Virus record (IMG/VR): IMGVR_UViG_3300027834_000005
Span: 283,233-347,232 of that record
Length of the DNA: 64,000 bases
Reading direction: 5' to 3' (one strand)
Part shown: positions 1 to 64,000 of the stretch, piece after piece
Numbering within the stretch: position 1 is the first letter of the stretch
Layout: each line of letters starts with the position of its first letter
Translations under genes and position numbers: made by a program
Notes under the pieces: generated by a model
The model's database searches: none
What the model was told of the DNA's origin: nothing
The model's input: only the letters and a program-made list of their open reading frames with translations

Positions 1-900
1 ATTGTAGATGTTAATGGTGGTAGTGCTGTTGTTAATGCGGTAGTTGAAGCTATATGGGATAACGTAACGAGAACTGTTACTGGCCTTACAATCGTTAGTG
101 TTGGTTCTGGATACGTATCAGCGCCATCAGTTACTATCAGAGATCCTTTATCTAAGGTAATGTATAAGTTTAGATATGACTTAGGTTTGCCAACTGCAAC
201 ACCTACAGACATTACTAATGCTAACGCAGCTTTTAATGCCGTAGACGATCTTACATTTCCTCTGTCTAAGCTTATCGACTCAGTGGCTAATTCACAGTCG
301 CAGTTATTAGGTGCAGGCGGACAAGGCAAAGCAGTAATTATAGATTCTAGTGGACAAGCTGTCCTAGTAATGGACACGCCCAATCAGGCATCAGCTACCA
401 CTACAATCATCAATGAGATTAATAGTAGCTCAGCGTCATTGGCTCAATCAAGCCAGAACGTAGAAGTACTAACAGAATACTCTACATTACCAACAGCGCC
501 ACCATCAGTTATCATACCGACTGAAGATTTAGAAAGTGGACAGTTAGTGGCAACTGGTGCTAACACATGGACTAATGTAGAGATTGACGACAAGGATAAT
601 CCAGGTAATACGATTGTATTAGCTTATGATCCATTAGACTCTAATTCAATATTCCTGAAGTTTAGCGCTAAGCATTCTTCTGGTGATACGTTCTTAAGAA
701 ACGGATTCATGAACATCGTTGTGTACGATGGCGTGACTGACTTAACGACGTCAAGTACTGAAGTTAAAGCTCCTGCGTTGTCCGGCAATAACATTTATTT
801 CAGAACCTTTATGGTTACTGGACAGGCAGTCCTTCAGTATTGGCATACATTCCCTAACGACGTGGAATTAAAGTTTGCATCTACTGAATGGTTAGCTTAA
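1..900 (+). CDS. C-terminal part of a virion structural protein (5'-truncated by window edge)
   Basis: Frame of ORF 160..900 is open back to base 1 (IVDVNGGSAVV...GSGYVSAPSVTIRDP). The GSGY..aP.VtI motif is typical of T4-like tail/baseplate proteins. Confidence 0.6.
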   Translation: MVDVNGGSAVVNAVVEAIWDNVTRTVTGLTIVSVGSGYVSAPSVTIRDPLSKVMYKFRYDLGLPTATPTDITNANAAFNAVDDLTFPLSKLIDSVANSQSQLLGAGGQGKAVIIDSSGQAVLVMDTPNQASATTTIINEINSSSASLAQSSQNVEVLTEYSTLPTAPPSVIIPTEDLESGQLVATGANTWTNVEIDDKDNPGNTIVLAYDPLDSNSIFLKFSAKHSSGDTFLRNGFMNIVVYDGVTDLTTSSTEVKAPALSGNNIYFRTFMVTGQAVLQYWHTFPNDVELKFASTEWLA

Positions 901-1364
901 TGGAATGGAATAATTGTACCTACATCGAAATGTTAAGGGAATGGAAGCAACATAGAGTAGATATTGTTGCTCTCCCTTTCGAAGATGCGATGAAAGCAGT
1001 CGCTAAATTTTGGGGAACGGTCCCCATACACACATCAAAAAATGTAAGATTATACGAACCGGAGACTTGGATGTCACCATGGGAAATCCTACATGAGAAT
1101 TCGCTATGCGAAAACAAGGTAGCCATAATGATCTACCATACGTTAGTAGCAGCTTATGAAGATGACGACGTCGATGTGACCATGAGAGTGGCATACGATA
1201 AGGGTGACGAGTTTCTCGTTGTCGCAGTAAACAGAACGTATATATCAGGGGACGCATGTACCTTGAACTATATTACTGGAAGTCCAGTCATGGAAGACGA
1301 CCAACCATCGATAAACTTCATACATACATTCGATGAGGACACTCCTCATCTTAGAGAAAAATAA
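900..1364 (+). CDS. Hypothetical protein, weak transglutaminase-like (BTLCP-like) motif
   Basis: ATG at 900 overlaps the upstream TAA. SPWEILHENSLCENKVAIMIYHTL resembles the P-E...C-E-x-x-A motif. No clear catalytic His. Confidence 0.5.
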   Translation: MEWNNCTYIEMLREWKQHRVDIVALPFEDAMKAVAKFWGTVPIHTSKNVRLYEPETWMSPWEILHENSLCENKVAIMIYHTLVAAYEDDDVDVTMRVAYDKGDEFLVVAVNRTYISGDACTLNYITGSPVMEDDQPSINFIHTFDEDTPHLREK

Positions 1365-1387
1365 AATACAGTTAATCAGGAGATGTT

Positions 1388-2380
1388 ATGACTAAATTGA
1401 CAAGATGTCAACAAAAACAGTCAGCGTATATCGTCACCTATCCAGATGCAGTTAACTTTGCTGAGATGCAATCTTCTATCGCGTGGCCTCCATTGGAGAT
1501 CCCAGTAGAAGGTGACATACAGGAATTCTTAACCGGAGCAACGGAAAGTGATCGACACGCTGTTACTACAGTCCTAAAGCTATTCACCAAATATGAATTA
1601 GTGGCAGGCAACGAATACTGGGGCAATAGAATTGCAAAACGTTACCCTAGAGTATGCATACAACGTATGGCGAATTCATTTGCTAATGCAGAATTAAATA
1701 TGCACGCGCCGTTCTATAACGAATTGAACAAGGTACTTAACTTAGACACTGAAGAGTTCTATAACAGTTACCTAGAAGACGAAACATTAACCGCACGTAT
1801 GAAGCATATCGATTCAGTTGTTTCATCTAAGAATGACCTATTGTCAGTTGGTGCATTCTCTATTGTAGAAGGTGCGATTTTATATTCTGCCTTTGCTTTT
1901 TTAAAGCACTACAGAGTTGGCGGTAAAAATATGTTTAAGAATCTTATCTCAGGAATTAACTTTTCTGTTAGAGATGAGAACCTTCACTCAGAAGGCGGAG
2001 CATGGTTATTTAGAACACACAAAAAAGAACTTGAAGAAGCTGGACAACTTAGTTCAGAAGAACAAGAATCTTTACGTGATGAAGTTTATGAATTTGCCAC
2101 TACGGTATATGAGCACGAATGTAAGATCATTGAGATGTTATTTGAGAAAGGTAATATTCCAGGTATCACATCCACACAGCTGAAGCATTTTGTAGAAAGT
2201 AGAATTAATATGTGCTTGAAAAACTTAGGTTACCCTGCGTTATTCAAAGTGTCCTATAACCCTATTGCAGAATGGTTCTACGATAATATCAACGCGGTTA
2301 AACTGCATGATTTTTTCGACACTACAGGTTCAGAATACAACAGAAGTTGGAACCAAGACAAATTTGACGCATGGGATTAA
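1388..2380 (+). CDS. nrdB: Ribonucleotide reductase class I beta subunit
   Basis: Ferritin-fold ligands (YE, ELNMH, EG, DENLH), radical-position Tyr in HAPFY, C-terminal DFF...EY; SD CAGGAG. Confidence 0.93.
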   Translation: MTKLTRCQQKQSAYIVTYPDAVNFAEMQSSIAWPPLEIPVEGDIQEFLTGATESDRHAVTTVLKLFTKYELVAGNEYWGNRIAKRYPRVCIQRMANSFANAELNMHAPFYNELNKVLNLDTEEFYNSYLEDETLTARMKHIDSVVSSKNDLLSVGAFSIVEGAILYSAFAFLKHYRVGGKNMFKNLISGINFSVRDENLHSEGGAWLFRTHKKELEEAGQLSSEEQESLRDEVYEFATTVYEHECKIIEMLFEKGNIPGITSTQLKHFVESRINMCLKNLGYPALFKVSYNPIAEWFYDNINAVKLHDFFDTTGSEYNRSWNQDKFDAWD

Positions 2381-2383
2381 AGC

Positions 2384-4135
2384 ATGGCCAAGGAAGATAA
2401 CATATACGAAATTCTTTCAGAAGAGAGAAAGAAATTACAGGACGAAGGTAAATTACCAGAATGGTTTACCACAGGCGGATGGCAGCTTTTCAAAGAGAAA
2501 GTAATGTATGACTGCGATGGATATATTCCTCAAGTAGTTAGAGTTGCTGAAGACTTAGCTAAGCACGCACCTTCCTTCCCAGAGAAAGGACACAAACACG
2601 GAGATCTTCTTAGAGCTAACTACGGTGACAACTGGAAAGACGTTTTCATCGCATTGTTCAAGGATGGTGATTTAGCACCGTCTTCTCCATTAATCGCCAA
2701 TGGCGGAACTGATAGAGGCTGTACAGTTAGTTGTTCAGGCGGAGTAATCCCTGACTCTATCGGTGGGTTCTATAAAGCTCAACATGAGACTGCTCTGTTG
2801 ACTAAAGAAGGATTCGGTACAAGTGCATACTTAGGTGATATTAGACCTCGCGGTTTTACATTCGCTGGCGGTGGCACAGCATCAGGTACATACCCAGTAC
2901 TACGTGACTTTGTACAACTAAGTAAAGATGTTAGTCAAGGCGCAGTACGTCGTGGCGCATGGGCAGGATACATAGAAATCGATCATGATGATTTTGATGA
3001 ATGGGCAGACATGTTACATAAAAATCCAGAAGGTATTAATATCGGTTGGGTTGTAACTAAAGAAGTAATCCAGAAATGGGTTGATAAAGATCCAGAAATG
3101 ATTCGTCGTTTCAAGAAAGCTTTATGGATTAAGTGTCAATCTGGTAAAGGTTACTTTTGGAAAGTAGATCACGTAAATGATCAACAGCCGCAGATGTATA
3201 AAGACAAAGGTTTGGCCAATAAAGCTTCTAACCTATGTACTGAAATTACATTGCACGCCGATGATGAACATACTTATACGTGCGTACTTTCTTCCATGAA
3301 TGGTTATCACTATGACCGTTGGAAAGATACTGGTGCTGTCTTTGCATCAACAGTATTACTTGATTGTAATGCTCAAGCTTTCTTAGAGAGAGCAAAAGGT
3401 ATTGAAGGTTTGGAAAAATCTGTACGCTTCACCGAAAAGTCACGCGCTTTAGGTTTAGGACTACTAGGATTCCATTCTTACTTACAGAAGAATATGGTTG
3501 CTATGGATAGCTTTGAAGCTCATCAGATCAACAATACAATGTTCAAGCACATGCACGATGAATCTCTAGCAGCTTCACAGTGGATGGCGGGTGAATGGGG
3601 CGAACCAGAATGGTGTAAAGGTTACGGCGTACGTAATACACATCGCATGGCAATAGCACCTAACATGAGTTCTGCTGTAATGGCTGGTCAAGTATCTCAG
3701 GGTATAGAACCAATCATTGCTAACGTTTACACTCAGGCTACGACTGCTGGTGAAATGCAACGTATCAATCCAGAGTTCTTGAAGATTGCTAAAGAGCGCG
3801 GTAAGTACAATAAGACAACTATCCGTTCTATCATTGATAGATTGGGATCAGTACAGCACTTAGATTGGTTGACTGAAAACGAAAAGAATGTATTTAAAAC
3901 TGCATTCGAAATCGATCAACGTCTATTACTACGTTTAGCTTCAACTAGACAGCAATGGATTGACCAAGGGCAATCTCTTAACTTGTTCTTCTCTGCAGAT
4001 GAAGATGAATCTTACATTGCGGAAGTACACAGAGAGTTCTTCATGGATGACAGACTGAAAGGTTTGTACTACTTGAGAACAATGGCCGGTGTTGATGCCG
4101 CTAAAGATAGTGATTGTGCAGCATGTGAAGGATGA
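2384..4135 (+). CDS. nrdA: Ribonucleotide reductase class I alpha subunit (no ATP cone)
   Basis: VSCS, SNLCTEI, TCVLSS, AIAPN, GLYYLR motifs and C-terminal CAACEG. Confidence 0.95.
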   Translation: MAKEDNIYEILSEERKKLQDEGKLPEWFTTGGWQLFKEKVMYDCDGYIPQVVRVAEDLAKHAPSFPEKGHKHGDLLRANYGDNWKDVFIALFKDGDLAPSSPLIANGGTDRGCTVSCSGGVIPDSIGGFYKAQHETALLTKEGFGTSAYLGDIRPRGFTFAGGGTASGTYPVLRDFVQLSKDVSQGAVRRGAWAGYIEIDHDDFDEWADMLHKNPEGINIGWVVTKEVIQKWVDKDPEMIRRFKKALWIKCQSGKGYFWKVDHVNDQQPQMYKDKGLANKASNLCTEITLHADDEHTYTCVLSSMNGYHYDRWKDTGAVFASTVLLDCNAQAFLERAKGIEGLEKSVRFTEKSRALGLGLLGFHSYLQKNMVAMDSFEAHQINNTMFKHMHDESLAASQWMAGEWGEPEWCKGYGVRNTHRMAIAPNMSSAVMAGQVSQGIEPIIANVYTQATTAGEMQRINPEFLKIAKERGKYNKTTIRSIIDRLGSVQHLDWLTENEKNVFKTAFEIDQRLLLRLASTRQQWIDQGQSLNLFFSADEDESYIAEVHREFFMDDRLKGLYYLRTMAGVDAAKDSDCAACEG

Positions 4136-4239
4136 TTACTCGTAGGGGTAAGGTGATCTTTGTGGAGGTAGGGGATATGGCCACCGCCGAAGCAGAGATG
4201 TTACTGAAGAAGCTAAAGAGAAAGCGCAGGGCTAGATAA
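4132..4239 (+). CDS. 35-aa micro-ORF (MITRRGKVIFVEVGDMATAEAEMLLKKLKRKRRAR)
   Basis: ATGA overlap with the nrdA stop; open 36 codons; below the ORF-track cutoff. Confidence 0.45.
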   Translation: MITRRGKVIFVEVGDMATAEAEMLLKKLKRKRRAR

Positions 4240-4290
4240 TCTAGTCCAGCTACACAAATAATTATACACATACAAAAAGGATAAATACAA

Positions 4291-4626
4291 ATGATTAAAG
4301 AAAAAACTACACTTATAGAAGAAGGCGCGATCATCGGAGTTAAATTTGTTTCTGGTGAAGACGTTATGGCAAAGATCGGAAAAATATTAGGTGACCAAGT
4401 AGAATTAATTCTACCTCACTCTTTGGTAACATCGCACGAAGGAGCAGCGTTTATGGCTTGGCCTTCAATGGTGAGCGATGACTCGTTTTTCGTTCATAAG
4501 AATAAAATTATGATTGCCTATCCGTTAAGAGAAGATTTCTTAAACCAATACTCTCCACTTCATGGTGAAGTTGAGGAAGAAAAAGCTGGCATCTTTATGC
4601 CGCCAGAGAAGAAGATAATTTCATAA
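4291..4626 (+). CDS. Hypothetical protein, probable Sm-like fold
   Basis: GVKFVSGEDVMAKI start resembles the K-L-x-S-G-E motif of small myovirus Sm-like proteins. Confidence 0.45.
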   Translation: MIKEKTTLIEEGAIIGVKFVSGEDVMAKIGKILGDQVELILPHSLVTSHEGAAFMAWPSMVSDDSFFVHKNKIMIAYPLREDFLNQYSPLHGEVEEEKAGIFMPPEKKIIS

Positions 4627-4919
4627 TGACTATTCCGGTATCCAGATTAGGAGATCTATCTACTCCAGACCCATGTAAAGCTCCTCCAAGAGCTAGTATA
4701 CAAGGTTCGGGTAATGTATTTGTTAATGGGATTCCGGTACATAGAGTCGGCGATGCTTGGGCACCACATGCTTGCCCAGGTTCACCTCCGCATGCAGCCA
4801 CCACCGCTGTCGGATCGGCAACAGTTTTTGTAAACGGTATGCCTATTTCAAGACTAGGTGATCTCATTAGTTGTGGTTCTACCATAGCTGTGGGTTCTGG
4901 GAATGTATTCGCGGGATAA
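4626..4919 (+). CDS. PAAR-repeat baseplate spike tip protein (T4 gp5.4-like)
   Basis: PVSRLGD / PVHRVGD / PISRLGD repeats, GSGNVFVNG, Cys/His metal ligands. Confidence 0.92.
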   Translation: MTIPVSRLGDLSTPDPCKAPPRASIQGSGNVFVNGIPVHRVGDAWAPHACPGSPPHAATTAVGSATVFVNGMPISRLGDLISCGSTIAVGSGNVFAG

Positions 4920-4921
4920 TT

Positions 4922-5743
4922 ATGGCTTATTTGAATGAAAATGGCGAGTGGGTTTTAGGCGATGCCGTAGAATCCACTACTCAGCCTGAAGAAGAATTAC
5001 GTGATGAAAATGGGTGTCTACCCATTGATCCAACCCAACCTTATAAACCGCCTTGTTTTCTTCCCAGTGAAGAAGATTGCGTGTCCCCATATGTTATAAG
5101 ACAGAAGAGTAGAGAAACAGTATCTGGATTTGTTTATAGATCAGTAGACACTGGAAAGAGACCTTATGTAAGTATGACATGGCAGTATCATAATGGCACG
5201 TCTTATGTTGATACAACTAATTATAATAATATGAAGATTACGTCAGCCGGTGCCGCTAACAAGCCAAGAGCTAAGTTCACTACATACGATGATAGTAATG
5301 GTTCCCAAGAAACTTTATACGGAAGTCATTATGAATTGACAGTTACTATACCTCCTGTGCTACCCGCTACAGTTGGAACAACTGTAACAACATACGTAAA
5401 TGCGATGAATGCCTCTACTACAGCGTTAAGTGCCAGCTCATTTGTAAGGTTGCCCAATGTTGATGAGCTAGAAAACTACACTAGAAATATTGATGGTGTC
5501 GGTGGATTTGAACCGTCCAGTATCACTACGTATTTTAGCAAGCAAAGATTGGAATATAATATTCCGGTGGATGGAGTTTCAACAGTAACAGAAATTGAAG
5601 ACCCTACGTCATTAAGGACAGGTCCATTTGAGACTATCGCTTATGAAGGGTTGACAGAAGAGAACAATGACATCGGTAGGTTAGAAGATGGTGTTGGTAA
5701 AGTAAGATATAATTATGTGACGTCCTTATGGGAAGAACTATAA
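4922..5743 (+). CDS. Hypothetical protein, possibly virion-associated
   Basis: Long ORF directly after PAAR; ATG at 4922 chosen over 4871, which overlaps PAAR. Confidence 0.5.
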   Translation: MAYLNENGEWVLGDAVESTTQPEEELRDENGCLPIDPTQPYKPPCFLPSEEDCVSPYVIRQKSRETVSGFVYRSVDTGKRPYVSMTWQYHNGTSYVDTTNYNNMKITSAGAANKPRAKFTTYDDSNGSQETLYGSHYELTVTIPPVLPATVGTTVTTYVNAMNASTTALSASSFVRLPNVDELENYTRNIDGVGGFEPSSITTYFSKQRLEYNIPVDGVSTVTEIEDPTSLRTGPFETIAYEGLTEENNDIGRLEDGVGKVRYNYVTSLWEEL

Positions 5744-5749
5744 AACGAC

Positions 5750-5778
5750 TTGACAATTAGTTAGAGAGGTACTATAAT
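5750..5778 (+). promoter_or_regulatory. Perfect-consensus sigma70 promoter
   Basis: TTGACA-17 bp-TATAAT. Confidence 0.75.
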
Positions 5779-6001
5779 GTCGTACGGTAATACAGGAAGT
5801 AATAACAGCAACTACAATGAAAGAAAGCGTAGTGGCGGTGGTGGTAAAAGTGCATACGAGATCAGAACAGATGTTTTGAAATTGGCAATGGAACTACATA
5901 ACGTCAATAGTACTGGAAAGGGTGAAGAAATTGATCCTGACAAAGTTATTGAAACAGCTACTAAGTTTAACGACTTCATTTCTAAAAAGAATGACAAATA
6001 A
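5777..6001 (+). CDS. Small conserved-type phage hypothetical protein
   Basis: SD GAGG; KSAYEIRTDVLKLAMEL resembles a small myovirus protein family. Confidence 0.6.
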   Translation: MSYGNTGSNNSNYNERKRSGGGGKSAYEIRTDVLKLAMELHNVNSTGKGEEIDPDKVIETATKFNDFISKKNDK

Positions 6002-6051
6002 CGCACAGTAACATTGATTGCTGTGCTCAATATGGTTATACACGAGGTAAC

Positions 6052-6819
6052 GTGACCATGGACATGAGTAAAGTAATCCTAGATCATATGGAAGGGTTCT
6101 TAGTCATCAGTGATATTCATGGAGAATATGACAAGATGATGGGGGCGGTTGAATATGCAAAAAGTCACTACCTTCATATAGTCTTCTTAGGGGATTTGGT
6201 TGATGGTGGTGATAAGCCATATGAAACAGTTAAAGAAGTAAAGTCTCTTTTAGACAGCGGCATGGCAACTTTTATCATGGGAAACCACGATTATAAATGG
6301 CACAGGGCTATCTTGGGAAACAAAGTAATCTTTACCGACTATATGGTTTCTACAATTTTTGATATACCTCTTGGTTCAGAACAAGACTTCATGGACACGT
6401 ACAAATATGTATGTGAGCATAAAAACACATCAGTCCATGCGATATACATGGAATGGGCATTTGTTCATGCTGCCATCGTTCCTAACGTATACACAGATGT
6501 AGATCTCACTAAGAAAGAGACTCATACTCTATTGTACGGTAGCACCAACGGTAGGCGTGATGACAGGGGATTCCCTGTGAGGTTATACGATTGGATAGAT
6601 GATATCCCAAAGGGCCACAAAGCGATTGTGGGGCACGACAGAGCGCCTATGGGCAAGACTTTTGATGGTAGGCCAGAAATGTACGGTGGTGCATTAGGCG
6701 GGTTAGCCATTTTTACAGATACCGGATGTGGAAAGAGAGACGACGGGACATTAACAGTCACTAGTCTTAAGTTTGTATACGACATCGGGTTAACTTTTGA
6801 TAGATTTATTTCATTTTGA
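6052..6819 (+). CDS. Calcineurin-like metallophosphoesterase
   Basis: ISDIHG, FLGDLVDGG, MGNHD, VHA, VGHD, DTG motifs; start may be ATG 6058. Confidence 0.88.
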   Translation: MTMDMSKVILDHMEGFLVISDIHGEYDKMMGAVEYAKSHYLHIVFLGDLVDGGDKPYETVKEVKSLLDSGMATFIMGNHDYKWHRAILGNKVIFTDYMVSTIFDIPLGSEQDFMDTYKYVCEHKNTSVHAIYMEWAFVHAAIVPNVYTDVDLTKKETHTLLYGSTNGRRDDRGFPVRLYDWIDDIPKGHKAIVGHDRAPMGKTFDGRPEMYGGALGGLAIFTDTGCGKRDDGTLTVTSLKFVYDIGLTFDRFISF

Positions 6820-6826
6820 GGTGATT

Positions 6827-7048
6827 ATGAGCGAATTATGTGATATACTTGATTCTTTCGTCAGTAATGTTTCTACCTACCCTTGCGGTAAGAGAGAGAA
6901 CGAACTAATAAAACTACGGATGGGATTGAATGACAAATACTGTCCTTTGATCGTTGAAATGACTATTGGAAGGTATGTAAAAGATGGTAAGCTTACCCAC
7001 TGCCAAAGCACTATTGATGCACTTGATGATGTTGTTCTCGTTAAATGA
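6827..7048 (+). CDS. Hypothetical protein
   Basis: SD GAGGTG before ATG 6827. Confidence 0.5.
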   Translation: MSELCDILDSFVSNVSTYPCGKRENELIKLRMGLNDKYCPLIVEMTIGRYVKDGKLTHCQSTIDALDDVVLVK

Positions 7049-7517
7049 TGGACAAATAGATCAAGAACAAGCGTACTGCATGGCTATAAATATTTACCAC
7101 GAAGCTAGATCCGAATCTATTGCAGGTCAGATAGAAGTAGCTCACGCTACTATGGAACGTGTTAGGGATAAAAGATTCCCTAGTACTATATGCGGAGTGG
7201 TATTACAAACGAACCGTGATTCTTTGGGTAGACCAAAGTTATATCGCTGTTCGTTTTCTTGGTTTTGCGATGGCAAGCCAGATGATATTGAATTTGTTAA
7301 GAAAGGCAAGTTCATGATCATAGATTACAGAAACTTTATGACGGCGTCTATGGTGGCGTTGAGAGTAATAAACGGTGACTATAAAAGCGAGTGCGAAGGT
7401 GCTAACTTTTATTATAATCCTACTTTAGCTTCACCTCGGTGGGCTAAACACTACACATTAAAATGCAGGATAGGAAATCATGCATTTCACAGACGAGAGA
7501 AAGGAAGTCTTTTATGA
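6984..7517 (+). CDS. Cell wall hydrolase, SleB/Hydrolase_2 family, with N-terminal hydrophobic segment
   Basis: CMAINIYHEARSE, FPSTICGVV, SFSW, GANFYY, IGNHAF. Confidence 0.9.
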   Translation: MVSLPTAKALLMHLMMLFSLNDGQIDQEQAYCMAINIYHEARSESIAGQIEVAHATMERVRDKRFPSTICGVVLQTNRDSLGRPKLYRCSFSWFCDGKPDDIEFVKKGKFMIIDYRNFMTASMVALRVINGDYKSECEGANFYYNPTLASPRWAKHYTLKCRIGNHAFHRREKGSLL

Positions 7518-8362
7518 AGAATTATCTTGAATTATTGCAAGATATTAAGGACAATGGAGTTGTCAAAGGAAGTAGATCAGGTAAAACCACATCCGTATTT
7601 GGCAGATCCCTTAGATGGGATCTTTCAGAAGGATTCCCCGCATTAACTACTAGAAGAGTACCCCTACGTTTCGCTTTTGAGGAAACATGGTTCTTCCTTA
7701 GTGGTAGCACAGACACTACCATCTTAGCAGACAAAAACATTCCCATTTGGGAAGGAAACACCACGCGTGAGTTTTTAGATGATAAAGGCCTTACTGATTT
7801 GCCAGTTGGCAGCTTAGGAACAGGCTATTCTCATCAGTGGAGAAACTTTGGTGGCGCTATAGGCGGTGATGACGGCATAGACCAGATCACAGAGCTTGTA
7901 GAAGGCCTTAAGAACGATCCTAACTCAAGAAGGCACATTGTGTCGGGTTGGAATCCAAAGCAGTTAGACGGCACTCCACTGCCTCCATGTCACGTATATA
8001 ATCAATACTATATTGCAGAAGGCAAATTGCACTCCACATTCATGATGAGAAGCACAGACGTTCCGTTTGGTCTCCCATTTAATATGATGGGCTATGCACT
8101 TCTTAACATGGCGATTGCTAAGCTATTAGGATTGGAAGCTGGTGACTTGGTTTACTTCGGTAATGACGTTCATATCTATGAAGAGCAGATGCCTATGGTG
8201 GATGAGATGTTACAGCGCACACCTGACGCCATGCCTACTCTAATAATCAAAAAAGATCTGAAAACGATTGACGATTTGCTGTCTATGGAGTATAATGATA
8301 TTGAGCTGAAGGACTATGCGCCACAGCCAGATATAAAAAATAAGCCAAAGATGGCGGTGTAA
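7514..8362 (+). CDS. thyA: Thymidylate synthase
   Basis: RSGKTTSVFG, RRHIV, LPPCH, RSTDVPFGLPFN, DVHIYE; ATGA overlap with upstream stop. Confidence 0.97.
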   Translation: MKNYLELLQDIKDNGVVKGSRSGKTTSVFGRSLRWDLSEGFPALTTRRVPLRFAFEETWFFLSGSTDTTILADKNIPIWEGNTTREFLDDKGLTDLPVGSLGTGYSHQWRNFGGAIGGDDGIDQITELVEGLKNDPNSRRHIVSGWNPKQLDGTPLPPCHVYNQYYIAEGKLHSTFMMRSTDVPFGLPFNMMGYALLNMAIAKLLGLEAGDLVYFGNDVHIYEEQMPMVDEMLQRTPDAMPTLIIKKDLKTIDDLLSMEYNDIELKDYAPQPDIKNKPKMAV

Positions 8363-8363
8363 T

Positions 8364-8792
8364 ATGGAAATTTCTAGGACGTTAGAGGAGCAACTCAGTT
8401 ATTTAGAGATGGCTCTTTTCAATGGAGTATTCAGTGAAGATAAGCTTGCGGATCATTTGCAATGTGTGATGCAAGATAAACTGGCAGGGCATGACCCTAT
8501 GGCATATGATTCAGCTACGTGTAAACAGTTGAACCTAAATAAATATAGCGACCTGACAGATTACAGTACCGTTTATCCAGCTAGGCATAGTATTTTTACT
8601 GAGATGGCTAATGAGATAACTATTCTGGTTAAACGTAATGAAGTATTAGAAGCCGAAGTAAAAACGTTATGCGAAGACCGTACTAGACATGATAATAGAT
8701 TACGTAATCTTGAAGATAAAGTGAATGTTTTAGTACAAACGCACAACGCTAAAGCAGAACATGAATCTGCTATACAGACGAGGATTTATTAA
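8364..8792 (+). CDS. Hypothetical protein with C-terminal coiled coil
   Basis: Tightly packed ORF; heptad-like L/V pattern near the C-terminus. Confidence 0.55.
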   Translation: MEISRTLEEQLSYLEMALFNGVFSEDKLADHLQCVMQDKLAGHDPMAYDSATCKQLNLNKYSDLTDYSTVYPARHSIFTEMANEITILVKRNEVLEAEVKTLCEDRTRHDNRLRNLEDKVNVLVQTHNAKAEHESAIQTRIY

Positions 8793-10006
8793 TGAGTGAA
8801 TTATGTACTTTTTGTGGTAAAGGAAAAGGCGAGGTTGATTTACTTATATCAGGACCGTTAGACTCTGAAGGTGTACCATCAGCCTACATTTGTAGTGAAT
8901 GTACTGGTGTCGCTGAAGAGTTCGTATTAGAAATGAAAGCGGATGAGGCTGCACTTGATAAAGTTGAGTGTACCAAGTCCATTTTGTATCCTAATGATAT
9001 TAAGAATCAATTAGATGAGTACGTGGTTGGTCAAAATAGCGCTAAAGAAAAGTTATCAGTGGCGATATTCAATCATAAGAAAAGAATTGCCATGGTTAAT
9101 CGTGGTGAGGACACAGTGGAAAAGTCAAATATTCTAATGGTAGGACCATCAGGTAGTGGTAAGACGTTATTATTGAAGACTATTACTAAGATTGCTGACG
9201 TTCCGTGCATTGTCGCTAACAGCACCTCTCTCACTGAGGCAGGTTATGTAGGGCAAGACGTAGAAAGTATCTTTGAGGACCTTCTTATGGCCGCTGACGG
9301 CGATATAGATAAGGCACAGCAAGGTATTGTGTTCTTAGATGAGATTGATAAGAAAGCTAAGGCAAAAACAGGCGGTAGTGGTAGGGATATCTCAGGCGAA
9401 GGCGTACAGCAAGCTTTATTGAAGCTAGTTGAGGGCACAGAGCTTATGATCAACCCTAATCCGAAGAATAAGCAACCATTAACGTTGGTTCCATTCAACA
9501 CTAAGGACATTTTGTTCATAGCTGGTGGTGCATTCGTTGGGTTGGATGATATAGCTAAGAAAAGAGATGCTGGCACGACCATGGGTCTATCTGCAACTCT
9601 TACTAATAGTGATGAGGCCACAGTGCCTAAGATATCATCTGAAGATTTGAGTAAGTATGGTCTTATACGGGAATTCATTGGTAGATTCCCTATCATGGTA
9701 ACTCTGCAACCACTAAGCGTGGATATGCTGAAAAGAATTATCGTGGAACCTAAGAATAGCATATTCTCTCAATTTAAAGACTTGTTTGCGGTTGAAGAAA
9801 TAGAATTGGTATTCACAGAAGAATACCTAGAGTACTTGGCTTCAAAAGCCATAGAGCACAAGACTGGGGCCAGAGGCCTTAGAAGAAGTCTTGAAGAAGA
9901 TCTTAGTGGCGTACAGTTCGATCTTAAAAAACATAAAAATGATAATGTCATACGTGTAGTCGTTGGAGACAAAGGTATCATTACATTAGAAAAGGAAGAT
10001 ACATGA
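8792..10006 (+). CDS. clpX: ATP-dependent Clp protease ATPase subunit ClpX
   Basis: N-terminal CxxC...CxxC zinc domain, GPSGSGKT, EAGYVGQDVE, LDEIDK, RDISGEGVQQALLK, GARGLR. Confidence 0.96.
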   Translation: MSELCTFCGKGKGEVDLLISGPLDSEGVPSAYICSECTGVAEEFVLEMKADEAALDKVECTKSILYPNDIKNQLDEYVVGQNSAKEKLSVAIFNHKKRIAMVNRGEDTVEKSNILMVGPSGSGKTLLLKTITKIADVPCIVANSTSLTEAGYVGQDVESIFEDLLMAADGDIDKAQQGIVFLDEIDKKAKAKTGGSGRDISGEGVQQALLKLVEGTELMINPNPKNKQPLTLVPFNTKDILFIAGGAFVGLDDIAKKRDAGTTMGLSATLTNSDEATVPKISSEDLSKYGLIREFIGRFPIMVTLQPLSVDMLKRIIVEPKNSIFSQFKDLFAVEEIELVFTEEYLEYLASKAIEHKTGARGLRRSLEEDLSGVQFDLKKHKNDNVIRVVVGDKGIITLEKEDT

Positions 10007-10239
10007 AAGGTCCAGTAAGGATAGAAGGTCTTGCGGTAGAAGTTAAAGGTAACTTCGAACGCGCATTAAGGATGTTCAGTAAAAAAGTACAAAGCTCAGG
10101 ACTCATTCGTGAGTTGAGAGAAAGAGAGCACTACGAGAAGAAGACGTCTAAGCGAAAGAAAGATAAGGCAGCTGCAAGTCGTAGAGAGCAAAAGCGCGTC
10201 AGAGATAATAGCCCTGAAGCACAACACAGAAAAAGATAA
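10003..10239 (+). CDS. rpsU: Phage-encoded 30S ribosomal protein bS21
   Basis: FERALRMFSKKVQSSGLIRELREREHYEK..KRK..KAAA; basic C-terminus; ATGA overlap with clpX. Confidence 0.88.
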   Translation: MKGPVRIEGLAVEVKGNFERALRMFSKKVQSSGLIRELREREHYEKKTSKRKKDKAAASRREQKRVRDNSPEAQHRKR

Positions 10240-10302
10240 ATACTATTATCAGTTGTTTTTTTGATCTTATTTGTAAATAAAGCTTCCCTTAACGGGGAAA
10301 GT

Positions 10303-10331
10303 TTGTTACAATAGCGCAAAATTAATATACT
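10303..10331 (+). promoter_or_regulatory. sigma70-like promoter upstream of clpS
   Basis: TTGTTA-17 bp-TATACT, followed by SD AGGAG and ATG 10352. Confidence 0.55.
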
Positions 10332-10351
10332 GATGGTAGGAGATACCGACA

Positions 10352-10657
10352 ATGAGCACACAAACATGCGAAGACACTATGGTTTTGGAAGAAGTTCAGA
10401 TTAAGGAACCTTCCACGTATCAAGTAGTTTTCTTGAACGACGATAAAACCCACATTGAATTTGTGGTGGATGTATTAGCTTCAGTATTTCACAAAACATT
10501 AGTGGATGCGGAAATGGTTACCTTACAGATTCATCATACTGGGCGTGGCATTGCCGGTGTATACAGTGAGGAAATTGCCGAGACTAAGCAAGAAGAGACT
10601 ACGAAATTGGCTCGCGCCAATGGATTCCCTCTTCAAGTTGTGGTTGAGGAAGTGTAA
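10352..10657 (+). CDS. clpS: N-degron adaptor ClpS
   Basis: YQVVFLNDDKTHIEFVVDVL, IHHTGRGIAGVYSEEIAETK, GFPL. Confidence 0.95.
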   Translation: MSTQTCEDTMVLEEVQIKEPSTYQVVFLNDDKTHIEFVVDVLASVFHKTLVDAEMVTLQIHHTGRGIAGVYSEEIAETKQEETTKLARANGFPLQVVVEEV

Positions 10658-10929
10658 TGAATAACTTTTTCATGATTTCAACATTATGTTTGTGTTTTGG
10701 ATTGGCCTCCTTACTTATGGGTAGGGAAATAGGCCATAAAGAATCACGAATAGATGCTGATGCTGTGGTAAGTGTTTCTAAACTGACAATAGTGAAGATG
10801 CATTATGCATGTGGCGGAAGCCAATACGTTAATGAATTCAATTTTGACGTCAATACACTTACGGGTGATTTCGGAACAGTCACTGTAATATGCAGAGACG
10901 GTACGGAAATTTCTTTGATAGACGAATAG
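10657..10929 (+). CDS. Hypothetical protein with N-terminal TM/signal segment
   Basis: Hydrophobic residues 4-22; TAATG coupling. Confidence 0.55.
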   Translation: MNNFFMISTLCLCFGLASLLMGREIGHKESRIDADAVVSVSKLTIVKMHYACGGSQYVNEFNFDVNTLTGDFGTVTVICRDGTEISLIDE

Positions 10930-10995
10930 TACCGTAAAATATACCGTCATTATACGTGACGTACGATGGTGGTAATTATGTACAAGGAGTGTACC

Positions 10996-11274
10996 ATGAG
11001 AACCAGAGAACATTGGAAAGAATGCTTAAGTGATGAGCCGTATATTATGGCCCAGACAGTAGTTCTAGAGTTAAAAGACATTGCTAAAAACTCAGGATAT
11101 GATCCTAGAGGAGTTAAGGTCCATAGTAAAGAAGAAGCTATGAGGCGTAACATCGGACGCGTTGGTGCATTCATAACGTGGAATGAAGGTCCCATTGGTT
11201 GGACTGATTTCTGTGATTTGCCCTTCGAGTTTTGTGATGTGTATGAAGGTTCCATGCTAATATTTTATGATTGA
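10996..11274 (+). CDS. Hypothetical protein
   Basis: SD AAGGAG before ATG 10996. Confidence 0.55.
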   Translation: MRTREHWKECLSDEPYIMAQTVVLELKDIAKNSGYDPRGVKVHSKEEAMRRNIGRVGAFITWNEGPIGWTDFCDLPFEFCDVYEGSMLIFYD

Positions 11275-11572
11275 TTTAAAAGAGGTCGGCGTTAAATACG
11301 TCGCCACAGATAAGAAAGGAAAGAAAATAACCTTCCAGATCATTTATTACGACAGTTTAATTGAGATGGTAGGTTTGAACGATTGTAACGTATACGATCT
11401 TGATGATTACCGAAAGAACGTGTACGATGCAGTGAAGGGATTCGTAGATAGCCCGTATGATATTACGTGGTATTCAGTGCCAAGCTACGAAAGTAACCTA
11501 GTTGATGCCGTAAAGGAGGCAATAACTACAGGCAACCATACCATAGTCATAGAATACACAGATATAGATTGA
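11267..11572 (+). CDS. Hypothetical protein
   Basis: Overlapping, tightly packed ORF. Confidence 0.55.
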   Translation: MIDLKEVGVKYVATDKKGKKITFQIIYYDSLIEMVGLNDCNVYDLDDYRKNVYDAVKGFVDSPYDITWYSVPSYESNLVDAVKEAITTGNHTIVIEYTDID

Positions 11573-11573
11573 G

Positions 11574-11599
11574 AAAACATGTTGAAAACATGTTATAAT
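11574..11599 (+). promoter_or_regulatory. Extended -10 promoter overlapped by a tandem palindromic repeat
   Basis: AAAACATGTT-G-AAAACATGTT; TGtTATAAT at 11591-11599. Confidence 0.55.
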
Positions 11600-11630
11600 T
11601 GATTCAGATTATCCATTAACAGAGGTATAT

Positions 11631-11864
11631 ATGACGACTCCCCAACATAACACAGGTCCTATCCCACCAGCCACAGAATGTGAGTGGCCGGTGTCGATAG
11701 ACGAGCGTGGCATAGTTTTCTGCCATAGCAAGCAAATTAAATCTGGATCAAGTTACTGCGCTGAACACCATTCAGAAGCCTATTACTCTCCATCTAACCA
11801 AGATGATATCGACTTAGCAGAAGTTGACACAAACACTGTTGAGATCGATCCACTGAGAGAATAG
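11631..11864 (+). CDS. GcrA C-terminal-domain-like protein
   Basis: CEWP...FC...YCAEH...AY matches the GcrA C-terminal pattern CxWP...FCG...YCxxH...AY; SD GAGG. Confidence 0.65.
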   Translation: MTTPQHNTGPIPPATECEWPVSIDERGIVFCHSKQIKSGSSYCAEHHSEAYYSPSNQDDIDLAEVDTNTVEIDPLRE

Positions 11865-12146
11865 ATGACGTATCATGTAACTGGGTTGGTGTCGGAGCCG
11901 ACGTTATTTTTCTCCGATGATGGCGTTTCATTGTTTACAGATCCAAACGAGAAGTGGTTTATTAGTGAAGTATTAGATCGTTTGGTATCAAAGGACACAA
12001 AAAAAGTGTATTCGGTGGAACTATTTGGTAAGAACGCCAATATAAATCCTGGTCTACGGCGCATGGAACTATCTGTGCGACTTCAAGAGATTGATGATAG
12101 TGGAGCAGATAGTATTGACGATAAGGTTTTGGTGTATAGCAAATGA
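11865..12146 (+). CDS. Hypothetical protein
   Basis: Starts immediately after the upstream stop. Confidence 0.55.
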   Translation: MTYHVTGLVSEPTLFFSDDGVSLFTDPNEKWFISEVLDRLVSKDTKKVYSVELFGKNANINPGLRRMELSVRLQEIDDSGADSIDDKVLVYSK

Positions 12147-12433
12147 TTGATGTGGCCTACGTATTTATATCACAGTTTTTTATGATTTTATTAGTGGGCC
12201 TCAATCAATTAAATGTGGTTCACAACCATATTTATATGGCAATGACGACATCACTGCTCATCAGTGTGTGTAGCTTTTATAACGTCAACGCCATATCACA
12301 GACAGAGGCATACTCACCTACATGGTTTGCTTTTATAATTGCCGGTGGTATAGCTATTGGGGCATCTATGAAATTGCATCCTATAATGGTTAGAGCATTT
12401 AACAAGGCAGATAAAAATGACACAGATACTTGA
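12143..12433 (+). CDS. Small multi-pass membrane protein
   Basis: Three hydrophobic segments; ATGA-type coupling. Confidence 0.6.
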   Translation: MIDVAYVFISQFFMILLVGLNQLNVVHNHIYMAMTTSLLISVCSFYNVNAISQTEAYSPTWFAFIIAGGIAIGASMKLHPIMVRAFNKADKNDTDT

Positions 12434-12923
12434 GAATTTATCCCTTATCGCGGCGACTACGCAAGATGGCGGTATAGGGTCAGAAAATAGATTACCATGG
12501 AAATGTCCAGAAGACATGAAATTCTTTAAAGAATTCACCACTGGTAAATCAGTTATTATGGGACATAACACGTTTGAGTCCATTGGTAGCAGAGCGCTAC
12601 CTAACAGAGACAACTATGTTGTCACACGTCATGCTAATAGCACGCATGGTAGTTTGAGGTTTATGAACTTTGATAGCATCCTTGAATTAGTTAAACTCCA
12701 CAGCGATAAAGAATTTATCGTGATAGGTGGAGAAAAAACATACGCTGCTTTTATGAAACACATCAGTAAGGCATATATAACTACGATCAAAGATTCGTGC
12801 GTATATAAAGATATGGAAATAGATACGTTCTTGCCATCGTTATCGGAGTCATTCTTTTTGCAAGGTGTACTCCGTTCCCATGACACTTGCGTTATTAGAA
12901 AATGGAGAACACCGAGAACTTAA
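12417..12923 (+). CDS. folA: Dihydrofolate reductase
   Basis: GGIGSENRLPWKCPEDMKFFK, VIMGHNTFESI, LPNR, VIGG, DTF. Confidence 0.93.
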   Translation: MTQILENLSLIAATTQDGGIGSENRLPWKCPEDMKFFKEFTTGKSVIMGHNTFESIGSRALPNRDNYVVTRHANSTHGSLRFMNFDSILELVKLHSDKEFIVIGGEKTYAAFMKHISKAYITTIKDSCVYKDMEIDTFLPSLSESFFLQGVLRSHDTCVIRKWRTPRT

Positions 12924-12925
12924 CA

Positions 12926-13168
12926 ATGAATACTTACACTCACATATATAACATCGTTGGTAAGCCTACATGTACAGTAACTGTACATGAAGATTGCGCA
13001 GGCATGCATACATTTGCATCTAGCTCTCTAAAAAAATCGTCAAATAACCTAGCTAGTCCGAATATATTGGAGTTGTTAGTGTGGGTTAGCGAAAGAAAGA
13101 ATGCTGAGTTGGAACTAAAGGAGTCAACGCGTAATGAAGGTGAGATTGAAGGAAAGTTCAAAGTTTGA
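12926..13168 (+). CDS. Hypothetical protein
   Basis: SD GAGA; ATG 12926 follows the DHFR stop. Confidence 0.45.
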   Translation: MNTYTHIYNIVGKPTCTVTVHEDCAGMHTFASSSLKKSSNNLASPNILELLVWVSERKNAELELKESTRNEGEIEGKFKV

Positions 13169-13790
13169 TGATCTCCAAAGTATAAAAAGACGTTACTATG
13201 GTTACTTGGACGACACTAATATAAGGGCGCTGGCTTTTATGTTAACTGTCCCTATTGCCATTAGTCATTTCATTAGATATTGCTTGCATAAATTTAAGTT
13301 TAGTGATAAAATAGTCATAGAGTCAAACGACGTGAAGAATGCCGATATAACAATGGCTAAAATTATAGTGCCATTATTGGAAAGGTTAAATGTTGAGAAG
13401 CAAGGTGTGCCTCCAGTTGATGACATGGACGTACCGGATGCTATTATGGATATAGGCGTTAAGTTCCATGGTATAGACGTGTCTCGTAGCTTTAAGTGGG
13501 AATATGTCATGACTAGGATGATTATATCATTCAAGTACGTGTCTAATGAGTTAGCCGTAACATCCTGCGAGGAAGGTCTAGGAGACATTAGAATACCTGA
13601 TGTTCTTAAGATACACACTGAGTTGATTCATGAAGAGATGGACACATTAAAGTCTCTTGAAGAAACACACGGCAAGATTAAGATGGAAGACTACTATGAG
13701 TTCATGGAAGTGGACCCGAACAATATTGAAAGGGTAGTCCAAGAAGGTCTTGATTTATTCTCCAAATATTACTTGAGGTTATGGACATAA
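13134..13790 (+). CDS. Conserved-type phage hypothetical protein (start uncertain)
   Basis: DITMAKIIVPLL...KQGVP..D..DVP...W..VM..MI.SF pattern seen in T4-like phage proteins. Confidence 0.55.
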   Translation: MKVRLKESSKFDDLQSIKRRYYGYLDDTNIRALAFMLTVPIAISHFIRYCLHKFKFSDKIVIESNDVKNADITMAKIIVPLLERLNVEKQGVPPVDDMDVPDAIMDIGVKFHGIDVSRSFKWEYVMTRMIISFKYVSNELAVTSCEEGLGDIRIPDVLKIHTELIHEEMDTLKSLEETHGKIKMEDYYEFMEVDPNNIERVVQEGLDLFSKYYLRLWT

Positions 13791-14053
13791 TGTACATTAA
13801 CGATGAAGACAAAAAAGATACAGCAAACAGCACACTAGGTATATACTACATGGGCGTATTACTTATTTTATTGCTCGCAGTATGTGGGTATCAGCGCTAT
13901 ATGTTAGATGATATGGGATATGGCAATAAGGAATACTCTGAGGTTAGAGAACTATGCGTGGAAGCGCACAAGGAAGGTATCGGATGTAAAGTTGGCTTTG
14001 GCCCTTACGCCGAGTTTGAGCAAATGGAGTACACCAAGGAAGATGAGCGATAA
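13781..14053 (+). CDS. Hypothetical membrane protein
   Basis: Single TM segment (residues ~20-37). Confidence 0.5.
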   Translation: MDIMYINDEDKKDTANSTLGIYYMGVLLILLLAVCGYQRYMLDDMGYGNKEYSEVRELCVEAHKEGIGCKVGFGPYAEFEQMEYTKEDER

Positions 14054-14867
14054 TATACACTTTTTACAGATCATGGAGCCTAATGTAGAAGGGAAAGACT
14101 TCGTTGTTGGGGACATCCATGGTCATTTCAGAAAACTTGATAATAAGTTGGAAGAAATAGGTTTTAATTTCGAACAAGATAGGCTATTCGTAGTGGGTGA
14201 CTTGATCGATAGAGGTCCGTACTCTCATGAGTGCTTAGATTATCTTAAAAAAGACTGGTTCTATTCCATAAAAGGAAACCATGAAGAGTTTCTAGTTAGA
14301 GGAGTAGACTTTATGTTACGCGGCTGCCCTGCTGATGATATGACTGGTATCATATCATATAATACATGGATGGGTAACGGCGGAAGATGGTTCGAAGACT
14401 TAAAAACCGTGCACGGTGAAGACCTTGGAGTTAAAGAGCTTAAAGAATACATGGTCGCATTAGACGCATTACCGTATTTCATGGAAATTCCGGTACAAGT
14501 CGATGGCACTATGAAGAAAGTTGCAATGGTACATGCTGAAATCAACGATACCTATGACTGGAACGACGTAGTGTCGGTGTCGAATGGTTTAGAAGTCGAA
14601 TGTACTGATGCTAGTAGACTCATGCGAGACGCTGCTTGGAGCAGATCACGCATAGAGAGATGTGGAACCTCAGTTATGTATGGTAAGGATCACTCTTGTG
14701 AAACTATGCTTAATATAGACGCTGTGTTCTGCGGACACACACCCATCATTGAGTATACAGATACTGCGCCGTTTACTATAGGTAATATTCACTATATAGA
14801 CACGTGGGTATATGGGCAGATAGATAATAATTTTCAGATAATTGATCTGAAGGATTTTTTATCTTGA
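14043..14867 (+). CDS. Ser/Thr protein phosphatase (lambda NinI/PphA-like PPP family)
   Basis: VVGDIHG, VGDLIDRGP, KGNHE, WMGNGGRW, VHA, GHTP, IDT; ATG 14043 preferred to 13908. Confidence 0.9.
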   Translation: MSDNIHFLQIMEPNVEGKDFVVGDIHGHFRKLDNKLEEIGFNFEQDRLFVVGDLIDRGPYSHECLDYLKKDWFYSIKGNHEEFLVRGVDFMLRGCPADDMTGIISYNTWMGNGGRWFEDLKTVHGEDLGVKELKEYMVALDALPYFMEIPVQVDGTMKKVAMVHAEINDTYDWNDVVSVSNGLEVECTDASRLMRDAAWSRSRIERCGTSVMYGKDHSCETMLNIDAVFCGHTPIIEYTDTAPFTIGNIHYIDTWVYGQIDNNFQIIDLKDFLS

Positions 14868-14892
14868 CTTGACTCATGAATGATGGTAAAAT
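14864..14892 (+). promoter_or_regulatory. sigma70 promoter
   Basis: TTGACT-17 bp-TAAAAT. Confidence 0.65.
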
Positions 14893-14963
14893 ACACACAT
14901 GATAAGGCAATTGGTGAGCCAGTTAATCAACACCACATTAGACTGATAATAAAATACCTTTTT

Positions 14964-14985
14964 GGGCACTACGGTGCCCTTTTTT
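14964..14985 (+). terminator. Intrinsic terminator
   Basis: GGGCAC-TACG-GTGCCC followed by T6. Confidence 0.8.
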
Positions 14986-14993
14986 ATGGACAT

Positions 14994-15338
14994 ATGAAGA
15001 CAATAATAGCCGGTAGTAGAGACAACGTAGGACCAGAACATTTATTTGAGGCATTTGACATAATAGATTATGAAATTACTCAAGTGATATGCGGATGCGC
15101 CAGAGGTGCAGACACAATAGGTAAGGCATGGGCCGACCTAGAAGGCATACCATGCTTAGAAATGCCTGCGGACTGGGATCTACACGGAAAGAAAGCTGGA
15201 TCTATTCGTAATGAAGAGATGGCGTTAGAAGCAGAAGCTCTCATCGCGTTGTGGGACGGAGTAAGCACCGGCACGGCTAACATGATAAACATAGCAGAAC
15301 GTCTTGGGCTTCATGTCACTGTGATATACACACAATAA
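14994..15338 (+). CDS. SLOG-family (YspA/DUF2493-like) protein
   Basis: MKTIIAGSRD, GCARGADT, PADWDLHGKKAGSIRNEEM, WDGVSTGTANMI; start reassigned from 14880. Confidence 0.85.
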   Translation: MKTIIAGSRDNVGPEHLFEAFDIIDYEITQVICGCARGADTIGKAWADLEGIPCLEMPADWDLHGKKAGSIRNEEMALEAEALIALWDGVSTGTANMINIAERLGLHVTVIYTQ

Positions 15339-15341
15339 TAT

Positions 15342-15370
15342 TTGACAACAACTTTAAAATAGAATAGTAT
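15342..15370 (+). promoter_or_regulatory. sigma70 promoter
   Basis: TTGACA-17 bp-TAGTAT. Confidence 0.65.
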
Positions 15371-15393
15371 TATGCTTCTTAACGGAGAATACT

Positions 15394-16629
15394 ATGTTAG
15401 CTTTTTTATTAATACTTATCCCATTCGCAGCATTCTTGATTGCGAAATTATGTTTTAACCACAAATTTAACTTCCAAGAGGTCGTGATCGGTATCATCAT
15501 ATGTGCTGCTTCTGCGATAGCCGTTCTTGAAGTATCTAAAAATGGCAAAATGGCTGACAGAGAGATCTGGAACGGCAAAGTTACCTCCAAACAACCAGAG
15601 AAACGCAATTGTCCCGTACCAGACTACGATGGCTGGACAGATGAGTACTCATCCTTCTGTAGTGCCCATGATGATGAAGAGCGTATTGTTGGGTATGAGA
15701 CAGTATGTGACTCTTATAATGATAGCGGCAGCTGCACAAGCTCACATGAAGAGCCAATCTATGAAACGTACTACCGTTATTACTTTAGATACGAACAGCG
15801 TTGGTATGTAAACTCCAATCTGGTTAGCTGGGAAGAACCACGCGTAGGCGGACGTTATAAGCAAGGTCTAAAAGAGCCTAAGAGCTGGACTATTGTCAAG
15901 ATTAACGACCCTGTGAGTGTCACTAGGCCATATGACAACTACGTCAGAGCCGTACCAGAGAGCTTATTCAATAATAAGGAAGTAAAGAACGCACATAGCG
16001 CTAGTGTTCCGGCATACCCAACAGTTCACGGCAGATATAAAGTGAATCGTGTACTATCGGTGGGATATAAAGGTAATATCGACAAAAATAAGCTAAATTA
16101 TGAGCTTGGTAAGGCATTAGGGCGATTAAACCCTGCAAAACAGGTAAATGTCATCGTTATCCTAACTAGTATAGGTGATATGTCATTCCGACATGCCGTA
16201 GAGAACAAATGGCTTGGTGGTAAGAAAAACGACGCTATTATCTTCATTAGTTTAGACACTAACGGTGATATATTGTGGACAGACCTAATGACATTCGGAA
16301 AAAATAAGTTTAATGGTATATATACTGCTAATTTAACTGGCGCAATCAGTGATATGGAAAATATTACTAAAGATAATCAAGGTGAGCTGGTAGGCACTAT
16401 AGAGAACTTAACTGCCAAGCATTATGATCGACCTGCAATGAAAGAATACTTTTATTTAGTGAAGCATATACAACCTTCTACCGGAGCGCTTATATTTGCA
16501 TTCATATTAGACATTCTTATTTGCGTAGGGTTGTTATGGGCATTCAATAAGTACGACTTTGATCCGATAGGCAACTCATACAGACACATTAAGTGGAAAT
16601 TTAATAGACGTAGAAGATTTAGAAGATAA
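15394..16629 (+). CDS. Membrane protein with large extracytoplasmic, TPM-like domain
   Basis: Two N-terminal TMs, Cys-containing loop, KQVNVIVILT...WLGGKKNDAIIFI segment, C-terminal TM and basic tail. Confidence 0.6.
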   Translation: MLAFLLILIPFAAFLIAKLCFNHKFNFQEVVIGIIICAASAIAVLEVSKNGKMADREIWNGKVTSKQPEKRNCPVPDYDGWTDEYSSFCSAHDDEERIVGYETVCDSYNDSGSCTSSHEEPIYETYYRYYFRYEQRWYVNSNLVSWEEPRVGGRYKQGLKEPKSWTIVKINDPVSVTRPYDNYVRAVPESLFNNKEVKNAHSASVPAYPTVHGRYKVNRVLSVGYKGNIDKNKLNYELGKALGRLNPAKQVNVIVILTSIGDMSFRHAVENKWLGGKKNDAIIFISLDTNGDILWTDLMTFGKNKFNGIYTANLTGAISDMENITKDNQGELVGTIENLTAKHYDRPAMKEYFYLVKHIQPSTGALIFAFILDILICVGLLWAFNKYDFDPIGNSYRHIKWKFNRRRRFRR

Positions 16630-16642
16630 ACGGAGAAGGGAA

Positions 16643-16810
16643 ATGGAAATTATTTTAGCGATAATCGTATTAAACGGAGCATTCTCAAAAACTATTGAGT
16701 ATGATATGTCTAGTCTCGCCGAGTGTGAGAGTCACAAGGAAGAGTTAGTGGAGCGATTACGCAAAGATAACTTCGTACTTTCTGCAAAATGCAAAATAGA
16801 AGGAAAATAG
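16643..16810 (+). CDS. 55-aa hypothetical protein with hydrophobic N-terminus
   Basis: SD GGAG/AAGGG; open frame MEIILAIIVLNG...KIEGK; below the track cutoff. Confidence 0.5.
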   Translation: MEIILAIIVLNGAFSKTIEYDMSSLAECESHKEELVERLRKDNFVLSAKCKIEGK

Positions 16811-16811
16811 G

Positions 16812-17204
16812 ATGTCAAAAATATTAAGACTAAGTGAATGGATTAAAGGCCGTAAGAATAAAACCGAAACTACACCTGCAAAGTATGCGAAAGGTGAAGA
16901 GAAGCCGGAGCCGGTGCAGGAACCGGAGTATTATTCAGCTATACATATACAACTGAAGAATAATAGAACTCTAAACTTGGAGTTAAAAGTTGCGAAACCT
17001 GATGGTAAGTTTGGTGTTAGAGAGGCATGGTTGGATTTCATCAAATGGTATCACTGTAGAGAGTCATCTGAGGTATACACTTTTAAATATAGAGACGATA
17101 CGTGTTGGACGTATCGATGCATAAAGAAATCAAACATTGAAGAGTACACCATTACTTCTAAAGAAATCAAACATTCGAAGAGTGCATCATTATTTCCAAA
17201 GTAA
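16812..17204 (+). CDS. Hypothetical protein
   Basis: Packed ORF with SD AGGA. Confidence 0.55.
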   Translation: MSKILRLSEWIKGRKNKTETTPAKYAKGEEKPEPVQEPEYYSAIHIQLKNNRTLNLELKVAKPDGKFGVREAWLDFIKWYHCRESSEVYTFKYRDDTCWTYRCIKKSNIEEYTITSKEIKHSKSASLFPK

Positions 17205-17232
17205 AGAAAAGATGGGCTTTTAGATAAAAGTG

Positions 17233-17261
17233 TTGACGGTAAGTGTAAAAGATTATATAGT
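17233..17261 (+). promoter_or_regulatory. sigma70 promoter
   Basis: TTGACG-17 bp-TATAGT. Confidence 0.6.
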
Positions 17262-17296
17262 GAACTCATCAAATACATATCCCAACGGAGAAACAC

Positions 17297-17875
17297 ATGA
17301 AGCAATCAACAAAAACAACGCTAGCTATCGTAGTAACAGTATTGGTCTTAGTATTAGGTCCTATCATTGCATTTGGCGTAGCGTATATCGGGCATAAAGA
17401 TACTGCAGTGGCAACTGAAGAAGGTATTGTAGGTCAATACAAGGCGGACGAGAACACATTGGCCCAGATGTCATTGAAAGTAGTGGAAATGATGCAGGTA
17501 GCTAACTCACATACCGATGATATGGTGAAGTTAATTTCCGCAGCTATGAAAGGTAAGTATGGTGATGACGGAGCAACGGCTAAGATGTTATGGTCGAATG
17601 AATCTACGCAGACTATTGATCCTTCTCTGAAGAAAGAAGTAATGCGTGCCATTAAAGGCGGACGTACTAACTTCGAGCAGATGCAGAATAACAGAATTGA
17701 CATGTGTCGAGCGTATAAGACGACATTAAGACAGACAGTTAGTGGTTTCTTCTTATCACTGGCTAAGTTCCCCGAAATTGACTTGGCAACGTACTGTGAA
17801 ATTGTAAGTTCATCTCATGCTCGTGAAGCTTTCGAGACGAAGATTGACAAAGGTTTAGATCTTAAGAACCTATAG
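17297..17875 (+). CDS. LemA-like membrane-anchored helical protein
   Basis: N-terminal TM then amphipathic helices; GKYG..GA, GRTNFEQMQ..RID..RAY, GFFL..AKFP pattern. Confidence 0.55.
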   Translation: MKQSTKTTLAIVVTVLVLVLGPIIAFGVAYIGHKDTAVATEEGIVGQYKADENTLAQMSLKVVEMMQVANSHTDDMVKLISAAMKGKYGDDGATAKMLWSNESTQTIDPSLKKEVMRAIKGGRTNFEQMQNNRIDMCRAYKTTLRQTVSGFFLSLAKFPEIDLATYCEIVSSSHAREAFETKIDKGLDLKNL

Positions 17876-17891
17876 CACTTACTTTATGAAC

Positions 17892-17915
17892 AAAAACCGC
17901 CTAGTGCGGTTTTTT
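17892..17915 (+). terminator. Intrinsic (bidirectional-type) terminator
   Basis: AAAAACCGC-CTAGT-GCGGTTTTTT. Confidence 0.8.
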
Positions 17916-17931
17916 ACGTGGAGAACAAAGA

Positions 17932-18426
17932 ATGAGATCTATAATCGTACTGTCCACATGGTGGGGCGGTAAAAAAATAGAAATGAAATGTAAATCGGTA
18001 GATATGGTTGGTATTGATGCGGATTACGTAGCCGCAGGATTACAGATTGATGTTGAAAATGATGGAAAAATGAGACATGGGAAAACTTTCGTACTGAAGG
18101 TGAGAAATATCGAAGAGGTAGATGGTGAGAACATAGACGACTTCGAGAATACATTACGAGGCCTGAAAAAATACGCCATGGTCTTGCATTCATTCAGGTC
18201 ATATGAGAAAGAAGATTTCATTTGTAAGGAAGTGTATGCCAAAGACGATAGAGATGCTGAAAATCAGACGTCGTATTGGTTAATAAATGAGGAATACGAT
18301 AGCGGATGCTGGGTTGAAATAGAAACCAATGAAACTATAACCAAAAAACCGGAACGTATTCACCAGACATCTAAAAGTTATGTTCCTTGTTGGTGGTGCA
18401 AGCTTAAATCCTTTATATTTGGATAA
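17932..18426 (+). CDS. Hypothetical protein
   Basis: SD GGAG; 164 aa. Confidence 0.55.
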   Translation: MRSIIVLSTWWGGKKIEMKCKSVDMVGIDADYVAAGLQIDVENDGKMRHGKTFVLKVRNIEEVDGENIDDFENTLRGLKKYAMVLHSFRSYEKEDFICKEVYAKDDRDAENQTSYWLINEEYDSGCWVEIETNETITKKPERIHQTSKSYVPCWWCKLKSFIFG

Positions 18427-18429
18427 GTC

Positions 18430-18458
18430 TTTACAAAAAAGTCGTGGTGTGGTAAAAT
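18430..18458 (+). promoter_or_regulatory. sigma70 promoter
   Basis: TTTACA-17 bp-TAAAAT. Confidence 0.6.
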
Positions 18459-18492
18459 ACGCACCATAAAACATACCTAGAGCTTATTTATT

Positions 18493-18657
18493 ATGGAAGA
18501 AGACGTTATTGCAGAGTTAGAACGACATAAAAAGTTCATAGCTGGAATGTATGAAATATTATCTGCCGAAGGATACTTCGGTATAGCTACTCAGTGCGAA
18601 GAGCTTACTGAGAGCACAGAAAACTTAATTGAAAGACTAAAAAATGATAAACTTTGA
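18493..18657 (+). CDS. 54-aa acidic hypothetical protein
   Basis: Open frame MEEDVIAELERHKK...NDKL downstream of the promoter, overlapping the next start. Confidence 0.45.
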   Translation: MEEDVIAELERHKKFIAGMYEILSAEGYFGIATQCEELTESTENLIERLKNDKL

Positions 18658-19390
18658 TAATGTAACAATAGTTAATACCGAAACAACTGGACTTGACTTC
18701 AAACAAGACCAAGTCATAGCATTATGCGTAGGATATAAGTCATCCACTGGTAAGTGGGATAATATGACATCTTATTGTAAAGCTGATGTTCCTATTACGC
18801 CAGAAATTTCATACCTACATGACATTACTGAAAGTATGTTAGGCGATAAGAGACTTCATGAGTTAGATGGCGTTATACCTGACGTGAATGAATACGTTGT
18901 AATGTGTAATTCAACTTTTCATGCAGGCATGATTAACGGTAATGGCAGTAAAATGTTATCCGGTAAAAAATTGATATGCGTTAGTAGAATAAGTAAGAAG
19001 CTTGATGCGTTAGGTTTGGGCATGACTAATTATAAATTGCCATACTTGAATCATTTCTTCGGGGCGAACATAAAAAGAAATGATTATGAAACCGACACTG
19101 CTATGCATAACGCCATCATAGGTAAAGTGTTCGAGAAGCAAGTAGAAATGATGAAGGCTTTAGGGCAGATTCATGAATATAATCTTGAAGAGATCTATGA
19201 GTGGTTAGAAGCGCCTATTATATATGAAAATATGACGTTTGGTAAACATGTCGGTAAGCCTATGGTAGAAATACCTATTACTTACTGGACGTGGGCCTTA
19301 AGCAACATGGATTCATTGCAGGAAGATGGCGATAAGTACGATTCTGACTTAGCTGCCTCTGTGGCTGCCGCTTTAGATAAGATTCTATAG
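18644..19390 (+). CDS. Exonuclease X-like DEDDh-fold protein with degenerate active site
   Basis: NTETTG, LHDITESML, ICVSRI and C-terminal MTFGKHVGKPMVEIPITYWTW align with ExoX; catalytic Asp positions substituted. Confidence 0.75.
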   Translation: MINFDNVTIVNTETTGLDFKQDQVIALCVGYKSSTGKWDNMTSYCKADVPITPEISYLHDITESMLGDKRLHELDGVIPDVNEYVVMCNSTFHAGMINGNGSKMLSGKKLICVSRISKKLDALGLGMTNYKLPYLNHFFGANIKRNDYETDTAMHNAIIGKVFEKQVEMMKALGQIHEYNLEEIYEWLEAPIIYENMTFGKHVGKPMVEIPITYWTWALSNMDSLQEDGDKYDSDLAASVAAALDKIL

Positions 19391-19729
19391 CGGAGTAGGA
19401 ACATCTGGGGTATCTTGGACGAAATAGTCAGGGTCGAATCGTTGGTATTTGTCATGTGGCATACCAGCATTAGCTTTAGCCTCTTCTCTTCCTCGATATC
19501 CAGCAGATTGCATATCACCTACGACTGGAGTAGAGGTCCAATCCTCTTCTTCGTTATCAACATCATCCGTGACTACGGGCGTGCCCCCTTTATTATCTTT
19601 GGCTTTCTTTTTAGCCTTAGATTCCTCTTCTTCTTTATAAGAAGATGATTCAGGGTTCAACTCAGCATCCAATTCATTGGTGGCTGAAAAGTATTTGTCG
19701 TTTGTCTCGAAAAGTTCTATAAGTCTCAT
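19385..19729 (-). CDS. Acidic/basic low-complexity late protein (MRLIELFE...)
   Basis: ATG 19729 lies 5 nt after a GATAAATA motif; track start 19936 overlaps a plus-strand gene and is rejected. Confidence 0.65.
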   Translation of the reverse strand: MRLIELFETNDKYFSATNELDAELNPESSSYKEEEESKAKKKAKDNKGGTPVVTDDVDNEEEDWTSTPVVGDMQSAGYRGREEAKANAGMPHDKYQRFDPDYFVQDTPDVPTPL

Positions 19730-19734
19730 GCTAT

Positions 19735-19742
19735 TATTTATC
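19735..19742 (-). promoter_or_regulatory. T4-like late promoter motif
   Basis: GATAAATA on the minus strand. Confidence 0.55.
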
Positions 19743-19749
19743 AAAAACA

Positions 19750-19778
19750 TTGACCTTATGTGGTCTTTGTAGTATAAT
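19750..19778 (+). promoter_or_regulatory. sigma70 promoter (divergent from the late promoter)
   Basis: TTGACC-17 bp-TATAAT. Confidence 0.7.
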
Positions 19779-19801
19779 ACACGCATTAAAGGAGAGCCAC
19801 A

Positions 19802-20008
19802 ATGAAGAAAGATTATAAAATCAGTGACATCAGCCAAATAACCCGATATAATGGGTTCACTGAGATGCTCTTGCAAGAAGATTACAAGAAATTCAAAGAA
19901 GGTCAGTACTCTAGTGCCGTGTATGTTGCAGAACAAAAGCAGTTCTATGTGTATGGCGAGTTAACCTTCGAAAAAGTTAACGTAGATGAGAATCCATTCA
20001 ATGATTAA
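19802..20008 (+). CDS. Hypothetical protein
   Basis: SD AGGAG. Confidence 0.6.
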   Translation: MKKDYKISDISQITRYNGFTEMLLQEDYKKFKEGQYSSAVYVAEQKQFYVYGELTFEKVNVDENPFND

Positions 20009-20288
20009 CGTAAACGGCATTGTAACCAACACAGACGCTATCGCTATAGACCCTTTGGAAGTATTTGTGCTCCTAACTATTAAAGCTTTAGTAGTAATCG
20101 ACACTGAAAAGTTCGATGGTGCAGATAGTGTCGGTCTGGATATGAAAACAGACGAAGTTGTAGTTATTAAAGGTACAGGCGTTACACGTTATGGGCCTGA
20201 TGATTTTGAATGTGAGTCTTATGATCGCATTGCCAACTTGTTAATCGGTAAACTTGAATTTTTAGAAGTAGCAAAAAATATTAGATGA
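20001..20288 (+). CDS. Hypothetical protein
   Basis: Overlaps the upstream stop by 8 nt. Confidence 0.5.
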   Translation: MINVNGIVTNTDAIAIDPLEVFVLLTIKALVVIDTEKFDGADSVGLDMKTDEVVVIKGTGVTRYGPDDFECESYDRIANLLIGKLEFLEVAKNIR

Positions 20289-20293
20289 TTATG

Positions 20294-20322
20294 TTGACAC
20301 CAATATAAAAATCGAATAGAAT
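20294..20322 (+). promoter_or_regulatory. sigma70 promoter upstream of clpP
   Basis: TTGACA-17 bp-TAGAAT. Confidence 0.7.
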
Positions 20323-20359
20323 TACAACTCAATACTTTCACTGACAAAAGAGAAAAAAC

Positions 20360-21004
20360 ATGAATACTCCATTATCTAGCTTAGTACCTATGGTCGTTGA
20401 ACAAACCCCTAACGGCGAACGCTCTTACGATATCTTCTCACGTTTACTTAAAGAACGTATCATCTACGTAAGTGGTGAAGTCCATGACGGTATGGCTGAT
20501 ATTGTTACTGCGCAAATGATGTTCCTTGAAGCGGAAAATCCTGAAAGCGATATCAATATGTACATCAATTCTCCTGGTGGTTCTGTTACTGCTGGCTTAG
20601 CCATCTATAACACCGCTCAATTTATCGAATGTGACGTGAAAACTATCGTTACTGGTCAAGCAGCATCAATGGGTAGCTTCTTAGCTCAATCAGGTACTGC
20701 CGGTAAGCGTTTTGTAATGGGCGAATCACGTACTATGATCCATCGTGTTAGTGCCGGTACAGCCAACACACAAGGTTCTATCCACGTTATGCGTGAAGAG
20801 TTGGAAGATATCAAACGTTCGGTTGAAGAAGGTGAGCGTTTGAACGAACGTTTGACTCAACTGTATGTTCAGCATAACTCTGTGGGTAAAACTTACGAAG
20901 AATTGTTCGAAACCATGCGTTACGACACGTTCTTATCAGCAGAAGATGCTGTTAAAGGCGGATTCGCTGACCGTGTAATCAGATCACGTGCCGACTTAAC
21001 CTAA
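20360..21004 (+). CDS. clpP: ATP-dependent Clp protease proteolytic subunit ClpP
   Basis: [34 protein letters not shown], triad GQAASMG (Ser), MIH (His), YDTFLSA (Asp). Confidence 0.96.
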
Positions 21005-21014
21005 GTCTGTGCAT

Positions 21015-21041
21015 AGGGGTGGCACAGGAGTGCTGCCCTTT
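21015..21041 (+). terminator. Probable intrinsic terminator after clpP
   Basis: AGGGGTGGCAC-AGGA-GTGCTGCCCT stem (with G-U pairs) followed by TTTAT. Confidence 0.55.
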
Positions 21042-21064
21042 ATAATTTATATCAAGGAAGAAAA

Positions 21065-21475
21065 ATGAAAGACCAGAATATTTTAAAGAACTACACACAT
21101 TTTGTTGACACACTTACTAGTGATGAAAGCACTAAATTTGAATCCTATATCGCACGTTTGACTCAATTGAATGAGCAAGGCTGTGATATTGCTAGATTGG
21201 ACACAGCATCTCAAGGTATGTCGGCGGAAGCAGGCGAATTTGAAGAAGTTGTTAAGAAAATCAAGTATCAGGGTAAAGAATACAACGAAGATAATATTTT
21301 CCACATGCAACGCGAGTTGGGTGATATCATTTTCTATTGGATCAACGCGTGTATGGCGTTAGATATCGATCCGATCAAAGTTATAGAGATGAATGTCGAA
21401 AAGCTGGAAAGCAGATACCCAAGTGGATCATTCGACGTACATTTCAGTGAGAACAGGAAGGACGGTGACGTGTGA
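21065..21475 (+). CDS. MazG-like NTP pyrophosphohydrolase
   Basis: AEAGEFEEVVKK, RELGDIIFYW, NVEKLESRYP. Confidence 0.88.
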   Translation: MKDQNILKNYTHFVDTLTSDESTKFESYIARLTQLNEQGCDIARLDTASQGMSAEAGEFEEVVKKIKYQGKEYNEDNIFHMQRELGDIIFYWINACMALDIDPIKVIEMNVEKLESRYPSGSFDVHFSENRKDGDV

Positions 21476-21807
21476 GCGTAGTATTAATAACAACCACGGG
21501 CGAAGCTTTGCCCTTGGTATGTGTATCGAATATCTACGAGCGTGACCAAGAAACAGAAAGTTTTTTAGAGTTTAAATTGTCATGTAGTCTTTTTATGGAA
21601 GGCGATAATTACTTAACAGTTAAAACTATCCACGGTGAATACGCACAGATAGATGTTAGAGACATGCATAACAGTAGAGTTCTATCCCCTCTTGGGCTGA
21701 TAGGTTCTGAGTACATGTATGACGGAACTCTAAAGAATAATCTGTATTGTATGTGGGCAACACTCATAGAACAAGGTATTATACATACCAAACCAACCAA
21801 AGACTGA
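21472..21807 (+). CDS. Hypothetical protein
   Basis: GTGA overlap with the upstream stop. Confidence 0.5.
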   Translation: MSVVLITTTGEALPLVCVSNIYERDQETESFLEFKLSCSLFMEGDNYLTVKTIHGEYAQIDVRDMHNSRVLSPLGLIGSEYMYDGTLKNNLYCMWATLIEQGIIHTKPTKD

Positions 21808-21818
21808 CGGAGAATACC

Positions 21819-22058
21819 ATGAGTAATTCATTAGGCGGCGAACCAGTTACAAGACGTTTCGAAAAAAAATGGAACGAATTCATTGATGACTTTTGTTATC
21901 GTGAACTTGGTAATAAAGGTGCCAATATCATGACGCCAGAAGACTTCATGTTCTTGAAGTTATCTTCGACTGATGAAATTGTCGTGGAAAACGACGGAGT
22001 AAAACCACCTGACGGTTATGAAATCGGTAGTGATGGATATGCCAAGCGTACTTGGTAA
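21819..22058 (+). CDS. Hypothetical protein
   Basis: SD GGAG before ATG 21819. Confidence 0.55.
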   Translation: MSNSLGGEPVTRRFEKKWNEFIDDFCYRELGNKGANIMTPEDFMFLKLSSTDEIVVENDGVKPPDGYEIGSDGYAKRTW

Positions 22059-23010
22059 AAACTTAGTAACGGAAATAATGCAAATGGGTAACTATTCGTG
22101 GTGGGCCGAAAACAATGGCGGTCAGTATGGAAGTAAAAATAAAACTAGAGCTGAATTGATACGTGACTTGGCGCAAAGAACAAAGCAAAAAGAACGTATC
22201 AATATAGTAGAGGCTGCCATCAAAAAAGGCACGTTATTTGACGTGTGTAATGTGGACTCTATGAATGACCAAGACCTTATTGGTCTTATTGATGCCGGTA
22301 TCATAGATTACACTGTTCTGTCTAACCGTAAAGGTTACATGTCTAGGCATGTAAGGATAGGCCTGTTTGCAGCTAAGCCAAATAACGAAACATATAAGTT
22401 GATATCAGATCGTATTCCTAGTAAGGATGAATATGGTGTCCTTGTTAGAGGGAAAGCTGGATTCAAACTTAAGAAGTATGGACTTTCAGACACTCTTAAG
22501 CTTCATTGTTATGATTGGGGCGAATATGTGTCTAAAGGTAGAAAATCTACTGATGAAAGACTCGCTGAGTTTAAATCTGTATTCCATACCTTTAGGAATA
22601 AGTCAGATGTTAGGGCTATGTTATTCAATACGCCTTTATTAATGTCTGTCCTTGATACGTCTGACTACCAACGTAGTCCTTTAACTGCCAAGGAGCTATG
22701 CTCGTTCATTAACCGTGACTTGAAACGTGCAGATAGAAAAGATGTGATAACTCGTGATCTTTATGAATGGTTAGAGCAAGAGATATTCATGGAAACGTTG
22801 AGTGGGAAGTCTAAAGTGTCTAAGCCTATGCAGAAGAATCTCGATGAGCTTCTAGAAATATTGGAAGAGAAGGAAGATCCTAACTACGGTATGGAATCTG
22901 AAGGTGAATCCGCAGTGATTGAATATCAAGATCATGATAGTGATGATATTGATGCGATGGTTGAAATATTAGCTGCTCACCACGAAGATAAAGGCTACGT
23001 GAAAAAATAA
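22033..23010 (+). CDS. Hypothetical protein with acidic tail (start uncertain)
   Basis: Long open frame of about 325 aa. Confidence 0.6.
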   Translation: MDMPSVLGKNLVTEIMQMGNYSWWAENNGGQYGSKNKTRAELIRDLAQRTKQKERINIVEAAIKKGTLFDVCNVDSMNDQDLIGLIDAGIIDYTVLSNRKGYMSRHVRIGLFAAKPNNETYKLISDRIPSKDEYGVLVRGKAGFKLKKYGLSDTLKLHCYDWGEYVSKGRKSTDERLAEFKSVFHTFRNKSDVRAMLFNTPLLMSVLDTSDYQRSPLTAKELCSFINRDLKRADRKDVITRDLYEWLEQEIFMETLSGKSKVSKPMQKNLDELLEILEEKEDPNYGMESEGESAVIEYQDHDSDDIDAMVEILAAHHEDKGYVKK

Positions 23011-23012
23011 TA

Positions 23013-23041
23013 TTGACCGTGAATGTAATTGTTGGTATTAT
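23013..23041 (+). promoter_or_regulatory. sigma70 promoter
   Basis: TTGACC-17 bp-TATTAT. Confidence 0.65.
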
Positions 23042-23064
23042 TTAAAAAAGTGGAGAATGATGTT

Positions 23065-23400
23065 ATGGCTAAGAAGAAAAAATTAATGATGGATCAGTAC
23101 ATATCAGGCAAAGACTATCGTATGTTCATAGTTAAGTGTGATGATATTGCTGAAGTAAAGAAAGTTGTGCGTTGGTCTCGTAAGGGTTGCATAGGAACAT
23201 TCTGTACATCTCAAATTCTTTCTGAAAAACAGACATTTCACTCTCGTATGAGCGGAGCTAAATCTGAATTTTATGCATATGTTGGTTTTACCAATGACGA
23301 TGATTCTATGGCAATGCAGCTATCTTTTGATATGGCCAAAGAAGTTCCTATGTGGCCATCCACCACACGATTTAGTGTGTATGTGATGTCAGATGATTGA
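23065..23400 (+). CDS. Hypothetical protein
   Basis: SD GGAG; in-frame ATG 23065 lies downstream of the promoter. Confidence 0.55.
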   Translation: MAKKKKLMMDQYISGKDYRMFIVKCDDIAEVKKVVRWSRKGCIGTFCTSQILSEKQTFHSRMSGAKSEFYAYVGFTNDDDSMAMQLSFDMAKEVPMWPSTTRFSVYVMSDD

Positions 23401-23710
23401 TCAACCTTACTCTGAATTAGAATGGCCATTATGCGGTAAAAAAATCGACATAGGTGGTCCAGACGGTAACGTTTTCTTCCTTATAGGTAAGGTGTCTGGC
23501 GCTATACGAAGTGTTTACGGTAATGATGATGCCGAAGCTTACTCTGAAGGTGCTCACGGTAGAACTTTCAAGGCTATGGGATTTACCGATTGGACTTATG
23601 AAGACGTTCTCAAGTATACCATAGACTCCACTGGTATCGAACTCACCGCTGATAGAGATATTGGCATTAATGAAATACTATATACCATTACTAGGAATGA
23701 TTACCTATGA
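23393..23710 (+). CDS. Conserved-type phage hypothetical protein
   Basis: IDIGGPDGNVFFLIG resembles the ID..GPDGNAF motif of T4-like phage proteins. Confidence 0.6.
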   Translation: MIDQPYSELEWPLCGKKIDIGGPDGNVFFLIGKVSGAIRSVYGNDDAEAYSEGAHGRTFKAMGFTDWTYEDVLKYTIDSTGIELTADRDIGINEILYTITRNDYL

Positions 23711-24039
23711 ATACTGACGAACCTTATAGCCTTAGTGTCCAAAAGCGTCGTGTATTCGGCGTAACTATGAAACTGAACCTGTATATGTTGGTTCAGGGTC
23801 TTTTGGGTCTTATATCATTCACGATGTTCAAGCGTTGTTTGACGACTGGTCCTTCTCAGGAACTAGCAAGAGAACGTGCTATTCTCAGAACTATGAATAT
23901 TGATGATAAAGATAAATCTGAAGAGTCACGTCAACGTGCACGTGTGCTAAAAATGGATGATGAAGAGAAGAGTGATGAATTCCTTCGTATGATGTACGGT
24001 GACGACTACGAAAAGATTCTGGAGACACAGGAGGGGTAG
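23707..24039 (+). CDS. Hypothetical membrane protein
   Basis: One TM segment then a charged tail; ATGA coupling. Confidence 0.55.
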   Translation: MNTDEPYSLSVQKRRVFGVTMKLNLYMLVQGLLGLISFTMFKRCLTTGPSQELARERAILRTMNIDDKDKSEESRQRARVLKMDDEEKSDEFLRMMYGDDYEKILETQEG

Positions 24040-24040
24040 T

Positions 24041-24178
24041 GTGATCATAACTTTCATAAATATAGTAATAAGCGCAGAGAAGTCTGTGAAACGTGAGAAT
24101 TTGCTAAGATGGGCGGCTATTGATATGTCTCTCATCTGCATTGCTATGGGAGCATTCATGTTATTGACTTATACATAA
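24041..24178 (+). CDS. 45-aa hydrophobic micro-protein
   Basis: GTG start after GGAGGGG; open 46 codons filling the gap. Confidence 0.4.
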   Translation: MIITFINIVISAEKSVKRENLLRWAAIDMSLICIAMGAFMLLTYT

Positions 24179-24182
24179 GGAA

Positions 24183-24497
24183 ATGTATATGTATGATCTA
24201 ATAGATCCTAAAGATTTAAGTGATGAGGAACTCATGGCGAAGTTACTGAAGAGTAACCAGATGCTAATGAATTACCGAGGCACGCAATTCCAAGGAATGG
24301 TGGATAGTCTTGAATCATTGATTGGCGTACTAGGCGAAGAAGCTGAATATCGTCAACAAATGAAACAAGAAGAAGCCAATAAAGAACGCGAAAAGCAGAG
24401 TGCTGGTCGCTATGGCAGAAAGAAAAAATCCAAGAAGAAAAAACCAAATCCCAACGTTGTGGCTACTCTTGGTCATATCAAAGGCGTTGATGATTGA
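24183..24497 (+). CDS. Hypothetical helical protein with basic tail
   Basis: DLSDEELMAKL...; Lys-rich C-terminus. Confidence 0.6.
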   Translation: MYMYDLIDPKDLSDEELMAKLLKSNQMLMNYRGTQFQGMVDSLESLIGVLGEEAEYRQQMKQEEANKEREKQSAGRYGRKKKSKKKKPNPNVVATLGHIKGVDD

Positions 24498-25236
24498 GGA
24501 ATCTATGATAGACGAAAATATTCACGTGTATAACACGATTGAACACAATTTCAGCGGCATCAGGTCGTTCGACAGACACATGTACCCAGTTAATTGGGAA
24601 CTAGTCATAAAACTCGCCGGTAAGGCACAAGAAGGCATCTCCGAAGAAGACAAAGAAGCCCAAATGAGGGATATAACAGTATCCTATCAACGCGTAAAGT
24701 GGTGGTTGCAAAACTTCATGATGGATATCTTTGCATGTGGATCTACAGACGTACCTACACTCGAAGCATTTTTTACTGGTGACTTCGACAATGTATTTGT
24801 GTCTACTCCCCAAGAACCAACTGACAGCATACTTAGTGAAGCCTTATTCAAGAAAGTATCGGTATTGTCTGGTGATAACATAGAGGTGCTTCAAGTATCC
24901 CTTAAATCAACAGATTTTGAATCTACCTTTTACTTCAGTGATAAAGCTGGCTATCAGATTAACATGGACAATAGCGTGTTTGAAGGTAAGTCTCTATATA
25001 CAGAGCCTTGGTGGGCAAGATATGACTGTGATACGTGGGAACCAATGCACGTAGAAGGTATGTCTAATGATGACTTGCTTGAGAGCTTAGAGACTGCTTC
25101 GGATCTAAACCAAATCACCAAATTAATCCATGACACTACCTACGGTGCTGCCGAGGAAGGTGAGATAGAGGTCCCTGACAAACTAACATCTACTATTGCT
25201 ATGGCGGACTTGAAATGGAAACCAACGAAAACTTAG
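24490..25236 (+). CDS. Acidic hypothetical protein
   Basis: ATG 24490 overlaps the upstream stop region; long ORF. Confidence 0.6.
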   Translation: MIEESMIDENIHVYNTIEHNFSGIRSFDRHMYPVNWELVIKLAGKAQEGISEEDKEAQMRDITVSYQRVKWWLQNFMMDIFACGSTDVPTLEAFFTGDFDNVFVSTPQEPTDSILSEALFKKVSVLSGDNIEVLQVSLKSTDFESTFYFSDKAGYQINMDNSVFEGKSLYTEPWWARYDCDTWEPMHVEGMSNDDLLESLETASDLNQITKLIHDTTYGAAEEGEIEVPDKLTSTIAMADLKWKPTKT

Positions 25237-25742
25237 ATGAATATGGAAGGTACTTACTGAGTAGTAACGACGCGGTTGAGTTGATGCTACACGGTAAAGA
25301 TGTTTCAGGTTGTTTTTTCCTTGACGAACAGGACGTATTAATGTATAATACGAACTGTAGTCAGGTTTTAGGTGAAACTGGACTTAATATCTACGAGAAG
25401 AATGAAACATCCTTTGAGGACTTTCATGCTGAGCAAGTCAATAAGTGGAATATCCCTTGGGAGTACCAAATACTTGATATCAAACATCATATAATGAATT
25501 TATGTGATGGTCAAGAAGAAATTGACAGAGTTACTCATGAGATGGAGCTATTTGAGAAATTTAATTTACTTAATATGCTTAGGTTCATGAAATACTTCGT
25601 AGATACCATGAGAAAAGAAAGAACAGTGTGGGGCGTCGGACGTGGCTCTAGTGTATCCGTTTATACTTTGTATTTAATGGGCGTGCATAGGGTTGACAGT
25701 ATCAAGTACAACTTAGACTGTAAAGAATTTTTTAAGGAATAG
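25215..25742 (+). CDS. Stand-alone fragment homologous to DNA polymerase III alpha (DnaE)
   Basis: RVTHEMELF...MKYFVD...VWGVGRGSSVSVYTLYLMGVHRVDSIKYNL matches DnaE GxGRGS..GS...Y.L.IT.VDP..Y.L; ends before PDxD. Confidence 0.75.
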   Translation: METNENLDEYGRYLLSSNDAVELMLHGKDVSGCFFLDEQDVLMYNTNCSQVLGETGLNIYEKNETSFEDFHAEQVNKWNIPWEYQILDIKHHIMNLCDGQEEIDRVTHEMELFEKFNLLNMLRFMKYFVDTMRKERTVWGVGRGSSVSVYTLYLMGVHRVDSIKYNLDCKEFFKE

Positions 25743-25768
25743 CAACACACTAAAACAAAGGAGTTTTT

Positions 25769-26161
25769 ATGAGCAACATAAGAAAAACGGCCAACGGAAG
25801 GCCTATTGATATGGAAGCGTTAGCAGCCAAACACAAAGATAAAGTAGCTTTGGGTAATATGGGTGTTAATGCCGGTGGTGATAAACTTGGTAAGGGCGGT
25901 GAAGTTGTTAAGACTTCCAGTGAACGCGTCAAAGATTACTACACTTCAAACCCTAATACCACAAGAAAAACAGTGAGTGTTAAAGGTACTGATGAAGTAG
26001 ACGTAAATCTTGAAGAAGATGCTAAAACAACCGTGAAAGCCAAGGCTAAGAAGAATGAGAAGAAGTCCAACCAAGGGAAAAAAGCGGTTATCGAGAAGGA
26101 ACTGCCAGATGGCTCGATTGAAGTCCTCGACCCAGAAAACGACGAAGGGAACGACCTCTAG
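25769..26161 (+). CDS. Conserved-type jumbo phage hypothetical protein
   Basis: TANGRPIDMEAL...ALGNMGVNAGGDKLGKGG; SD AGGAG. Confidence 0.6.
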   Translation: MSNIRKTANGRPIDMEALAAKHKDKVALGNMGVNAGGDKLGKGGEVVKTSSERVKDYYTSNPNTTRKTVSVKGTDEVDVNLEEDAKTTVKAKAKKNEKKSNQGKKAVIEKELPDGSIEVLDPENDEGNDL

Positions 26162-26202
26162 TACAGAGGTTGACCCAACACACATACAGAGCGTAGACAA
26201 AG

Positions 26203-26496
26203 ATGAGTAGTAAAAGACCCCTATACGATAAGATTCTAGTAAAAGCAGAAGCGACACTTGAAAAAACGTCTGCTGGTATCTTTTTGCCTAAGAATAATGA
26301 AAAATCTAAACTCGGCGAAGTCGTTCAAGTAGGCGCAGGAATCAAATTGAAAGATGGTGGTATTAAACCCCTAACTGTTCAAATAGGTGACACTGTGATG
26401 TTTGAAAAAGACGCTGGGTATCTAATGAACGTTGATGGTGAGAAGCTTCTCTTGATGAAAGAAGAAGAAGTTCAATGCATCATCGATAAAGAATAG
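26203..26496 (+). CDS. groES: Co-chaperonin GroES (copy 1)
   Basis: RPLYDKILVK, KTSAGIFLP, GEVVQVGAG, VQIGDTV, EEEV. Confidence 0.93.
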   Translation: MSSKRPLYDKILVKAEATLEKTSAGIFLPKNNEKSKLGEVVQVGAGIKLKDGGIKPLTVQIGDTVMFEKDAGYLMNVDGEKLLLMKEEEVQCIIDKE

Positions 26497-26498
26497 TC

Positions 26499-26768
26499 AT
26501 GAGTGACGATAAAGAAATGGTAACTCGAAGCACGTGGGACGAGTTTAGAAATTCTAAAATGCTATGGTTCGCCAATAGACTTCTACATGTCTTTGGTTGG
26601 GCTATAGTTGTCGATGTTGATGCAGATGGTGCCGTAACAGGTGCCTACCCAGCAAGAGTTAGATTCCGTGGGTTTGGCAATGAGTCTGAAGAGAAAGGTT
26701 TCATTGGTATAACTGAATACATGGTAGAAAATGCCGAACAATTATTACAAGAGGCCAAGGATGAGTGA
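26499..26768 (+). CDS. Hypothetical protein
   Basis: Packed between the two GroES genes. Confidence 0.6.
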   Translation: MSDDKEMVTRSTWDEFRNSKMLWFANRLLHVFGWAIVVDVDADGAVTGAYPARVRFRGFGNESEEKGFIGITEYMVENAEQLLQEAKDE

Positions 26769-27111
26769 ATTTAAGCCATTAGGCTCTACTGTCCTAGTAG
26801 AATCTATGAAGAGCGGAGAAAGGAAAGTTGGTAGAATTATAATTGCCAACGACGACGGTAAAGAACACGGTGTTAGACCAAGATGGGCCAAAGTGAAATA
26901 TATTGGTCCAGAAGTCGAGTTGCTTAAAGAAGGCGATTGGGTTTTGGTAGATCACGGTAGATGGACAAGGGAGATCAAAGCCAGAGGTTTAGAAGGCGAT
27001 GAACTTAGAGCGATTGAGTACCCAGAGAGTGTGCTATTGGTGAGTGAAGATGAGCCAGAAGACGACATGGTTATGAATTCGACTGAACACGGAAAATTAC
27101 GTAGGTTTTAA
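26761..27111 (+). CDS. Divergent GroES-like co-chaperonin (copy 2)
   Basis: FKPLGSTVLVE, GRIII, AKVKYIGPE, LKEGDWVLV. Confidence 0.8.
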   Translation: MSEFKPLGSTVLVESMKSGERKVGRIIIANDDGKEHGVRPRWAKVKYIGPEVELLKEGDWVLVDHGRWTREIKARGLEGDELRAIEYPESVLLVSEDEPEDDMVMNSTEHGKLRRF

Positions 27112-27113
27112 AA

Positions 27114-28043
27114 GTGAAAGAAATTTGGAGCGAACATTACAGACCAGATGACATAGAAGGTTATGTCTTCAAGGATGAAGGTCTCAAGCTTAGAGTCAAA
27201 CAATGGATTGAAGACGGTGTTCTTCCTCACGTAACGTTTTGTGGACCGGCAGGGACAGGGAAAACTACTTTAGCTTTCCTTATCCTTAAAGAGTTAGAAG
27301 TTGACGAGTGTGATATTTTATATATCAATGCGTCGATTGATAATGGTGTCGATCACATCAGGAATCAAGTTGTTGGGTTTGCTGAAACTATGCCTTTTGG
27401 TGATTATAAGTATGTGCTTCTAGACGAAGCAGACTATGTGACCCATAATGGCCAAGCAGCACTTCGTGGGGTCATGCAAGACTTCGCGGATACAACTAGG
27501 TTCATATTAACGTGTAACTTCGTAGGGAAGCTTATGGAGCCGATTGTGAGTAGGTGCCCACCTATCACTATTGATGCGCTAGATGTCACTGAGTTTACAG
27601 CCAGAGCTGCTTCTGTACTTTTGACGGAAGGTATACATTTTGGTGAAGAAGACTTAGAAAACCTGAACGAATACGTTAAGCACACATACCCCGATTTACG
27701 TAAATGCATTAATAAGTTGCAATTAAGTTGTGTTGGTGGTAAAATACTGCCATTCTCGGACGATGAGAGCGGAAGTGAGAAAGAAATTTTCTTAGAAATG
27801 ATATCTTTGTTCAAGAAAGGCCAAATCAGTGATGCTAGAACATTAGTATGCAAAGGCATAAGCCCAGACCAGTACGTAAGTGCATATAGGTTCTTATATG
27901 AGAACGTGTCCATGATTGCGAGAGATGTTACGCATGAATGTGAATGTTTATATGCAATCAAAGAAGGCTTAGTTGACCACGCAGGTTCTGGTGATCCAGA
28001 AATATGTTTGAGTGGTACAATAGCGAAACTGTTTATATTATAG
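27114..28043 (+). CDS. Clamp loader small subunit (RFC / T4 gp44-like AAA+)
   Basis: WSEHYRP, GPAGTGKTT, INAS, LLDEAD, RFILTCN, SRC, PDLRKCIN; GTG start. Confidence 0.93.
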   Translation: MKEIWSEHYRPDDIEGYVFKDEGLKLRVKQWIEDGVLPHVTFCGPAGTGKTTLAFLILKELEVDECDILYINASIDNGVDHIRNQVVGFAETMPFGDYKYVLLDEADYVTHNGQAALRGVMQDFADTTRFILTCNFVGKLMEPIVSRCPPITIDALDVTEFTARAASVLLTEGIHFGEEDLENLNEYVKHTYPDLRKCINKLQLSCVGGKILPFSDDESGSEKEIFLEMISLFKKGQISDARTLVCKGISPDQYVSAYRFLYENVSMIARDVTHECECLYAIKEGLVDHAGSGDPEICLSGTIAKLFIL

Positions 28044-28051
28044 AGGAATTT

Positions 28052-28258
28052 ATGAAAGATAAAAATGGATATAAAGAATTATACGACGATACCGTGGCAT
28101 GTAGTAAGACTGCATGTCGTTTAACGGGCCTAACCATTCTTGGTTCTTGCTTGTTAGCGTCAGCGATACCATTAGCGTATTTATCAGCGTGTGAAGATAG
28201 CGTGAATATGATGATGGGTAAATTCAACCGAGGTACTGATGATGAATCAGCCTCCTGA
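28052..28258 (+). CDS. Small membrane protein
   Basis: SD GAGG; central hydrophobic segment. Confidence 0.5.
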   Translation: MKDKNGYKELYDDTVACSKTACRLTGLTILGSCLLASAIPLAYLSACEDSVNMMMGKFNRGTDDESAS

Positions 28259-28847
28259 AAGTAAGATAATCCTAACTGACGTTGATCATTGTCTAACCTC
28301 ATGGATACATTCATTTCATGGCTACATGGATGAACTTGGACATGCTAGAGTCGATGATCACCACCAACACTTTTTTGTGAATGATAAGTATAACATCGAC
28401 TTCGATCACGCAGAAGAGTTAGTTGCGGAATTTAACCTTACGGACAGTATCAAGACATTATCCCCTTTTAAGGACTCTCAGGAGTACGTGGGGCGCTTGA
28501 AGGACGAAGGCTTTGAGTTTCATGCGGTTACAAGCATAGGCACTCATAAGACCACTGTGGCTAATAGAATCCACAACCTTGAGATGTTATTTGGCGAAGA
28601 TACTTTCTCTTCGGTTAATTGCATACCAGTGTTTGGCGATAAGAGTCAAATATTGAAGCGTTGGAAAGATGAAAAGTATATGTGGATTGAAGATTGTCCT
28701 AAGAATGCTGAAGTCGGACTGAATTTGGGATTATTCCCTATCTTGATAATGCATCCTGAAAATGCTCATAGTAAATTGGAAGTACCAAGGGTCTCAAATG
28801 AGAACCCTTGGAAAGAGATATATGATATGGCTCAATACTACTATTAG
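28239..28847 (+). CDS. HAD-superfamily 5'(3')-deoxyribonucleotidase-like protein
   Basis: ILTDVDHCL (DxD), HAVTS, DKS, WIEDCPKN. Confidence 0.85.
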   Translation: MMNQPPESKIILTDVDHCLTSWIHSFHGYMDELGHARVDDHHQHFFVNDKYNIDFDHAEELVAEFNLTDSIKTLSPFKDSQEYVGRLKDEGFEFHAVTSIGTHKTTVANRIHNLEMLFGEDTFSSVNCIPVFGDKSQILKRWKDEKYMWIEDCPKNAEVGLNLGLFPILIMHPENAHSKLEVPRVSNENPWKEIYDMAQYYY

Positions 28848-29593
28848 TCTTCGCCGTAAACTCTTAGAACTTCTGAAACTATTTCAGATCTCTCAACGTG
28901 CGACTTATCAAACTTACATACTGCGACCATGTCGCTGCCTGTGTCAGTCAATCGTTGGGTAAAGTCTAATAGACCATTCTTCTTAGTGAAGTCAGACTGG
29001 TTAAGGTCACCTGTGACAATCAGTCTACTTCCTTCGCCAATACGTGTCAATACACATTTAGCTTGACTCTCAGTAGTATTCTGAAATTCATCTGCAAGAA
29101 TTAAACAATTGGATAAAGATCTACCCCTCATAAATGCGATAGGGATAATTTCAATTACTCTATCTGCCATCATAGCCTTAACTTGGTCCGGTGTAAAGTA
29201 ATCATTAAACACATCCAAGATAGGCATAAGCCAAGGTTCCATCTTAGAGTTGATATCTCCAGGTAAGAAACCGTGCTTCTCTCCGTCTGTACCAACTGCT
29301 GGTCTAGTTATTACTACTCTCTCAATATTGCCTGCTAATAGTTCTCTAACGGCTAATAGGGCACCCATGTAAGTTTTGCCTGTACCTGCTGGTCCAACTG
29401 CAAAAATTATCTTTTTAGACTCATCTTCTAGATTTAACACATAGTCTTCTTGGGCTGTATTCCTAGGGATGATCTGGACATCCTTCTTCCTAGCTTTCTT
29501 GGGTGTGAATTCACGTTCACGCTGTTTATCGATTTCGACAACATTTTCGTTACGCGAGTTACTTCTCTTGGAGCGAGGTTTATGTTTGCTCAT
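28844..29593 (-). CDS. phoH: PhoH-family ATPase
   Basis: AVGPAGTGKT, ITRPAV, GFLPG, MRGR, ADEFQN, TRIGEGS, TGD..QSD. Confidence 0.95.
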   Translation of the reverse strand: MSKHKPRSKRSNSRNENVVEIDKQREREFTPKKARKKDVQIIPRNTAQEDYVLNLEDESKKIIFAVGPAGTGKTYMGALLAVRELLAGNIERVVITRPAVGTDGEKHGFLPGDINSKMEPWLMPILDVFNDYFTPDQVKAMMADRVIEIIPIAFMRGRSLSNCLILADEFQNTTESQAKCVLTRIGEGSRLIVTGDLNQSDFTKKNGLLDFTQRLTDTGSDMVAVCKFDKSHVERSEIVSEVLRVYGED

Positions 29594-29698
29594 GGTATTT
29601 CCTTTTGTATTTTATTTGAAGCGAAAGCTTCTATGCCGCTCAAGGCGACAGTGGTGGGTGGGGACTGTGTACGTAGTGTTTTACATATCATATGTAAT

Positions 29699-29706
29699 TA
29701 TTTATA
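29699..29706 (-). promoter_or_regulatory. T4-type late promoter for phoH
   Basis: TATAAATA on the minus strand, about 105 nt upstream of the phoH ATG. Confidence 0.6.
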
Positions 29707-29770
29707 AGATTTTGACATAAATCCCTTAATACGTGTCAGATAAAGAATGACTTATTCCTCACAATTTTTT

Positions 29771-29778
29771 GATAAATA
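29771..29778 (+). promoter_or_regulatory. Late promoter motif
   Basis: GATAAATA 26 nt upstream of ATG 29805, at the start of the structural cluster. Confidence 0.6.
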
Positions 29779-29804
29779 GATAGAAATAAGCAGGTATATT
29801 TTAG

Positions 29805-30377
29805 ATGTCCAGACACTTAAACGACGTAAAAAACAAATTATCATATCTAAACTCCAATGTTAATGTGCTTGATTTGCTCATGGAATTCGAAAGAACCATG
29901 GATAATGCAAATGTATACGCATATAAAAACTGGATGGACGGTGAGATAGTTCAAGGACCCGATATCGAGAGATTCTGGGTGACTGTTGATTTTATGTTCC
30001 CATACAACATGATGCCAGACCCTATGGGCGGCATGAGATTGACCAAATTGGGTTGTAAAGTCACATATCGTAAAGATAACTTTAAAGTCCCAGTGAAAAT
30101 AACTGGTAGACACAGCTACAGCAACTTCGAACAAAAGAAAGCCAAGATTAAGACTCATAAAGTGTGGATCGTTAGTATCTGCATGCCTAAGAGATTCTTA
30201 GATGAGCGCCTTCTTGACATAATCAATTCTAATGGCGACGAAAATAGCCTTGATGTCGATACCACCGATATATCCGATGCATATGATGCAAACGTTGAAT
30301 CCGTAGAAGATATGGGTGAAGGCGGCATGGAAGGAATGGACGGTATGGAAGGTGAAGATATGGGAGAAGAAATGTGA
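29805..30377 (+). CDS. Conserved-type jumbo phage protein
   Basis: LMEFERTMD...YKNWMDGEIVQGP...MPDPMGGMRL..LGCKV.Y; acidic tail. Confidence 0.65.
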   Translation: MSRHLNDVKNKLSYLNSNVNVLDLLMEFERTMDNANVYAYKNWMDGEIVQGPDIERFWVTVDFMFPYNMMPDPMGGMRLTKLGCKVTYRKDNFKVPVKITGRHSYSNFEQKKAKIKTHKVWIVSICMPKRFLDERLLDIINSNGDENSLDVDTTDISDAYDANVESVEDMGEGGMEGMDGMEGEDMGEEM

Positions 30378-31147
30378 GTTTAAAACATGGTGATTTGAAA
30401 AGATGCATAATGCCAATGATTTCAGTCGATGAGTATGAATCTAAGACTGGCGGTAACGAAGAAGTGATTGTCGTTGCCTATTATGCCATCGAAGAGGACG
30501 CAGCTAAAGACTTGGATGACTTTATTGAGAAAAGCTCAATAGATATCTTAGATGTCGATGTAAGCCCTAATCCTACTGAAGACGGACACTATATGGTTTT
30601 CGTTGAACTTAAACGTGCACCTGATTTCTTCCAGAAACTATATGGTATCACTGAAGAGGTAGAAAACCTTGCCGGTAAGATGGATTGGATGGTTACGACT
30701 AGGTCGGCAGAGAATGAAATCCCTTTAGGTGATGAGCAGCTTGAGACTAGTGTGTATGTCGCAGATATGACTCCGGTCATGACTGACGATGACGAAGACA
30801 ATAGCCCAGATATGGCAGAAGAGCAAGATTCCGAAGGTGAAGACATGGAAGATATGGATTACGACGAAGTTGAAGAGGCTATGTCCCTATTCAACACTAA
30901 CAGTATGATAGCAGAAGCTGTTGATGGAAAGATAAAATTAAGTGGTATTTATATGGATGTCATGGATTGTGATACTGAGACGGTTATATCTGAAGCTTAC
31001 GATCACATCCCTATGGACTTTACAGAATCATATGAATGTAAAATACTGAAAAAGGCACTAGGCCTTGATTGGGAAATAATAAATTTAAGAGAGTGTGTTG
31101 CCCTGAAACATAACGTTAGTGGCAACGTGGTTATAGTGAGGGTATAA
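30374..31147 (+). CDS. Conserved-type acidic jumbo phage protein
   Basis: GTGA coupling; ISVDEYESKTG...DLDDFIEK...LDVDVS. Confidence 0.65.
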   Translation: MSLKHGDLKRCIMPMISVDEYESKTGGNEEVIVVAYYAIEEDAAKDLDDFIEKSSIDILDVDVSPNPTEDGHYMVFVELKRAPDFFQKLYGITEEVENLAGKMDWMVTTRSAENEIPLGDEQLETSVYVADMTPVMTDDDEDNSPDMAEEQDSEGEDMEDMDYDEVEEAMSLFNTNSMIAEAVDGKIKLSGIYMDVMDCDTETVISEAYDHIPMDFTESYECKILKKALGLDWEIINLRECVALKHNVSGNVVIVRV

Positions 31148-31148
31148 G

Positions 31149-32879
31149 ATGGGACTTAAATTAGGTAACGGTGTAATAATTAGTACATCGGGAGCACCAG
31201 ATCCGGTAACGGGCTTCTTGCTTCCAATAGGCGACCCCAACACTGGTGACGGTGATGGAAGCTTAGATGACGGTGCGATTCCGTTAGATGAGAATATGTC
31301 GGTATCTAATGCTATCGACAAAATCAATGAGTTTATGTTGAAGCTAGTTCCAGCGGCCCCTACATTATTCCCTAACGGAACACTAGTGGAAAGTGGGTAC
31401 ACAGTCGGTTTAACGCCGTTATTGTGTTCTGGAGCTATTCCAGATAATACAAGCGGTGGCACTCTGCCTTCTGTAGTGGCCGGAGGCGATGCTTCTCCTT
31501 ATAGAGGTACATCGGCCATAGTTGACTCAAATACGTTAGTAGAGAGCGGCTACGGAGACACAGGAAGCATATACGTGTCTTACAATAACATAAAGGGTGG
31601 AGAATTGTTCTTTACCACTAACACTGGTGATTCAATTAATAGCGGAAGCATAGAAGTTACTAATAATAACTGGTTCCCTATTTCTCAGCCTAATTTCCAT
31701 CAATCATTTGATGCGAAGGTAAACGACGCACCGGCACTTGACGGTTGGAATAGGTATTCTTTGACTTATGTAGACGCCGACGTATTACCTCACATATCTG
31801 ATGAATTTTACGTAATTAAGGACAACTTAACAAACACTGCTTCCTTCACTAGTGGTGCATTAAGTGAAAGTATAGCTGGAACGTTAGCACTTAGTTCAGG
31901 TATTAATCATTACCAAACTGGAGCTGTTTTGTTAATGGCCGGTGCAACTATAAATGACCTATCCGGTTACACGTATACTAGTAGTGATCCTTTAGAGATT
32001 TCTTCCATTGGCGGAACTCTTACGAACGGAGAACCTACTGTTGATTATACGTCTCTAGGAATTGCAACTCCGCTGAGTGTTGGTACTACCGGACAATTAG
32101 TGTCGTATGATATTACATTAGACGAAGTTAATTCTCACGCAGAAGATAATTTGAGATTTAGAGTTAGAAATACGAACGGATACGGAAACTACGTAGATGT
32201 TACGGCCATTAATGTTTTATACATGGACGGCGTTACTTCTAATGTGGATGAATCTGCAATCGTAGCACCAACTAGCAATGCGTACCGTGTTGATTTAGGT
32301 TTAGGTGCCACGTTAGTTGATGCTCCAGCAGTAAACTTACCTGCTACGCCTACAGTGTTTAATTCTACTCAATTATTAAACGATGTATCTTATACGTCTG
32401 AAGCTGCAGTAGTAGGTGGAACACTAAAGCACGATGTTAGAGATTACACGGCTGGTTTCATGCCAGCAGGACCAGATTATACAAATAAGAAGGCTGACTC
32501 GCAATATATAGATATTGTATTAAGCGAAGAGTCTTTGAGTAATATTACGATAAATATTCAAGGTACGTATTCTGGTCTATGGATAGGTTTAGAGGACTAT
32601 TCAGAAGATATAGCTATTTGTCCAAATTCCATTAACGGAACGTGGTGGGATGGTTTTGTAGCATACAACGGATCTGGTTTGCCTGCTAGAGCAGGAGCGT
32701 CAGCTGGTTGTGCTGAGGGTTTAGTACCTACTGGAACGAGTGGATCATACGTGATGACGTTCGGTACAGCAAACACCTCTAAGAATTCAAACGGTACTGA
32801 CTCGGTAACACCTAAAAATATATATGTTAGATTGAAACTGTCTGCTGGACAGTCAATCACAAGTCTTTCATTCGGCTAA
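31149..32879 (+). CDS. Virion structural protein (beta-rich)
   Basis: 576 aa, Gly/Ser/Thr-rich, in the late cluster. Confidence 0.65.
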   Translation: MGLKLGNGVIISTSGAPDPVTGFLLPIGDPNTGDGDGSLDDGAIPLDENMSVSNAIDKINEFMLKLVPAAPTLFPNGTLVESGYTVGLTPLLCSGAIPDNTSGGTLPSVVAGGDASPYRGTSAIVDSNTLVESGYGDTGSIYVSYNNIKGGELFFTTNTGDSINSGSIEVTNNNWFPISQPNFHQSFDAKVNDAPALDGWNRYSLTYVDADVLPHISDEFYVIKDNLTNTASFTSGALSESIAGTLALSSGINHYQTGAVLLMAGATINDLSGYTYTSSDPLEISSIGGTLTNGEPTVDYTSLGIATPLSVGTTGQLVSYDITLDEVNSHAEDNLRFRVRNTNGYGNYVDVTAINVLYMDGVTSNVDESAIVAPTSNAYRVDLGLGATLVDAPAVNLPATPTVFNSTQLLNDVSYTSEAAVVGGTLKHDVRDYTAGFMPAGPDYTNKKADSQYIDIVLSEESLSNITINIQGTYSGLWIGLEDYSEDIAICPNSINGTWWDGFVAYNGSGLPARAGASAGCAEGLVPTGTSGSYVMTFGTANTSKNSNGTDSVTPKNIYVRLKLSAGQSITSLSFG

Positions 32880-32888
32880 GGATAAGTA

Positions 32889-35800
32889 ATGGCAATAAAT
32901 GATTCTCAAAAAGTAGACATTCTTTGGAAAAAGATTAATTTCGGAAAGACCGAAACTGATATCGAAGGCAAAGAAGGTTATAACGAAGTAATTGCTAGTC
33001 CAGTCGCTACCTACTCTAAAGATGTGTGGAAGGAATCTGAATTGATTCCGGTTCCTCCTACTTTAGGTGCTGGTCTTGGCGGCACGTCTGAATATATTAC
33101 TTTACAGTGTACAGTTGATTCATCTGTTACTGGAAACAAAACATGGCTAACTGCTTCTTCTGTGGGCAACCCAACTACGCTAATAGGCGACTGGATAGAC
33201 ACGACTTTCAGTCCTGAATATCTTGTTGAAGTGTACGATGGTAATCCTAGTGGAACGGGTGATCAATTAAATCAGAGCACACCTGATGAAGAATGGAATT
33301 TCGATTACGTAGCTGGTGTTCTTTATTTCCCTAATAATGTCCCTGCTGGGTTATCTGAGATATGGGTTAAAGCTTACCGTTACGTAGGACCAAAAGGTGT
33401 TGACGTTACTTCGGTGTTAAACGGACAGAAAATGTTTTCTGGTGACGGAGATCCTAACTTATCTATTGACGCAGAAGTTAATGGCGCTGACCTAGGTGAT
33501 TACTACATAGACACTGATGTTATTAGTGAAGGTTACAGAAGTAGATATCAAAAAATGGACGTTGCAGCCGATACGTGGATTAAAGATCTAGGTCTACCTC
33601 ACGCCGGTCCAACAGGCCCTAATGACTCCTTTCCTATACATCAAGTTTCTGGAGAGTGGGACCCTAATTTAGGTTTTCCTCCTACTGGTTTAACGCAAGC
33701 TGGTATGATAAAAGAAGTTTCCCTAGAAGGTGAGTATGACGGTAAGACGTATACTAATTACATCCTTTATAAAGGTGATGATAATCCTGTGCCTCAAACT
33801 TGGTATGAACCTTGGCCTTTAGGTGGCGGAAGCGGCGGCGGCGGTGACCCATTACTTCCTTGGGTTGTTGTTAGTGCTAATGCTACTGCATTTGATGGCG
33901 CAAGATATTTAGCCAACACGACGTCTGGAAGTTTCGATATTGCATTACCATCAGGTCCATCTGTTAATGATAGAGTTACCATTGTTCCTCTATATCCTAC
34001 GTATGATGTTAATCCTTTAACCGTATTAGGTTCTGGTGAGAATATCATGGGTTCTGGAACTGATCTATTGGTAAATCAATTAGGCGCATCTATAGAATTA
34101 TTTTATGTTAATCCGACTGTTGGTTGGGCTGTAATAAATCAAGGCGATGTTGGTATTATTAATAACATCGATGATAGCGGCGTTAGTATTTATATAGAAC
34201 TAACGGATACAGGAATTGGACATACTCATAGTGCCACAGTTACATTTGAACAAATTTCAGATTTAATTGAAGGGACAATAGGCAGTGTAGTGGTTCCTTC
34301 TAGTACTAATGCTGGACATAGCCATAACGTAACTGTTGCTTACCAAAACGGCATCATTGTCGTAACTGATATTTCTGCTAACGGTGTGGACAATCACGGA
34401 AGTATAATTCTTAACGGTGTCATCGATGATGAGCCATGGGAAGTTATTACTGCTAACTATACAGCCGAAGCTAAAGAAAGATTATTGGCAGATAGTACGC
34501 TTGGTAGTTTCGACATCACATTACCTGCTACGCCGCAAATAAATGATAAAGTGTCTATTGCACCTCTCCACCCAACATATGACACTAACCCTGTCACAGT
34601 GTTAAGGAACGGAGAACTTATTAACGGAGCAACTGATGATATTCTTTTAAACCAACTTGGTCTTTCAGTGGAATTCTTTTTCGTCGGCGGTACTGTTGGG
34701 TGGGCGTTAATTAGTAAAGGTGAAACTACAATAATCAATAACATTATTATTGATGGCGGTGTTATAGTAGCTACACAACCAGGTATTAATACATTTACTA
34801 ATACGAATACTTTCACAGCAGATATTTTAGTTCCAGCGCCGACAGTAGATGGTCATGCCGCGACTAAAAAATATGTTGATGATGAGATTGCTGGTAATGT
34901 GCCTTCGGATGTTGCATTCACTAATGCGGCAAATACTTATACTGCTGGGGCACAAGATTTTACATCTGTTCCCATGACGGTTGCGGTTCCTTCTGTTAAC
35001 GCTAGTCCAGCAACTAAACTGTATGTCGATACTGAAATTTCTAATAATGTGCCTACTGGTGTAGCTATATTAGCAGATGCCAACACATTCACTAACACTA
35101 ACACATTTAGTGATACGACTAATCTAAATGGAGCTGTTAATTTCACAGGAACTAATAGCATAAATGCTACTGGATTATTCACTTTAGACTTTAATAGAAC
35201 ATCTGGTTCTAGATTGCAAATTGGCACTAGTACTACTCATGACGGTGAGTTAAATATTAAAACTGTTGATGGTATTACAGATGCATTTAGAGTGTATGAA
35301 ACAGGACCATCCGATGCGATATCTATAGGTCATGCTAACGTTGAAATACTCGACATATTAGCAGACACTATTACGATAGATGCAACTACCGCAGTAGACG
35401 TAGATTCCCCATTGAATATAAATGTAGTTAATGGTGGCCAATTTAATATTGTTGATGTGCCAGGATCTACACTAGTATTACAGTCTGGTGGTGACTTCGA
35501 AGTTACTGCTGGTGGTGGCGGAAGTCTATGGGTACAGGGTTTAAGATTCCCTAACGCAGATGGCACGGCTGGACAATCTCTTTCTACTAACGGTAACGGT
35601 TCTTTAGAATTCATAGACGCCTTAGACACTAGCGCAGATTATACTATGACTGGTGAGTGGGCATTTGAATTATCTAATGATAGGCACTTCATTATTACTG
35701 ATGATGCCACTTTGGTTGCTAATAATTATGTTAGTGGTGTGTTTGATCATGATGTCGCTGAGAACGCAACTGCGGTAGTTTATAAAACCGAACTTACTAA

Positions 35801-36314
35801 TGGCAGTACACAAAACAAGTCAACTATCAAGCTTACTTCCGGTGACGCTACGTATGATTCGGAAGCTATAATTTCTGCGGAGACGCCAGACAATACTAAA
35901 CTTGCACAAGTTAGAGCTTTCACTGATTTCAGTGATTCGGTAATCGAACTAACAGCAGAAAGAGTTGTTGTTAGTGCTGATCCTGTTGATAATCTTGGCG
36001 TTGCTACTAAGCAAATGGTAGATCCAGCAATAGAATATGTTACAGCTACAACTTACACAATATCCGCAGCTGACCATAGGAAAACTATTGAATTTGACAA
36101 CGCAAGTACAATCACATTGACCATTAATAACGGTCTTGGTAATGATTTCTCCTTCACTGCTATTCAAGGTGGAGCGGGTAAGATTGTATGGGCAGGATCA
36201 GCTACCGTAAACAACGTGGATAACCACGTAAGAACTAGAGGACAGCACGCAATGGCAACATTCGTTTCTAGGTTAAATGGGACATTCGTTGTTGGTGGTG
36301 CTACAGAAGTATGA
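32889..36314 (+). CDS. Large tail/appendage fibre protein with two T4 gp34-like repeats
   Basis: Two W......A....RxLAxTxxGSFDIxLP..P..NDxVxIxP..PTYDxNPxTV...G..I.G..xDxLxNQLG.SxE.F.V..xVGWA repeats; AATKxYVD motifs. Confidence 0.75.
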   Translation: MAINDSQKVDILWKKINFGKTETDIEGKEGYNEVIASPVATYSKDVWKESELIPVPPTLGAGLGGTSEYITLQCTVDSSVTGNKTWLTASSVGNPTTLIGDWIDTTFSPEYLVEVYDGNPSGTGDQLNQSTPDEEWNFDYVAGVLYFPNNVPAGLSEIWVKAYRYVGPKGVDVTSVLNGQKMFSGDGDPNLSIDAEVNGADLGDYYIDTDVISEGYRSRYQKMDVAADTWIKDLGLPHAGPTGPNDSFPIHQVSGEWDPNLGFPPTGLTQAGMIKEVSLEGEYDGKTYTNYILYKGDDNPVPQTWYEPWPLGGGSGGGGDPLLPWVVVSANATAFDGARYLANTTSGSFDIALPSGPSVNDRVTIVPLYPTYDVNPLTVLGSGENIMGSGTDLLVNQLGASIELFYVNPTVGWAVINQGDVGIINNIDDSGVSIYIELTDTGIGHTHSATVTFEQISDLIEGTIGSVVVPSSTNAGHSHNVTVAYQNGIIVVTDISANGVDNHGSIILNGVIDDEPWEVITANYTAEAKERLLADSTLGSFDITLPATPQINDKVSIAPLHPTYDTNPVTVLRNGELINGATDDILLNQLGLSVEFFFVGGTVGWALISKGETTIINNIIIDGGVIVATQPGINTFTNTNTFTADILVPAPTVDGHAATKKYVDDEIAGNVPSDVAFTNAANTYTAGAQDFTSVPMTVAVPSVNASPATKLYVDTEISNNVPTGVAILADANTFTNTNTFSDTTNLNGAVNFTGTNSINATGLFTLDFNRTSGSRLQIGTSTTHDGELNIKTVDGITDAFRVYETGPSDAISIGHANVEILDILADTITIDATTAVDVDSPLNINVVNGGQFNIVDVPGSTLVLQSGGDFEVTAGGGGSLWVQGLRFPNADGTAGQSLSTNGNGSLEFIDALDTSADYTMTGEWAFELSNDRHFIITDDATLVANNYVSGVFDHDVAENATAVVYKTELTNGSTQNKSTIKLTSGDATYDSEAIISAETPDNTKLAQVRAFTDFSDSVIELTAERVVVSADPVDNLGVATKQMVDPAIEYVTATTYTISAADHRKTIEFDNASTITLTINNGLGNDFSFTAIQGGAGKIVWAGSATVNNVDNHVRTRGQHAMATFVSRLNGTFVVGGATEV

Positions 36315-37768
36315 CGTATTATAGCGGTTTCATCAGTGGTATTCTTGAGTCTAATGAGAATCAAGCTATACCACCAGTTATAGATTTTATATTCACTGTA
36401 GACACTACTAACGTAGGCTCTGCATCCGACAATTATGATATGCCATTAACTAATGGCGTAACGTATAACTTCACTGTGCATTGGGGCGATGGAAACACTG
36501 ATGTTGTGAATTCATCTGCTACTACTGGTATATCTCATGTGTATGCTAGTGGCGGGGAGTATGATATTAAAATAGAAGGTGCAGCTCCAGAAATTATTTT
36601 TGGTGGATCATCTGACTCTGCCAAAGTCGTGGCGCTTAAAGATTGGGGAGACGGAACGTGGGATAACGTGGCTAATATGTTTAATGGCTGTGTTAATTTT
36701 ACCGGATATTCCGCTATTGATCCTCCTGTGTTTTCTGCTTCGGTTACGTCTTTTGAAAATATGTTTAATGGGTGTGTTGGTATGGCAGCAAACATATCTA
36801 ACTGGACAACGACTGGCGTGACTAACATGACGCATATGTTTGATGGTTGCGTATTATTTGATAGTGAATTGGGAAGTTGGGATGTGTCATCAGTGACAGA
36901 TTTTTCTTATATGTTTAATGGTAACTCAGTGTTCACATCTGACTTATCTACGTGGGTGACTACGGCTGCAATTGACATGAAATTCATGTTCAAAGATGCC
37001 TCGTTATTCAGTAGTGCCATTAATACATGGACTACGTCTGGTGTTGTGAGCATGGAACAGATGTTTAGGAATGCAACTAGTTTCTATTCAAACTTATCTT
37101 CTTGGAATACGGCATTTGTAACCAACATGGATTATATGTTTTCTAATGTTGCATTGACTAACAATAACTATGGTGTCAATGGTTGGAACGTGAGTTCTTT
37201 ACTTAGTGCAGTTGGATTCATGGAAGATCATAATATGTCAATAAGTACATATAACTCAGTATTGAATGGTTGGGGACCTGACTCTATAAACAGTAATGTA
37301 ACTGTTGACTTCGGTACATCTGTTTACGACGGTCTTGCTCTTACTAACAGATTTAAAATGACAGATACGTTTAATTGGACAGTTATAGATGGCGGTATAC
37401 AGACAATGACAATGATAGCCGGTGGTTCAAGTACAGATAACGGATACCGTAGTGGTTCATGGGGTAGTATAGCACCAACAACCATAGGTGGATATAGTGT
37501 GGCTGACGTGTCTTGGGAAGATGAGAAATTCGGACCTTTCCCCGTAGTTAGAACTGATGTTTTCTTGTTGAGGACTAACGGCGGAGCGCCATCTAATTAC
37601 TGGTCTAGGATAGAATTCCAACATTCGTCAGGTAGTCCTTCGTGGACAGTAACAATAGGACAGGTTGCATATACCCAAGTAGTAAATGCAAACGAAATTC
37701 TACAAATGGTAGAAAATCAGCAAGCGTTTGTTGTTGGTGAGACATACTACGTGAATATAATTAAGTAA
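36311..37768 (+). CDS. DUF285/BspA-like repeat adhesin with N-terminal PKD-like domain
   Basis: FTVHWGDG...HVYASGGEY; repeated W.tS.Vt.m.yMF units; ATGA coupling to the fibre gene. Confidence 0.8.
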   Translation: MTYYSGFISGILESNENQAIPPVIDFIFTVDTTNVGSASDNYDMPLTNGVTYNFTVHWGDGNTDVVNSSATTGISHVYASGGEYDIKIEGAAPEIIFGGSSDSAKVVALKDWGDGTWDNVANMFNGCVNFTGYSAIDPPVFSASVTSFENMFNGCVGMAANISNWTTTGVTNMTHMFDGCVLFDSELGSWDVSSVTDFSYMFNGNSVFTSDLSTWVTTAAIDMKFMFKDASLFSSAINTWTTSGVVSMEQMFRNATSFYSNLSSWNTAFVTNMDYMFSNVALTNNNYGVNGWNVSSLLSAVGFMEDHNMSISTYNSVLNGWGPDSINSNVTVDFGTSVYDGLALTNRFKMTDTFNWTVIDGGIQTMTMIAGGSSTDNGYRSGSWGSIAPTTIGGYSVADVSWEDEKFGPFPVVRTDVFLLRTNGGAPSNYWSRIEFQHSSGSPSWTVTIGQVAYTQVVNANEILQMVENQQAFVVGETYYVNIIK

Positions 37769-37776
37769 GGAATAAA

Positions 37777-38868
37777 ATGACAGATATAAATACGCCAAGT
37801 GGGTCTCTTGGATTCACTACTGTTAATAAAGCTGTTGATGGGTCGGTAACCGGAAGTACCTCTACTGGGCAGTATGTGCAAAATGTGGTCACTTCATTCT
37901 CCGCTGATAAGTCAGCTATAGGTGCTAATAGTAGAGACTTTCTAGGCATATATGAATGGAAAGTTTATGGGAATGCACAGAATGAGATTAATGAGCTTAC
38001 TGGAACGCAAGTTGGCGGTTCTTATGTTTTTGCGGATAAAGATCTTACTAGTATAGTGGCGTCTGTTAGCTCCAGCGGTATGGTGAATTACACGACAGAC
38101 GATGGATGGGAAACATTTAGTGCCGCATCATTTTCAACATACGTATACAATGCGTTTGCTGTTGGTGGTGGAGGGAATGTGATTGCTAGATGCACTGATA
38201 ATAGCTCATTTCAATGTATGATTGGGCCAACGCACACGGAAGGAAATATCATCGATGTGGAAGATGGAAACATCCAACATCTACGAAGCATAGTGATTAG
38301 TGAAGATGGAACTAAAATATCAGTTGGTCATAACAACAATAGCAGTTCGGATTACATATCTACGTATTTTTTATCAGGTAACACTATAGGTTCTAGACAA
38401 TCTAGGAAATACTTAGGGACTTCTGGTTTAATTACTAATGGAACCTTTACATTAACTGACGACGGGGAATATATCATAGGTGTTTATAACAACTCAGGAA
38501 CCCACATTGGTTATACGCCTACTAACGATGGTAGTTTTTTTGGTCAAATATCGTATGAGGGAGAAGATTATCATTCTCAATTTAAGGTTACCGATGTATC
38601 CCCTGTGGGCAAGTCTTACAGTATTCCTATGATATCGTATCGTGATGACCTTGGTTTTTTTAGATTCATACACCCAGCTGATACTGGTGTTGGTTATGAC
38701 ATGACCACTATGGTTCAGCATGCTAAGATTCCTGTAAGTTCTCTTCCAGATGACACAGTGTGGGCTATACCAAATAGCTTCAATACTATGTTGGTTGGGG
38801 TATCTCCTGCTGGAGGTTCCCGTTACGTTACAAAAATGTCTTACACGCCTTTAACTGGAGGATTTTAA
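37777..38868 (+). CDS. Beta-propeller-like protein, paralogue 1 of 3
   Basis: MTDINTPSGS start; YSIPMIS...HPADTG; beta-rich repeats. Confidence 0.65.
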   Translation: MTDINTPSGSLGFTTVNKAVDGSVTGSTSTGQYVQNVVTSFSADKSAIGANSRDFLGIYEWKVYGNAQNEINELTGTQVGGSYVFADKDLTSIVASVSSSGMVNYTTDDGWETFSAASFSTYVYNAFAVGGGGNVIARCTDNSSFQCMIGPTHTEGNIIDVEDGNIQHLRSIVISEDGTKISVGHNNNSSSDYISTYFLSGNTIGSRQSRKYLGTSGLITNGTFTLTDDGEYIIGVYNNSGTHIGYTPTNDGSFFGQISYEGEDYHSQFKVTDVSPVGKSYSIPMISYRDDLGFFRFIHPADTGVGYDMTTMVQHAKIPVSSLPDDTVWAIPNSFNTMLVGVSPAGGSRYVTKMSYTPLTGGF

Positions 38869-38869
38869 T

Positions 38870-39943
38870 ATGACTGACGTGAATGCGCCAAACGGATCTC
38901 TAGTATGGAGAGCAGTGAATAAAGATATTACTGGCAATGGAAGTACTAGTGTCGGTGCCATGATAAAAAATGTTGACGTGTCTTTTGAAAACAAGCAAGC
39001 GGCCATAGGGAGTTCAGCGCGTGATTATCTGGGACTGTACAAATGGCAAAACTACAAGAACGAACAGACAGAACTAGTTGAGCTTACTGCTACCGGCACA
39101 GTAGGCGAACATATTTTTACTAACAGAGATAACACTTCCGTTGTTGGTAAGCTTAATGCTGCATCTACTACTGCTTATTTTTATAATACGACAGATGGAT
39201 GGGCTACCCAAACTAAAATAGGGTTTGGTTCTGAAAATGCATATAGTTTGGGCGGTAATGGCACTAAAATAGGTGTCGGATCTGACGGAAGAAGTGTTAG
39301 ATGTATTTCATTTAATGGTGCAACTTTAGATTATGGAAATACAGTTAATGATTTAGATTTTGGAACGTACATAACTGGAACTGCAATATCTGACGATGGT
39401 ACTGCATTCATAGGAACCACGTCAGATAACAAGCTGCGCACTTACGATCTTAGTGGAAATACCATAGGTAGTTTACGTGCTACGAAAACTATAAGTTCGT
39501 ATGGCAACGACATAGGTGAGTATTTTCTCACTAGCGACGGTCAACAAGTATTCGGTATAAGAACAGTAGATACGTTAGGGTACGCCAACACTAATGATAC
39601 TTTATTTTATGCAAGTATACACCAAGATGGTGAATTATACAGTAATAATTTTAAAGCTTCTGATGTGTATCCGTCAGGGAAATCTTATGCAATACCTATG
39701 ATAGCCTTTGTGGACAATCTTGACTTTGTTAGGTTCATATACCCAAGTGATTCTGGGACGGCTCCAGATTTTTCTACTATGAATTATCATGCTAAAATTG
39801 CATTATCTTCACTTCCTACTGGAGCTGTGTGGGCTATGCCTATTAGCTTCACTGAAATGATAGTAGGAATAAACGGCGGCGGCGGAGTATTCCATTGCAC
39901 TAAAATGGAATACACACCTCTAACTGAAGGATTCCCAATATGA
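38870..39943 (+). CDS. Beta-propeller-like protein, paralogue 2 of 3
   Basis: MTDVNAPNGS start; YAIPMIA...YPSDSG. Confidence 0.65.
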   Translation: MTDVNAPNGSLVWRAVNKDITGNGSTSVGAMIKNVDVSFENKQAAIGSSARDYLGLYKWQNYKNEQTELVELTATGTVGEHIFTNRDNTSVVGKLNAASTTAYFYNTTDGWATQTKIGFGSENAYSLGGNGTKIGVGSDGRSVRCISFNGATLDYGNTVNDLDFGTYITGTAISDDGTAFIGTTSDNKLRTYDLSGNTIGSLRATKTISSYGNDIGEYFLTSDGQQVFGIRTVDTLGYANTNDTLFYASIHQDGELYSNNFKASDVYPSGKSYAIPMIAFVDNLDFVRFIYPSDSGTAPDFSTMNYHAKIALSSLPTGAVWAMPISFTEMIVGINGGGGVFHCTKMEYTPLTEGFPI

Positions 39944-41040
39944 CCGACATTAATACGCCAGATGGCAGCGGTAGAATAGACGGGGTTGATAAAAATCCTA
40001 AAGCTACGCCGAGCACTATCACCCATGCTTTTGGGAAAAATATGAACTCTTCTTCAGAGAAAAATCTAATCCTTATTACCGGCTTTACTGGATCAGGTAC
40101 TGCCACTGGTTACGTAGGGCTTTATCGTTTTAATACTTACGCTAATGATAGCGAAATATATGACATTACGAGTACCGGAGAAGAAGGTTTAAGTCGTCAA
40201 GGTAATACAACGATGTCAGTAGACGGTACTGTTTGTGCGATAGTAAACAGACCCTCGACTTCACATTATGTTAATATGTATAGGACTGAAGATGACTGGG
40301 AAACATTTACTGATATTGCGATTAACACGGGAATCACAAATCTTTCATATACTCCTATCATTGGGTGTTCTGGTAACGGAGAGTTTATGTGCGTTGCAGT
40401 CCAAAGAGAAATTAGAATATATCAATGGGATGGCATAAGTGATTGGGTTTATAGAGATAACATAATAACTGGTCACACAGCTACTACTTATAATTACGCT
40501 ATTAGTTTATCTAATGACGGATCTAAACTACTTTATTCTTGGCATTATGGTGATGGCGGCTCCAGCCATAGTACAGACGTACGATCTATTAGTGCTGTCG
40601 GTATAATCGGCGGTGCTGAAGAAAATAGCATGTTTAACAAAACGATAACAATGGCGTATGAAGGTGACTATGGATATAGATATTCCTCTGGGAAATTATA
40701 CGTGAGTGACTTTTCTATTTTTAATGGTGGTGAGGTACTAGCGTACGATACTCTACAGTTGTCAGGGTCACCTATGGAAAGTACCGAAATCGTAAAGGGG
40801 AATTACAGTATTCCGCTTATATCAATAAAAGTTGGAACTGAAATACACGTACTTAGTCCAGCCGACACAGGGACCGCTCCTGACTGGTCAAATGTGTCTC
40901 TAGTGGACGTTATACCAATGGATGATTTCCCTCCAACTATATCGTCGTATTCATGGGAGATTATTAGTGACGGACTTCTGATGTTACGGTATGAAGAATC
41001 ATCTAGCGTGTATAAATTAATTAAAATTTACTATAAATAG
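39940..41040 (+). CDS. Beta-propeller-like protein, paralogue 3 of 3
   Basis: MTDINTPDGS start; YSIPLIS...SPADTG. Confidence 0.65.
   Translation: MTDINTPDGSGRIDGVDKNPKATPSTITHAFGKNMNSSSEKNLILITGFTGSGTATGYVGLYRFNTYANDSEIYDITSTGEEGLSRQGNTTMSVDGTVCAIVNRPSTSHYVNMYRTEDDWETFTDIAINTGITNLSYTPIIGCSGNGEFMCVAVQREIRIYQWDGISDWVYRDNIITGHTATTYNYAISLSNDGSKLLYSWHYGDGGSSHSTDVRSISAVGIIGGAEENSMFNKTITMAYEGDYGYRYSSGKLYVSDFSIFNGGEVLAYDTLQLSGSPMESTEIVKGNYSIPLISIKVGTEIHVLSPADTGTAPDWSNVSLVDVIPMDDFPPTISSYSWEIISDGLLMLRYEESSSVYKLIKIYYK
41032..41039 (+). promoter_or_regulatory. T4-type late promoter
   Basis: TATAAATA 45 nt upstream of ATG 41085. Confidence 0.6.
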
Positions 41041-41084
41041 TGTTAATAATAAAATGTTTAAAAGTGCATTTAAAGGAATAAAAC

Positions 41085-43988
41085 ATGAGTAAGCCAGTAG
41101 CAGATCTAATCTTCGGTGAGGGATCAACAAATATCATTTTAAAGAAGCCATGGAGTCCATCGACTGGACTGTTTCCTACAAGTTTTTCAGAGGGATTCGT
41201 ATATATTGCAGAAGACGATGGCGTAGTAAATGCTGAAGAATTCACTGAAGGTGATTCCATAATATATAAGGATGGAGCTTGGATAAGATTTGGTTCTGCG
41301 TCAGGTGGTGGAGGTGTAGCGTTAGAGACATACACCCCAACGACTACAGACGTGTATAATCCACCATCACCTGTGACCGATGGCACTTACAATGGTAAAT
41401 CTGGAGCTAAAGTTGTTACCTATTATGGCACTGAACTAGCTTATTACCCAGCACCACCAATAAATGCTAATTTCTCAGTTACGGGCAATACTCTGTCTGT
41501 GAATAATGGTTCTAATACTGATGGCATAGCTGTATTATGTACAGACGACGCCGAGTATCCTCCGATTACAATCGACGTGCCTGTTGCCGCTTATTTCAGT
41601 ATCAATGTCCCAACTATAACTAACACCTATAACGTAGACGTTATGTTCGGCCCTAAGATGGACGGGTTTGATGGGACTGCGATTATGGGAGCATACTCAA
41701 TGGCTTCTGCTGTAATTAATGTTAGTAGTGCTGGCGGTACATTCGCTGGTAGTCCGTTTGGTGCAATAACGGATCAGGTAGGTGACATAACTACGTTTAC
41801 CGGAGTTAATAATTTTGGTGTGAAATATACACTGAGAGCAGACGAAACGATGGACGTGGAAGTGTATCAGGAAGATATGAGTACTCCGGTATTAACATTT
41901 ACTATAATCGAAACTTACTCTCATTATTACGGTGAACTAGATGAATTGGCAATACGCAAAGGTACGTACGGTATTAGCTTATTCCTTAACTCTGATAATA
42001 GTGAAACTTTTGTAGATCCTACCTTTGAGGTAGTTAATTTTATAGATGTTCCTGTGTCTGCAATAAGTGGTGCTCAAGCTCACTGGAATGGTGAAGGTAC
42101 TGTTTCTACTAATGACCCAATTCCATCTGAGAAATATTCTAAGATTCTAGAACTAGTATCTCCTCCAGCCTCTTCGGATTTCATAGATGGCGAGATAGTT
42201 ATTACCGACGAGGTTGGTGATGTTTCTACCTTATCTAGATCTATAACGGGCGTGTACACTCCACTCATAGTTAACGACGTTGCGACACCACCAGATGGTT
42301 CTTATAACGGAACTTTCTTCGAGATCGGCATGGTGGAAAATACTACCGGAATTCTTAACATTGGAAATTTTGAAGCTGTCGAGGGAGATGTGTTTGGTAT
42401 AAGTCCAGACGGAACAGTCACTCGTGGTTTTGCATCATCTGAAGTAGAAGAGCTATCATCTGTTGTTGATGGGAGAGGTTTCGGACAAGTAGTAAATGTT
42501 ACTAACTCTAATGACCTTATCACAACTAATACATCGATAGGTAACACTCATGAATTTACATACCGTAGACCAATATCTTCTATTAAAACCGACAATAAAG
42601 AAGCCTACACTACTCTGAATTACTATGGCAGAATGGAAGGTGACAACGCAACGTCAGATATAAATGACTGGGAGTTAGACAAATATTTTGATGTGTTCAA
42701 TGGTATAGATATTTTAAGCTCAGATGGATCTAATGATGCTAATGGTGTAAATAATAGTACTGGTAAGACTGTGTATAGGTGGGAAGGTAAGCCAATGCTT
42801 AATATTCCTGTTTTCAACAATACTTTCTTGAGTGAGAATACCAACGATAGTAGTGGAGTAGATCTAGTGTCTGGTTCAAGTACTGATGTTATAACCAATA
42901 AAGGGATTGTCATTGGTGATAACAACCACGTGAATTCTTATAACTTCATAAACCTACTTAATGGTGCTATCAAGGGCGAATCTGTTAATTTCCAACACAT
43001 AACAGATAATACTACTGCGTCAGATTATACAAGCTATAGTAATGTAACCACTACGACTGATGGGTCTGGGACAGGCTTGACATTAGATGTTGGTGCTTTA
43101 AATGGGCTTTATAAGATTAACTATTATCAGGACTATGGAAGTGATTATGTCGATGGGGATACTATTACAGTTTCGGCAGCGCAATTGGATGGCTCTAATG
43201 ATTTCGTTTTTAAGATATATAATACTGTGAATGGTAAACCAACGAGTAGTAATGCTGATGGTGGATATATTCCTATTCAAACAACAACTACTGCCGAGGA
43301 TGTATATCCGTACGTAGAGGCAAATTTATCAGGAGGCGGTTCTAGTGTGCAAGCTAGAATAAAAGCTTCTGGCGGTTCTTATACGATAGATCACTGGGTA
43401 AATAAAGGTACTGGTCTTTCAATTGGTAGCACGGCGACGTTCTCAGCTGGAAGTTTAGATGGTTCTAATGATTTTGTTATTGAAGTGGCGGATACTGTTG
43501 ATGCTACGGACACTAGAAGAATGACATGGGGTAAGGATAACTTCATTGGTGGTTATATAACAGTCCCAACTGGAGTTTCACTGATCATCGATTGTCAGGG
43601 ATACAATAATGAAACTACTACTAATACTTTTCAGGGTAATGGTAATGTTACCCTAAATAATGTTGGTAAAGGATCTAACATTCCGACTCCATCTTTAACG
43701 GGTATATTTACTGTAAATTATACAGAAGATGCGACTGGAGTTCCAAGTGATACTTGGGTTACTAAGTCTGGTAATTTTACTACTGATTCTGATGAAACTT
43801 ATATACTTGATAGTAGTCTCACTGTTACTGCTGGAACACACTCAGATGGCACTGTACTTAAGTTTTTAATTAAGCAAGACCCCGCGACGTTTATTATGTC
43901 ATTTAGTGGTTTTGGCGTAACTATAAACCCAGCGTATCGTGACTACATAACACTGACTAAGGTCAATGGACTTTGGTATAAGTCATAA
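41085..43988 (+). CDS. Large fibre/appendage protein A
   Basis: 967 aa, Thr/Ser/Gly-rich; N-terminal 70 aa paralogous to 44846..47971; GSGTGLTLDV...YGSDY..GDTITV repeats. Confidence 0.65.
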   Translation: MSKPVADLIFGEGSTNIILKKPWSPSTGLFPTSFSEGFVYIAEDDGVVNAEEFTEGDSIIYKDGAWIRFGSASGGGGVALETYTPTTTDVYNPPSPVTDGTYNGKSGAKVVTYYGTELAYYPAPPINANFSVTGNTLSVNNGSNTDGIAVLCTDDAEYPPITIDVPVAAYFSINVPTITNTYNVDVMFGPKMDGFDGTAIMGAYSMASAVINVSSAGGTFAGSPFGAITDQVGDITTFTGVNNFGVKYTLRADETMDVEVYQEDMSTPVLTFTIIETYSHYYGELDELAIRKGTYGISLFLNSDNSETFVDPTFEVVNFIDVPVSAISGAQAHWNGEGTVSTNDPIPSEKYSKILELVSPPASSDFIDGEIVITDEVGDVSTLSRSITGVYTPLIVNDVATPPDGSYNGTFFEIGMVENTTGILNIGNFEAVEGDVFGISPDGTVTRGFASSEVEELSSVVDGRGFGQVVNVTNSNDLITTNTSIGNTHEFTYRRPISSIKTDNKEAYTTLNYYGRMEGDNATSDINDWELDKYFDVFNGIDILSSDGSNDANGVNNSTGKTVYRWEGKPMLNIPVFNNTFLSENTNDSSGVDLVSGSSTDVITNKGIVIGDNNHVNSYNFINLLNGAIKGESVNFQHITDNTTASDYTSYSNVTTTTDGSGTGLTLDVGALNGLYKINYYQDYGSDYVDGDTITVSAAQLDGSNDFVFKIYNTVNGKPTSSNADGGYIPIQTTTTAEDVYPYVEANLSGGGSSVQARIKASGGSYTIDHWVNKGTGLSIGSTATFSAGSLDGSNDFVIEVADTVDATDTRRMTWGKDNFIGGYITVPTGVSLIIDCQGYNNETTTNTFQGNGNVTLNNVGKGSNIPTPSLTGIFTVNYTEDATGVPSDTWVTKSGNFTTDSDETYILDSSLTVTAGTHSDGTVLKFLIKQDPATFIMSFSGFGVTINPAYRDYITLTKVNGLWYKS

Positions 43989-44785
43989 TGAAGTTAGCTA
44001 TAATGAATAGGTTTGGTATGGGAGTTGTTATCTTGAATACACAAGATAACAGCTTGAAAAAAACCAAGCATTCTTTTCCTCAAGATGGTATTGGTGGCGG
44101 AATGATGAAAGACGGAATTCTGCATTGGTGCTCCAACAGGGGAATCAATACGGAGGACGGTATAAAACATAAAGCTAGGTTTGGCTCCCCTCATTCACTT
44201 ATAGAGCATGGCGGTGATTTCGTGGTATCAAATACGACTGAAAATAACGTCATGAATCATAAAGGTGAAGAAATATACTATCCTACGTTCTTAGAACGCG
44301 ACTGCACAAAAGACTATATACATCTTAATGATTGCATCAGTGTCGATGGCAGATTGATGTTATCTTCTCTTAGTAAGCGCACTTATTGGAGAGATAACTT
44401 CACTGACGGTGGACTGTGGTATGGCGATGACGTTAATAATGGCGCTACTGTGTATATCCCCCATACTCCATGTGAGTATGAAGGGAGAATTTACGTGTTA
44501 GAGACAGGAAGTGGTTCGCTGTTGTCGTTCAATAAAAATCTTGGCGATAAGAAGATTGAACTTATCAATTTCAAGGGCTTCCTACGAGGCTTAATAATGA
44601 AAGATGGGCATGCTTACATAGCGTCCTCCGCTTTCGATCCAAATAGAAGCTTTGCTAAAATACATAACTGCCATAGGCTGAAAAGTAGTTATGGTAGAAT
44701 ATATAAGGTAAACATGTCTAACGGACATAGAGAAATTATATACGAATCCGAAGGTGCGGACATATCCTCTATATGTGAAGCTTAA
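43988..44785 (+). CDS. DUF4915 / TIGR03032-like beta-propeller protein
   Basis: PTF...DYIHLN...DG...LS...WR...DGG...PHTP..YEG.IY.LETGSG.L...GFLRGL matches the family pattern. Confidence 0.75.
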   Translation: MKLAIMNRFGMGVVILNTQDNSLKKTKHSFPQDGIGGGMMKDGILHWCSNRGINTEDGIKHKARFGSPHSLIEHGGDFVVSNTTENNVMNHKGEEIYYPTFLERDCTKDYIHLNDCISVDGRLMLSSLSKRTYWRDNFTDGGLWYGDDVNNGATVYIPHTPCEYEGRIYVLETGSGSLLSFNKNLGDKKIELINFKGFLRGLIMKDGHAYIASSAFDPNRSFAKIHNCHRLKSSYGRIYKVNMSNGHREIIYESEGADISSICEA

Positions 44786-44798
44786 TCCCCTACATTAT

Positions 44799-44840
44799 AA
44801 TCTCCTTTCTTCGATAAATAGAGGTAAGAAACAGGAGATT
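44799..44840 (+). promoter_or_regulatory. RBS-sequestering hairpin with a late promoter in its loop
   Basis: AATCTCC+TTTCTT pairs with AAGAAA+GGAGATT (2-nt bulge); loop contains GATAAATA (44813-44820); SD AGGAG lies in the 3' arm. Confidence 0.7.
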
Positions 44841-44845
44841 ACTAA

Positions 44846-47800
44846 ATGACATCCATTAACGACATATATTACGGTCAAAATACGACCAATGTTATTTTCA
44901 AGAAAACATGGAGTCCTTCCACAGGTTTATACCCAACTGACATGACAGAAGGTATCATGTACATTGCTGAAGATGACGGCACTGTTGGCGTTGAGAACTA
45001 CGTAACAGATGACGCTATTTTTTATAAGGACACATCATGGATAAGGCTTGGTTCTGCTGATAGCGGATCTCCGGTTGCTGTGTCCGATACTCCCCCTCCT
45101 GCCCCAGAAGAAGGTGACTTGTGGTGGGATTCTTCTGTGGATAACAGTGGTCCGTTATACACGTGGAATGGCACGGAATGGGCAACGTCTAGCGGCGGCA
45201 CATCTATAGAAAACTGGACACCTGTGCCTATTAGTGTGCCTATCATAGGTACTATTGATGTTAGTGGAAACACCACTATCACGCCTAATGCTACAGGAGC
45301 AACATTCACTAATACTGCGAACGGAGGCTTTCCAGCCACATCGTTCTCAGTAGATGACGTATTCGAGATGAGTACTGTTGAGACTGGCATGTATTTCAAA
45401 TTATCTAATATGTATGATGCCAGTAGTGGTGGCGGCGGATATAACGGATTCACAGACAGTACGGCTGATTGGTATACTATGGGTGGAGCCTTATGTGGTT
45501 TATATCTTGACGCAACTGGTACTGGAGACTTCGATGGTAATTTACAGATTTCAGTTGGTAGTTACTTGGAAGGGACATCAGAAGGTGATGCGCTAAACGT
45601 GACAATTCCTTTTGCAAGCATACAAGATAAAGAATTATGTATATCCGTTTACCATGATAACGTAGACACCATCACTGTTAATTTATATAGCGAGGATACT
45701 GTTAACGTTCCAATTCATACATTTTCATACACGTTGGTGAGTCTGTCATTGCAGGACGCGGTAGATTCTATTACAAGGTCATTTAGTACTGTGTATCAAG
45801 ATACTAATACTTTTTCACCTACAGCAATAGGAACGCATTATACAGTTCCTACAGTGGTGCATTCCAATGTAACTTTGTTCTCAGATGTAAAAGTTGATCC
45901 TACATCATATCCTGTAGTTACTGAAAATACTCAATTTAGAGTTAATGCATTGGCAGCTCCGTTATACGCAGAAGATATAGACGTGACATTAAAAAATGGT
46001 TACTTAACATCATTTAGTGCGGCTGGGGCATTGGAAACTGCATCTCCTGAACTTACTGCGAACGAGATTAATGCTCAGTTGGCTACATTTGCGTCAACTA
46101 CCGGAAATAATACTTTTACTGGAGACAACACGTTCAGTGGCGAATTTGTAGATAGCAAGCACTTAGAAAGTAATGGAACAGATACGTTCGATCTAGACAA
46201 TCACACTAAATATTTATTTAAGATTAGGAGTAACTCAACAGCAGCAACAGTTAATTTGCCAGATATTAGTCCTTCTAATAACCAACTTCTTCCTTATGTA
46301 GAAATAACGGCAGTCGGTAAATTAGGACAAGTGACAATAGATGATCCTTTAGTGTCTGAGAACTTCTTCATTAACGGTGTTGATTCTGGTGCAAGTACAT
46401 ATGTGATTACGTCCGGCGCGAAAGTGTTACTGGTTAAAGGACCTACTTCGATTAGTAGTGATAGATGGCATGTTATTGACATGGCTGCCGTTGGTAGTGG
46501 CGGTATGTCAACTGTCATTTTAAATAGTGATGACGGTAGTGTGACTAATGCTGATGTGGGTACGAAGTACGTACAGATACAATCAACAGTAGGTGCGTTG
46601 CCATCTACCTTTATTTTACCTAACACTGCTGATAATGGTGAGCAAATAATACTTGAGGTAAGTGATAACTATGAAACTCGCATTCAATGTGCTAGCACAG
46701 ACATTAAGATTTTCGGTATAGATTCAGATACTACTATTCCAGCTGGGCTTGGAAGTACATTCAAAACAGAAAACCAAGCAATATATACGTTCACGTATAA
46801 TGTTGCGAAGTCTTGGTGGGAGTGTATTATATCTGGTGGTGTTCTTGATTTTATCGGTAAGTTCGGAACAAACGTTGATCTTGATTTGGCAGGCGGAAAC
46901 GTAGTAATTTCTAGTGGTCAGCCTACGGGTGAACTTAGTCTTAGTGTACAAACATCGGCGATGAACATGTCATCACCATCCGACTTAGCAATAGCTACTA
47001 AGAAATATGTTGATGATAATGCCGTTGGTGGTTTTGATAACACATCCCTTGCATCGTATAGTGCAGCCGGAGATATTGTTCTTAATGCTAATACAGCTAT
47101 TGGTGACCAGATAACATTAAATGCTACTAACTTTGGTGGCGAAGTAAATATAAATTCTTACTCCGCATTAGATGTGAATGTATCTAACGGTTTAATAAAT
47201 TTCACAAGTGAAGATATGTTACTGGGGTTAACCCCGTCATCAAGCAATGCTTCTAAAATATTCTTTAAAAACGATGGCATCGATTTAGGTAATTACGGTT
47301 ATGTATCGGCAGCGGGAGATAGTACGTCCGCCGGTATTAGACTTTCTAGTAACACAGAACAGAGCTTCATGGATATCAGAGGTGATAGAATTGTAATGGA
47401 TTCTGATAGTGACGTGGTTATTGTTAGCGGTGGCGGATCAGGTCAAGGTAAGTTGAGTTTCTTAGATTTACTAAACAGCCAAGCTGGATTTGTAGGTGCA
47501 TATTCGTCTTCTGCTGGCGGCATTCAGATTAGCTCTAATAACTCGGCACATTCATTAAACATAACTAATAGCGGCGGTGTATCTGTTAGTGCTGATCCCG
47601 TAAACCCACTTAACGTTGCAACTAAACAGTACGTAGACCATGGTAATATGAAAGCTGTAACTGTGACTTTTGCGTCAACAGACACAACTGTGAATGTTGG
47701 GACAGCTGTGCCTAGTAACGCTTTAGTCGTGTCTTGCAAGATAAACATAACTACCGCATTTGATGACGTAGCAGCAACATTGACAGTTGGTAATTCAACG

Positions 47801-47971
47801 ACTAATGATGGCATATCAGCGACTGTTAGTAGTGACCCATCCACATTAGGCTTATACGCAAATGATTCTTTATTTGACGTATTAGGAAATGGACAAATAC
47901 AAATATTCGTAAGTGCCGGTACTGCTACTGTTGGAGCAGGAAGAGTTCTAGTAGAATACTACATCCCATAA
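44846..47971 (+). CDS. Large fibre/appendage protein B
   Basis: 1041 aa; N-terminus paralogous to protein A; P..P.EGDLWWDS unit; ATKxYVD motifs. Confidence 0.65.
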   Translation: MTSINDIYYGQNTTNVIFKKTWSPSTGLYPTDMTEGIMYIAEDDGTVGVENYVTDDAIFYKDTSWIRLGSADSGSPVAVSDTPPPAPEEGDLWWDSSVDNSGPLYTWNGTEWATSSGGTSIENWTPVPISVPIIGTIDVSGNTTITPNATGATFTNTANGGFPATSFSVDDVFEMSTVETGMYFKLSNMYDASSGGGGYNGFTDSTADWYTMGGALCGLYLDATGTGDFDGNLQISVGSYLEGTSEGDALNVTIPFASIQDKELCISVYHDNVDTITVNLYSEDTVNVPIHTFSYTLVSLSLQDAVDSITRSFSTVYQDTNTFSPTAIGTHYTVPTVVHSNVTLFSDVKVDPTSYPVVTENTQFRVNALAAPLYAEDIDVTLKNGYLTSFSAAGALETASPELTANEINAQLATFASTTGNNTFTGDNTFSGEFVDSKHLESNGTDTFDLDNHTKYLFKIRSNSTAATVNLPDISPSNNQLLPYVEITAVGKLGQVTIDDPLVSENFFINGVDSGASTYVITSGAKVLLVKGPTSISSDRWHVIDMAAVGSGGMSTVILNSDDGSVTNADVGTKYVQIQSTVGALPSTFILPNTADNGEQIILEVSDNYETRIQCASTDIKIFGIDSDTTIPAGLGSTFKTENQAIYTFTYNVAKSWWECIISGGVLDFIGKFGTNVDLDLAGGNVVISSGQPTGELSLSVQTSAMNMSSPSDLAIATKKYVDDNAVGGFDNTSLASYSAAGDIVLNANTAIGDQITLNATNFGGEVNINSYSALDVNVSNGLINFTSEDMLLGLTPSSSNASKIFFKNDGIDLGNYGYVSAAGDSTSAGIRLSSNTEQSFMDIRGDRIVMDSDSDVVIVSGGGSGQGKLSFLDLLNSQAGFVGAYSSSAGGIQISSNNSAHSLNITNSGGVSVSADPVNPLNVATKQYVDHGNMKAVTVTFASTDTTVNVGTAVPSNALVVSCKINITTAFDDVAATLTVGNSTTNDGISATVSSDPSTLGLYANDSLFDVLGNGQIQIFVSAGTATVGAGRVLVEYYIP

Positions 47972-47982
47972 GGAAATGAAAC

Positions 47983-49491
47983 ATGACAAAGAGATATGAT
48001 TTAAGCGGAATTGGCAGTTCCATGGAATTAGGTAAAAATGGTCCACTGATAACAGATAATAATGGCTCAGTGGAGATTGATGGTAATAAATTATTGGGGG
48101 AATCCGAATCTTCCCCTGTGTTTAGTTCGGGCACATTAGGGGCGATTTCATTAACTGTTAATGTGGACCCAACCAAATTCGATGTGTCAATCGACAATGC
48201 GGTATTTGTAGACCACACGTATGGCAGTGCAACGCCACTTACCTATACTGGTGCACAATCTTTTACTGCGGTGACGTCTCCGCTTATTGGTTCAGAAAAT
48301 TCTACTTTTGTAGGTATAAATTCATCAGGCACATTAGTCTATAAAAATGTACAATATACTCCCGTAGAAAGAAGAACTATTGTATATATTGGTGTGCTGG
48401 TACACACTGATAATGTGAATATATCATCGGCAATAACAACACCAACGCAAGCGCAAGATAACGATCAGCTGCTTATAGACTTAGTGGATGTGATAGGTGC
48501 AGTAAATGTGTCTGGGAATAGTTTTGAACCAGTAGATACTTCGCTAGCATTAAAAAAGACCGCAGGATCATCTTTTGGGAGATCGGTAGGATATGAATCC
48601 ACACCGTCCAGCCCGAATATAGATGCATCTCCTGAAATATCCCCTCTGACATTCTTCTCTAACTATAGGGATGCCACCACTGGGGTGACTATTGGTGTGG
48701 AAAATGTTGTCGATCCTAATTTCTGGGATGATGGAACCGGCACGCTAAATGCTTTAGCTAATAACCGAGTTGTAGCACATAGAATTACTTATTTCGCTTC
48801 TGATGATAGTGTCGTTATTCAATATGGGCAAAATGAATATTTAGATATGTCAGCAGCTGAATCTGGATACATATCTGAAGTATTTGAAGAGAGGAATAAT
48901 CTAAGTGCGGGTATATTCAGAGGGTGGTTATTGCTTACTGAAGGCATTACCAATTTAACAGCCGCATTCGGTAGTGGGGCTGCAAAGTTTATAGAATCGA
49001 ATAAATTTGGCGGTAGCGCTTCTGCTGGTGACCATTTTGATCCGTCATTGTCGCAATCTATAACTGGCGCATGGGACTTTACGCAAGAAATTCTTTTGGC
49101 AGCAGATCCTACTTCAGTACTAGGTGTGGCCACTAAGCAATATGTAGATGCTAACGTGGGTACTGGTTTGGAGAATGTGACAGTGTCCCCAACTACATCA
49201 GGAGTCATATCCTATACTGGCTCCACATCAGGAACTCATATAATAAATTTAACTGGTGATGGAACTTTAACTATGGATGATGCGCCAATAACCATACAGC
49301 CTAATGTTACTACGCTTTCTTTCTTTGTGAAACCCGCCGCCCACGTATTAGGGTTTAGTGGTAACATTGACTGGGGTGATGCTGGCCTTCCAGATTTAAC
49401 AGCTAATAAGTTGACGTCATTCACCTTGATATCTTTCGGTAATTCTGCGTCATGGTTAGGAACTGCCGGTAACAGCGGGTATGTAGCGTAA
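47983..49491 (+). CDS. Virion structural/appendage protein
   Basis: 502 aa; ADPTSVLGVATKQYVD motif shared with the fibre genes. Confidence 0.6.
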   Translation: MTKRYDLSGIGSSMELGKNGPLITDNNGSVEIDGNKLLGESESSPVFSSGTLGAISLTVNVDPTKFDVSIDNAVFVDHTYGSATPLTYTGAQSFTAVTSPLIGSENSTFVGINSSGTLVYKNVQYTPVERRTIVYIGVLVHTDNVNISSAITTPTQAQDNDQLLIDLVDVIGAVNVSGNSFEPVDTSLALKKTAGSSFGRSVGYESTPSSPNIDASPEISPLTFFSNYRDATTGVTIGVENVVDPNFWDDGTGTLNALANNRVVAHRITYFASDDSVVIQYGQNEYLDMSAAESGYISEVFEERNNLSAGIFRGWLLLTEGITNLTAAFGSGAAKFIESNKFGGSASAGDHFDPSLSQSITGAWDFTQEILLAADPTSVLGVATKQYVDANVGTGLENVTVSPTTSGVISYTGSTSGTHIINLTGDGTLTMDDAPITIQPNVTTLSFFVKPAAHVLGFSGNIDWGDAGLPDLTANKLTSFTLISFGNSASWLGTAGNSGYVA

Positions 49492-52400
49492 TGATCATAC
49501 CAACTAACCTCAGAAAAATTGACAAAGTACCTAAATACCCAGTTGGGTGGTCACTGTCTCGTAATTCTACAGCACTGACCATGCAGTACACAGAAGTGCA
49601 AGCTGAAGAGCCTGTTTATGAGAGAATAATACAATCGCCAATGGCCTTTCAAGATATTCAACCTTACTCAAGTGGATTAACCGACGCTACTATACAACCG
49701 ACATATGCATCGGTTGTGGCTGATATAGAGGCGCTTGATGCAACATATACTAATGTAGTCGTTGATGATATTTCAACTATCACTGGTGCTACTGTGTTGC
49801 CTAGCGGACGTAAAATGTTAACTGTTCGGATAAATGATGATGGTGTAAAACCTATCATCTGTTTACACACTTGCACACATGGAGGAGAGAATCACTCCTT
49901 CACTGGGGTGTTAAGTTTTATTGATCATTACTTAACATCTAATGATGCACTTAGTGTGTGGTTGAGAGAAACTGTGTCACTAGTATGGTTAGCAATACCG
50001 AATCCAGACGGATTATTCAGTGATAATAGACGTAATGATAATAACATAAACCTTAACAGGAATTACCCTTATTTCTGGGATTACGCGGCTGACCCTGATA
50101 AAGGTGCTGCTCCCCTTGACCAAAACGAAACAGCTAATATGATAAACTTCCTAACAGTGGAGATGATGGGGCGAATAATTTCATTCCTTGATATCCATGG
50201 ATGGTTCTCTAGGTCAACTTATGGGTTCCTGACAGATCAGATATGGGAAGGTGATATAAGAGCTTTGAAACAACAACGTGCTGCATACCTATACATGAAA
50301 TCTATCATGGATAAAAGAGACTGGGCTTCTGAATTCACCATTGTCAACGCACTTCCTACACCAGTGGAAAGACGTTCATCACGTAAACCCTACATATCTT
50401 ATGCGATACGAAAACATTGCAAGTCAACCGCATGGACAGGCCAATTCGAATACTCTCACCAAGAGAATGTTGGTGTAGGCGGAACTGCTGTGCTTGATGC
50501 TATCACAGGCGTGTGTATGGCTGCTCGTGATGGGCTTGTTTCAGAGAGCATCGGCGTTGTTAGTACGGGATTATTTGCGCCTACAGATATCGTCAATAAT
50601 AATTCTCACTTTGACGACGCATGGAATGTTTCTGAGAATAGACCGCCTTGGTTTAAGTATGAATCTCTAAGTGTTCAGAATAATACATTGGTCAATCCTC
50701 ATTATACAGAAACTCAGGTAGTTATTAATAGGCCTCTTTCATCAAGCTGGCCTATTCTTTTCACCAATGCTGGTGAGACAGTTAATGCAGATCCCCTGTT
50801 GGAAACAGGTGGTCATGTTTATATTGTTGGTGGGGAAGTTTCTTCTGGAACTTACACGAATGATTTCTATCGTGAGCAGCTTGTCCAACCAGAACCACCG
50901 CAGATTGGCGATAACAACTATGGGATTTATTTACCTGAAATAGAGCAAGAACAATTACCGAATTTACCCTACTCAGCTAAAGGTGTTAAATTAGCAAATG
51001 ATGGAACGTATATCTATGCATTTGGTGGATTTGATGGGACCTACCACGCCGAAATCTATCGTATTGCTATTGCTGGCGTAGACACAAATAGTTGGACTCT
51101 AGTTCACACTATGACTTCATATGGTGGTGAAGGTTTAAATCGACACAGTATGGATTTCTGGAATGGTAATCTTGTGATCACTGGTGGCAGAACATCTATT
51201 GGTTATGAAGATAAAACAATTTTGGTTGATGTGTCCACGTGGTCTGAGACTATTATTGTAAGATCATCAAATGATATTGATCCATTCTTTTCTGCGCGTG
51301 GCTGGCATAGCACCGTGTTAGTGGGTGATCTTTTATATGTTATTGGTGGTTGGACAGGAACAACAACGCTATTAAGCGTATATGAAATAAACCTAGTGAC
51401 ACGTGGAAGGTTTTACCGTCCATTGCCTTCTGCGAGAAGACAAGCTTCTGCGGCATATTCTGCAGACACTGATAAGATTTATGTTATTGGTGGTTGTTCT
51501 GGTTCTACAACCACGCCAACATATCTTGATGCTTTAGAATTTGATAGAGCGACGGATACTTGGTCTGATTATGTACATTCACTTGATACATTCGTAGATG
51601 AGGACGGTGATACGGTTACGATTGATCCAATGTTAAGATTGAATCCAATCATGTATTACAACCCGTTGTCTTATCAGTTAATATTCGCTGGTGGTGAAAG
51701 TGCAGTGGACGTTTCTACCGCAACAGTGTATGAGATTTTACTATCATCAAGTCTTGTGTCTTTACGTGAAACTAATGATGCGAACTACGGTTTGATTAGG
51801 CCAAATTCTATATTTCCGTCAGTTGAAGGTGAAGTGTATGTATTAAACATTGCAGCCGAAAGGTTAGATGCTATTGACCCTCAAGTGAACGCCTATTTGA
51901 GACCTTGTATCTACTCTGGTAACTGGGCAACTCCTATACGTAAGAACAGGCTAGGATATAGTGTGCCTCCTAATAAAGGCGTCCATATATATTCTATTCC
52001 TGTACAAGCGCATGCAGGATTTGATCCTGAGATACGTGGGTTCTTACGTCATTACGGAAGTGGCACGCGTGTTGTGTTAGGCGCAATGCAAATTACAAAA
52101 GGGCAACTACACGGGACACTTATTCCCGAAACAGGTAAGGCGTCAGACGTAGTGACTGTGTCTTTTGATAATATGGTAGATACGAATAACGAAGCATATG
52201 GTGTTATGTCACCTATGTGGGGTAGTCAGCAGGCTACTAATGGAGACTTAACTGCCATAGACTTTACTGTGGATGGAGCTAATGATCTTGATCTTCTATC
52301 CCTCACATATTCTGCTACTGCGGATGGCGTTTATACAGATCCAAACTCATATATTGATTTTTCCCCTAATGGAAACTTCACGTTGCGCTGGACTGAGAAT

Positions 52401-52628
52401 GCAACCCCTCACACTCACGTATTTACTACGGTAGAGTTAAACCATGACAGGTATGCACCGGCATGGAGAAAAGATGTATTTCATTGGAGGCTAAGATATT
52501 CGGGGGCTGATTTAGTTTTCGATTTGTGGTTTTATAATGAGATGCAGACTGTAAATCTTGGAGCAATAACTAGTGATATAACAGGATTTACGATAGACGG
52601 CGCAAATGCCGTATGTAAAGTTCAATAA
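49491..52628 (+). CDS. M14 zinc carboxypeptidase - Kelch propeller fusion protein
   Basis: THGGE (HxxE), NPDG, RRN..NINLNRNYP, LDIHG, FEY; six Kelch blades (YIVGG, YAFGG, VITGG, YVIGG, YVIGG, IFAGG). Confidence 0.85.
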   Translation: MIIPTNLRKIDKVPKYPVGWSLSRNSTALTMQYTEVQAEEPVYERIIQSPMAFQDIQPYSSGLTDATIQPTYASVVADIEALDATYTNVVVDDISTITGATVLPSGRKMLTVRINDDGVKPIICLHTCTHGGENHSFTGVLSFIDHYLTSNDALSVWLRETVSLVWLAIPNPDGLFSDNRRNDNNINLNRNYPYFWDYAADPDKGAAPLDQNETANMINFLTVEMMGRIISFLDIHGWFSRSTYGFLTDQIWEGDIRALKQQRAAYLYMKSIMDKRDWASEFTIVNALPTPVERRSSRKPYISYAIRKHCKSTAWTGQFEYSHQENVGVGGTAVLDAITGVCMAARDGLVSESIGVVSTGLFAPTDIVNNNSHFDDAWNVSENRPPWFKYESLSVQNNTLVNPHYTETQVVINRPLSSSWPILFTNAGETVNADPLLETGGHVYIVGGEVSSGTYTNDFYREQLVQPEPPQIGDNNYGIYLPEIEQEQLPNLPYSAKGVKLANDGTYIYAFGGFDGTYHAEIYRIAIAGVDTNSWTLVHTMTSYGGEGLNRHSMDFWNGNLVITGGRTSIGYEDKTILVDVSTWSETIIVRSSNDIDPFFSARGWHSTVLVGDLLYVIGGWTGTTTLLSVYEINLVTRGRFYRPLPSARRQASAAYSADTDKIYVIGGCSGSTTTPTYLDALEFDRATDTWSDYVHSLDTFVDEDGDTVTIDPMLRLNPIMYYNPLSYQLIFAGGESAVDVSTATVYEILLSSSLVSLRETNDANYGLIRPNSIFPSVEGEVYVLNIAAERLDAIDPQVNAYLRPCIYSGNWATPIRKNRLGYSVPPNKGVHIYSIPVQAHAGFDPEIRGFLRHYGSGTRVVLGAMQITKGQLHGTLIPETGKASDVVTVSFDNMVDTNNEAYGVMSPMWGSQQATNGDLTAIDFTVDGANDLDLLSLTYSATADGVYTDPNSYIDFSPNGNFTLRWTENATPHTHVFTTVELNHDRYAPAWRKDVFHWRLRYSGADLVFDLWFYNEMQTVNLGAITSDITGFTIDGANAVCKVQ

Positions 52629-52646
52629 AAATAAAAGGAGAAAAAT

Positions 52647-52901
52647 ATGGATAAGGCAAAATTGTTAGAAATGTTATTTGATATTGGTTCTAGGCTAGTA
52701 GACACTAACGCAGTTGTTGGTAAAACAAACTTAAGTACTGTATCAGGTGGTACATTACTTGCGGCTGGTTCTACTTTACTATATACTGGTGAGCCAATCT
52801 CACAAGTAGCTGGTGCCGTAGCGTGCGTAGTTGGACTATGTCTGATGAAGTACCGTGATAGCAAAGCTAAAGATGAAAAAAAGGAAGATGAGTCGAAATA
52901 A
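52647..52901 (+). CDS. Small hydrophobic membrane protein (holin-like topology possible)
   Basis: SD AAGGAG; two hydrophobic segments and a charged C-terminus. Confidence 0.5.
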   Translation: MDKAKLLEMLFDIGSRLVDTNAVVGKTNLSTVSGGTLLAAGSTLLYTGEPISQVAGAVACVVGLCLMKYRDSKAKDEKKEDESK

Positions 52902-52902
52902 A

Positions 52903-52931
52903 TTGACTTAACCTCAAATGTCCCCTATAAT
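52903..52931 (+). promoter_or_regulatory. sigma70 promoter
   Basis: TTGACT-17 bp-TATAAT. Confidence 0.7.
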
Positions 52932-52955
52932 CATTCTGAATTTAGGGGACACCTC

Positions 52956-53354
52956 ATGCCAAAGACAGAAACAGAAAAACAACAAACCTACTTAAAAAAT
53001 ATGGTCCTTAGTCTTATAGGTGCTATCATATCTGCCGTGTGCCTTGCATTCATCCTAGGACGTAACGACGGTCTCCGTAACGCAAAACTAGACGTAGACA
53101 CAGAGAAAGCAAAATATATCATTCTAGCCGGAGAATACCAATCTCTTAAAGATGAGAATGCATTGTACTATAATGCTATTCGTAGATGGGATGCATCTAC
53201 CGACGAAAACTTCGTTATGAGTGTTGACTACCTTAATACCCTTGATAAGAAGTTCGAATCCTCTTCTGTAATAAAAAAGAAAACAACTATTGAAAACATG
53301 TCTAAAGTGTGTGAAGATATTACCTCACTTAAAAAACAAGGCATGCTTAAATGA
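52956..53354 (+). CDS. Membrane-anchored hypothetical protein
   Basis: TM at residues ~17-34 then helical region. Confidence 0.55.
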   Translation: MPKTETEKQQTYLKNMVLSLIGAIISAVCLAFILGRNDGLRNAKLDVDTEKAKYIILAGEYQSLKDENALYYNAIRRWDASTDENFVMSVDYLNTLDKKFESSSVIKKKTTIENMSKVCEDITSLKKQGMLK

Positions 53355-54139
53355 ATCCATATACCGTACTAGGCGTAAGAAGCAATGCCAGCGAAAAAGA
53401 AATAAAGAAAGCTTATAAGAAGCTTAGATCCGAGAACCACCCTGATAAGATGATCGCTAAAGGTGCGTCTGATTCGGAAGTGAAAAAAGCTACGGACAAG
53501 TCTCAAAGCATTCAAGAAGCTTACGATAAAATTAAGAACGGTGAATACGTTGAAAGTTCTTTTGAATTTAAGCCAAAGACAAAATGGCATGAATCTAGCA
53601 GCAAGTATTCAGGCAGACATGGCTATCAGCAGTATTATAATGATCGTAATGAAAGTCCGAAAACTTATACATTAGAAACCACAGTAGAACAATTATACGA
53701 TGGTTTTACAATTGACGCTACTTCTTCAGGTCTATGTGAATTCAATGTACCTAAAGGTGCGAACCACGGAACACACATGTTCGTGATGAATAAAAGAATT
53801 AAAATAAATGTTGTGAATGACCCAAAATCTAGATATACTGTTCACCGTAATACAGTGTATACAGGTGCTAAAATATCAACGATTGATGCAACATTGGGAA
53901 CCGAGATTACATTCGAACACTTAAACGGAAAATCGTATAAAGTGAAGGTTCCTAAAGGTACTGTAGATAAGAAAGAAATTGTTATGCCTGAGCTAGGTCT
54001 GTACAATAGAGACACTGGTAAGCGTGATAATTTAATCTTTATCGTTTACGTAGAAACTATTTCAATATTTGATAAAGAAACAATTGACATGCTTACGAAG
54101 AAGGGTTACTATAAACACTCTTACAGCATTGGCAAGTAA
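53351..54139 (+). CDS. J-domain co-chaperone (J domain plus DnaJ/CbpA-type C-terminal domain, no zinc finger)
   Basis: NPYTVLGV...EIKKAYKKL...HPDK; C-terminal IDATLGTEI...L.G..YKVKVPKGT...GL...G...GL. Confidence 0.88.
   Translation: MNPYTVLGVRSNASEKEIKKAYKKLRSENHPDKMIAKGASDSEVKKATDKSQSIQEAYDKIKNGEYVESSFEFKPKTKWHESSSKYSGRHGYQQYYNDRNESPKTYTLETTVEQLYDGFTIDATSSGLCEFNVPKGANHGTHMFVMNKRIKINVVNDPKSRYTVHRNTVYTGAKISTIDATLGTEITFEHLNGKSYKVKVPKGTVDKKEIVMPELGLYNRDTGKRDNLIFIVYVETISIFDKETIDMLTKKGYYKHSYSIGK
54084..54112 (+). promoter_or_regulatory. sigma70 promoter inside the J-protein 3' end, upstream of clpA
   Basis: TTGACA-17 bp-TACTAT. Confidence 0.6.
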
Positions 54140-54165
54140 TTTAATTTAATAAACGAGGAAAACTC

Positions 54166-56388
54166 ATGTCTAAACGTGATATCGAAAACATTGTAACAAC
54201 AGCAGTTGAATTGGCACGCTCTAACAAGCACGAATATTTAACAGTAGAGCATTTACTTTGGGCGGTTCTGGACGACAAGGGCGTAGTGCAAGTTATTACT
54301 GATATTGGTGGCAAGCCTACCCGTATCAAGGGTGATTTGGACAAGCACTTAGCCAGTGACTTATCCAACTTATTGCCATCACATGAACATGGTGACGACC
54401 CGAAGAAAACATCTTCTGTTGACCGTATCATGCGTCGTTCTTTAGCGCAGCATATGTTCTCTAACAGCCAAGACATCACAGGCTTGAACGTGTTGGTTTC
54501 CATCATGAGCGAAGATCGTTCACAGGCAGTAGCCATTTTAACAGCGCACAAAGTTACTAAAGACGCGGTGTTGGCGAAATTGAAAGGTAAAAGCAAGAAA
54601 AAACCAGGTGAAGAAACAGATCTTGAAAAATACTGTAAAAACCTTAACGAGCAAGCCGAAGAAGGTAAAATCGATCCGGTTATTGGTCGTGAAACTGAAA
54701 TCAAAGATATGGTCGAAATGATCGCACGTCGCAAGAAAAGCAACGTAATCTTCACGGGTCAACCAGGTGTTGGTAAGACTGCGATTGTTGAAGGCTTTGC
54801 CAAAGAAATCTCTGAAGGTAACGTGCCTGAAGCATTGGAAGACAAAATAGTTTTGTCTCTTGATATCGGCGCGTTAATGGCTGGTACTAAGTATCGCGGC
54901 GAATTTGAAGAGCGTATGAAAAACGTTCTGGATGAAATCGAAGAGAAAGGTAACGTTGTTCTTTTCATCGATGAAATCCACATGATCATGGGTGCCGGTG
55001 CGGGTTCTGGTGGTTCAGTTGACGCAAGTAATTTATTGAAGCCTGCGTTGGCAAGCGGTCGTATGATTTGTGTTGGTGCTACTACTGATGATGAGTACGC
55101 AACTCACTTCGAAAAAGATCGTGCCTTAATGCGTCGTTTCCAACGTTTGGATGTGCAAGCGCCAAGCGTAGAAGATTCCAAGCGTATCTTGGAAGGTGTT
55201 AAGAAGTACTACGAAGAGTTCCATGGCGTAACTTACGATGCCGATACACTGAACATGTGTGTTGACTTGTCTGAGCGTTATGTTAAGACTCGCTTACTTC
55301 CTGATAAAGCCCTTGATATCATGGATTCGGCTGGTGCAAAAGCGAAGTTGGATAAATTGCCTACGGTAACAATCGATATGGTTCTTGAACGCACAGCCAA
55401 GATGGCGAAAATGCCTCTTGACATGTTAGACCTGAAAGAAAATGAATCATTGTTAAATCTTGATAGCCGTGTAAAAGACATCGTCTTCGGCCAAGATGAA
55501 GCGATTGATCTAATGGTTGAATCCATTGCTCTTTCTAAGTCCGGTCTTCGTGAAACGAATAAGCCTATTGGTTCATTCCTGTTCGTTGGTCCGACTGGTA
55601 CTGGTAAGACTCACGTTTGTAAGACTCTTGCTGAGCAAATGGGTGTATCTCTGGTTAAATTCGACATGTCAGAGTACATGGAGAAACACAGTGTGGCTCG
55701 TTTGATTGGTGCACCTCCAGGTTATGCTGGTCATGGTGAAGGTGAAGCAGGTTCAGGCCAGCTTATCTCACAAGTTGAGAAAAACCCTAACTGCGTGTTG
55801 TTGTTGGATGAGATCGAAAAAGCTGATCCAGCGGTGTTAACTGTATTGTTACAGGTGATGGAAGACGGCGTACTTACTGGCGGTACTGGTAAGAAAGTTG
55901 ACTTCTCTAACTGTATCATCATCTTCACCAGTAACTTGGGTGCGGCTGCGGCAGAGAAGCGTTCAATCGGTTTCGGTAACGATGCGAATGAAGGTAAGAT
56001 CAAAGAAGCAGTTAAGAAGCACTTAACTCCTGAGTTCCGTAACCGTATCGACCATATGGTTGAATTCAAGCCTCTTGGCGAAGAAGAAATGGGTTACATC
56101 GTTGTTAAGTCTATCGATGACTTGAACAAAATGGTTGAAGCAAAAGACATTACTGTCAGCGTATCATTAGCTGCTCGTGAATGGCTTGCTACAAACGGCT
56201 ATGACAGAACAATGGGTGCTCGTCCTTACAAGCGCTTATTTGAGAACTTAGTTAAAAAGCCATTAAGTAAGAAAATCATCGGTGGTGAGCTTATCGACGG
56301 CGGAAAAGTGTCCGTGGGCGTGAAAGACGATGAGCTGACTATCAGCGTCACCAAAGCCAAGGTTGTGACTCCTGCCGCCGAGGCATAA
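54166..56388 (+). CDS. clpA: ATP-dependent Clp protease ATPase subunit ClpA
   Basis: N-domain HEYLTVEHLL, NBD1 GQPGVGKT/KYRGEFE/FIDEIH, NBD2 GPTGTGKT/LLDEIEK, IGF loop, no middle domain. Confidence 0.95.
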   Translation: MSKRDIENIVTTAVELARSNKHEYLTVEHLLWAVLDDKGVVQVITDIGGKPTRIKGDLDKHLASDLSNLLPSHEHGDDPKKTSSVDRIMRRSLAQHMFSNSQDITGLNVLVSIMSEDRSQAVAILTAHKVTKDAVLAKLKGKSKKKPGEETDLEKYCKNLNEQAEEGKIDPVIGRETEIKDMVEMIARRKKSNVIFTGQPGVGKTAIVEGFAKEISEGNVPEALEDKIVLSLDIGALMAGTKYRGEFEERMKNVLDEIEEKGNVVLFIDEIHMIMGAGAGSGGSVDASNLLKPALASGRMICVGATTDDEYATHFEKDRALMRRFQRLDVQAPSVEDSKRILEGVKKYYEEFHGVTYDADTLNMCVDLSERYVKTRLLPDKALDIMDSAGAKAKLDKLPTVTIDMVLERTAKMAKMPLDMLDLKENESLLNLDSRVKDIVFGQDEAIDLMVESIALSKSGLRETNKPIGSFLFVGPTGTGKTHVCKTLAEQMGVSLVKFDMSEYMEKHSVARLIGAPPGYAGHGEGEAGSGQLISQVEKNPNCVLLLDEIEKADPAVLTVLLQVMEDGVLTGGTGKKVDFSNCIIIFTSNLGAAAAEKRSIGFGNDANEGKIKEAVKKHLTPEFRNRIDHMVEFKPLGEEEMGYIVVKSIDDLNKMVEAKDITVSVSLAAREWLATNGYDRTMGARPYKRLFENLVKKPLSKKIIGGELIDGGKVSVGVKDDELTISVTKAKVVTPAAEA

Positions 56389-56411
56389 GTTACTCAGCCA
56401 ATGTAAGTAAG

Positions 56412-56438
56412 AAAAAAAGCACCTTCGGGTGCTTTTTT
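56412..56438 (+). terminator. Intrinsic (bidirectional-type) terminator
   Basis: A7-GCACC-TTCG-GGTGC-T6. Confidence 0.88.
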
Positions 56439-56471
56439 CGTTTCTGCCATATACATAATTCTTAAAGAACG

Positions 56472-56479
56472 GATAAATA
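56472..56479 (+). promoter_or_regulatory. Late promoter motif
   Basis: GATAAATA just after the clpA terminator, 22 nt before ATG 56502. Confidence 0.6.
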
Positions 56480-56501
56480 GTCGAGAGAAAAGGAAATTCT
56501 A

Positions 56502-56906
56502 ATGACTGTTCAAAAATCCGTAGTAATGATGACAAACACTGGGCGACAATTCGATGTCGTTGGTGAGGCATACCGCGCAGATGGCTACTGGGGTTATTCA
56601 GACGGACTCCACACAATATCCGCGTCGTACCAAAACTTCAAGGGTAACTTGAGGATTCAAGGTACACTATCAACTAATCCAGAAGATAACGATTGGTTCG
56701 ACATAGACATTAATCCCACAGACAACCGTATCCCGTTTATAGAATTCGATGGGGAATCTGGCGTGAACGGATTTTCATTCGTTGGAAACTTCGTTTTTCT
56801 GAGAGCTATCTTAGATCGTTCATGTAGACACGATCTAGAACCTGACGTGAATGGTAAAGCATTCATAGAGCAGGGACAAATCGATAGAATTCTTTTAGTA
56901 ATGTAA
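56502..56906 (+). CDS. Conserved-type jumbo phage structural protein
   Basis: ADGYWG..DGLHT...F.G...IQGTL..NP...DWFDI...GNFVFLRA. Confidence 0.6.
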   Translation: MTVQKSVVMMTNTGRQFDVVGEAYRADGYWGYSDGLHTISASYQNFKGNLRIQGTLSTNPEDNDWFDIDINPTDNRIPFIEFDGESGVNGFSFVGNFVFLRAILDRSCRHDLEPDVNGKAFIEQGQIDRILLVM

Positions 56907-56921
56907 CGAAGGGGGAATATA

Positions 56922-59900
56922 ATGCCAATTTCAAGTAGTAGTACAATAACAAATGGTTTCGTGCCAGATTTCAGGCTAAACGACGTGACAGCTGGGGATG
57001 TTCTCATCTACAGTAACGCACAACGAGCTTTTATTAATAACGACGGTTCAGATTTGAACCTATCAGTGGGTAGCACAGACATTGAAGATTTCAGCATCCT
57101 TACTCAGCACATTAGTGCGTCTGAGTTTGGCGGAACAGAAGGCCAAGTGTTGGCTATTGGACCGAGCGGTGAGTTAGTGTGGAAGACATTAACAGGCGGA
57201 GCACCAACATTACTGAACATGGGCGACTTATTAGACGTTAATGATTTCGGTAAGGTCACTGGATCTTCATTAGTGTTTGATGGTGCCGAATGGATCATAG
57301 GCGAAAATAGTCTAGACGGATTAGACGGTGTAGAGATTACTGCCGCAGCAGACACTGAGATGTTGGTATATAGTGCCGGTGACTCAGCTTGGAAAAATCA
57401 ATTAGTAAACATCTCAAACCTTAATGATGTAAGTGCTACAGCTCCTACAACAGGTGACGTGCTTTCATGGGATGGTGCTGAGTGGATTCCTGCGCTTGCC
57501 AGTTCATTAACTTTGTCACTGGATGACTTAACAGACGTTAACGTTGACGGCACACAAGTAGCCAATCAAGTATTAATGTGGGATGGTGCTGAGTGGATTC
57601 AGGGTGATATAGATTACGCCAATGTAACCAACACTCCAGACTTAGGCCTGTACACATTGACTGCAGACTTAGCTGCTGTGGCATTGTCGGGTGACTATAA
57701 CCAATTACTTAACTTACCAGTTTTATTCTCTGGTGACTATGGTGATCTAACCAACGTGCCTGCTGAATTTACACCAGCTGCGCATAATCATACAGTTTCA
57801 GATATAACTGACATAGCGTCATTGAATATTCCTTCTGTATTAGACGACCTAACAAACGTTAATGCTGGGTCACCTAATGACGGAGACTTCATTACGTGGG
57901 ATAACAACTCAAGCGTATGGGTAACTACAGGAGTATCTGTTTCCTTAGCTACTCTGCCTGATGTTACGCTAACAACGCCTACAATCGATCAGTACTTAAA
58001 GTATGACGGTAGTGTATGGGTTAATGCTGGTATTTCAGCATCTGATATCGTTGATTTCGAGATGTCTGTGTATGCTCTTAACGAGAACATGACGTACGCG
58101 GAGTTAAGTGATACTGGCACACCTACAGACGGATACATGAGATGGAATACGAACACAGTATCGTACGACGCTGCTATTCCTGCTGCGGACGTGTCTGGTT
58201 TGTCACAAGTTGCCACTACTGGTAACTATGCTGATTTATCTAATGTGCCATCTACGTTCACTCCAGAATCTCATAACCACACTCTATCAGATATTTCAGA
58301 CGTTGTCACCTCATCTATTGTGGATGGCGAAGTATTAGTGTATAATGCCAATGCATTGACATGGGTAAATAAAACCTTGACTATCGGTGACGTTATTGCT
58401 AATGGTGTCGCTGGTGAAGTTGTTAAGTGGAATGATACCTCCTCTGAATGGGAAGGTTCACCTCTTGCTCTTGGAGAGATTTCTAATGTAACAGATAATG
58501 CTGTTATAGGTGACACTCTTAAGTTTAACGGTAGCGCATGGGTCAATGGAAAAGTTAATTACAATGAGTTAACAGGATCTATTCCTTTACCACCACCGCA
58601 TGACCATGTGTCTGCGGACATCACTGATTTGACAGCTACTATACAAGCAGAGAACGTGAACTTCACGTTTGCTAGTCTGAGTGATACTAGTACGCCATCT
58701 AATGGCATTCTTAAGTGGAACAATGGATCTATGGTGTATGCCGCTCAGATCCCTTATGGTGACGTTGCAGGATTAGCTACTGTAGCAAACACTGGCGATT
58801 ATAATGATCTTATAAACACTCCGGCTCCATCAACAGGTGGTGCTTCCGCTATTGTTGATTTAGTAGACACCTCAATGGTTCCAGTTTCTAATGGATGGTT
58901 GAGATGGAATACTGCCGGTACAGTAGTGAACTATCAAACAGATATTACTACCTCTGACGTATCAGGTCTTTCTACTGTAGCATCTACAGGCGAATATAGT
59001 GATTTATTAAATTCACCTACATTCTCTAACTTGGCATTCACTGGTAACTGGAGTGATATTATCAATCCTATGCCTGATTGGAGCACTATTGAGAATATAC
59101 CTTTTGATTTCGTGCCTAAAGCGCATGGTCATGCTATTGATGATGTGGTTGGATTACAAGCTGAACTTGACCTTAAGATAGAATCAGACGTTTCTGTATT
59201 ACCTAGCTTAACGGTTGACTATGACACGCAAGTGACAGGTAATAAGCCTACTATCCCTCTTAACGGAGACTTTAGTTTTGTGGGCCTAAATGATTCATCG
59301 GATGAAGTTTCTGGGACAAGAGCTAGTAAATATTTACGCTGGGATTCATTCGGTCAAGTAGTTGTGTATGAGCAATACATTAATACTGCTAACATCACAG
59401 GACTATCAGCCGTAGCTACCACTGGTGACTACAATGATCTTTTAAATACACCTGACCTCAACACGTTAACGTATGATTATAATGATCTTACAAGCTTGCC
59501 TGATTTGAGTGTGTATGCAGAGAAGACAGAACTTGCTACAGTTGCCACAACTGGTAACTACTATGATTTGAATCATCTTCCTACATTATTTGATGGGAAT
59601 TATACTAGTTTAGCTAATATCCCATCTACGTTCACTCCTAATCAGCATACTCATACGGCTGCTGACATCGTGGGTATCTCTGTTTCTTTGGAACTGAATG
59701 ACCTTACTAATGTTAATGCTAATCCTCTTGAGGAGGGCGATGTATTAGCTTGGGATACGAGCGGCTTTAAATGGGTAGCTAGACGTGGATCTAAAGTGAC
59801 TGGAATGTTAGATGTTGCTGATTTGGCAATCCCTAATGGCTATTTACGTTGGAATGTTAGTGGTAGTGAAGTTTTGTTTGAAGAGAATATTTCTTCAGCT

Positions 59901-60713
59901 AACATTACTGGTCTTTCTACTATGGCTTCGTCTGGTAACATATATGACGCGGTTGACTTCAATGAAAATACCATCGTTGTGGGCGGAGATAACTTCTTGA
60001 CTTGGTCAGGGACAGAATGGGAATGTGTGGAGGCTATAGGCGGAGACACAGGGCCTCAAGGTATTCAGGGTATCCAAGGTATTCAGGGTAATGATGGTCC
60101 TCAAGGTCCTCAAGGCATCCAAGGTATTCAGGGTAATGATGGTGCTACAGGAGCTACTGGTCCTCAAGGTATCCAAGGTCAAGCTGGGCCAGGTATTACA
60201 TATAAAGGTACTATTGCCTCAATCGCTGGATTACCAGCGGCTGGTAACGTAGGTGACATGTATGTTCTTATAGCTGATGATTTACCTGCTACTGCCGGTG
60301 ACAGATTCGTAGATAATGGTGTTACGTTTGATAATACTGGTGCCGGTCAAGCTGGTGCAACTGGTGCCGATGGTGCTGACGGTGTTGATGGTGCTACAGG
60401 CGCTACTGGTCCTCAAGGTATCCAAGGTATCCAAGGTATACAAGGTGATGCTGGTGCCCAAGGTAATACTGGTGCTACAGGCGCAACAGGACCTGCTGGT
60501 GCAACTGGTGCTAAAGGTAATACTGGTAACACTGGTCCTACAGGACCTCAAGGTTCTAAAGGTAATACTGGTGACACGGGTCCCACGGGTCCTACTGGAG
60601 CTAATGGTACTAACGGTACTAATGGTGCCCAGATTATCCATCACGGATCAGAGTCGGCTGCAATATCTGCTTCTGCAGGCGACACATTCAATCTACATGT
60701 ATGGACGGTGTAA
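56922..60713 (+). CDS. Long repeat-rich fibre protein with C-terminal collagen-like domain
   Basis: L.DLTDV...VL.WDG.EW repeats, VAT.G.Y.DL.N.P repeats, five HxH motifs, Gly-X-Y tracts from about 60046 to 60620. Confidence 0.85.
60046..60620 (+). repeat. Collagen-like Gly-X-Y repeat (two tracts split by a short globular insert)
   Basis: [10 protein letters not shown] / GATGATG repeats; DNA repeats of GGTATCCAA/GGTATTCAG. Confidence 0.9.
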
Positions 60714-60714
60714 C

Positions 60715-61158
60715 ATGGGAATAGCATTTAACGGACAGGACGCACTTGTTGCGTCCAACGGACAAAAGATAACAGGAGCTGCGTTTAACGGTGCGAAAGT
60801 GTACCCTCCTATTTTATCTTCCATAACACTTGTTGCCGAAGTTATACAATTTGGTGGTGAAACAGGTTTTAGACCAGTACCTTCTGGGTTCATTGGATCT
60901 GTGACACCATCTAATGTTGGAAGTAGACAGCTTACGTGGTTCACGACGTCTACGGTTAGTAACACTATGTCTATACAGATGAGTGGTTCTTATAATGGCG
61001 GGTGGAATTCAGTTGCTATTGCTGGGTCTGGATTTAACCAAACCTTTAATAGAACTAGCTTATCATTTGGAACCAGTGGTGGTGTTTCTTCATGGCACGG
61101 TTCATCGATAAGCTCGTTCTTTGTTGATGGCCAGACTTACTCTCTGACATTCACCTAA
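60715..61158 (+). CDS. Small fibre-associated tip/adhesin-like protein
   Basis: ATG 60715 follows the fibre stop; upstream part of track ORF 60316 is a collagen shadow. Confidence 0.6.
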   Translation: MGIAFNGQDALVASNGQKITGAAFNGAKVYPPILSSITLVAEVIQFGGETGFRPVPSGFIGSVTPSNVGSRQLTWFTTSTVSNTMSIQMSGSYNGGWNSVAIAGSGFNQTFNRTSLSFGTSGGVSSWHGSSISSFFVDGQTYSLTFT

Positions 61159-61491
61159 TTATTCAGACTCTTCGTCTTTATGACCCAAGGGGCTTAACGT
61201 CCCTTCAATATTATCATCTCTCAACATATCAAGATTAATAAAACGTTCGGCGAACTGAGGGTATTCTACTTTCAGGTAATCGACTACGTGTGGGCGAACA
61301 TCACATAGGTGATCGTCTCTATTCAATGATTTCAACAGAGTCTTCAAGTTAGGCGTATCAAAAATAGGCAATATGTATGCCTGTGCCTCTTCTGGGGTTA
61401 GTGGGTGTTTCATAATCTTCTTGAATTTCACTAAACCGTCATTATCCGGTAATTTTACCAGATCATCATTTGTAATATCGTTAATATCCAC
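61159..61491 (-). CDS. Late hypothetical protein
   Basis: GTG 61491 with SD GAGG, downstream of GATAAATA (61514-61521). Confidence 0.55.
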   Translation of the reverse strand: MDINDITNDDLVKLPDNDGLVKFKKIMKHPLTPEEAQAYILPIFDTPNLKTLLKSLNRDDHLCDVRPHVVDYLKVEYPQFAERFINLDMLRDDNIEGTLSPLGHKDEESE

Positions 61492-61513
61492 GGTACTGTC
61501 CTCTGTTATACTG

Positions 61514-61521
61514 TATTTATC
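61514..61521 (-). promoter_or_regulatory. Late promoter motif
   Basis: GATAAATA on the minus strand. Confidence 0.5.
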
Positions 61522-61562
61522 ACATATCATGCCACTAATTACGCTTATTGTAAACAAACCAT

Positions 61563-61591
61563 TTTACAAATGTAAACTCTTGTGGTATAAT
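61563..61591 (+). promoter_or_regulatory. sigma70 promoter with an inverted repeat over -35
   Basis: TTTACA-17 bp-TATAAT; TTTACA-AA-TGTAAA. Confidence 0.7.
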
Positions 61592-61618
61592 AGCCCCTCA
61601 AGTCAAGGAGGACATAAT

Positions 61619-61885
61619 ATGTCAGACGAAAATGTACAACACTACTCAGATAACGACGTTCAACGCTTAACCGATGTGATCAACGAGGGTGTTCAGTTGA
61701 AGCACGAAATTGACACGCTTCAAGGTGGCTTAAAAGACACCGTTAAGGCAATCGCCGAAGAAGTAAACGTGAAGCCAGCACAGCTTAACAAAGCTATCAA
61801 CATCATCTACAAAAACTCTCTTTCTGAAGAGCAGCATAAGTTTGATGAAGTATTAGAAATTATCCAAGCCGTAGGCAAGGGTTAA
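61619..61885 (+). CDS. T4 DsbA-like double-stranded DNA-binding protein
   Basis: 88-aa helical protein, L...INEGV.L..EI..L...LKD....I.EE....P..LNKAI..IYK; SD AGGAGG; true start 61619. Confidence 0.65.
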   Translation: MSDENVQHYSDNDVQRLTDVINEGVQLKHEIDTLQGGLKDTVKAIAEEVNVKPAQLNKAINIIYKNSLSEEQHKFDEVLEIIQAVGKG

Positions 61886-61912
61886 TTATAGCTATTATAT
61901 ACCATATGCTAA

Positions 61913-61934
61913 CTGCAGTCAAGGATGGCTGCAG
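61913..61934 (+). promoter_or_regulatory. Hairpin in the polB leader (candidate translational operator)
   Basis: CTGCAGTCA-AGGA-TGGCTGCAG (one G-U pair), 14 nt upstream of SD AAGGAG. Confidence 0.5.
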
Positions 61935-61960
61935 AAAATACGTGAGTAAAGGAGAGACTC

Positions 61961-64000
61961 TTGTACGTAGATATTTTATTTGAACCACGCAACGAAGTCA
62001 TACGTGTGGTTGAAAGAGACCCTCAAGGTAATCGAGTACATAAGGAATATGCACCTGACTACCACTTTTTCCTAAATGACAGCCACGGGACCTATAAATC
62101 AATTTATGGTGACCCTGTGAAAATGGTGAAGCCTAGAACTTTTTCTGATCTTAGAAAGATGAAGTCAAAGTACTACAGCGCTACCACTTGGGAATCAGAT
62201 ATTAAGCAAGACACTCGTTGTCTTGAAAGTAACTATAAGGGAATGGAATCTCCCAAATTACACACGGCATTTTTCGATATTGAGACCGACTTTGATTCGG
62301 TCAATGGATACTCTGCTCCTAGGGACGCAGACAACGCTATTATATCGATAGCAGTATATTTACAATGGTTAGACCAAATGGTATGTGTAGCTGTGCCTCC
62401 TTCTACTATGACGTGGGAAGAGGCATTAGAAATCTCTAGTGAAGTTCCAGATACTATCTTAGTGTCAACGGAAGAAGAAATGCTTGAGATGTTCTTGACA
62501 TTGATTGAAGACGCCGACGTCTTGTCTGGGTGGAACTCAGATTTCTACGATATTCCATACACCACCAACCGTATAATAAAGAAGTTGGGGAAGCTCCATG
62601 CTAGGCGCTTATGTTTATGGGATAGAATGCCTGAAAGCAGAATGGTAGAAAGATTCGGTAAAGAAGAGCAAACGTATGATTTGGTGGGCAGAGTCCATCT
62701 CGATTACCTTAAGCTTTATAAGAACTTCAACTATGAAGAGAAGAGCAGCTATAAGTTGAACTCTGTTGCGGAAGATGAACTCGATGAGCAGAAAGTAGAC
62801 TACGACGGTACGCTTGATCACTTGTACAACCATGATTTCAAGTTATTCTTGGAATACAACATACAAGATACCAAGTTACTGGATGACTTAGATAAAAAGC
62901 TCCAGTTCATAGACTTAGCTAGCGACATGGCACATGATAACTGCATCAAGATTCCAGCAATCTTAGGCGCGGTAGGAATGACCGAACAAGCAGTAGTTAT
63001 GGAAGCCCATGATATGGGTTACGTAGTGCCTGATAAGGACATCCCTCAAGATGACCACATCAAGTATAAAGCTGCTGGTGGTTGGGTGTCACATCCTAAG
63101 ATAGGGTTACATGATTGGGTAGGTTCAACGGATTTGAACTCACTATATCCATCTGTTATCCGTGCTTTGAATATGAGTAACGAGACCATCATAGGTCAAA
63201 TAAGAACACATGAGACGCTTGGTCAAATAAGCGATTTCATAGAATCATTTACTTCTGAGTCTAAGAAGAAATCAGCTTTTGCTGAATGGTGGAATGACAG
63301 ATTTAATACACTAGAAATGGAACACTTTTTTGAGGATAACAACGAACATAAGTTATATCTTGACATGGAGGATGGTAACACATTCGAATTGACTGGATCT
63401 GAGCTTAGACAGTTGGTGTTTGATAATCAGAATAATTGGTGTATATCTGCTAACGGAACCATCTTCAGAACAGACAAGCGTGGAGTCATCCCTGCCCTCT
63501 TAACGAGATGGTATGAGGAGCGTAAGGTTCTTAAGAAGAAAATGAACATGTACGGTCAGTTAGAGATTAATGAGAAGAATGAGTACCCGATACGCATTGC
63601 TGAAGGTCTCTTTACTGCCGAAGATGTGGATTATAGTTCTTATGTCATGAATGATGCTTATGACTTAGACAAGTGTTTCAATACAAGTACCCTTCAGGGC
63701 TTCATAAAGGCCGGTAACAGGGACGAAGTTGTTAGATACATGAACTTGCATAGGTTAGAAGTAAAAGACGGTGTAGTGGTCCACAGCGACCCTATAGAGC
63801 TTGAGTACGTCGGTAAATATTGGGATAAAAAGCAGCTTGTTAAAAAGATCTTGCTTAACTCCTTGTATGGTGGACTATTATCCAAGGCTCATAGGTTCTT
63901 CGATCAACGTCTAGGACAAAGTACTACGCTGACAGGTCGCTGTATCACTAAGCACATGACAGCTAAGACTAATGAGATTTTGACAGGCGAGTATGATCAT
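61961..64000 (+). CDS. polB: Family B DNA polymerase (T4 gp43-like), 3'-truncated by window edge
   Basis: TTG start after AAGGAG; frame open to the end of the window; ExoI FFDIETD, ExoII GWNSDFYDIPY, ExoIII YNIQD, motif A DLNSLYPS, motif B KKILLNSLYG; missed by the ORF track. Confidence 0.95.
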   Translation, partial: MYVDILFEPRNEVIRVVERDPQGNRVHKEYAPDYHFFLNDSHGTYKSIYGDPVKMVKPRTFSDLRKMKSKYYSATTWESDIKQDTRCLESNYKGMESPKLHTAFFDIETDFDSVNGYSAPRDADNAIISIAVYLQWLDQMVCVAVPPSTMTWEEALEISSEVPDTILVSTEEEMLEMFLTLIEDADVLSGWNSDFYDIPYTTNRIIKKLGKLHARRLCLWDRMPESRMVERFGKEEQTYDLVGRVHLDYLKLYKNFNYEEKSSYKLNSVAEDELDEQKVDYDGTLDHLYNHDFKLFLEYNIQDTKLLDDLDKKLQFIDLASDMAHDNCIKIPAILGAVGMTEQAVVMEAHDMGYVVPDKDIPQDDHIKYKAAGGWVSHPKIGLHDWVGSTDLNSLYPSVIRALNMSNETIIGQIRTHETLGQISDFIESFTSESKKKSAFAEWWNDRFNTLEMEHFFEDNNEHKLYLDMEDGNTFELTGSELRQLVFDNQNNWCISANGTIFRTDKRGVIPALLTRWYEERKVLKKKMNMYGQLEINEKNEYPIRIAEGLFTAEDVDYSSYVMNDAYDLDKCFNTSTLQGFIKAGNRDEVVRYMNLHRLEVKDGVVVHSDPIELEYVGKYWDKKQLVKKILLNSLYGGLLSKAHRFFDQRLGQSTTLTGRCITKHMTAKTNEILTGEYDH

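What the first reader, a model, noticed from the sequence alone, without database searches (positions are those of the whole stretch)
8792..10006. Phage ClpX with rewritten recognition loops
Seen: ATPase motifs and the GYVG pore loop are intact. The RKH loop (E. coli PPQGGRKHP) is replaced by NPNPKNKQP (about 9452-9478), and the ClpP-docking IGF is MGL (9581-9589). Established: RKH helps recognise the ssrA tag C-terminus, and the IGF loop docks on ClpP. Inference: an unfoldase that ignores ssrA-tagged proteins and targets other substrates, with altered ClpP preference. Its Arg codons are mostly AGA, unlike clpA/clpP/clpS.
Basis: partly seen in the sequence, partly recalled or inferred. Interest (0 to 1): 0.6.

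Follow-up and report, generated by a model that had tools for sequence, protein, structure and literature searches.

The report
Jumbo-phage ClpX lacking ssrA-recognition residues
A giant marine phage carries its own working copy of the protein-unfolding motor ClpX in which three of the six residues that bacterial ClpX uses to grip ssrA-tagged proteins are changed, a trait shared by its phage relatives, so it probably serves other substrates; its ClpP-docking motif is only mildly unusual.

Summary
Window 8792-10006 (+) encodes a 404-aa ClpX: it passes the NCBIfam equivalog cut-off, has the ClpX fold, and keeps the zinc finger, Walker A/B, Arg finger, sensor-2 and GYVG. NPNPKNKQP (9452-9478) replaces PPQGGRKHP, and MGL (9581-9589) replaces IGF.

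New points:
- The pore-2 threonine (E. coli T199) is Gly. So three of the six experimentally critical ssrA-contact residues are lost (T199G, R228N, H230Q). K229 and P231 are kept.
- All 80 sampled bacterial species have Y-V-T-V-R-K-H at these positions.
- The changed loop is conserved in 10 metagenomic relatives (54-72% identity).
- The cultured relative, Pseudomonas phage PA5oct, also lacks RKH and T199.
- The gene sits in a conserved thyA-clpX-S21-clpS...clpP block.
- An independent strain shows 34 synonymous and 2 non-synonymous differences.

MGL is a mild variant. MGF is found in 26 of 80 bacteria and LGL in one, and E. coli ClpA uses IGL, so "altered ClpP preference" is unsupported.

The AGA bias is real but typical of this genome. 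clpA and clpP are the outliers, with a capsid-gene-like bias that PA5oct clpP shares.

Loss of canonical ssrA recognition is well-founded but untested. The phage also encodes a permuted tmRNA with tag ...YAQAA.

The parts
8792..10006 (+). clpX coding sequence (404 aa plus stop)
   Evidence: ORF. NCBIfam ClpX equivalogs above cut-off. PDB ClpX matches at E = 1e-94. AlphaFold2 model with pLDDT 87.6 matches ClpX chains at TM 0.72-0.88.
8804..8923 (+). N-terminal C4 zinc-binding domain (C5, C8, C34, C37), with a 7-residue insertion relative to E. coli
   Evidence: Pfam zf-C4_ClpX scores 32.2 bits (cut-off 27) over residues 5-44. All four Cys are invariant in alignment A2. The insertion is visible in the alignment.
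9143..9166 (+). Walker A motif, G118-T125
   Evidence: G118, P119, G121, G123, K124 and T125 are invariant columns.
9242..9253 (+). Pore-1 loop GYVG (151-154), intact
9332..9349 (+). Walker B region FLDEID (D183, E184)
   Evidence: Invariant columns.
9356..9391 (+). Pore-2 loop (189-200): G197 in place of E. coli T199, and I200 in place of V202
   Evidence: Alignment to E. coli ClpX and site table. The role of T199 and V202 is from PMC7652416.
9452..9478 (+). RKH-equivalent loop tip NPNPKNKQP (221-229): R228 to N, K229 kept, H230 to Q
   Evidence: DNA and alignment. The model shows a beta-hairpin, strands 217-220 and 233-236. The loop is conserved as N-P-[DN]-P-x-[NC]-[KR]-x-P in P0001-P0010. 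Positions 9463 and 9475 differ synonymously in a second strain.
9581..9589 (+). ClpP-docking tripeptide MGL (264-266), at the E. coli IGF position
   Evidence: DNA and alignment. It lies in a low-pLDDT flexible loop, 262-280. Variation is tabulated.
9683..9685 (+). Arg finger R298 (E. coli R307)
   Evidence: Invariant column.
9872..9874 (+). Sensor-2 Arg R361 in GARGLR
   Evidence: Invariant column.
8364..8792 (+). 142-aa ORF of unknown function whose stop overlaps the clpX start (TAATG)
   Evidence: No Pfam or PHROG family. A 140-aa counterpart is present in L084 but not in L086 or PA5oct.
10003..10239 (+). Ribosomal protein S21 homologue; its start overlaps the clpX stop (ATGA)
   Evidence: Pfam Ribosomal_S21 at 57.6 bits and TIGR00030 at 54.8 bits. 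Junction.
10352..10657 (+). ClpS adaptor homologue
   Evidence: Pfam ClpS at 95.7 bits.
20360..21004 (+). ClpP peptidase, the presumed docking partner. Ser-His-Asp triad kept; 10-residue insertion in the handle region
   Evidence: Pfam CLP_protease at 193 bits. Alignment to E. coli ClpP. 66% identical to the ClpP of relative L086. Site table.
53351..54139 (+). DnaJ-like co-chaperone, immediately upstream of clpA
   Evidence: Pfam DnaJ and DnaJ_C.
54166..56388 (+). ClpA unfoldase, with IGF where E. coli ClpA has IGL
   Evidence: Pfam domains. E. coli ClpA at E = 1.5e-192, with the alignment showing krsigfgn against rksiglih.

Best explanation
This is a functional, vertically inherited ClpX unfoldase of a PA5oct-like (Arenbergviridae-related) marine jumbo phage. 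It belongs to a conserved phage proteolysis module: clpX-S21-clpS, clpP about 11 kb downstream, and dnaJ-clpA further on.

The motor and the ClpP-docking elements are intact. It most likely forms a hexamer that feeds unfolded proteins into ClpP, most simply the phage's own.

Its substrate-selection surface has been remodelled at the top of the pore. The two RKH-loop residues and the pore-2 threonine that hold the Ala-Ala-COO- end of the ssrA tag in bacterial ClpX are N, Q and G. Inference: it binds ssrA-type tags poorly by the canonical closed-pore mode. It instead selects other substrates through its conserved N-P-x-P-x-N-K-x-P loop, its retained zinc-finger domain and unknown adaptors.

Shown here: identity, fold, motifs, lineage-wide conservation, purifying selection and synteny. 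Inferred, not shown: hexamer and ClpP binding, loss of ssrA recognition, and the substrates.
For: Identity and fold.

Critical residues:
- E. coli Y153, V154, T199, V202, R228 and H230 correspond to Y, V, G, I, N and Q here.
- Mutating T199, V202 or H230 abolishes efficient GFP-ssrA degradation. R228A shifts specificity away from ssrA. Human ClpX, which lacks T199 and H230, ignores ssrA unless given the E. coli loops (PMC7652416).
- All 80 bacterial ClpX from 80 species carry Y-V-T-V-R-K-H, so the change is a real departure.

Not decay:
- The loop is conserved across 10 relatives at 54-72% identity.
- The 11-sequence clade has 100% SH-aLRT support.
- A strain from another study differs by 34 synonymous and 2 non-synonymous changes. 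Both changes inside the loop are synonymous.

Lineage trait:
- PA5oct ClpX has G199, no RKH and MGF.
- The same gene order (RNR, thyA, clpX, S21, clpS, clpP) is seen in PA5oct, L084 and L086.

Docking is plausible:
- The tripeptide fits [LIVM]-G-[FLIV], with M and L both seen in bacterial ClpX, and E. coli ClpA uses IGL.
- A bona fide ClpP with an intact triad is encoded nearby.
- A separate T4 gp21-type prohead protease exists, so ClpP is not the head protease.
Against: There is no biochemical evidence, and the only RKH-less ClpX with tested specificity is the human one.

The loop keeps K229 and P231 and remains basic, and pore-1 is intact. Recognition of some C-terminal Ala-Ala tags is therefore not excluded.

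The phage encodes its own tmRNA, whose tag ends in Ala-Ala. That could mean tagged proteins do matter to its proteases.

The ClpX-ClpP complex prediction gave no verdict, so it counts neither way.

The raw association of T199 with RKH (36 with both, 50 with neither, 11 mixed) rests on only 2 phylogenetically independent contrasts.

The host and its ClpP are unknown.
Confidence: 0.65

Rival explanations
1. ClpP-independent remodeller. The phage ClpX works mainly as a stand-alone unfoldase or chaperone, as E. coli ClpX does on MuA or lambda O complexes. It would act in phage replication or virion assembly, and the MGL loop matters little.
For: Published suggestions for jumbo-phage ClpX and ClpA point to assembly, translocation or replication roles (PMC7824862; PMC6102473). 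The third position of the tripeptide drifts within the clade (F, L, V). The complex prediction gave no support, though it gave no evidence against either.
Against: A hydrophobic-Gly-hydrophobic tripeptide is kept in every clade member and in PA5oct. A true ClpP is conserved in synteny. The two roles are not mutually exclusive.
Confidence: 0.15
2. Interference with host proteolysis. The phage ClpX competes for host ClpP or mixes into host ClpX hexamers. This would redirect or blunt host ClpXP, for example to protect phage proteins or block ClpXP-dependent defences, rather than run a pathway of its own.
For: M-G-x and x-G-L tripeptides work on ordinary bacterial ClpP. The ATPase core is 44-47% identical to bacterial ClpX. 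Loss of ssrA contacts would make a mixed or competing ring blind to the main host substrate class.
Against: The phage brings its own ClpP, ClpA and ClpS, which fits a self-contained system better. All catalytic motifs are kept under purifying selection, whereas a pure decoy could lose ATPase activity. The host is unknown.
Confidence: 0.1
3. The specificity is essentially host-like. The loop changes are neutral or compensated, and the enzyme still degrades ssrA-type (Ala-Ala-COO-) tags, including the phage tmRNA's ...YAQAA tag.
For: The loop keeps K229, P231 and a net positive charge, and pore-1 is intact. The phage encodes a permuted tmRNA whose tag ends in Ala-Ala.
Against: T199 is Gly, and even T199A or T199V cripples recognition in E. 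coli. H230 is Gln and R228 is Asn. These positions are invariant in 80 of 80 bacteria. Three giant phages that keep RKH and T199 show that retention is possible where it is needed.
Confidence: 0.1

Closest known systems
ClpX of Pseudomonas jumbo phage vB_PaeM_PA5oct (MK797984, EST35_0255; Arenbergviridae)
   Same: Same gene block: RNR, metallophosphoesterase, thyA, clpX, S21, clpS, clpP. The major capsid protein is 82% identical. ClpX also has Gly at the T199 position, no RKH, and Met as the first residue of the docking tripeptide (MGF). clpP is CGY-biased while clpX is not.
   Different: ClpX is only 42% identical. The loop sequence differs (ELNSNSMFSP against NPNPKNKQP). PA5oct has MGF rather than MGL, no tmRNA was found, and the host is a soil or clinical pseudomonad rather than a marine one.
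E. coli ClpX (PDB 6WRF and 8E91), the ssrA-recognising prototype
   Same: Same architecture and fold: zinc-finger domain, large and small AAA+ domains, GYVG, RKH-type beta-hairpin, flexible docking loop. TM 0.72-0.88, about 44% identity.
   Different: T199G, V202I, R228N, H230Q and IGF to MGL. The pore-2 loop is one residue shorter, the docking loop about 4 residues shorter, and the zinc finger carries a 7-residue insertion.
Human mitochondrial CLPX
   Same: [quoted passage not shown] It is the functional precedent for the inference made here.
   Different: It has Leu at both positions rather than Gly and Gln, is about 40% identical by structure alignment, and is a different lineage. No claim of common descent of the trait is made.
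RKH-retaining ClpX of other giant marine phages (IMG/VR loci L004-L023, L030, L054)
   Same: Also viral, also followed by S21 and clpS. Three of their genomes also carry permuted tmRNAs and their own ClpP.
   Different: They keep Y-V-T-V-R-K-H and IGF. Their ClpP has no handle insertion. Their tmRNA tags end in LAA or MAA rather than QAA.
Clp sets of Rak2-like jumbo phages such as Agrobacterium phage Atu_ph07
   Same: ClpX, ClpA next to DnaJ, ClpP and ClpS are encoded together and have been described in print (PMC6102473). ClpX is 44% identical.
   Different: Atu_ph07 ClpX keeps R-K-N with Ser at the T199 position and has FGF. The published discussion does not address the recognition loops.

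Membership tests
[quoted passage not shown] | Full-length match to curated equivalog models above their cut-offs | tested here: met
   NF003745 at 429.2 bits (cut-off 359) and TIGR00382 at 392.8 bits (cut-off 370.75).
[quoted passage not shown] | N-terminal C4 zinc-binding domain | tested here: met
   PF06689 at 32.2 bits (cut-off 27). C5, C8, C34 and C37 are invariant.
[quoted passage not shown] | Single AAA+ module with Walker A, Walker B, Arg finger and sensor-2 | tested here: met
   G118-T125, D183/E184, R298 and R361 fall in invariant columns. PF07724 and PF00004 match.
[quoted passage not shown] | GYVG pore-1 loop | tested here: met
   GYVG at residues 151-154.
[quoted passage not shown] | ClpX fold | tested here: met
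   Model pLDDT 87.6. The best PDB matches are all ClpX chains, TM 0.72-0.88.
[quoted passage not shown] | Hydrophobic-Gly-hydrophobic ClpP-docking tripeptide (IGF type) | tested here: met
   MGL at the IGF position. Bacterial variants are IGF, MGF, LGF, VGF, LGL, MGI and IGY. E. coli ClpA has IGL.
[quoted passage not shown] | Physical binding to ClpP and hexamer formation | tested here: inconclusive
   The complex prediction (2 ClpP plus ClpX 62-312) scored 0.11 against a mark of 0.32, giving no verdict. This needs biochemistry.
ssrA-recognising bacterial-type ClpX (E. coli specificity class) | RKH loop with R228 and H230 | tested here: not met
   N226 and Q228 stand at these positions; K229 is kept. 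All 80 bacteria have RKH.
ssrA-recognising bacterial-type ClpX (E. coli specificity class) | Pore-2 loop T199 (hydrogen bond to the tag's alpha-carboxylate) and V202 | tested here: not met
   G197 stands for T199, and I200 for V202, which is a conservative change. Roles are from PMC7652416.
ssrA-recognising bacterial-type ClpX (E. coli specificity class) | Degradation of ssrA-tagged substrates | not testable with these tools
   Requires GFP-ssrA degradation assays.
PA5oct-like (Arenbergviridae-related) jumbo-phage Clp module | Synteny thyA - clpX - S21 - clpS - clpP in a gp23-type jumbo phage | tested here: met
   Window gene order matches PA5oct and the metagenomic relatives L084 and L086. 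The capsid protein is 81.7% identical to that of PA5oct.

The most novel reading that the evidence does not exclude
Loss of the ssrA-recognition triad (T199, R228, H230) may be a selected, lineage-wide adaptation of phage-encoded ClpX. Together with the divergent phage ClpP, it would make a private protease that is blind to the flood of tmRNA-tagged proteins during infection. It would instead be aimed at a dedicated degron read by the conserved N-P-x-P-x-N-K-x-P loop. In this phage, tagged products, including those of its own tmRNA (tag ...YAQAA), would be left to host ClpXP or the phage ClpAP. The tight clpX-S21 coupling could further link the system to remodelling of the translation apparatus.
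Probability: 0.25. Interest if true: 0.65.

Novelty: new variant of a known kind. Interest (0 to 1): 0.45.

Why it matters
ClpX specificity is one of the best-understood cases of degron recognition, and the six contact residues were invariant in all 80 bacterial species sampled.

Phage lineages that carry ClpX with these residues changed, under purifying selection and next to their own ClpP, ClpS, ClpA and sometimes a tmRNA, are natural specificity-switch experiments. They offer a direct way to ask what a virus gains from running its own AAA+ protease.

PA5oct is cultured and has the same trait, so the question can be tested at the bench now.

The practical value is modest: better annotation of phage "ClpX" genes (the PHROG family has no assigned function) and possible new degron-unfoldase pairs as tools.

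Tried and rejected
1. Complex prediction of two phage ClpP chains with ClpX 62-312 gave no verdict (0.02 and 0.11 against a mark of 0.32). It is not used as evidence either way.

2. Co-variation between the ClpX tripeptide and the ClpP pocket was rejected. By my count on the alignment, ClpP differs from E. coli at positions 48, 60, 92 and 114. But position 60 is N, Q, S, H or F in phage ClpPs that pair with IGF-bearing ClpX, and the handle insertion does not track the tripeptide.

3. Recent horizontal origin of clpA and clpP, as an explanation of the codon difference, was rejected.
- clpP is syntenic and 57-66% identical across relatives.
- PA5oct clpP shows the same CGY bias.
- The bias is shared with the major capsid gene.

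4. ClpP as the head-maturation protease, as some automated annotations and PHROG hits suggest, was rejected. A gp21-type prohead protease sits next to gp23, and this ClpP aligns end to end with cellular ClpP.

5. Repeated independent loss of RKH is not established. The best tree needs 5 changes and well-supported branches force 2. But an AU test does not reject a single clade of all non-RKH sequences (p = 0.28).

6. Phylogenetically independent covariation of T199 with RKH has too few contrasts to test: 2 on supported branches.

7. No close relative (above 50% identity) was found in IMG/VR or in GenBank phages. The relatives came from metagenome protein clusters.

8. No RNA run holds the gene, so expression is unknown. 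Whether the second strain also has MGL could not be read, because 17 differences were not listed. The 90% cluster holds no variants.

9. No SmpB or SspB was found in the phage genome.

10. Literature searches found no paper discussing RKH or pore-2 loops of phage ClpX.
Full report
WHAT IS THERE

The window is the last 64 kb of a 347,232-bp IMG/VR virus record that CheckV rates 94% complete. The same ClpX and ClpP proteins also occur on a 410-kb contig elsewhere. The genome has a T4-type gp23 capsid protein 81.7% identical to that of Pseudomonas jumbo phage PA5oct. It also has a gp21-type prohead protease, 37 tRNAs and a tmRNA. The sequencing runs that hold the DNA are marine.

The ORF at 8792-10006 (+) encodes a 404-aa protein that is an unambiguous ClpX:
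- Both NCBIfam ClpX equivalogs score above their cut-offs.
- Pfam finds the zinc-finger, AAA_2 and D2-small domains.
- E. coli ClpX matches at E = 1e-94.
- An AlphaFold2 model (pLDDT 87.6) matches solved ClpX chains at TM 0.72-0.88.

CHECK OF THE OBSERVATION

The DNA at 9452-9478 reads NPNPKNKQP and at 9581-9589 reads MGL. The HMMER alignment puts these opposite PPQGGRKHP and IGF of E. coli ClpX. Walker A, Walker B, the Arg finger, sensor-2 and GYVG are all present in invariant columns.

In the model the loop is the tip of a beta-hairpin (strands 217-220 and 233-236). That is the position of the RKH hairpin. MGL lies in a low-confidence flexible loop, as IGF loops do.

- The loop is not wholly rewritten. 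The changes are R228 to N and H230 to Q, while K229 and P231 are kept and the length is about the same.

WHY THE RESIDUES MATTER

Fei et al. 2020 (PMC7652416) show that six ClpX side chains hold the ssrA tag in the closed-pore recognition complex: Y153, V154, T199, V202, R228 and H230.
- The T199 hydroxyl hydrogen-bonds the tag's terminal carboxylate.
- T199A, T199V, V202A and H230A raise KM for GFP-ssrA to the 100-micromolar range.
- R228A shifts specificity away from ssrA.
- Human ClpX has Leu at 199 and 230. It ignores ssrA unless given the E. coli pore-2 and RKH loops.

The phage protein has non-conservative changes at three of these six positions.

HOW UNUSUAL IT IS

In 80 ClpX genes from 80 bacterial species, spanning many phyla, all 80 have Y-V-T-V-R-K-H at these positions.

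Among the best 120 database homologues:
- The ten closest (54-72% identity, all from metagenomes) share G199 and a conserved N-P-[DN]-P-x-[NC]-[KR]-x-P loop.
- Most of the rest are RKH-type.
- Some 20 others have the loop deleted or changed.

Among 80 IMG/VR viral loci, 24 keep the full bacterial set and 56 do not. This sample is biased, because it was selected through the peptide DEIDKKAK.

The cultured relative PA5oct has G199, no RKH and MGF.

On a maximum-likelihood tree the window's protein sits in an 11-member clade with 100% SH-aLRT support. That clade groups, less firmly, with PA5oct and other RKH-less sequences.

I cannot claim repeated independent loss. The tree needs 5 changes, but an AU test does not reject a single origin (p = 0.28). 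The association between T199 and RKH has only two independent contrasts.

IT IS A LIVE GENE

- The altered loop is at least as conserved as the rest of the protein across the clade.
- A second strain, from a marine-sediment metagenome of a different study, covers the gene. Of its 36 listed differences, 34 are synonymous and 2 are conservative (S30A, V79I). Both differences inside the loop are synonymous.
- The start is preceded by GAGGA and overlaps the stop of the upstream ORF (TAATG). The stop overlaps the start of the S21 gene (ATGA).

CONTEXT

The block thyA - clpX - S21 - clpS, with clpP about 5-11 kb downstream, recurs in metagenomic relatives (L084, L086) and in PA5oct. Across 85 fetched loci, clpS lies within 10 kb of clpX in 70, clpP in 41 and S21 in 24.

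The window also encodes ClpP (20360-21004) and DnaJ followed by ClpA (53351-56388). Jumbo-phage Clp sets of this kind are already described (PMC6102473; PMC7824862). No paper found discusses their recognition loops.

THE DOCKING MOTIF

MGL was unique among about 280 sequences examined, but each part of it is ordinary:
- M-G-F is the second commonest bacterial form (26 of 80).
- L-G-L, M-G-I and I-G-Y occur in bacteria.
- Clade members have IGF, MGF, IGV, VGV and VGF.
- E. coli ClpA docks on ClpP through IGL, whereas this phage's ClpA has IGF at that position.

One ClpP can evidently accept both endings.

The phage ClpP has an intact Ser-His-Asp triad and an N-terminal half very like E. coli ClpP. 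It also has a 10-residue insertion in the handle, and Asn where E. coli has Y60. These features are shared by a large marine family. They also occur with IGF-bearing ClpX, so they do not explain MGL.

A complex prediction gave no verdict. "Altered ClpP preference" is therefore unsupported, though not excluded.

CODONS

But the genome median for AGA plus AGG is 0.63, and the phage carries two tRNA-Arg(TCT) genes, so clpX is typical.

clpA and clpP sit in the lowest tail. With them are the major capsid gene, a PepA-type aminopeptidase, an NAPRTase and a MoxR/VWA pair. PA5oct shows the same clpP-versus-clpX split, and clpP is syntenic and 57-66% identical across relatives. The bias therefore looks like a maintained, expression-linked trait. 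It does not look like a mark of different origin.

A RELEVANT FIND OUTSIDE THE WINDOW

The phage encodes a permuted (two-piece) tmRNA:
- It scores 85.5 bits on Rfam beta_tmRNA (threshold 84) and 81.6 bits on tmRNA_permuted (threshold 47).
- Its tag is ANEELYAQAA.
- No SmpB or SspB was found in the genome.

Three other giant viral genomes whose ClpX keeps T199 and RKH also carry permuted tmRNAs. Their tags end in LALAA, MAMAA and VALAA. PA5oct has none. With four genomes this is only a lead. It does show that the phage invests in tagging while its own ClpX lacks the canonical tag-reading residues.

MOST LIKELY MECHANISM

This is a functional phage ClpX hexamer that docks through MGL on ClpP, most simply the phage's own. 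It uses a remodelled pore entrance and its zinc-finger domain to pick substrates other than ssrA-tagged proteins. Tagged proteins would fall to host ClpXP or to ClpAP.

My confidence in each step:
- Working ClpX: about 0.95.
- Poor at canonical ssrA recognition: about 0.7.
- Changed ClpP preference: about 0.2.

Rivals, each with its refuting experiment given in its own section:
- A ClpP-independent remodeller.
- Interference with host ClpXP.
- Essentially host-like specificity.

VERDICT

Phage ClpX genes, and this gene block, are already known, with PA5oct annotated in 2019-2020.

New here is the finding that this lineage, and many other viral ClpX, lack the residues that define ssrA recognition. 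Those residues were invariant in every sampled bacterium. This makes it a new variant of a known kind, of moderate interest, and directly testable in PA5oct.

Noticed in passing
Own genome outside the window: G000:C1:229770-230138 (locus L003:1261-1639): Permuted (two-piece) tmRNA with tag ANEELYAQAA. Rfam beta_tmRNA scores 85.5 bits (threshold 84) and tmRNA_permuted 81.6 bits (threshold 47). No SmpB was found in the genome. Three other ClpX-encoding giant viral genomes have permuted tmRNAs with tags ending LALAA, MAMAA and VALAA.
   Followed up: partly
window 10003-10239 and 10352-10657: Ribosomal protein S21 gene whose ATG overlaps the clpX stop (ATGA), followed by clpS. The clpX-S21-clpS order recurs in PA5oct, in the metagenomic relatives and in many IMG/VR loci, whether or not the ClpX keeps RKH.
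   Followed up: partly
window 20360-21004: ClpP with a 10-residue insertion in the handle region and Asn at the E. coli Y60 position. About 120 marine homologues at roughly 70% identity share these features, some on contigs of 240-357 kb. Giant phages with RKH-type ClpX have ClpP without the insertion.
   Followed up: partly
window 53351-54139 and 54166-56388: DnaJ-like gene directly upstream of a full-length ClpA, the same pairing reported for Atu_ph07 gp293 and gp292. The phage ClpA has IGF where E. coli ClpA has IGL, the reverse of the ClpX situation.
   Followed up: partly
Own genome, for example G000:C1:161981-163165 (gp23), 225245-226669 (M17 aminopeptidase), 218828-220495 (NAPRTase), 9900-14372 (MoxR-like AAA plus VWA/DUF2201): A dozen ORFs use almost only CGT or CGC for Arg, against a genome median of 63% AGA/AGG. 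clpA and clpP belong to this set. A PepA-type aminopeptidase alongside two Clp proteases hints at breakdown of proteins down to amino acids.
   Followed up: partly
window 8364-8792: 142-aa ORF with a coiled-coil-like C-terminal half and no family match. Its stop overlaps the clpX start (TAATG). A 140-aa counterpart is in relative L084 but is absent from L086 and PA5oct. It could be a ClpX partner or adaptor.
   Followed up: no
window 11631-11864: 77-aa ORF with a near-threshold match to the C-terminal part of the GcrA cell-cycle regulator (26.3 bits, cut-off 26.9). The counterpart in L084 is also flagged GcrA. This may hint at an alphaproteobacterial host.
   Followed up: no
window 56922-60713: 1263-aa protein with collagen triple-helix repeats near its C-terminus, probably a fibre or decoration protein.
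   Followed up: no
window 1388-8362 and 12417-12923: Nucleotide-metabolism cluster around clpX: RNR small and large subunits, two metallophosphoesterases (6052-6819 and 13908-14867), a cell-wall hydrolase (6984-7517), thymidylate synthase and dihydrofolate reductase. It is collinear with PA5oct.
   Followed up: partly
Whole record: The identical ClpX and ClpP proteins are on record on a 410,284-bp contig, so the 347-kb record may be incomplete.
   Followed up: no

What the first reader, a model, noticed from the sequence alone, without database searches (positions are those of the whole stretch)
11631..11864. Stand-alone GcrA-like C-terminal (sigma70-contact) domain without a DNA-binding domain
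Seen: a 77-aa protein with CEWP...FC...YCAEH...AY plus an acidic tail and no N-terminal HTH. Established: alphaproteobacterial GcrA binds methylated GANTC through its N-terminal domain and contacts sigma70 through its C-terminal region. Inference: a sigma70-binding decoy or appropriator that could displace host GcrA or retune RNA polymerase for the many phage sigma70 promoters. The J-domain looks gammaproteobacterial, so the target host is uncertain.
Basis: partly seen in the sequence, partly recalled or inferred. Interest (0 to 1): 0.65.

Follow-up and report, generated by a model that had tools for sequence, protein, structure and literature searches.

The report
Stand-alone GcrA sigma-binding zinc domain
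[quoted passage not shown] It belongs to a conserved, undescribed family that also occurs in the cultured Pseudomonas phage PA5oct, so its function can be tested directly.

Summary
Window 11631-11864 (+) is a real 77-aa gene with its own ribosome-binding site and an extended -10 promoter. Residues 14-52 are a GcrA-type CCCH zinc sigma-interaction domain (SID). No GcrA DNA-binding domain is detectable anywhere in the 347-kb phage record.

It is not a one-off or a remnant. An exhaustive search found 11 further representatives of 67-86 aa. They sit in the same gene order (ClpX, S21, ClpS, three small ORFs, this gene) in marine contigs and are under purifying selection.

A diverged member sits at the same position in Pseudomonas phage PA5oct (EST35_0264, annotated "hypothetical"). 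PA5oct is the closest cultured relative (portal 60% identical).

The family differs from GcrA in three consistent ways:
- it has no DNA-binding domain or linker;
- Glu is invariant where GcrA has Lys119;
- the tail is acidic (-5 to -11) where GcrA's basic patch clamps the non-template strand.

My best reading is a protein that docks on the host primary sigma factor and retunes the holoenzyme, probably by weakening open complexes. Displacing host GcrA is less likely, because the nearest cultured kin infect a host class without GcrA. Binding has only weak computational support. This is a new variant of a known kind, of moderate-to-high interest.

The parts
11573..11594 (+). Perfect tandem duplication of an 11-mer (GAAAACATGTT x2, each holding the palindrome AACATGTT). 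It lies just upstream of, and runs into, the extended -10. It could be an operator, but it is not seen in the orthologous loci.
   Evidence: Only these two exact copies occur in the window. One-mismatch copies are not clearly above chance (6 against a mean of 2.0; 3 of 100 shuffles reach 6).
11591..11599 (+). Extended -10 promoter element TGTTATAAT, with no -35 at proper spacing, 31 nt upstream of the ATG.
   Evidence: The equivalent TGnTAT(A/T)(A/C)T sits in the same spacer of orthologous loci L013, L015 and L017. That it acts as a promoter is inferred.
11621..11625 (+). Ribosome-binding site AGAGG, 5 nt before the start codon.
   Evidence: read directly from the sequence.
11631..11864 (+). 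Coding sequence of the 77-aa stand-alone SID protein (stop codon included).
11670..11786 (+). Residues 14-52: GcrA-type CCCH zinc sigma-interaction domain. Zinc ligands are C17, C31, C43 and H46, spaced C-X13-C-X11-C-X2-H. Interface-equivalent residues are W19, G27, I28, F30, Y42, A50 and Y51.
   Evidence: Pfam. PDB alignment to 5yix_B. AF2 pLDDT is 88-96 over residues 11-50. VIA-align's top two of 48,161 chains are GcrA SID structures 5yix_B (Z 2.5, rmsd 2.5 A, 38 residues) and 7ye2_G (Z 2.2, rmsd 3.0 A, 43 residues). Residue roles are from PMC5887438.
11793..11861 (+). Residues 55-77: acidic C-terminal tail. The whole segment after A50-Y51 has net charge -7, and the motif DLAEVDTNTVEIDPL is shared with the closest relatives. 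It takes the place of GcrA's basic patch.
   Evidence: The basic-patch function is from PMC9976885.
11865..12146 (+). Downstream 93-aa ORF of unknown function. It starts directly after the stop codon here and overlaps it by 4 nt in relatives. It is conserved next to the SID gene in the marine clade but not in PA5oct.
   Evidence: It is listed as context; a functional link is not shown.
8792..10657 (+). Conserved upstream block of ClpX-like ATPase (8792-10006), ribosomal protein S21 (10003-10239) and ClpS (10352-10657). It marks the syntenic position of the SID gene in all relatives, PA5oct included.
   Evidence: Pfam. Synteny in L015, L017 and L018 and in PA5oct.

Best explanation
The gene encodes a small zinc-finger protein that is the sigma-interaction domain (SID) of GcrA on its own. 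I propose that it docks on domain 2 of the host primary sigma factor, on the groove formed by region 1.2 and the coiled coil leading to the non-conserved region, so that it travels with sigma70-holoenzyme to every promoter.

It has no DNA-binding domain and no linker, so it cannot select methylated GANTC promoters as GcrA does. Where GcrA carries a basic patch that holds the non-template discriminator strand and stabilises the open complex, this family carries an acidic tail. I therefore expect it to weaken or re-weight open-complex formation, not to activate. Host promoters with unstable open complexes would lose out. The phage's many consensus -35/-10 promoters, and later its own sigma factor, would keep working.

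Shown: the domain identity, the absence of a DNA-binding domain, family conservation, synteny, the charge reversal, the promoter content, and the phage-encoded sigma.

Inferred: binding to sigma70, which host sigma is bound, and the direction of the effect.
For: Domain identity:
- Pfam GcrA E 1.1e-5 over residues 15-56.
- The best PDB sequence hit is the Caulobacter GcrA SID.
- hhalign of the family against SIDs of longer GcrA-like proteins gives 98.7%, E 1.8e-16.
- Nine of the eleven other marine members exceed the Pfam cut-off.
- The AF2 core is confident. Of 48,161 PDB representatives, the only chains above Z 2 besides one weak row are GcrA SIDs 5yix_B and 7ye2_G.

Interface:
- All four zinc ligands are kept.
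- W120, G129, F132, Y142 and Y151 equivalents are identical, and F130 is Ile.

Precedent:
- GcrA lacking its N-terminal domain still localises to sigma70 promoters, and the C-terminal domain alone binds sigma70 (PMC4647560).
- Basic-patch residues K157-159 contact non-template positions -7 to -4, and deleting the patch lowers activation (PMC9976885).
- The family's tails carry -5 to -11, against 0 to +5 in the longer GcrA-like proteins.

A real, selected gene:
- 11 further representatives of 67-86 aa.
- Conserved synteny.
- pN 0.28-0.42 against pS 0.68-0.96.
- The family is one side of a single tree branch, support 87/82.

Context:
- 33 perfect sigma70 consensus promoters against 0-2 in shuffles.
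- A phage sigma with regions 2 and 4 only.
- PA5oct depends on the host RNA polymerase (PMC7318152).

Complex prediction with Caulobacter sigma70 residues 128-487 and zinc: 'weak support', median score 0.43 against best control 0.01.
- The mark was reached by 58 of 80 solved complexes and 2 of 110 mismatched pairs.
- At 0.60 or under it was reached by only 7 of those 80 solved complexes and by both mismatches that passed.
- The runs agree in at least 44% of contacts, and partner pLDDT is at least 58.
Against: - No experiment exists.
- The complex score is weak and may reflect memory of the solved 5YIX complex.
- Two polar residues needed in the Caulobacter pair are not kept. Lys119 is an invariant Glu and the Asp124 position is Ile.
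- The closest cultured relatives infect Pseudomonas. Its sigma70 has Glu at both positions (Caulobacter A136 and A143) where A136E and A143R abolish GcrA binding. E. coli has Asp at both.
- The PA5oct orthologue has also lost the F130 and F132 equivalents. Canonical docking in a gammaproteobacterial host is therefore doubtful.
- Foldseek found no match, and the VIA Z-scores are low in absolute terms.
- A phage that depends on sigma70 promoters has limited use for a blunt sigma70 inhibitor.
- The host of this phage is unknown.
Confidence: 0.45

Rival explanations
1. GcrA decoy. The protein occupies the GcrA site on sigma70 of an alphaproteobacterial host. This displaces host GcrA and shuts off GcrA-dependent cell-cycle genes, without any activity of its own.
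For: The hydrophobic interface residues and zinc ligands of GcrA are retained in the marine members. Phages of Alphaproteobacteria do carry GcrA homologues (PMC3556154). One tail-like protein of this phage has its best cultured matches in Caulobacter and Brevundimonas phages at about 36% identity. The predicted complex with Caulobacter sigma70 cleared the controls, though weakly.
Against: The portal is closest to Pseudomonas phage PA5oct (59.6%), against 47-48% for Agrobacterium and Sinorhizobium phages. PA5oct-like phages carry the orthologue, and GcrA is confined to Alphaproteobacteria. That restriction is established knowledge; here PF07750 rang in Caulobacter but not in E. coli among the controls. 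The invariant Lys-to-Glu change and the conserved acidic tail are not needed for a passive decoy. The phage has no CcrM-type methyltransferase and no GANTC bias.
Confidence: 0.12
2. Sigma-switch or proteolysis adaptor. The SID holds sigma70 while the conserved C-terminal peptide docks on another machine, for example the phage ClpX-like ATPase encoded four genes upstream. Sigma70 would be sequestered or degraded, freeing core polymerase for the phage sigma late in infection.
For: The gene lies in a block with ClpX and ClpS that is conserved from the marine clade to PA5oct, where FtsH also follows. The phage encodes its own sigma. The closest members share a specific tail motif, not just acidity. 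Known ClpX adaptors use short C-terminal docking peptides (general knowledge, not tested here).
Against: Shared ancestry alone explains the synteny. The tail motif is not conserved in the more distant members or in PA5oct.
Confidence: 0.1
3. The same fold with a different partner. The CCCH knuckle has been re-used to bind something other than the primary sigma factor, such as another polymerase subunit, a phage protein, a defence protein or nucleic acid.
For: Two polar contact residues of GcrA are changed throughout the family. The PA5oct member has also lost two hydrophobic anchors and has a basic core of +5. Gammaproteobacterial sigma70 differs at positions critical for GcrA binding. The complex support is weak.
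Against: The residues that stay invariant across the marine family (W19, Y42, A50, Y51) or nearly so (F30) are the ones that form the sigma70 interface in GcrA, beyond what zinc binding needs. No other partner is suggested by any search.
Confidence: 0.25
4. A decaying remnant of a full-length phage GcrA gene, with no function.
For: The window protein scores just under the Pfam cut-off.
Against: The same 67-86-aa architecture recurs in 11 other representatives that have diverged to 34-55% identity. Synonymous sites are saturated but the motifs are conserved. The gene has its own promoter-like element and ribosome-binding site at each locus examined. No trace of a DNA-binding domain exists in any frame. 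The protein is 100% identical in 11 PA5oct-like isolates.
Confidence: 0.02

Closest known systems
Caulobacter crescentus GcrA (PF07750; structures 5YIX, 7YE1, 7YE2)
   Same: The C-terminal CCCH zinc sigma-interaction domain is shared. All four ligands are kept, the spacing is similar (C-X13-C-X11-C-X2-H against C-X14-C-X9-C-X2-H), and the W, G, F, Y, A-Y interface residues are present. It is the best PDB match by both sequence and structure.
   Different: - No N-terminal m6A-GANTC-reading HTH and no ~60-residue linker.
- Acidic tail instead of basic patch K157-159.
- Invariant Glu for Lys119.
- 77 aa against 173 aa.
- Scores 16 bits against the 280-bit cut-off of NCBIfam's GcrA equivalog model.
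- Encoded by a phage whose nearest cultured kin infect a gammaproteobacterium.
Phage-encoded full-length GcrA homologues (phiCbK gp222, Atu_ph08 gp5, Senya and Shash; IMG/VR loci L003-L007)
   Same: They are phage-borne and carry the same SID.
   Different: Those proteins span about 170-220 residues of open frame, with the HTH domain and a neutral or basic C-terminus. They occur in phages of Alphaproteobacteria and are thought to act like GcrA. The mini family forms a separate branch.
Pseudomonas phage PA5oct EST35_0264 (QCG76145.1), annotated 'hypothetical protein'
   Same: It is 75 aa, with the C-E-W ... C ... Y-C-x-x-H ... A-Y pattern and an acidic tail. It sits at the same position after ClpX, S21, ClpS and three small ORFs. 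It matches the family profile at E 5.8e-9.
   Different: It is only 29% identical. The first loop is shorter, the F130 and F132 equivalents are lost, and the core is basic. An intrinsic terminator follows it directly.
Domain-shuffled GcrA pieces in other phages
   Same: The SID acts as a portable module. A 114.8-kb IMG/VR phage (L012) fuses it to a DnaA-C-type HTH in a 413-aa protein. Brevundimonas phage Kabachok carries the GcrA DNA-binding domain without a SID.
   Different: Those proteins keep or replace a DNA-binding domain. This family has none.
Sigma-domain-2 cofactors without sequence-specific DNA binding (actinobacterial RbpA, enterobacterial Crl) and small phage regulators of host polymerase (T4 AsiA, T7 Gp2)
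   Same: They work in a similar way: small proteins that ride on or block holoenzyme through protein contacts. Charged tails or linkers act on promoter DNA or mimic it. The GcrA authors draw the RbpA comparison themselves. The rest is from general knowledge.
   Different: There is no sequence or fold relationship. AsiA targets sigma region 4 and Gp2 targets the beta-prime jaw.

Membership tests
GcrA cell-cycle regulator (PF07750 / NCBIfam NF050816) | [quoted passage not shown] | tested here: not met
   The Pfam match covers only profile positions 109-150. The ORF cannot be extended. A six-frame PF07750 search of the whole 347-kb record finds no N-terminal part.
GcrA cell-cycle regulator (PF07750 / NCBIfam NF050816) | Long flexible linker joining the two domains | tested here: not met
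   Only 13-16 residues precede the first zinc ligand.
GcrA cell-cycle regulator (PF07750 / NCBIfam NF050816) | C-terminal CCCH zinc sigma-interaction domain | tested here: met
   C17, C31, C43 and H46 align to C118, C133, C143 and H146. They are invariant in the family. hhalign gives 98.7%. The top structural matches are 5yix_B and 7ye2_G.
GcrA cell-cycle regulator (PF07750 / NCBIfam NF050816) | Residues required for sigma70 binding in two-hybrid tests (K119, W120, D124, G129, F130, F132, Y142, Y151) | tested here: inconclusive
   W, G, F132, Y142 and Y151 are identical and F130 is Ile. K119 is an invariant Glu and the D124 position is Ile.
GcrA cell-cycle regulator (PF07750 / NCBIfam NF050816) | C-terminal basic patch that contacts the non-template discriminator strand | tested here: not met
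   Tail net charge is -7 here and -5 to -11 in 10 of the other 11 representatives and in PA5oct. The longer GcrA-like proteins have 0 to +5. The function is from PMC9976885.
GcrA cell-cycle regulator (PF07750 / NCBIfam NF050816) | Score above the curated family cut-offs | tested here: inconclusive
   Pfam gives 26.3 bits against 26.9 for this protein, while 9 of 11 relatives pass with 27.5-35.2 bits. The NCBIfam equivalog gives 16.2 bits against 280, a clear fail, so it is not a GcrA equivalog.
GcrA cell-cycle regulator (PF07750 / NCBIfam NF050816) | Physical binding to domain 2 of the primary sigma factor | not testable with these tools
   There is only a prediction. It gave weak support: 0.43 against best control 0.01. 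The mark was reached by 58 of 80 solved and 2 of 110 mismatched pairs, but at 0.60 or under by only 7 of the 80 solved and by both mismatches that passed. Contact agreement is at least 44% and partner pLDDT at least 58. It may reflect memory of 5YIX.
GcrA cell-cycle regulator (PF07750 / NCBIfam NF050816) | Alphaproteobacterial setting (host with CcrM methylation and GcrA) | tested here: inconclusive
   The host is unknown. The portal is closest to Pseudomonas phages. The phage has no CcrM-type methyltransferase and no GANTC bias. One tail protein points to Caulobacter-type phages.
Stand-alone SID mini-proteins of PA5oct-like jumbo phages (family delineated here) | 67-86 aa; an (A)T-x-C-E-W motif with invariant Glu; CCCH; A-Y; acidic tail; located after ClpX, S21, ClpS and three small ORFs | tested here: met
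   Alignment A1, synteny, tail charges, and a single branch in the tree with support 87/82.

The most novel reading that the evidence does not exclude
Jumbo phages related to PA5oct have turned the sigma-interaction domain of GcrA, a regulator thought to be confined to Alphaproteobacteria, into a new class of sigma70-directed takeover factor that works in other hosts, Pseudomonas included. The domain anchors on sigma domain 2. The acidic tail, replacing GcrA's strand-clamping basic patch, inverts the activity from stabilising to destabilising open complexes. Host transcription is thereby biased towards the phage's consensus promoters or towards the phage sigma.
Probability: 0.22. Interest if true: 0.8.

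Novelty: new variant of a known kind. Interest (0 to 1): 0.6.

Why it matters
GcrA is treated as an alphaproteobacterial cell-cycle regulator, and its sigma-interaction domain as part of a two-domain activator. Here the domain exists alone as a conserved phage gene, with the one accessory element of known function (the basic patch) reversed in charge. It occurs in a phage lineage whose cultured members infect Pseudomonas aeruginosa.

If it binds sigma70, it would be a new route of phage control over host RNA polymerase. It would also be a natural experiment on what the SID and the patch each contribute.

PA5oct grows on laboratory strain PAO1 and already has transcriptome and proteome data. 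Its "hypothetical protein" EST35_0264 is therefore a ready handle for testing. The fusion of the same domain to a DnaA-type HTH in another phage suggests that the SID is a portable "attach to sigma70" module.

Tried and rejected
- Word-index protein search: found only the protein itself.
- tblastn of the window protein against 50,697 phage records: no match at E up to 1. The PA5oct member appeared only with the family profile.
- megablast of 5 kb against phages: no match.
- PHROGs: no family for this protein or its small neighbours.
- Foldseek against the PDB: nothing below E 1.
- Host inference from the ClpX-like protein in 185,579 genomes: uninformative.
- GANTC frequency: as expected from composition, 1106 observed against 1041 expected.
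- CcrM-type methyltransferase: none found.
- Single-member scan of IMG/VR: found nothing.
- PA5oct paper supplements: not held, so the expression class of EST35_0264 could not be read.
- RNA runs: none hold the sequence.
- Sigma70 from Pseudomonas or E. coli: not tested in a complex, because only one job was allowed and it went to the Caulobacter sigma that has a solved reference.
- First fetch from genomes: failed on the server and was repeated with fewer regions.
- Pseudogene reading: rejected on conservation.

Full report
**The observation**

Window 11631-11864 (+) is a 77-codon ORF. It has GAGG 5 nt before the ATG. A 58-nt spacer after the upstream ORF's stop codon contains TGTTATAAT, an extended -10 with no properly spaced -35.

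The protein has C17-E-W-P, F30-C31, Y42-C43-A-E-H46 and A50-Y51, followed by a 26-residue tail of net charge -7. Pfam's GcrA model matches residues 15-56 to its positions 109-150 of 155 (E 1.1e-5; 26.3 bits against a 26.9-bit cut-off). The best PDB sequence match is chain B of 5YIX, the Caulobacter GcrA sigma-interacting domain (SID) (E 0.035).

The window is the last 64 kb of a 347,232-bp IMG/VR virus record, 94% complete and 40% G+C. A six-frame search of that whole record with the GcrA model finds only this C-terminal match. The absence of a DNA-binding domain is therefore real, not an artefact of ORF calling.

**What the domain is, from the literature**

Wu et al. 2018 (PMC5887438) describe the GcrA SID as residues 105-152: loops held by a CCCH zinc site (C118, C133, C143, H146). 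It inserts L110, L113, W120, P125, F130, F132, Y142, V149, A150 and Y151 into a groove of sigma70 domain 2.

- In two-hybrid tests, W120A, G129D, F130A, F132A, Y142A, Y151A, K119A and D124A lose binding.
- On the sigma side, A136E and A143R are among the mutations that lose binding.
- Haakonsen et al. 2015 (PMC4647560) showed that the C-terminal domain alone binds sigma70, and that GcrA without its N-terminal domain still sits at sigma70 promoters.

Using the HMMER alignment:
- all four zinc ligands are kept in the window protein;
- W120, G129, F132, Y142, A150 and Y151 are identical;
- F130 is Ile;
- K119 is Glu, the D124 position is Ile, and V149 is Glu.

**It is a family, not an accident**

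The word-index search found only the protein itself. The exhaustive HMMER search of 1.84 billion representatives found 14 others at E up to 0.001. Eleven of them are 67-86 aa, and only two clearly are longer GcrA-like proteins (181 and 140 aa).

In the alignment of the 12 short proteins, T15, C17, E18, W19, C31, Y42, C43, H46, A50 and Y51 are invariant and F30 nearly so. The closest members also share the tail motif D(L/I)xx(V/I)DxNTVEIDPL.

- Nine of the eleven relatives pass Pfam's cut-off.
- Profile-profile comparison with the SIDs of eight longer (mostly full-length) GcrA-like proteins gives 98.7% probability, E 1.8e-16.
- In a tree of the SIDs, the short proteins lie on one side of a single branch (support 87/82; 90% of bootstrap trees).

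Contigs that carry relatives show the same gene order as the window: ribonucleotide reductase ... thymidylate synthase, ClpX-like ATPase, ribosomal protein S21, ClpS, three small ORFs, the SID gene, a 93-94-aa ORF, a holin-like ORF, dihydrofolate reductase (window annotation).

Between orthologues, synonymous sites are saturated (pS 0.68-0.96) while pN is 0.28-0.42. Where dN/dS can be computed it is 0.14-0.22. Each orthologous locus has TGnTAT(A/T)(A/C)T in the spacer before the gene.

The ESM Atlas lists viral clusters of about 80-aa look-alikes with 82-146 members. This is a lead only.

**How the family differs from GcrA**

Three differences are consistent:
1. There is no DNA-binding domain and no linker.
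2. Glu is invariant where the longer proteins have K, R, Q or E.
3. The tail is acidic: -5 to -11 in 11 of the 12 short proteins, and -5 in the PA5oct member. One is neutral. The longer proteins carry 0 to +5 (the P0008 row of that script is mis-parsed and does not count).

The third difference falls on an element of known function. In the cryo-EM structure of the GcrA activation complex, basic-patch residues K157-159 approach the phosphates of non-template positions -7 to -4. Deleting the patch lowers activation. The patch also explains the residual activity of GcrA without its DNA-binding domain (PMC9976885). In the window protein the equivalent positions are Q57-D58-D59.

**Structure and complex**

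AlphaFold2 with a 20-row alignment gives mean pLDDT 80.8, with 88-96 over residues 11-50. Foldseek finds nothing.

The exhaustive VIA-align search of 48,161 PDB representatives returns only three chains with Z of 2 or more. The top two are GcrA SIDs:
- 5yix_B: Z 2.5, rmsd 2.5 A, 38 of 48 residues, 34% identity;
- 7ye2_G: Z 2.2, rmsd 3.0 A, 43 residues.

The absolute Z is low, as expected for a 40-residue loop-rich knuckle. The ranking is what counts.

The verdict was "weak support": scores 0.49, 0.43 and 0.25 (median 0.43) against a best control of 0.01.
- The mark was reached by 58 of 80 solved complexes and 2 of 110 mismatched pairs.
- At 0.60 or under it was reached by only 7 of those 80 solved complexes and by both mismatches that passed.
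- The runs agree in at least 44% of contacts, and partner pLDDT is at least 58.
- Because 5YIX is solved, the pass may reflect likeness rather than binding.

**Who is the host?**

The sequence occurs in marine and marine-sediment metagenomes. One tail-like protein has its best cultured matches in Caulobacter and Brevundimonas jumbo siphophages at about 36% identity.

The T4-type portal is 59.6% identical to that of Pseudomonas phage PA5oct and its ten sequenced relatives. It is 47-48% identical to Agrobacterium phage Atu_ph07 and Sinorhizobium phage Phosso, and 44-45% to Vibrio, Xanthomonas and Escherichia jumbo phages.

Searching four of these genomes with the family profile gave these results:
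- PA5oct has a 75-aa ORF matching at E 5.8e-9.
- Atu_ph07 and the Vibrio phage have none.
- Phosso has only a broken, insignificant match.

The PA5oct ORF is EST35_0264, annotated "hypothetical protein". It lies after ClpX, S21, ClpS and three small ORFs. It has C-E-W, C, Y-C-x-x-H, A-Y and an acidic tail, but a shorter first loop, no F130 or F132 equivalents and a basic core. It is identical in all 11 PA5oct-like records and nests within the marine sequences in the tree.

PA5oct depends on host RNA polymerase (it is rifampicin-sensitive and encodes no polymerase) and uses TTGAC/TATAATA promoters (PMC7318152). The window's genome likewise has 33 perfect TTGAC-N16-18-TATAAT on its main coding strand, against 0-2 in shuffles. 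It also encodes a sigma factor with regions 2 and 4 only.

The host is thus most likely not Caulobacter-like and is plausibly a marine gammaproteobacterium. An alphaproteobacterium is not excluded. The ClpX-based attempt to name a host failed.

**A complication for canonical docking**

Region 1.2 sequences printed by the PDB search read as follows:

| Organism | Region 1.2 sequence |
|---|---|
| Caulobacter | LLSREGEIAIAKRIEAGRDT |
| 617-residue RpoD of 7xya (the length of P. aeruginosa RpoD, from my knowledge) | LLTREGEIEIAKRIEEGIRE |
| E. coli | LLTREGEIDIAKRIEDGINQ |

The two alanines whose mutation to Glu or Arg abolishes GcrA binding are therefore naturally Glu/Glu or Asp/Asp in these gammaproteobacteria. 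If the family binds such a sigma, it must do so with altered contacts. The basic, less hydrophobic core of the PA5oct member would fit that. The marine members, with canonical hydrophobic anchors, would fit an Ala-type groove. Both points are inference.

**Most likely mechanism**

The protein is a sigma70-riding module without promoter selectivity of its own, and its acidic tail sits where GcrA's basic patch clamps the non-template strand. I expect it to lower open-complex stability or otherwise re-weight promoter use. That would disadvantage host promoters relative to the phage's consensus promoters, or ease the hand-over to the phage sigma.

I put 0.45 on "binds the primary sigma and modulates holoenzyme". 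Within that, the direction of the effect is a guess. The rivals are:
- a different partner for the same fold (0.25);
- a GcrA decoy in an alphaproteobacterial host (0.12);
- an adaptor linking sigma70 to the neighbouring Clp machinery (0.10);
- a dead remnant (0.02).

**Comparison with what is known**

Full-length GcrA homologues in phages of Alphaproteobacteria are described (PMC3556154, PMC6630229, PMC13459779, PMC9437464). I found no paper describing a SID-only protein or any GcrA-related protein in PA5oct-like phages.

It fails membership as a GcrA equivalog: there is no DNA-binding domain, no linker and no basic patch, and it scores 16 bits against the 280-bit NCBIfam cut-off. It does share the SID. 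Other phages shuffle the same parts:
- a 114.8-kb IMG/VR phage fuses the SID to a DnaA-C-type HTH;
- Brevundimonas phage Kabachok carries the DNA-binding domain without a SID.

I rate this a new variant of a known kind.

Noticed in passing
whole genome G000; in the window at 5750, 8268, 19750, 25321 and 52903 (+): There are 33 perfect TTGAC-N16-18-TATAAT promoters on the main coding strand and 3 on the other, against 0-2 in ten mononucleotide shuffles. The phage evidently relies on host sigma70-holoenzyme with near-consensus promoters, as reported for PA5oct.
   Followed up: partly
G000:C1 about 8400-9170 (locus L019 1399-2169), outside the window: A phage-encoded sigma factor of about 257 aa has weak matches to Sigma70 regions 2 and 4 and no region 1.2. 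It is probably a middle or late sigma.
   Followed up: partly
window 8792-10657: A ClpX-like ATPase, ribosomal protein S21 and ClpS form a block conserved from the marine clade to PA5oct. The ClpX-like protein is closest (about 44%) to ClpX paralogue-like genes of Riflebacteria, Nitrospinales and Lentisphaera, not to any obvious host group.
   Followed up: partly
L012 457-1695 (IMGVR_UViG_3300033997_000310, 114.8 kb, direct terminal repeats, visibly G+C-rich): A 413-aa protein combines a DnaA C-terminal-type HTH (PF08299, E 5.5e-9) with a C-terminal GcrA SID (28 bits, over the cut-off). The SID is here attached to a different DNA-binding domain.
   Followed up: partly
L011 (Brevundimonas phage vB_BpoS-Kabachok, ON529852.1 about 114022-114237, minus strand): The GcrA model matches only positions 2-74 (the DNA-binding domain, 42 bits), in a protein with no CCCH domain. 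This is the opposite half-GcrA. CcrPW and CcrColossus have no GcrA match.
   Followed up: partly
window 11573-11594: A perfect tandem repeat of GAAAACATGTT, each copy with the palindrome AACATGTT, abuts the extended -10 of the SID gene. It is not found at the orthologous loci and could be a local operator.
   Followed up: partly
window 11885-11906 and the equivalent places in L013, L015 and L017: A hairpin followed by a T-run lies 20-45 nt inside the downstream 93-aa ORF. The stem sequences differ between loci but still pair. The T-run encodes a conserved Phe-Phe, so this may be coding conservation rather than an attenuator. In PA5oct a strong intrinsic terminator directly follows the orthologue.
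   Followed up: partly
window 12143-12433: A 96-aa membrane protein matches PHROG 7045 (holin, E 8.5e-11). It sits between the SID neighbour and dihydrofolate reductase, far from any obvious lysis cassette.
   Followed up: no
G000:C1 125461-137460 (minus strand), outside the window: A single 3,999-codon ORF is followed by a 1,342-codon ORF. These are giant proteins that I did not examine.
   Followed up: no
whole record: The same 77-aa protein is recorded on a second contig of 410,284 bp, so the complete genome may be larger than the 347-kb record.
   Followed up: no

What the first reader, a model, noticed from the sequence alone, without database searches (positions are those of the whole stretch)
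44799..44848. Promoter-in-a-hairpin switch: read-through mRNA hides the RBS, the gene's own late mRNA exposes it
Seen: a 13-bp stem (AATCTCC/GGAGATT plus TTTCTT/AAGAAA) buries the SD AGGAG of the 1041-aa fibre gene, and its loop holds GATAAATA. A transcript from that promoter lacks the 5' arm. Established: T4 uses this design for e, soc, 49 and I-TevI to block translation from early read-through RNA. Inference: here the upstream genes appear late too, so the device may set fibre stoichiometry or insulate fibre B from the fibre A operon, a different use of the mechanism.
Basis: partly seen in the sequence, partly recalled or inferred. Interest (0 to 1): 0.7.

Follow-up and report, generated by a model that had tools for sequence, protein, structure and literature searches.

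The report
Late promoter inside an RBS-hiding hairpin
In an uncultured marine jumbo phage, the short spacer before a tail-fibre gene can fold into an RNA hairpin that hides the ribosome-binding site and has the gene's own T4-type late promoter in its loop. This is a trick already known from phage T4, so only transcripts started at that promoter should be well translated, but no RNA data exist to prove it.

Summary
An 8-9 bp perfect stem (44798-44806 / 44833-44841) plus a 5-6 bp inner stem encloses GATAAATAG (44813-44821) and pairs the SD AGGAG (44833-44837). A 4-bp extension pairs the AUG (44846).

GATAAATA is a genuine promoter-like motif of this 347-kb phage:
- It is about 6-7x enriched upstream of genes.
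- It precedes the major capsid, tail sheath, tail tube and large terminase genes.
- The genome encodes a gp55-like late sigma factor.

By T4 geometry the start site falls at about 44826, the first base of the 3' arm, so the short transcript lacks the 5' arm. Predicted RBS occlusion (unpaired 0.25 in the long RNA, 0.60 in the short) matches the T4 lysozyme (gene e) control (0.18, 0.63).

The hairpin alone is only modestly significant (z -1.98; shuffle p about 0.03). Two independent lines support it:
- The nearest relative (51% protein identity) has an unalignable spacer that folds the same way (z -4.6).
- All six genes of 526 with a 9-nt or longer perfect anti-RBS complement carry a promoter motif (p = 5e-5), and in five of them the predicted start lies between the arms.

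More distant relatives keep the promoter but not the hairpin. No RNA data exist. The "late-late insulation / stoichiometry" idea is plausible but untested.

Verdict: a new member of a known kind.

The parts
41032..41040 (+). Upstream late-promoter motif TATAAATAG, 45-46 nt before the fibre A gene. It is the likely source of read-through RNA that would contain the hairpin.
   Evidence: It is not itself in a hairpin (z +0.96).
41085..43988 (+). Fibre A, 967 aa. It is a paralogue of fibre B over roughly the first 75-85 N-terminal residues.
   Evidence: HMM of the N-terminus, E = 5e-29.
43988..44785 (+). 265-aa DUF4915 protein. Its start overlaps the fibre A stop (ATGA), and its own stop lies 13 nt before the hairpin.
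   Evidence: PF16261, E = 3e-15. Homologues sit in the same position in L002 and L004.
44798..44811 (+). 5' arm of the hairpin (anti-SD TAATCTCCT plus TTCTTC). It is present only in RNA started upstream.
44813..44821 (+). Late-promoter motif GATAAATAG in the hairpin loop. It fits the genome consensus GATAAATAG-nn-GTAA.
   Evidence: The motif is conserved before homologous fibre genes in L002, L004, L015, L016, L017 and L021.
44826..44826 (+). Predicted transcription start, the A six nt after the motif. This is inferred, not mapped.
   Evidence: T4 geometry, with mapped 5' ends at gene e described in PMC3014915. The A at this position is the most conserved downstream base, in 26 of 35 sites.
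44826..44841 (+). 3' arm of the hairpin, containing the SD AGGAG (44833-44837).
44846..47971 (+). Fibre B, 1041 aa, a putative tail fibre or receptor-binding protein and the regulated gene.
   Evidence: The N-terminal domain plus a fibre-type repeat is found in more than 1000 proteins. The C-terminus hits phrog_4042. Atlas leads are DUF2793, Mtd_N and gp9/10 (weak).
47983..52628 (+). Two downstream genes with no promoter motif of their own. They encode a 502-aa tail-fibre-like protein and a 1045-aa peptidase M14 + Kelch protein. They are probably co-transcribed from the 44813 promoter.

Best explanation
This is a T4-type promoter-in-hairpin translational gate. RNA that enters from upstream contains both arms. 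The likely sources are the late promoters at 41032 and 29771, and possibly early promoters further up. That RNA folds into a 13-14 bp hairpin that pairs the SD and, through a short extension, the AUG of the fibre B gene, so 30S subunits bind poorly. RNA polymerase carrying the phage's gp55-like late sigma factor recognises GATAAATAG in the loop region and starts at about 44826. That transcript begins with the 3' arm, has a 20-nt unstructured leader and is translated. Fibre B, and probably the two genes behind it, are therefore made essentially only from their own promoter. Shown here: the hairpin, the motif's genome-wide promoter-like behaviour, the sigma factor gene, the geometry, and recurrence of the design in this genome and in the nearest relative. 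Inferred: the start site, that read-through RNA exists, and that translation differs between the two RNAs. Which upstream transcripts are being silenced (late or early), and why, remains open.
For: (1) Structure.
(2) Promoter: GATAAATA is 7.3x enriched in the 100 nt before ORF starts. Of its 51 copies, 29 lie in the 9.7% of the genome that is non-coding. About 35 oriented copies sit a median of 26 nt before starts. They precede the MCP, tail sheath, tail tube, TerL, head-tail adaptor, baseplate hub and other virion proteins. A gp55-like sigma factor is encoded (phrog_12791, E = 3e-62) next to a gp47 homologue, as in T4.
(3) Same metric as the T4 gene e positive control: cross-pairing 12.5 against 13.9, and RBS unpaired 0.25 (long) and 0.60 (short) against 0.18 and 0.63.
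(4) The hairpin lies wholly in the spacer, starting 13 nt after the upstream stop codon, so ribosomes on the upstream ORF should not melt it.
(5) No terminator separates the upstream late promoter from the hairpin.
(6) The nearest relative, L002, has an unalignable spacer with GATAAATAT in the apical loop and 3' arm of a -28.6 kcal/mol hairpin that pairs the SD and AUG (z -4.58, 0 of 200 shuffles; RBS unpaired 0.22 against 0.84).
(7) Genome-wide, all 6 ORFs with a perfect anti-RBS complement of 9 nt or more carry a promoter motif: 6 of 102 against 0 of 424, p = 4.7e-5. Restricted to upstream gaps of 40 nt or more it is 6 of 69 against 0 of 130, p = 0.0015. In 5 of the 6 the predicted start lies between the arms.
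(8) Fibre B ranks 20th of 526 ORFs for predicted upstream-RBS pairing.
Against: No transcript data were available: only one DNA run was listed and no RNA run. The hairpin is weaker than T4 e (-10.7 against -14.0 kcal/mol at 37 C) and is only marginally better than shuffles (z -1.98; p about 0.03), which is no more than expected once among 35 promoters. The fold-based enrichment across all 35 late-promoter genes is borderline (Fisher combined p = 0.05; only 3 of 35 at p <= 0.05). Five more distant homologous fibre loci (L004, L015, L016, L017, L021) keep the promoter motif but do not occlude the RBS, so conservation is limited to one close relative. In L002 the arm-shuffle test itself is not significant (p = 0.10). 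The short transcript's SD is still predicted to be about 58% paired with coding sequence when 175 nt are folded. Homologues of gp33 and gp45 were not found. One of the three late-promoter cases with a 9-nt complement (C1:146716) sits in a divergent intergenic region where co-oriented read-through is not obvious.
Confidence: 0.6

Rival explanations
1. The complementarity is fortuitous. A pyrimidine-rich spacer happens to contain the complement of a strong SD next to a real late promoter. The hairpin forms weakly or not at all in vivo and has no regulatory role.
For: The z-score is only -1.98 and the shuffle p is about 0.03, which is expected once among 35 promoters. The hairpin is absent from five homologous loci that retain the promoter. 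The hairpin is modest at -10.7 kcal/mol.
Against: A perfect 9-nt anti-RBS complement is found at none of 424 promoter-less ORFs. The nearest relative has an independent and much stronger hairpin of the same architecture. Outer-stem probability is 0.97 in long contexts. The predicted behaviour equals that of the proven T4 e hairpin.
Confidence: 0.2
2. The hairpin is an mRNA end or processing element. It could be a 3' stabiliser of the upstream fibre A-DUF4915 message or a nuclease entry site that separates two late messages, and the occlusion of the SD would be incidental.
For: It sits in the spacer directly after an operon. In L002 the extended stem of about 30 bp is long enough for a double-strand-specific nuclease. 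T4 messages are extensively processed (PMC3014915).
Against: There is no U-tract and the stem is not GC-rich, so it is not an intrinsic terminator. The 3' arm is exactly the SD and the extension reaches the AUG, and the same holds in L002. The genome-wide association is with RBS complements and promoters, not with operon ends. There is no Rfam match.
Confidence: 0.1
3. The inverted repeat acts on DNA. It would be an operator for a dimeric regulator that flanks the late promoter, as in I-TevI autorepression at its late promoter, or it would affect promoter opening.
For: The arms bracket the -10-like element symmetrically. PMC2988022 describes protein operators that overlap T4 late promoters.
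Against: The arm sequences differ completely between the window and L002, while complementarity and inclusion of the RBS are kept. The other instances in the genome have unrelated arm sequences, so no common binding site exists.
Confidence: 0.05

Closest known systems
Phage T4 gene e (lysozyme) late-promoter/hairpin control (McPheeters et al. 1986, as reviewed in PMC3014915)
   Same: An anti-SD 5' arm, a TATAAATA-type late promoter inside the stem-loop and an SD-containing 3' arm directly before the AUG. The late transcript starts inside the structure and lacks the 5' arm. Folded here with the same tools, the T4 hairpin gives -14.0 kcal/mol, z -2.8, and RBS unpaired 0.18 (long) and 0.63 (short). 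The window's values are nearly identical.
   Different: In T4 the silenced RNAs are early read-through transcripts and the purpose is to avoid premature lysis. Here the visible upstream promoters are late-type and the gene is structural. The promoter's first base is G rather than T. The loop is longer (11-14 nt against 8) and the stem somewhat weaker. T4 has experimental proof and this locus has none.
T4 and T4-like homing endonuclease genes I-TevI, I-TevII, I-TevIII, segB, and mobE of Aeh1 (PMC2988022)
   Same: A late (or middle) promoter placed so that its transcript lacks the RBS-sequestering 5' strand. The genes are embedded in long polycistronic units. This genome also has an HNH endonuclease gene (C1:203730) with the same layout.
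   Different: Those genes are selfish elements whose translation is restricted in time. Some add protein autorepression at the promoter. Fibre B is a virion gene.
T4 soc and gene 49 inhibitory translation-initiation structures (PMC3014915)
   Same: The SD and/or AUG are sequestered in long transcripts and a late promoter is adjacent. In gene 49 the promoter-like AATAAATA itself forms the 5' arm, as at C1:196437 in this genome.
   Different: The arm and promoter registers differ. Both genes lie in early regions of T4.
Pseudomonas jumbo phage PA5oct (Arenbergviridae), the closest cultured relative by capsid protein
   Same: Its MCP is 81.7% identical. [quoted passage not shown]
   Different: Only sigma70-like promoters (TATAATA / TTGAC) were reported for PA5oct. 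No late motif or promoter-in-hairpin device is described there. The fibre gene has no tblastn match in any deposited phage.

Membership tests
T4-type promoter-in-hairpin translational control (e / soc / 49 / I-TevI class) | A T4-type late promoter (TATAAATA-like -10 element read by a gp55-family sigma factor) immediately upstream of the RBS | tested here: met
   GATAAATAG lies at 44813-44821, 25 nt before the ATG. The motif is enriched 6-7x upstream of genes and precedes virion genes. A gp55-like sigma factor is encoded. Promoter activity itself was not measured.
T4-type promoter-in-hairpin translational control (e / soc / 49 / I-TevI class) | A stem-loop in the longer RNA that sequesters the SD and/or the start codon | tested here: met
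   A 13-14 bp stem is predicted. The SD is paired at 0.95 and the AUG at 0.82-0.96 in contexts of 200-750 nt. This is a prediction only, with no probing.
T4-type promoter-in-hairpin translational control (e / soc / 49 / I-TevI class) | The promoter's transcription start lies inside the structure, so its transcript lacks the 5' strand | tested here: inconclusive
   By the T4 spacing the start is at 44826, the first base of the 3' arm. A conserved A occurs at that position in 26 of 35 sites. No RNA run was listed for mapping.
T4-type promoter-in-hairpin translational control (e / soc / 49 / I-TevI class) | Read-through transcripts from upstream promoters actually cover the gene | tested here: inconclusive
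   An upstream late motif lies at 41032. No terminator-like site stands out in between, and no sigma70-like promoter occurs in 29.8-52.6 kb. This is compatible with the requirement but is not shown.
T4-type promoter-in-hairpin translational control (e / soc / 49 / I-TevI class) | The long RNA is poorly translated and the short RNA well translated | not testable with these tools
   Only predicted accessibility is available: 0.25 against 0.60, compared with 0.18 against 0.63 for T4 e.
T4-type promoter-in-hairpin translational control (e / soc / 49 / I-TevI class) | The architecture is kept in related phages despite sequence change | tested here: inconclusive
   It is kept in the nearest relative L002. 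It is lost in L004, L015, L016, L017 and L021, which keep only the promoter. T4 gene e shows the same patchiness among relatives (PMC3014915).
Intrinsic (Rho-independent) terminator | A GC-rich stem followed directly by a U-tract | tested here: not met
   The stem is AT-rich and is followed by ACUAAAUG. The terminator scan did not report it.
Any curated RNA family (Rfam 15) | A match to a covariance model | tested here: not met
   There was no match at E <= 1 in 44300-45300.

The most novel reading that the evidence does not exclude
The hairpin is one copy of a genome-wide insulation system. In this almost unidirectional jumbo genome with few predicted terminators, internal promoters of both classes (sigma70-like early and gp55-type late) are embedded in RBS-sequestering hairpins. 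Each gene block would then be translated only from its own promoter's transcript. At the fibre locus this would uncouple two paralogous fibres that share an N-terminal attachment domain, fixing their ratio by promoter strength rather than by operon read-through. That would be a late-versus-late use not described for T4.
Probability: 0.25. Interest if true: 0.6.

Novelty: new member of a known kind. Interest (0 to 1): 0.42.

Why it matters
If the device works as predicted, it extends the T4 promoter-in-hairpin mechanism to a distant, uncultured marine jumbo phage whose capsid is PA5oct-like. It also supplies that group with a late-promoter consensus (GATAAATAG, with G rather than T at the first position). 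The device may have a wider role than delaying toxic or selfish genes. It may make translation depend on which promoter produced the RNA, even between two late units and around early-type promoters. For annotators the practical point is that transcript boundaries, not only ORFs, may decide expression in co-oriented phage genomes. For engineers it is a compact natural insulator. None of this overturns current understanding.

Tried and rejected
- **Deposited phages:** megablast and tblastn of the locus and fibre gave no match.
- **The search for related loci:** the DUF4915 protein in viral contigs gave no relative. The fibre N-terminus in JGI metagenome contigs gave none.
- **The search for homologous proteins:** neither the full fibre nor its N-terminal piece gave a further relative. 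A proper covariation test was therefore impossible, because only two hairpin-bearing sequences exist and they do not align.
- **Transcript evidence:** only one DNA run (marine metagenome) was listed, and no RNA run.
- **Terminator reading:** rejected, because there is no U-tract.
- **Known RNA family:** none.
- **Fold-based test across all 35 late-promoter genes:** only borderline (combined p = 0.05; 3 of 35 at p <= 0.05). I do not claim that every late promoter of this phage is gated.
- **Tail-sheath gene in 33 related contigs:** the promoter motif is conserved, but significant RBS pairing appears in only 5 of 33. The device is therefore sporadic there too.
- **T4 gp33 and gp45:** single-sequence searches and PF02916 found nothing in the genome. 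This is uninformative for such fast-evolving proteins.
- **PA5oct MCP upstream region:** it shows no informative motif.
- **T4 soc under my metric:** it did not behave as a clean positive control, because its hairpin lies within the short RNA as I defined it. Only gene e was used for calibration.
- **Fibre identity:** no Pfam hit, no PDB sequence hit, and Atlas hits below 0.9. "Fibre" rests on the N-terminal and repeat homology and on the neighbouring genes.
Full report
**What is at the coordinates.** The window is the last 64 kb of a 347,232-bp IMG/VR virus record that came from a marine metagenome.

Between the stop of a 265-aa ORF (44783-44785) and the ATG of a 1041-aa ORF (44846) lies a 60-nt spacer. 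Its layout is:

| Feature | Coordinates |
|---|---|
| 5' arm, (T)AATCTCCT then TTCTT(C) | 44798-44811 |
| GATAAATAG | 44813-44821 |
| 3' arm inner part, AAGAA(A) | 44826-44831 |
| 2-nt bulge | 44831-44832 |
| 3' arm outer part, AGGAGATT(A) | 44833-44841 |
| SD AGGAG, 8 nt before the ATG | 44833-44837 |
| ATG | 44846 |

The repeat finder reports a perfect 9-nt inverted repeat. RNAfold gives a 13-14 bp bipartite stem. The isolated hairpin is -10.7 kcal/mol at 37 C and -15.8 at 20 C. A 75-nt context gives -14 kcal/mol, with a 4-bp extension that pairs the AUG. In contexts of 200-750 nt the outer stem keeps probability 0.97 and the SD is 95% paired.

**Is it more than chance?** Taken alone, only modestly. 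The fold z-score is -1.98. Shuffling the 5' side gives p about 0.03, which is what one would expect once among 35 promoters.

A sharper statistic comes from perfect complements. Only 6 of 526 ORFs in the genome have a perfect complement of 9 nt or more to their RBS window within the 67 nt upstream, and fibre B is one of them.

**Is GATAAATA a promoter?**
- The genome is T4-related. It has a Gp23-type capsid protein (269 bits) that is 81.7% identical to that of Pseudomonas jumbo phage PA5oct.
- It encodes a gp55-like late sigma factor (phrog_12791, E = 3e-62; phrog_234, E = 6e-24) next to a gp47 homologue, as in T4.
- Unbiased k-mer counting shows GATAAATA 7.3x and ATAAATAG 9.1x enriched in the 100 nt before ORF starts.
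- Of 51 GATAAATA copies, 29 lie in the 9.7% of the genome that is non-coding.
- About 35 oriented NATAAATA copies sit a median of 26 nt before start codons. G occupies the first position in 22 of them. The consensus is GATAAATAG-nn-GTAA, with a conserved A (26 of 35) six nt after the motif, where T4 late transcripts start.
- The genes behind these copies include the major capsid protein, tail sheath, tail tube, large terminase, head-tail adaptor, baseplate hub and several virion proteins.
- The same motif precedes the tail-sheath gene in most of 33 distinct related contigs.
- It also precedes homologous fibre genes in six other metagenomic loci.

I regard the late-promoter identity as well supported, although no transcript was seen.

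**Geometry and calibration.** With the T4 spacing the start is at 44826, the first base of the 3' arm. That leaves a 20-nt leader without the 5' arm.

I measured two things: the expected number of base pairs between sequence 5' of the start and the RBS window, and the unpaired fraction of the RBS in long and short RNAs.

| Locus | Cross-pairing | RBS unpaired, long | RBS unpaired, short |
|---|---|---|---|
| Fibre B (window) | 12.5 | 0.25 | 0.60 |
| T4 gene e (proven case) | 13.9 | 0.18 | 0.63 |

PMC2988022 adds I-TevII, I-TevIII, segB and mobE, and notes that all such genes are late genes on long polycistronic RNAs.

**Context.**
- The 967-aa protein upstream (41085-43988) and the 1041-aa protein share their first 75-85 residues. 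"Fibre A / fibre B" is therefore a fair description of two paralogues with a common N-terminal domain.
- Fibre A has its own TATAAATAG at 41032, which is not in a hairpin.
- No sigma70-like promoter lies in 29.8-52.6 kb. The nearest are at 25321 and 52903.
- No convincing terminator lies between 41085 and 44846.
- The hairpin begins 13 nt after the upstream stop codon, so terminating ribosomes should leave it intact. This last point is an inference from the sequence.

Late read-through RNA carrying the hairpin is therefore likely. Early read-through from further upstream cannot be excluded.

**Relatives.**

| Locus | Relation to the window | Promoter motif | RBS occluded? |
|---|---|---|---|
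| L002 | Closest; 51% identity in the DUF4915 protein, 53% in the fibre N-terminus | GATAAATAT | Yes |
| L004, L015 | Same gene order; DUF4915 homologue 35% identical | Kept, 24-36 nt before the ATG | No |
| L016, L017, L021 | More distant | Kept, 24-36 nt before the ATG | No |

L002's spacer cannot be aligned with the window's. It nevertheless folds into a -28.6 kcal/mol hairpin (z -4.58, 0 of 200 shuffles). GATAAATAT sits in the apical loop and 3' arm, and the SD and AUG are paired. The RBS is 0.22 unpaired in the long RNA and 0.84 in the short.

The architecture is thus shared by two lineages with different sequences, but it is not general. T4 gene e shows the same patchy distribution among its relatives (PMC3014915). 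No further relatives were retrievable, so a formal covariation test could not be done.

**The design recurs in this genome.**
- Late-promoter genes have more upstream-RBS pairing than other genes (median 6.8 against 4.3, p = 0.02). Per-gene shuffles, however, give only a borderline combined p of 0.05.
- The perfect-complement statistic is clearer. All six ORFs with an anti-RBS complement of 9 nt or more carry a promoter motif, three late-type and three sigma70-like. That is 6 of 102 promoter-bearing ORFs against 0 of 424 others (p = 4.7e-5).
- Restricting to ORFs with upstream gaps of 40 nt or more gives 6 of 69 against 0 of 130 (p = 0.0015).
- In five of the six the predicted start lies between the arms.
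- Examples are a 16-bp case at C1:29792, and window gene 52956 behind the sigma70-like promoter at 52903.
- An HNH endonuclease gene (C1:203730) also shows the layout. It has the largest predicted gain in accessibility, 0.29 to 0.83, echoing the T4 homing-endonuclease cases.

**Conclusion.** The most likely reading (about 0.6) is a genuine T4-type promoter-in-hairpin gate, which makes fibre B translation depend on its own late promoter.

| Rival explanation | Probability |
|---|---|
| Chance complementarity | about 0.2 |
| mRNA end or processing element | about 0.1 |
| DNA operator | about 0.05 |

A broader version remains possible at about 0.25: genome-wide insulation of transcription units, at early as well as late promoters.

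This is a new member of a known kind. It is of moderate interest, mainly because it extends the mechanism and a variant late-promoter consensus to an uncultured jumbo-phage lineage.

Noticed in passing
window 52903-52958: A near-consensus sigma70-like promoter (TTGACT, 17 nt, TATAAT; -10 at 52926-52931) sits inside a hairpin. Its arms (52919-52927 / 52943-52951, 9 nt perfect) pair the SD-like AGGGGA of the gene starting at 52956, and the predicted start (~52938) lies between the arms. This is the same trick with an early-type promoter.
   Followed up: partly
genome G000:C1:29700-29795 (outside the window): The layout is a strong terminator, then a perfect TTGACA-17-TATAAT promoter whose -10 box lies in the 5' arm of a 16-bp perfect hairpin ending 2 nt before the ATG. 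The RBS is predicted 0.07 unpaired in long RNA and 0.49 in short. This is the most extreme promoter-in-hairpin case in the genome.
   Followed up: partly
genome G000:C1:203660-203735 (outside the window): An HNH endonuclease gene (166 aa) has GATAAATAC in the loop of a hairpin that pairs its start region. RBS accessibility goes from 0.29 to 0.83. This parallels T4 I-TevI, segB and mobE.
   Followed up: partly
window 41085-41340 and 44846-45100: The two large fibre-like proteins share an N-terminal domain of about 75-85 aa. The same domain heads at least a dozen metagenomic proteins of 130-1530 aa with unrelated C-termini, which suggests a common attachment module with swappable distal parts. 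Residues 55-110 match a repeat found in more than 1000 proteins.
   Followed up: partly
whole genome; window sites at 29771, 41032, 44813, 56472: The late-promoter consensus of this phage is GATAAATAG-nn-GTAA, with G rather than T4's T at the first position in 22 of 35 sites. Related contigs also use CATAAATA, AATAAATA and GCTAAATA before the tail-sheath gene.
   Followed up: yes
loci L051, L053, L054, L057-L059, L069, L098 (tail-sheath relatives): One clade of related marine phages has TTTCTCC or TTTCTC directly 5' of the late promoter, and GGAGAAA as the SD of the tail-sheath gene 50-55 nt downstream. L098 shows a different complementary pair (CTGTCTC / GAGACAG). Only 5 of 33 loci pass a shuffle test.
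   Followed up: partly
window 49491-52628: The last gene of the fibre block encodes a 1045-aa protein that combines a zinc carboxypeptidase (M14) domain with Kelch beta-propeller repeats. This is an unusual pairing for a tail-fibre operon.
   Followed up: no
window 43988-44785: A DUF4915 protein sits between the two fibre genes, with its start overlapping the fibre A stop. It keeps this position in relatives (L002 at 51% identity, L004 at 35%). It may be a fibre assembly or accessory factor.
   Followed up: no
whole record: The exact DUF4915 and fibre proteins also occur on another assembly contig of 410,284 bp, so the 347-kb record (94% complete by CheckV) may be truncated. The window ends at the record's end.
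   Followed up: no
genome G000:C1:146834-147826: The gp55-like late sigma factor is 330 aa, against 185 aa in T4, so it has an extra N-terminal region of about 125 aa. Homologues of gp33 and gp45 were not detectable by sequence.
   Followed up: partly
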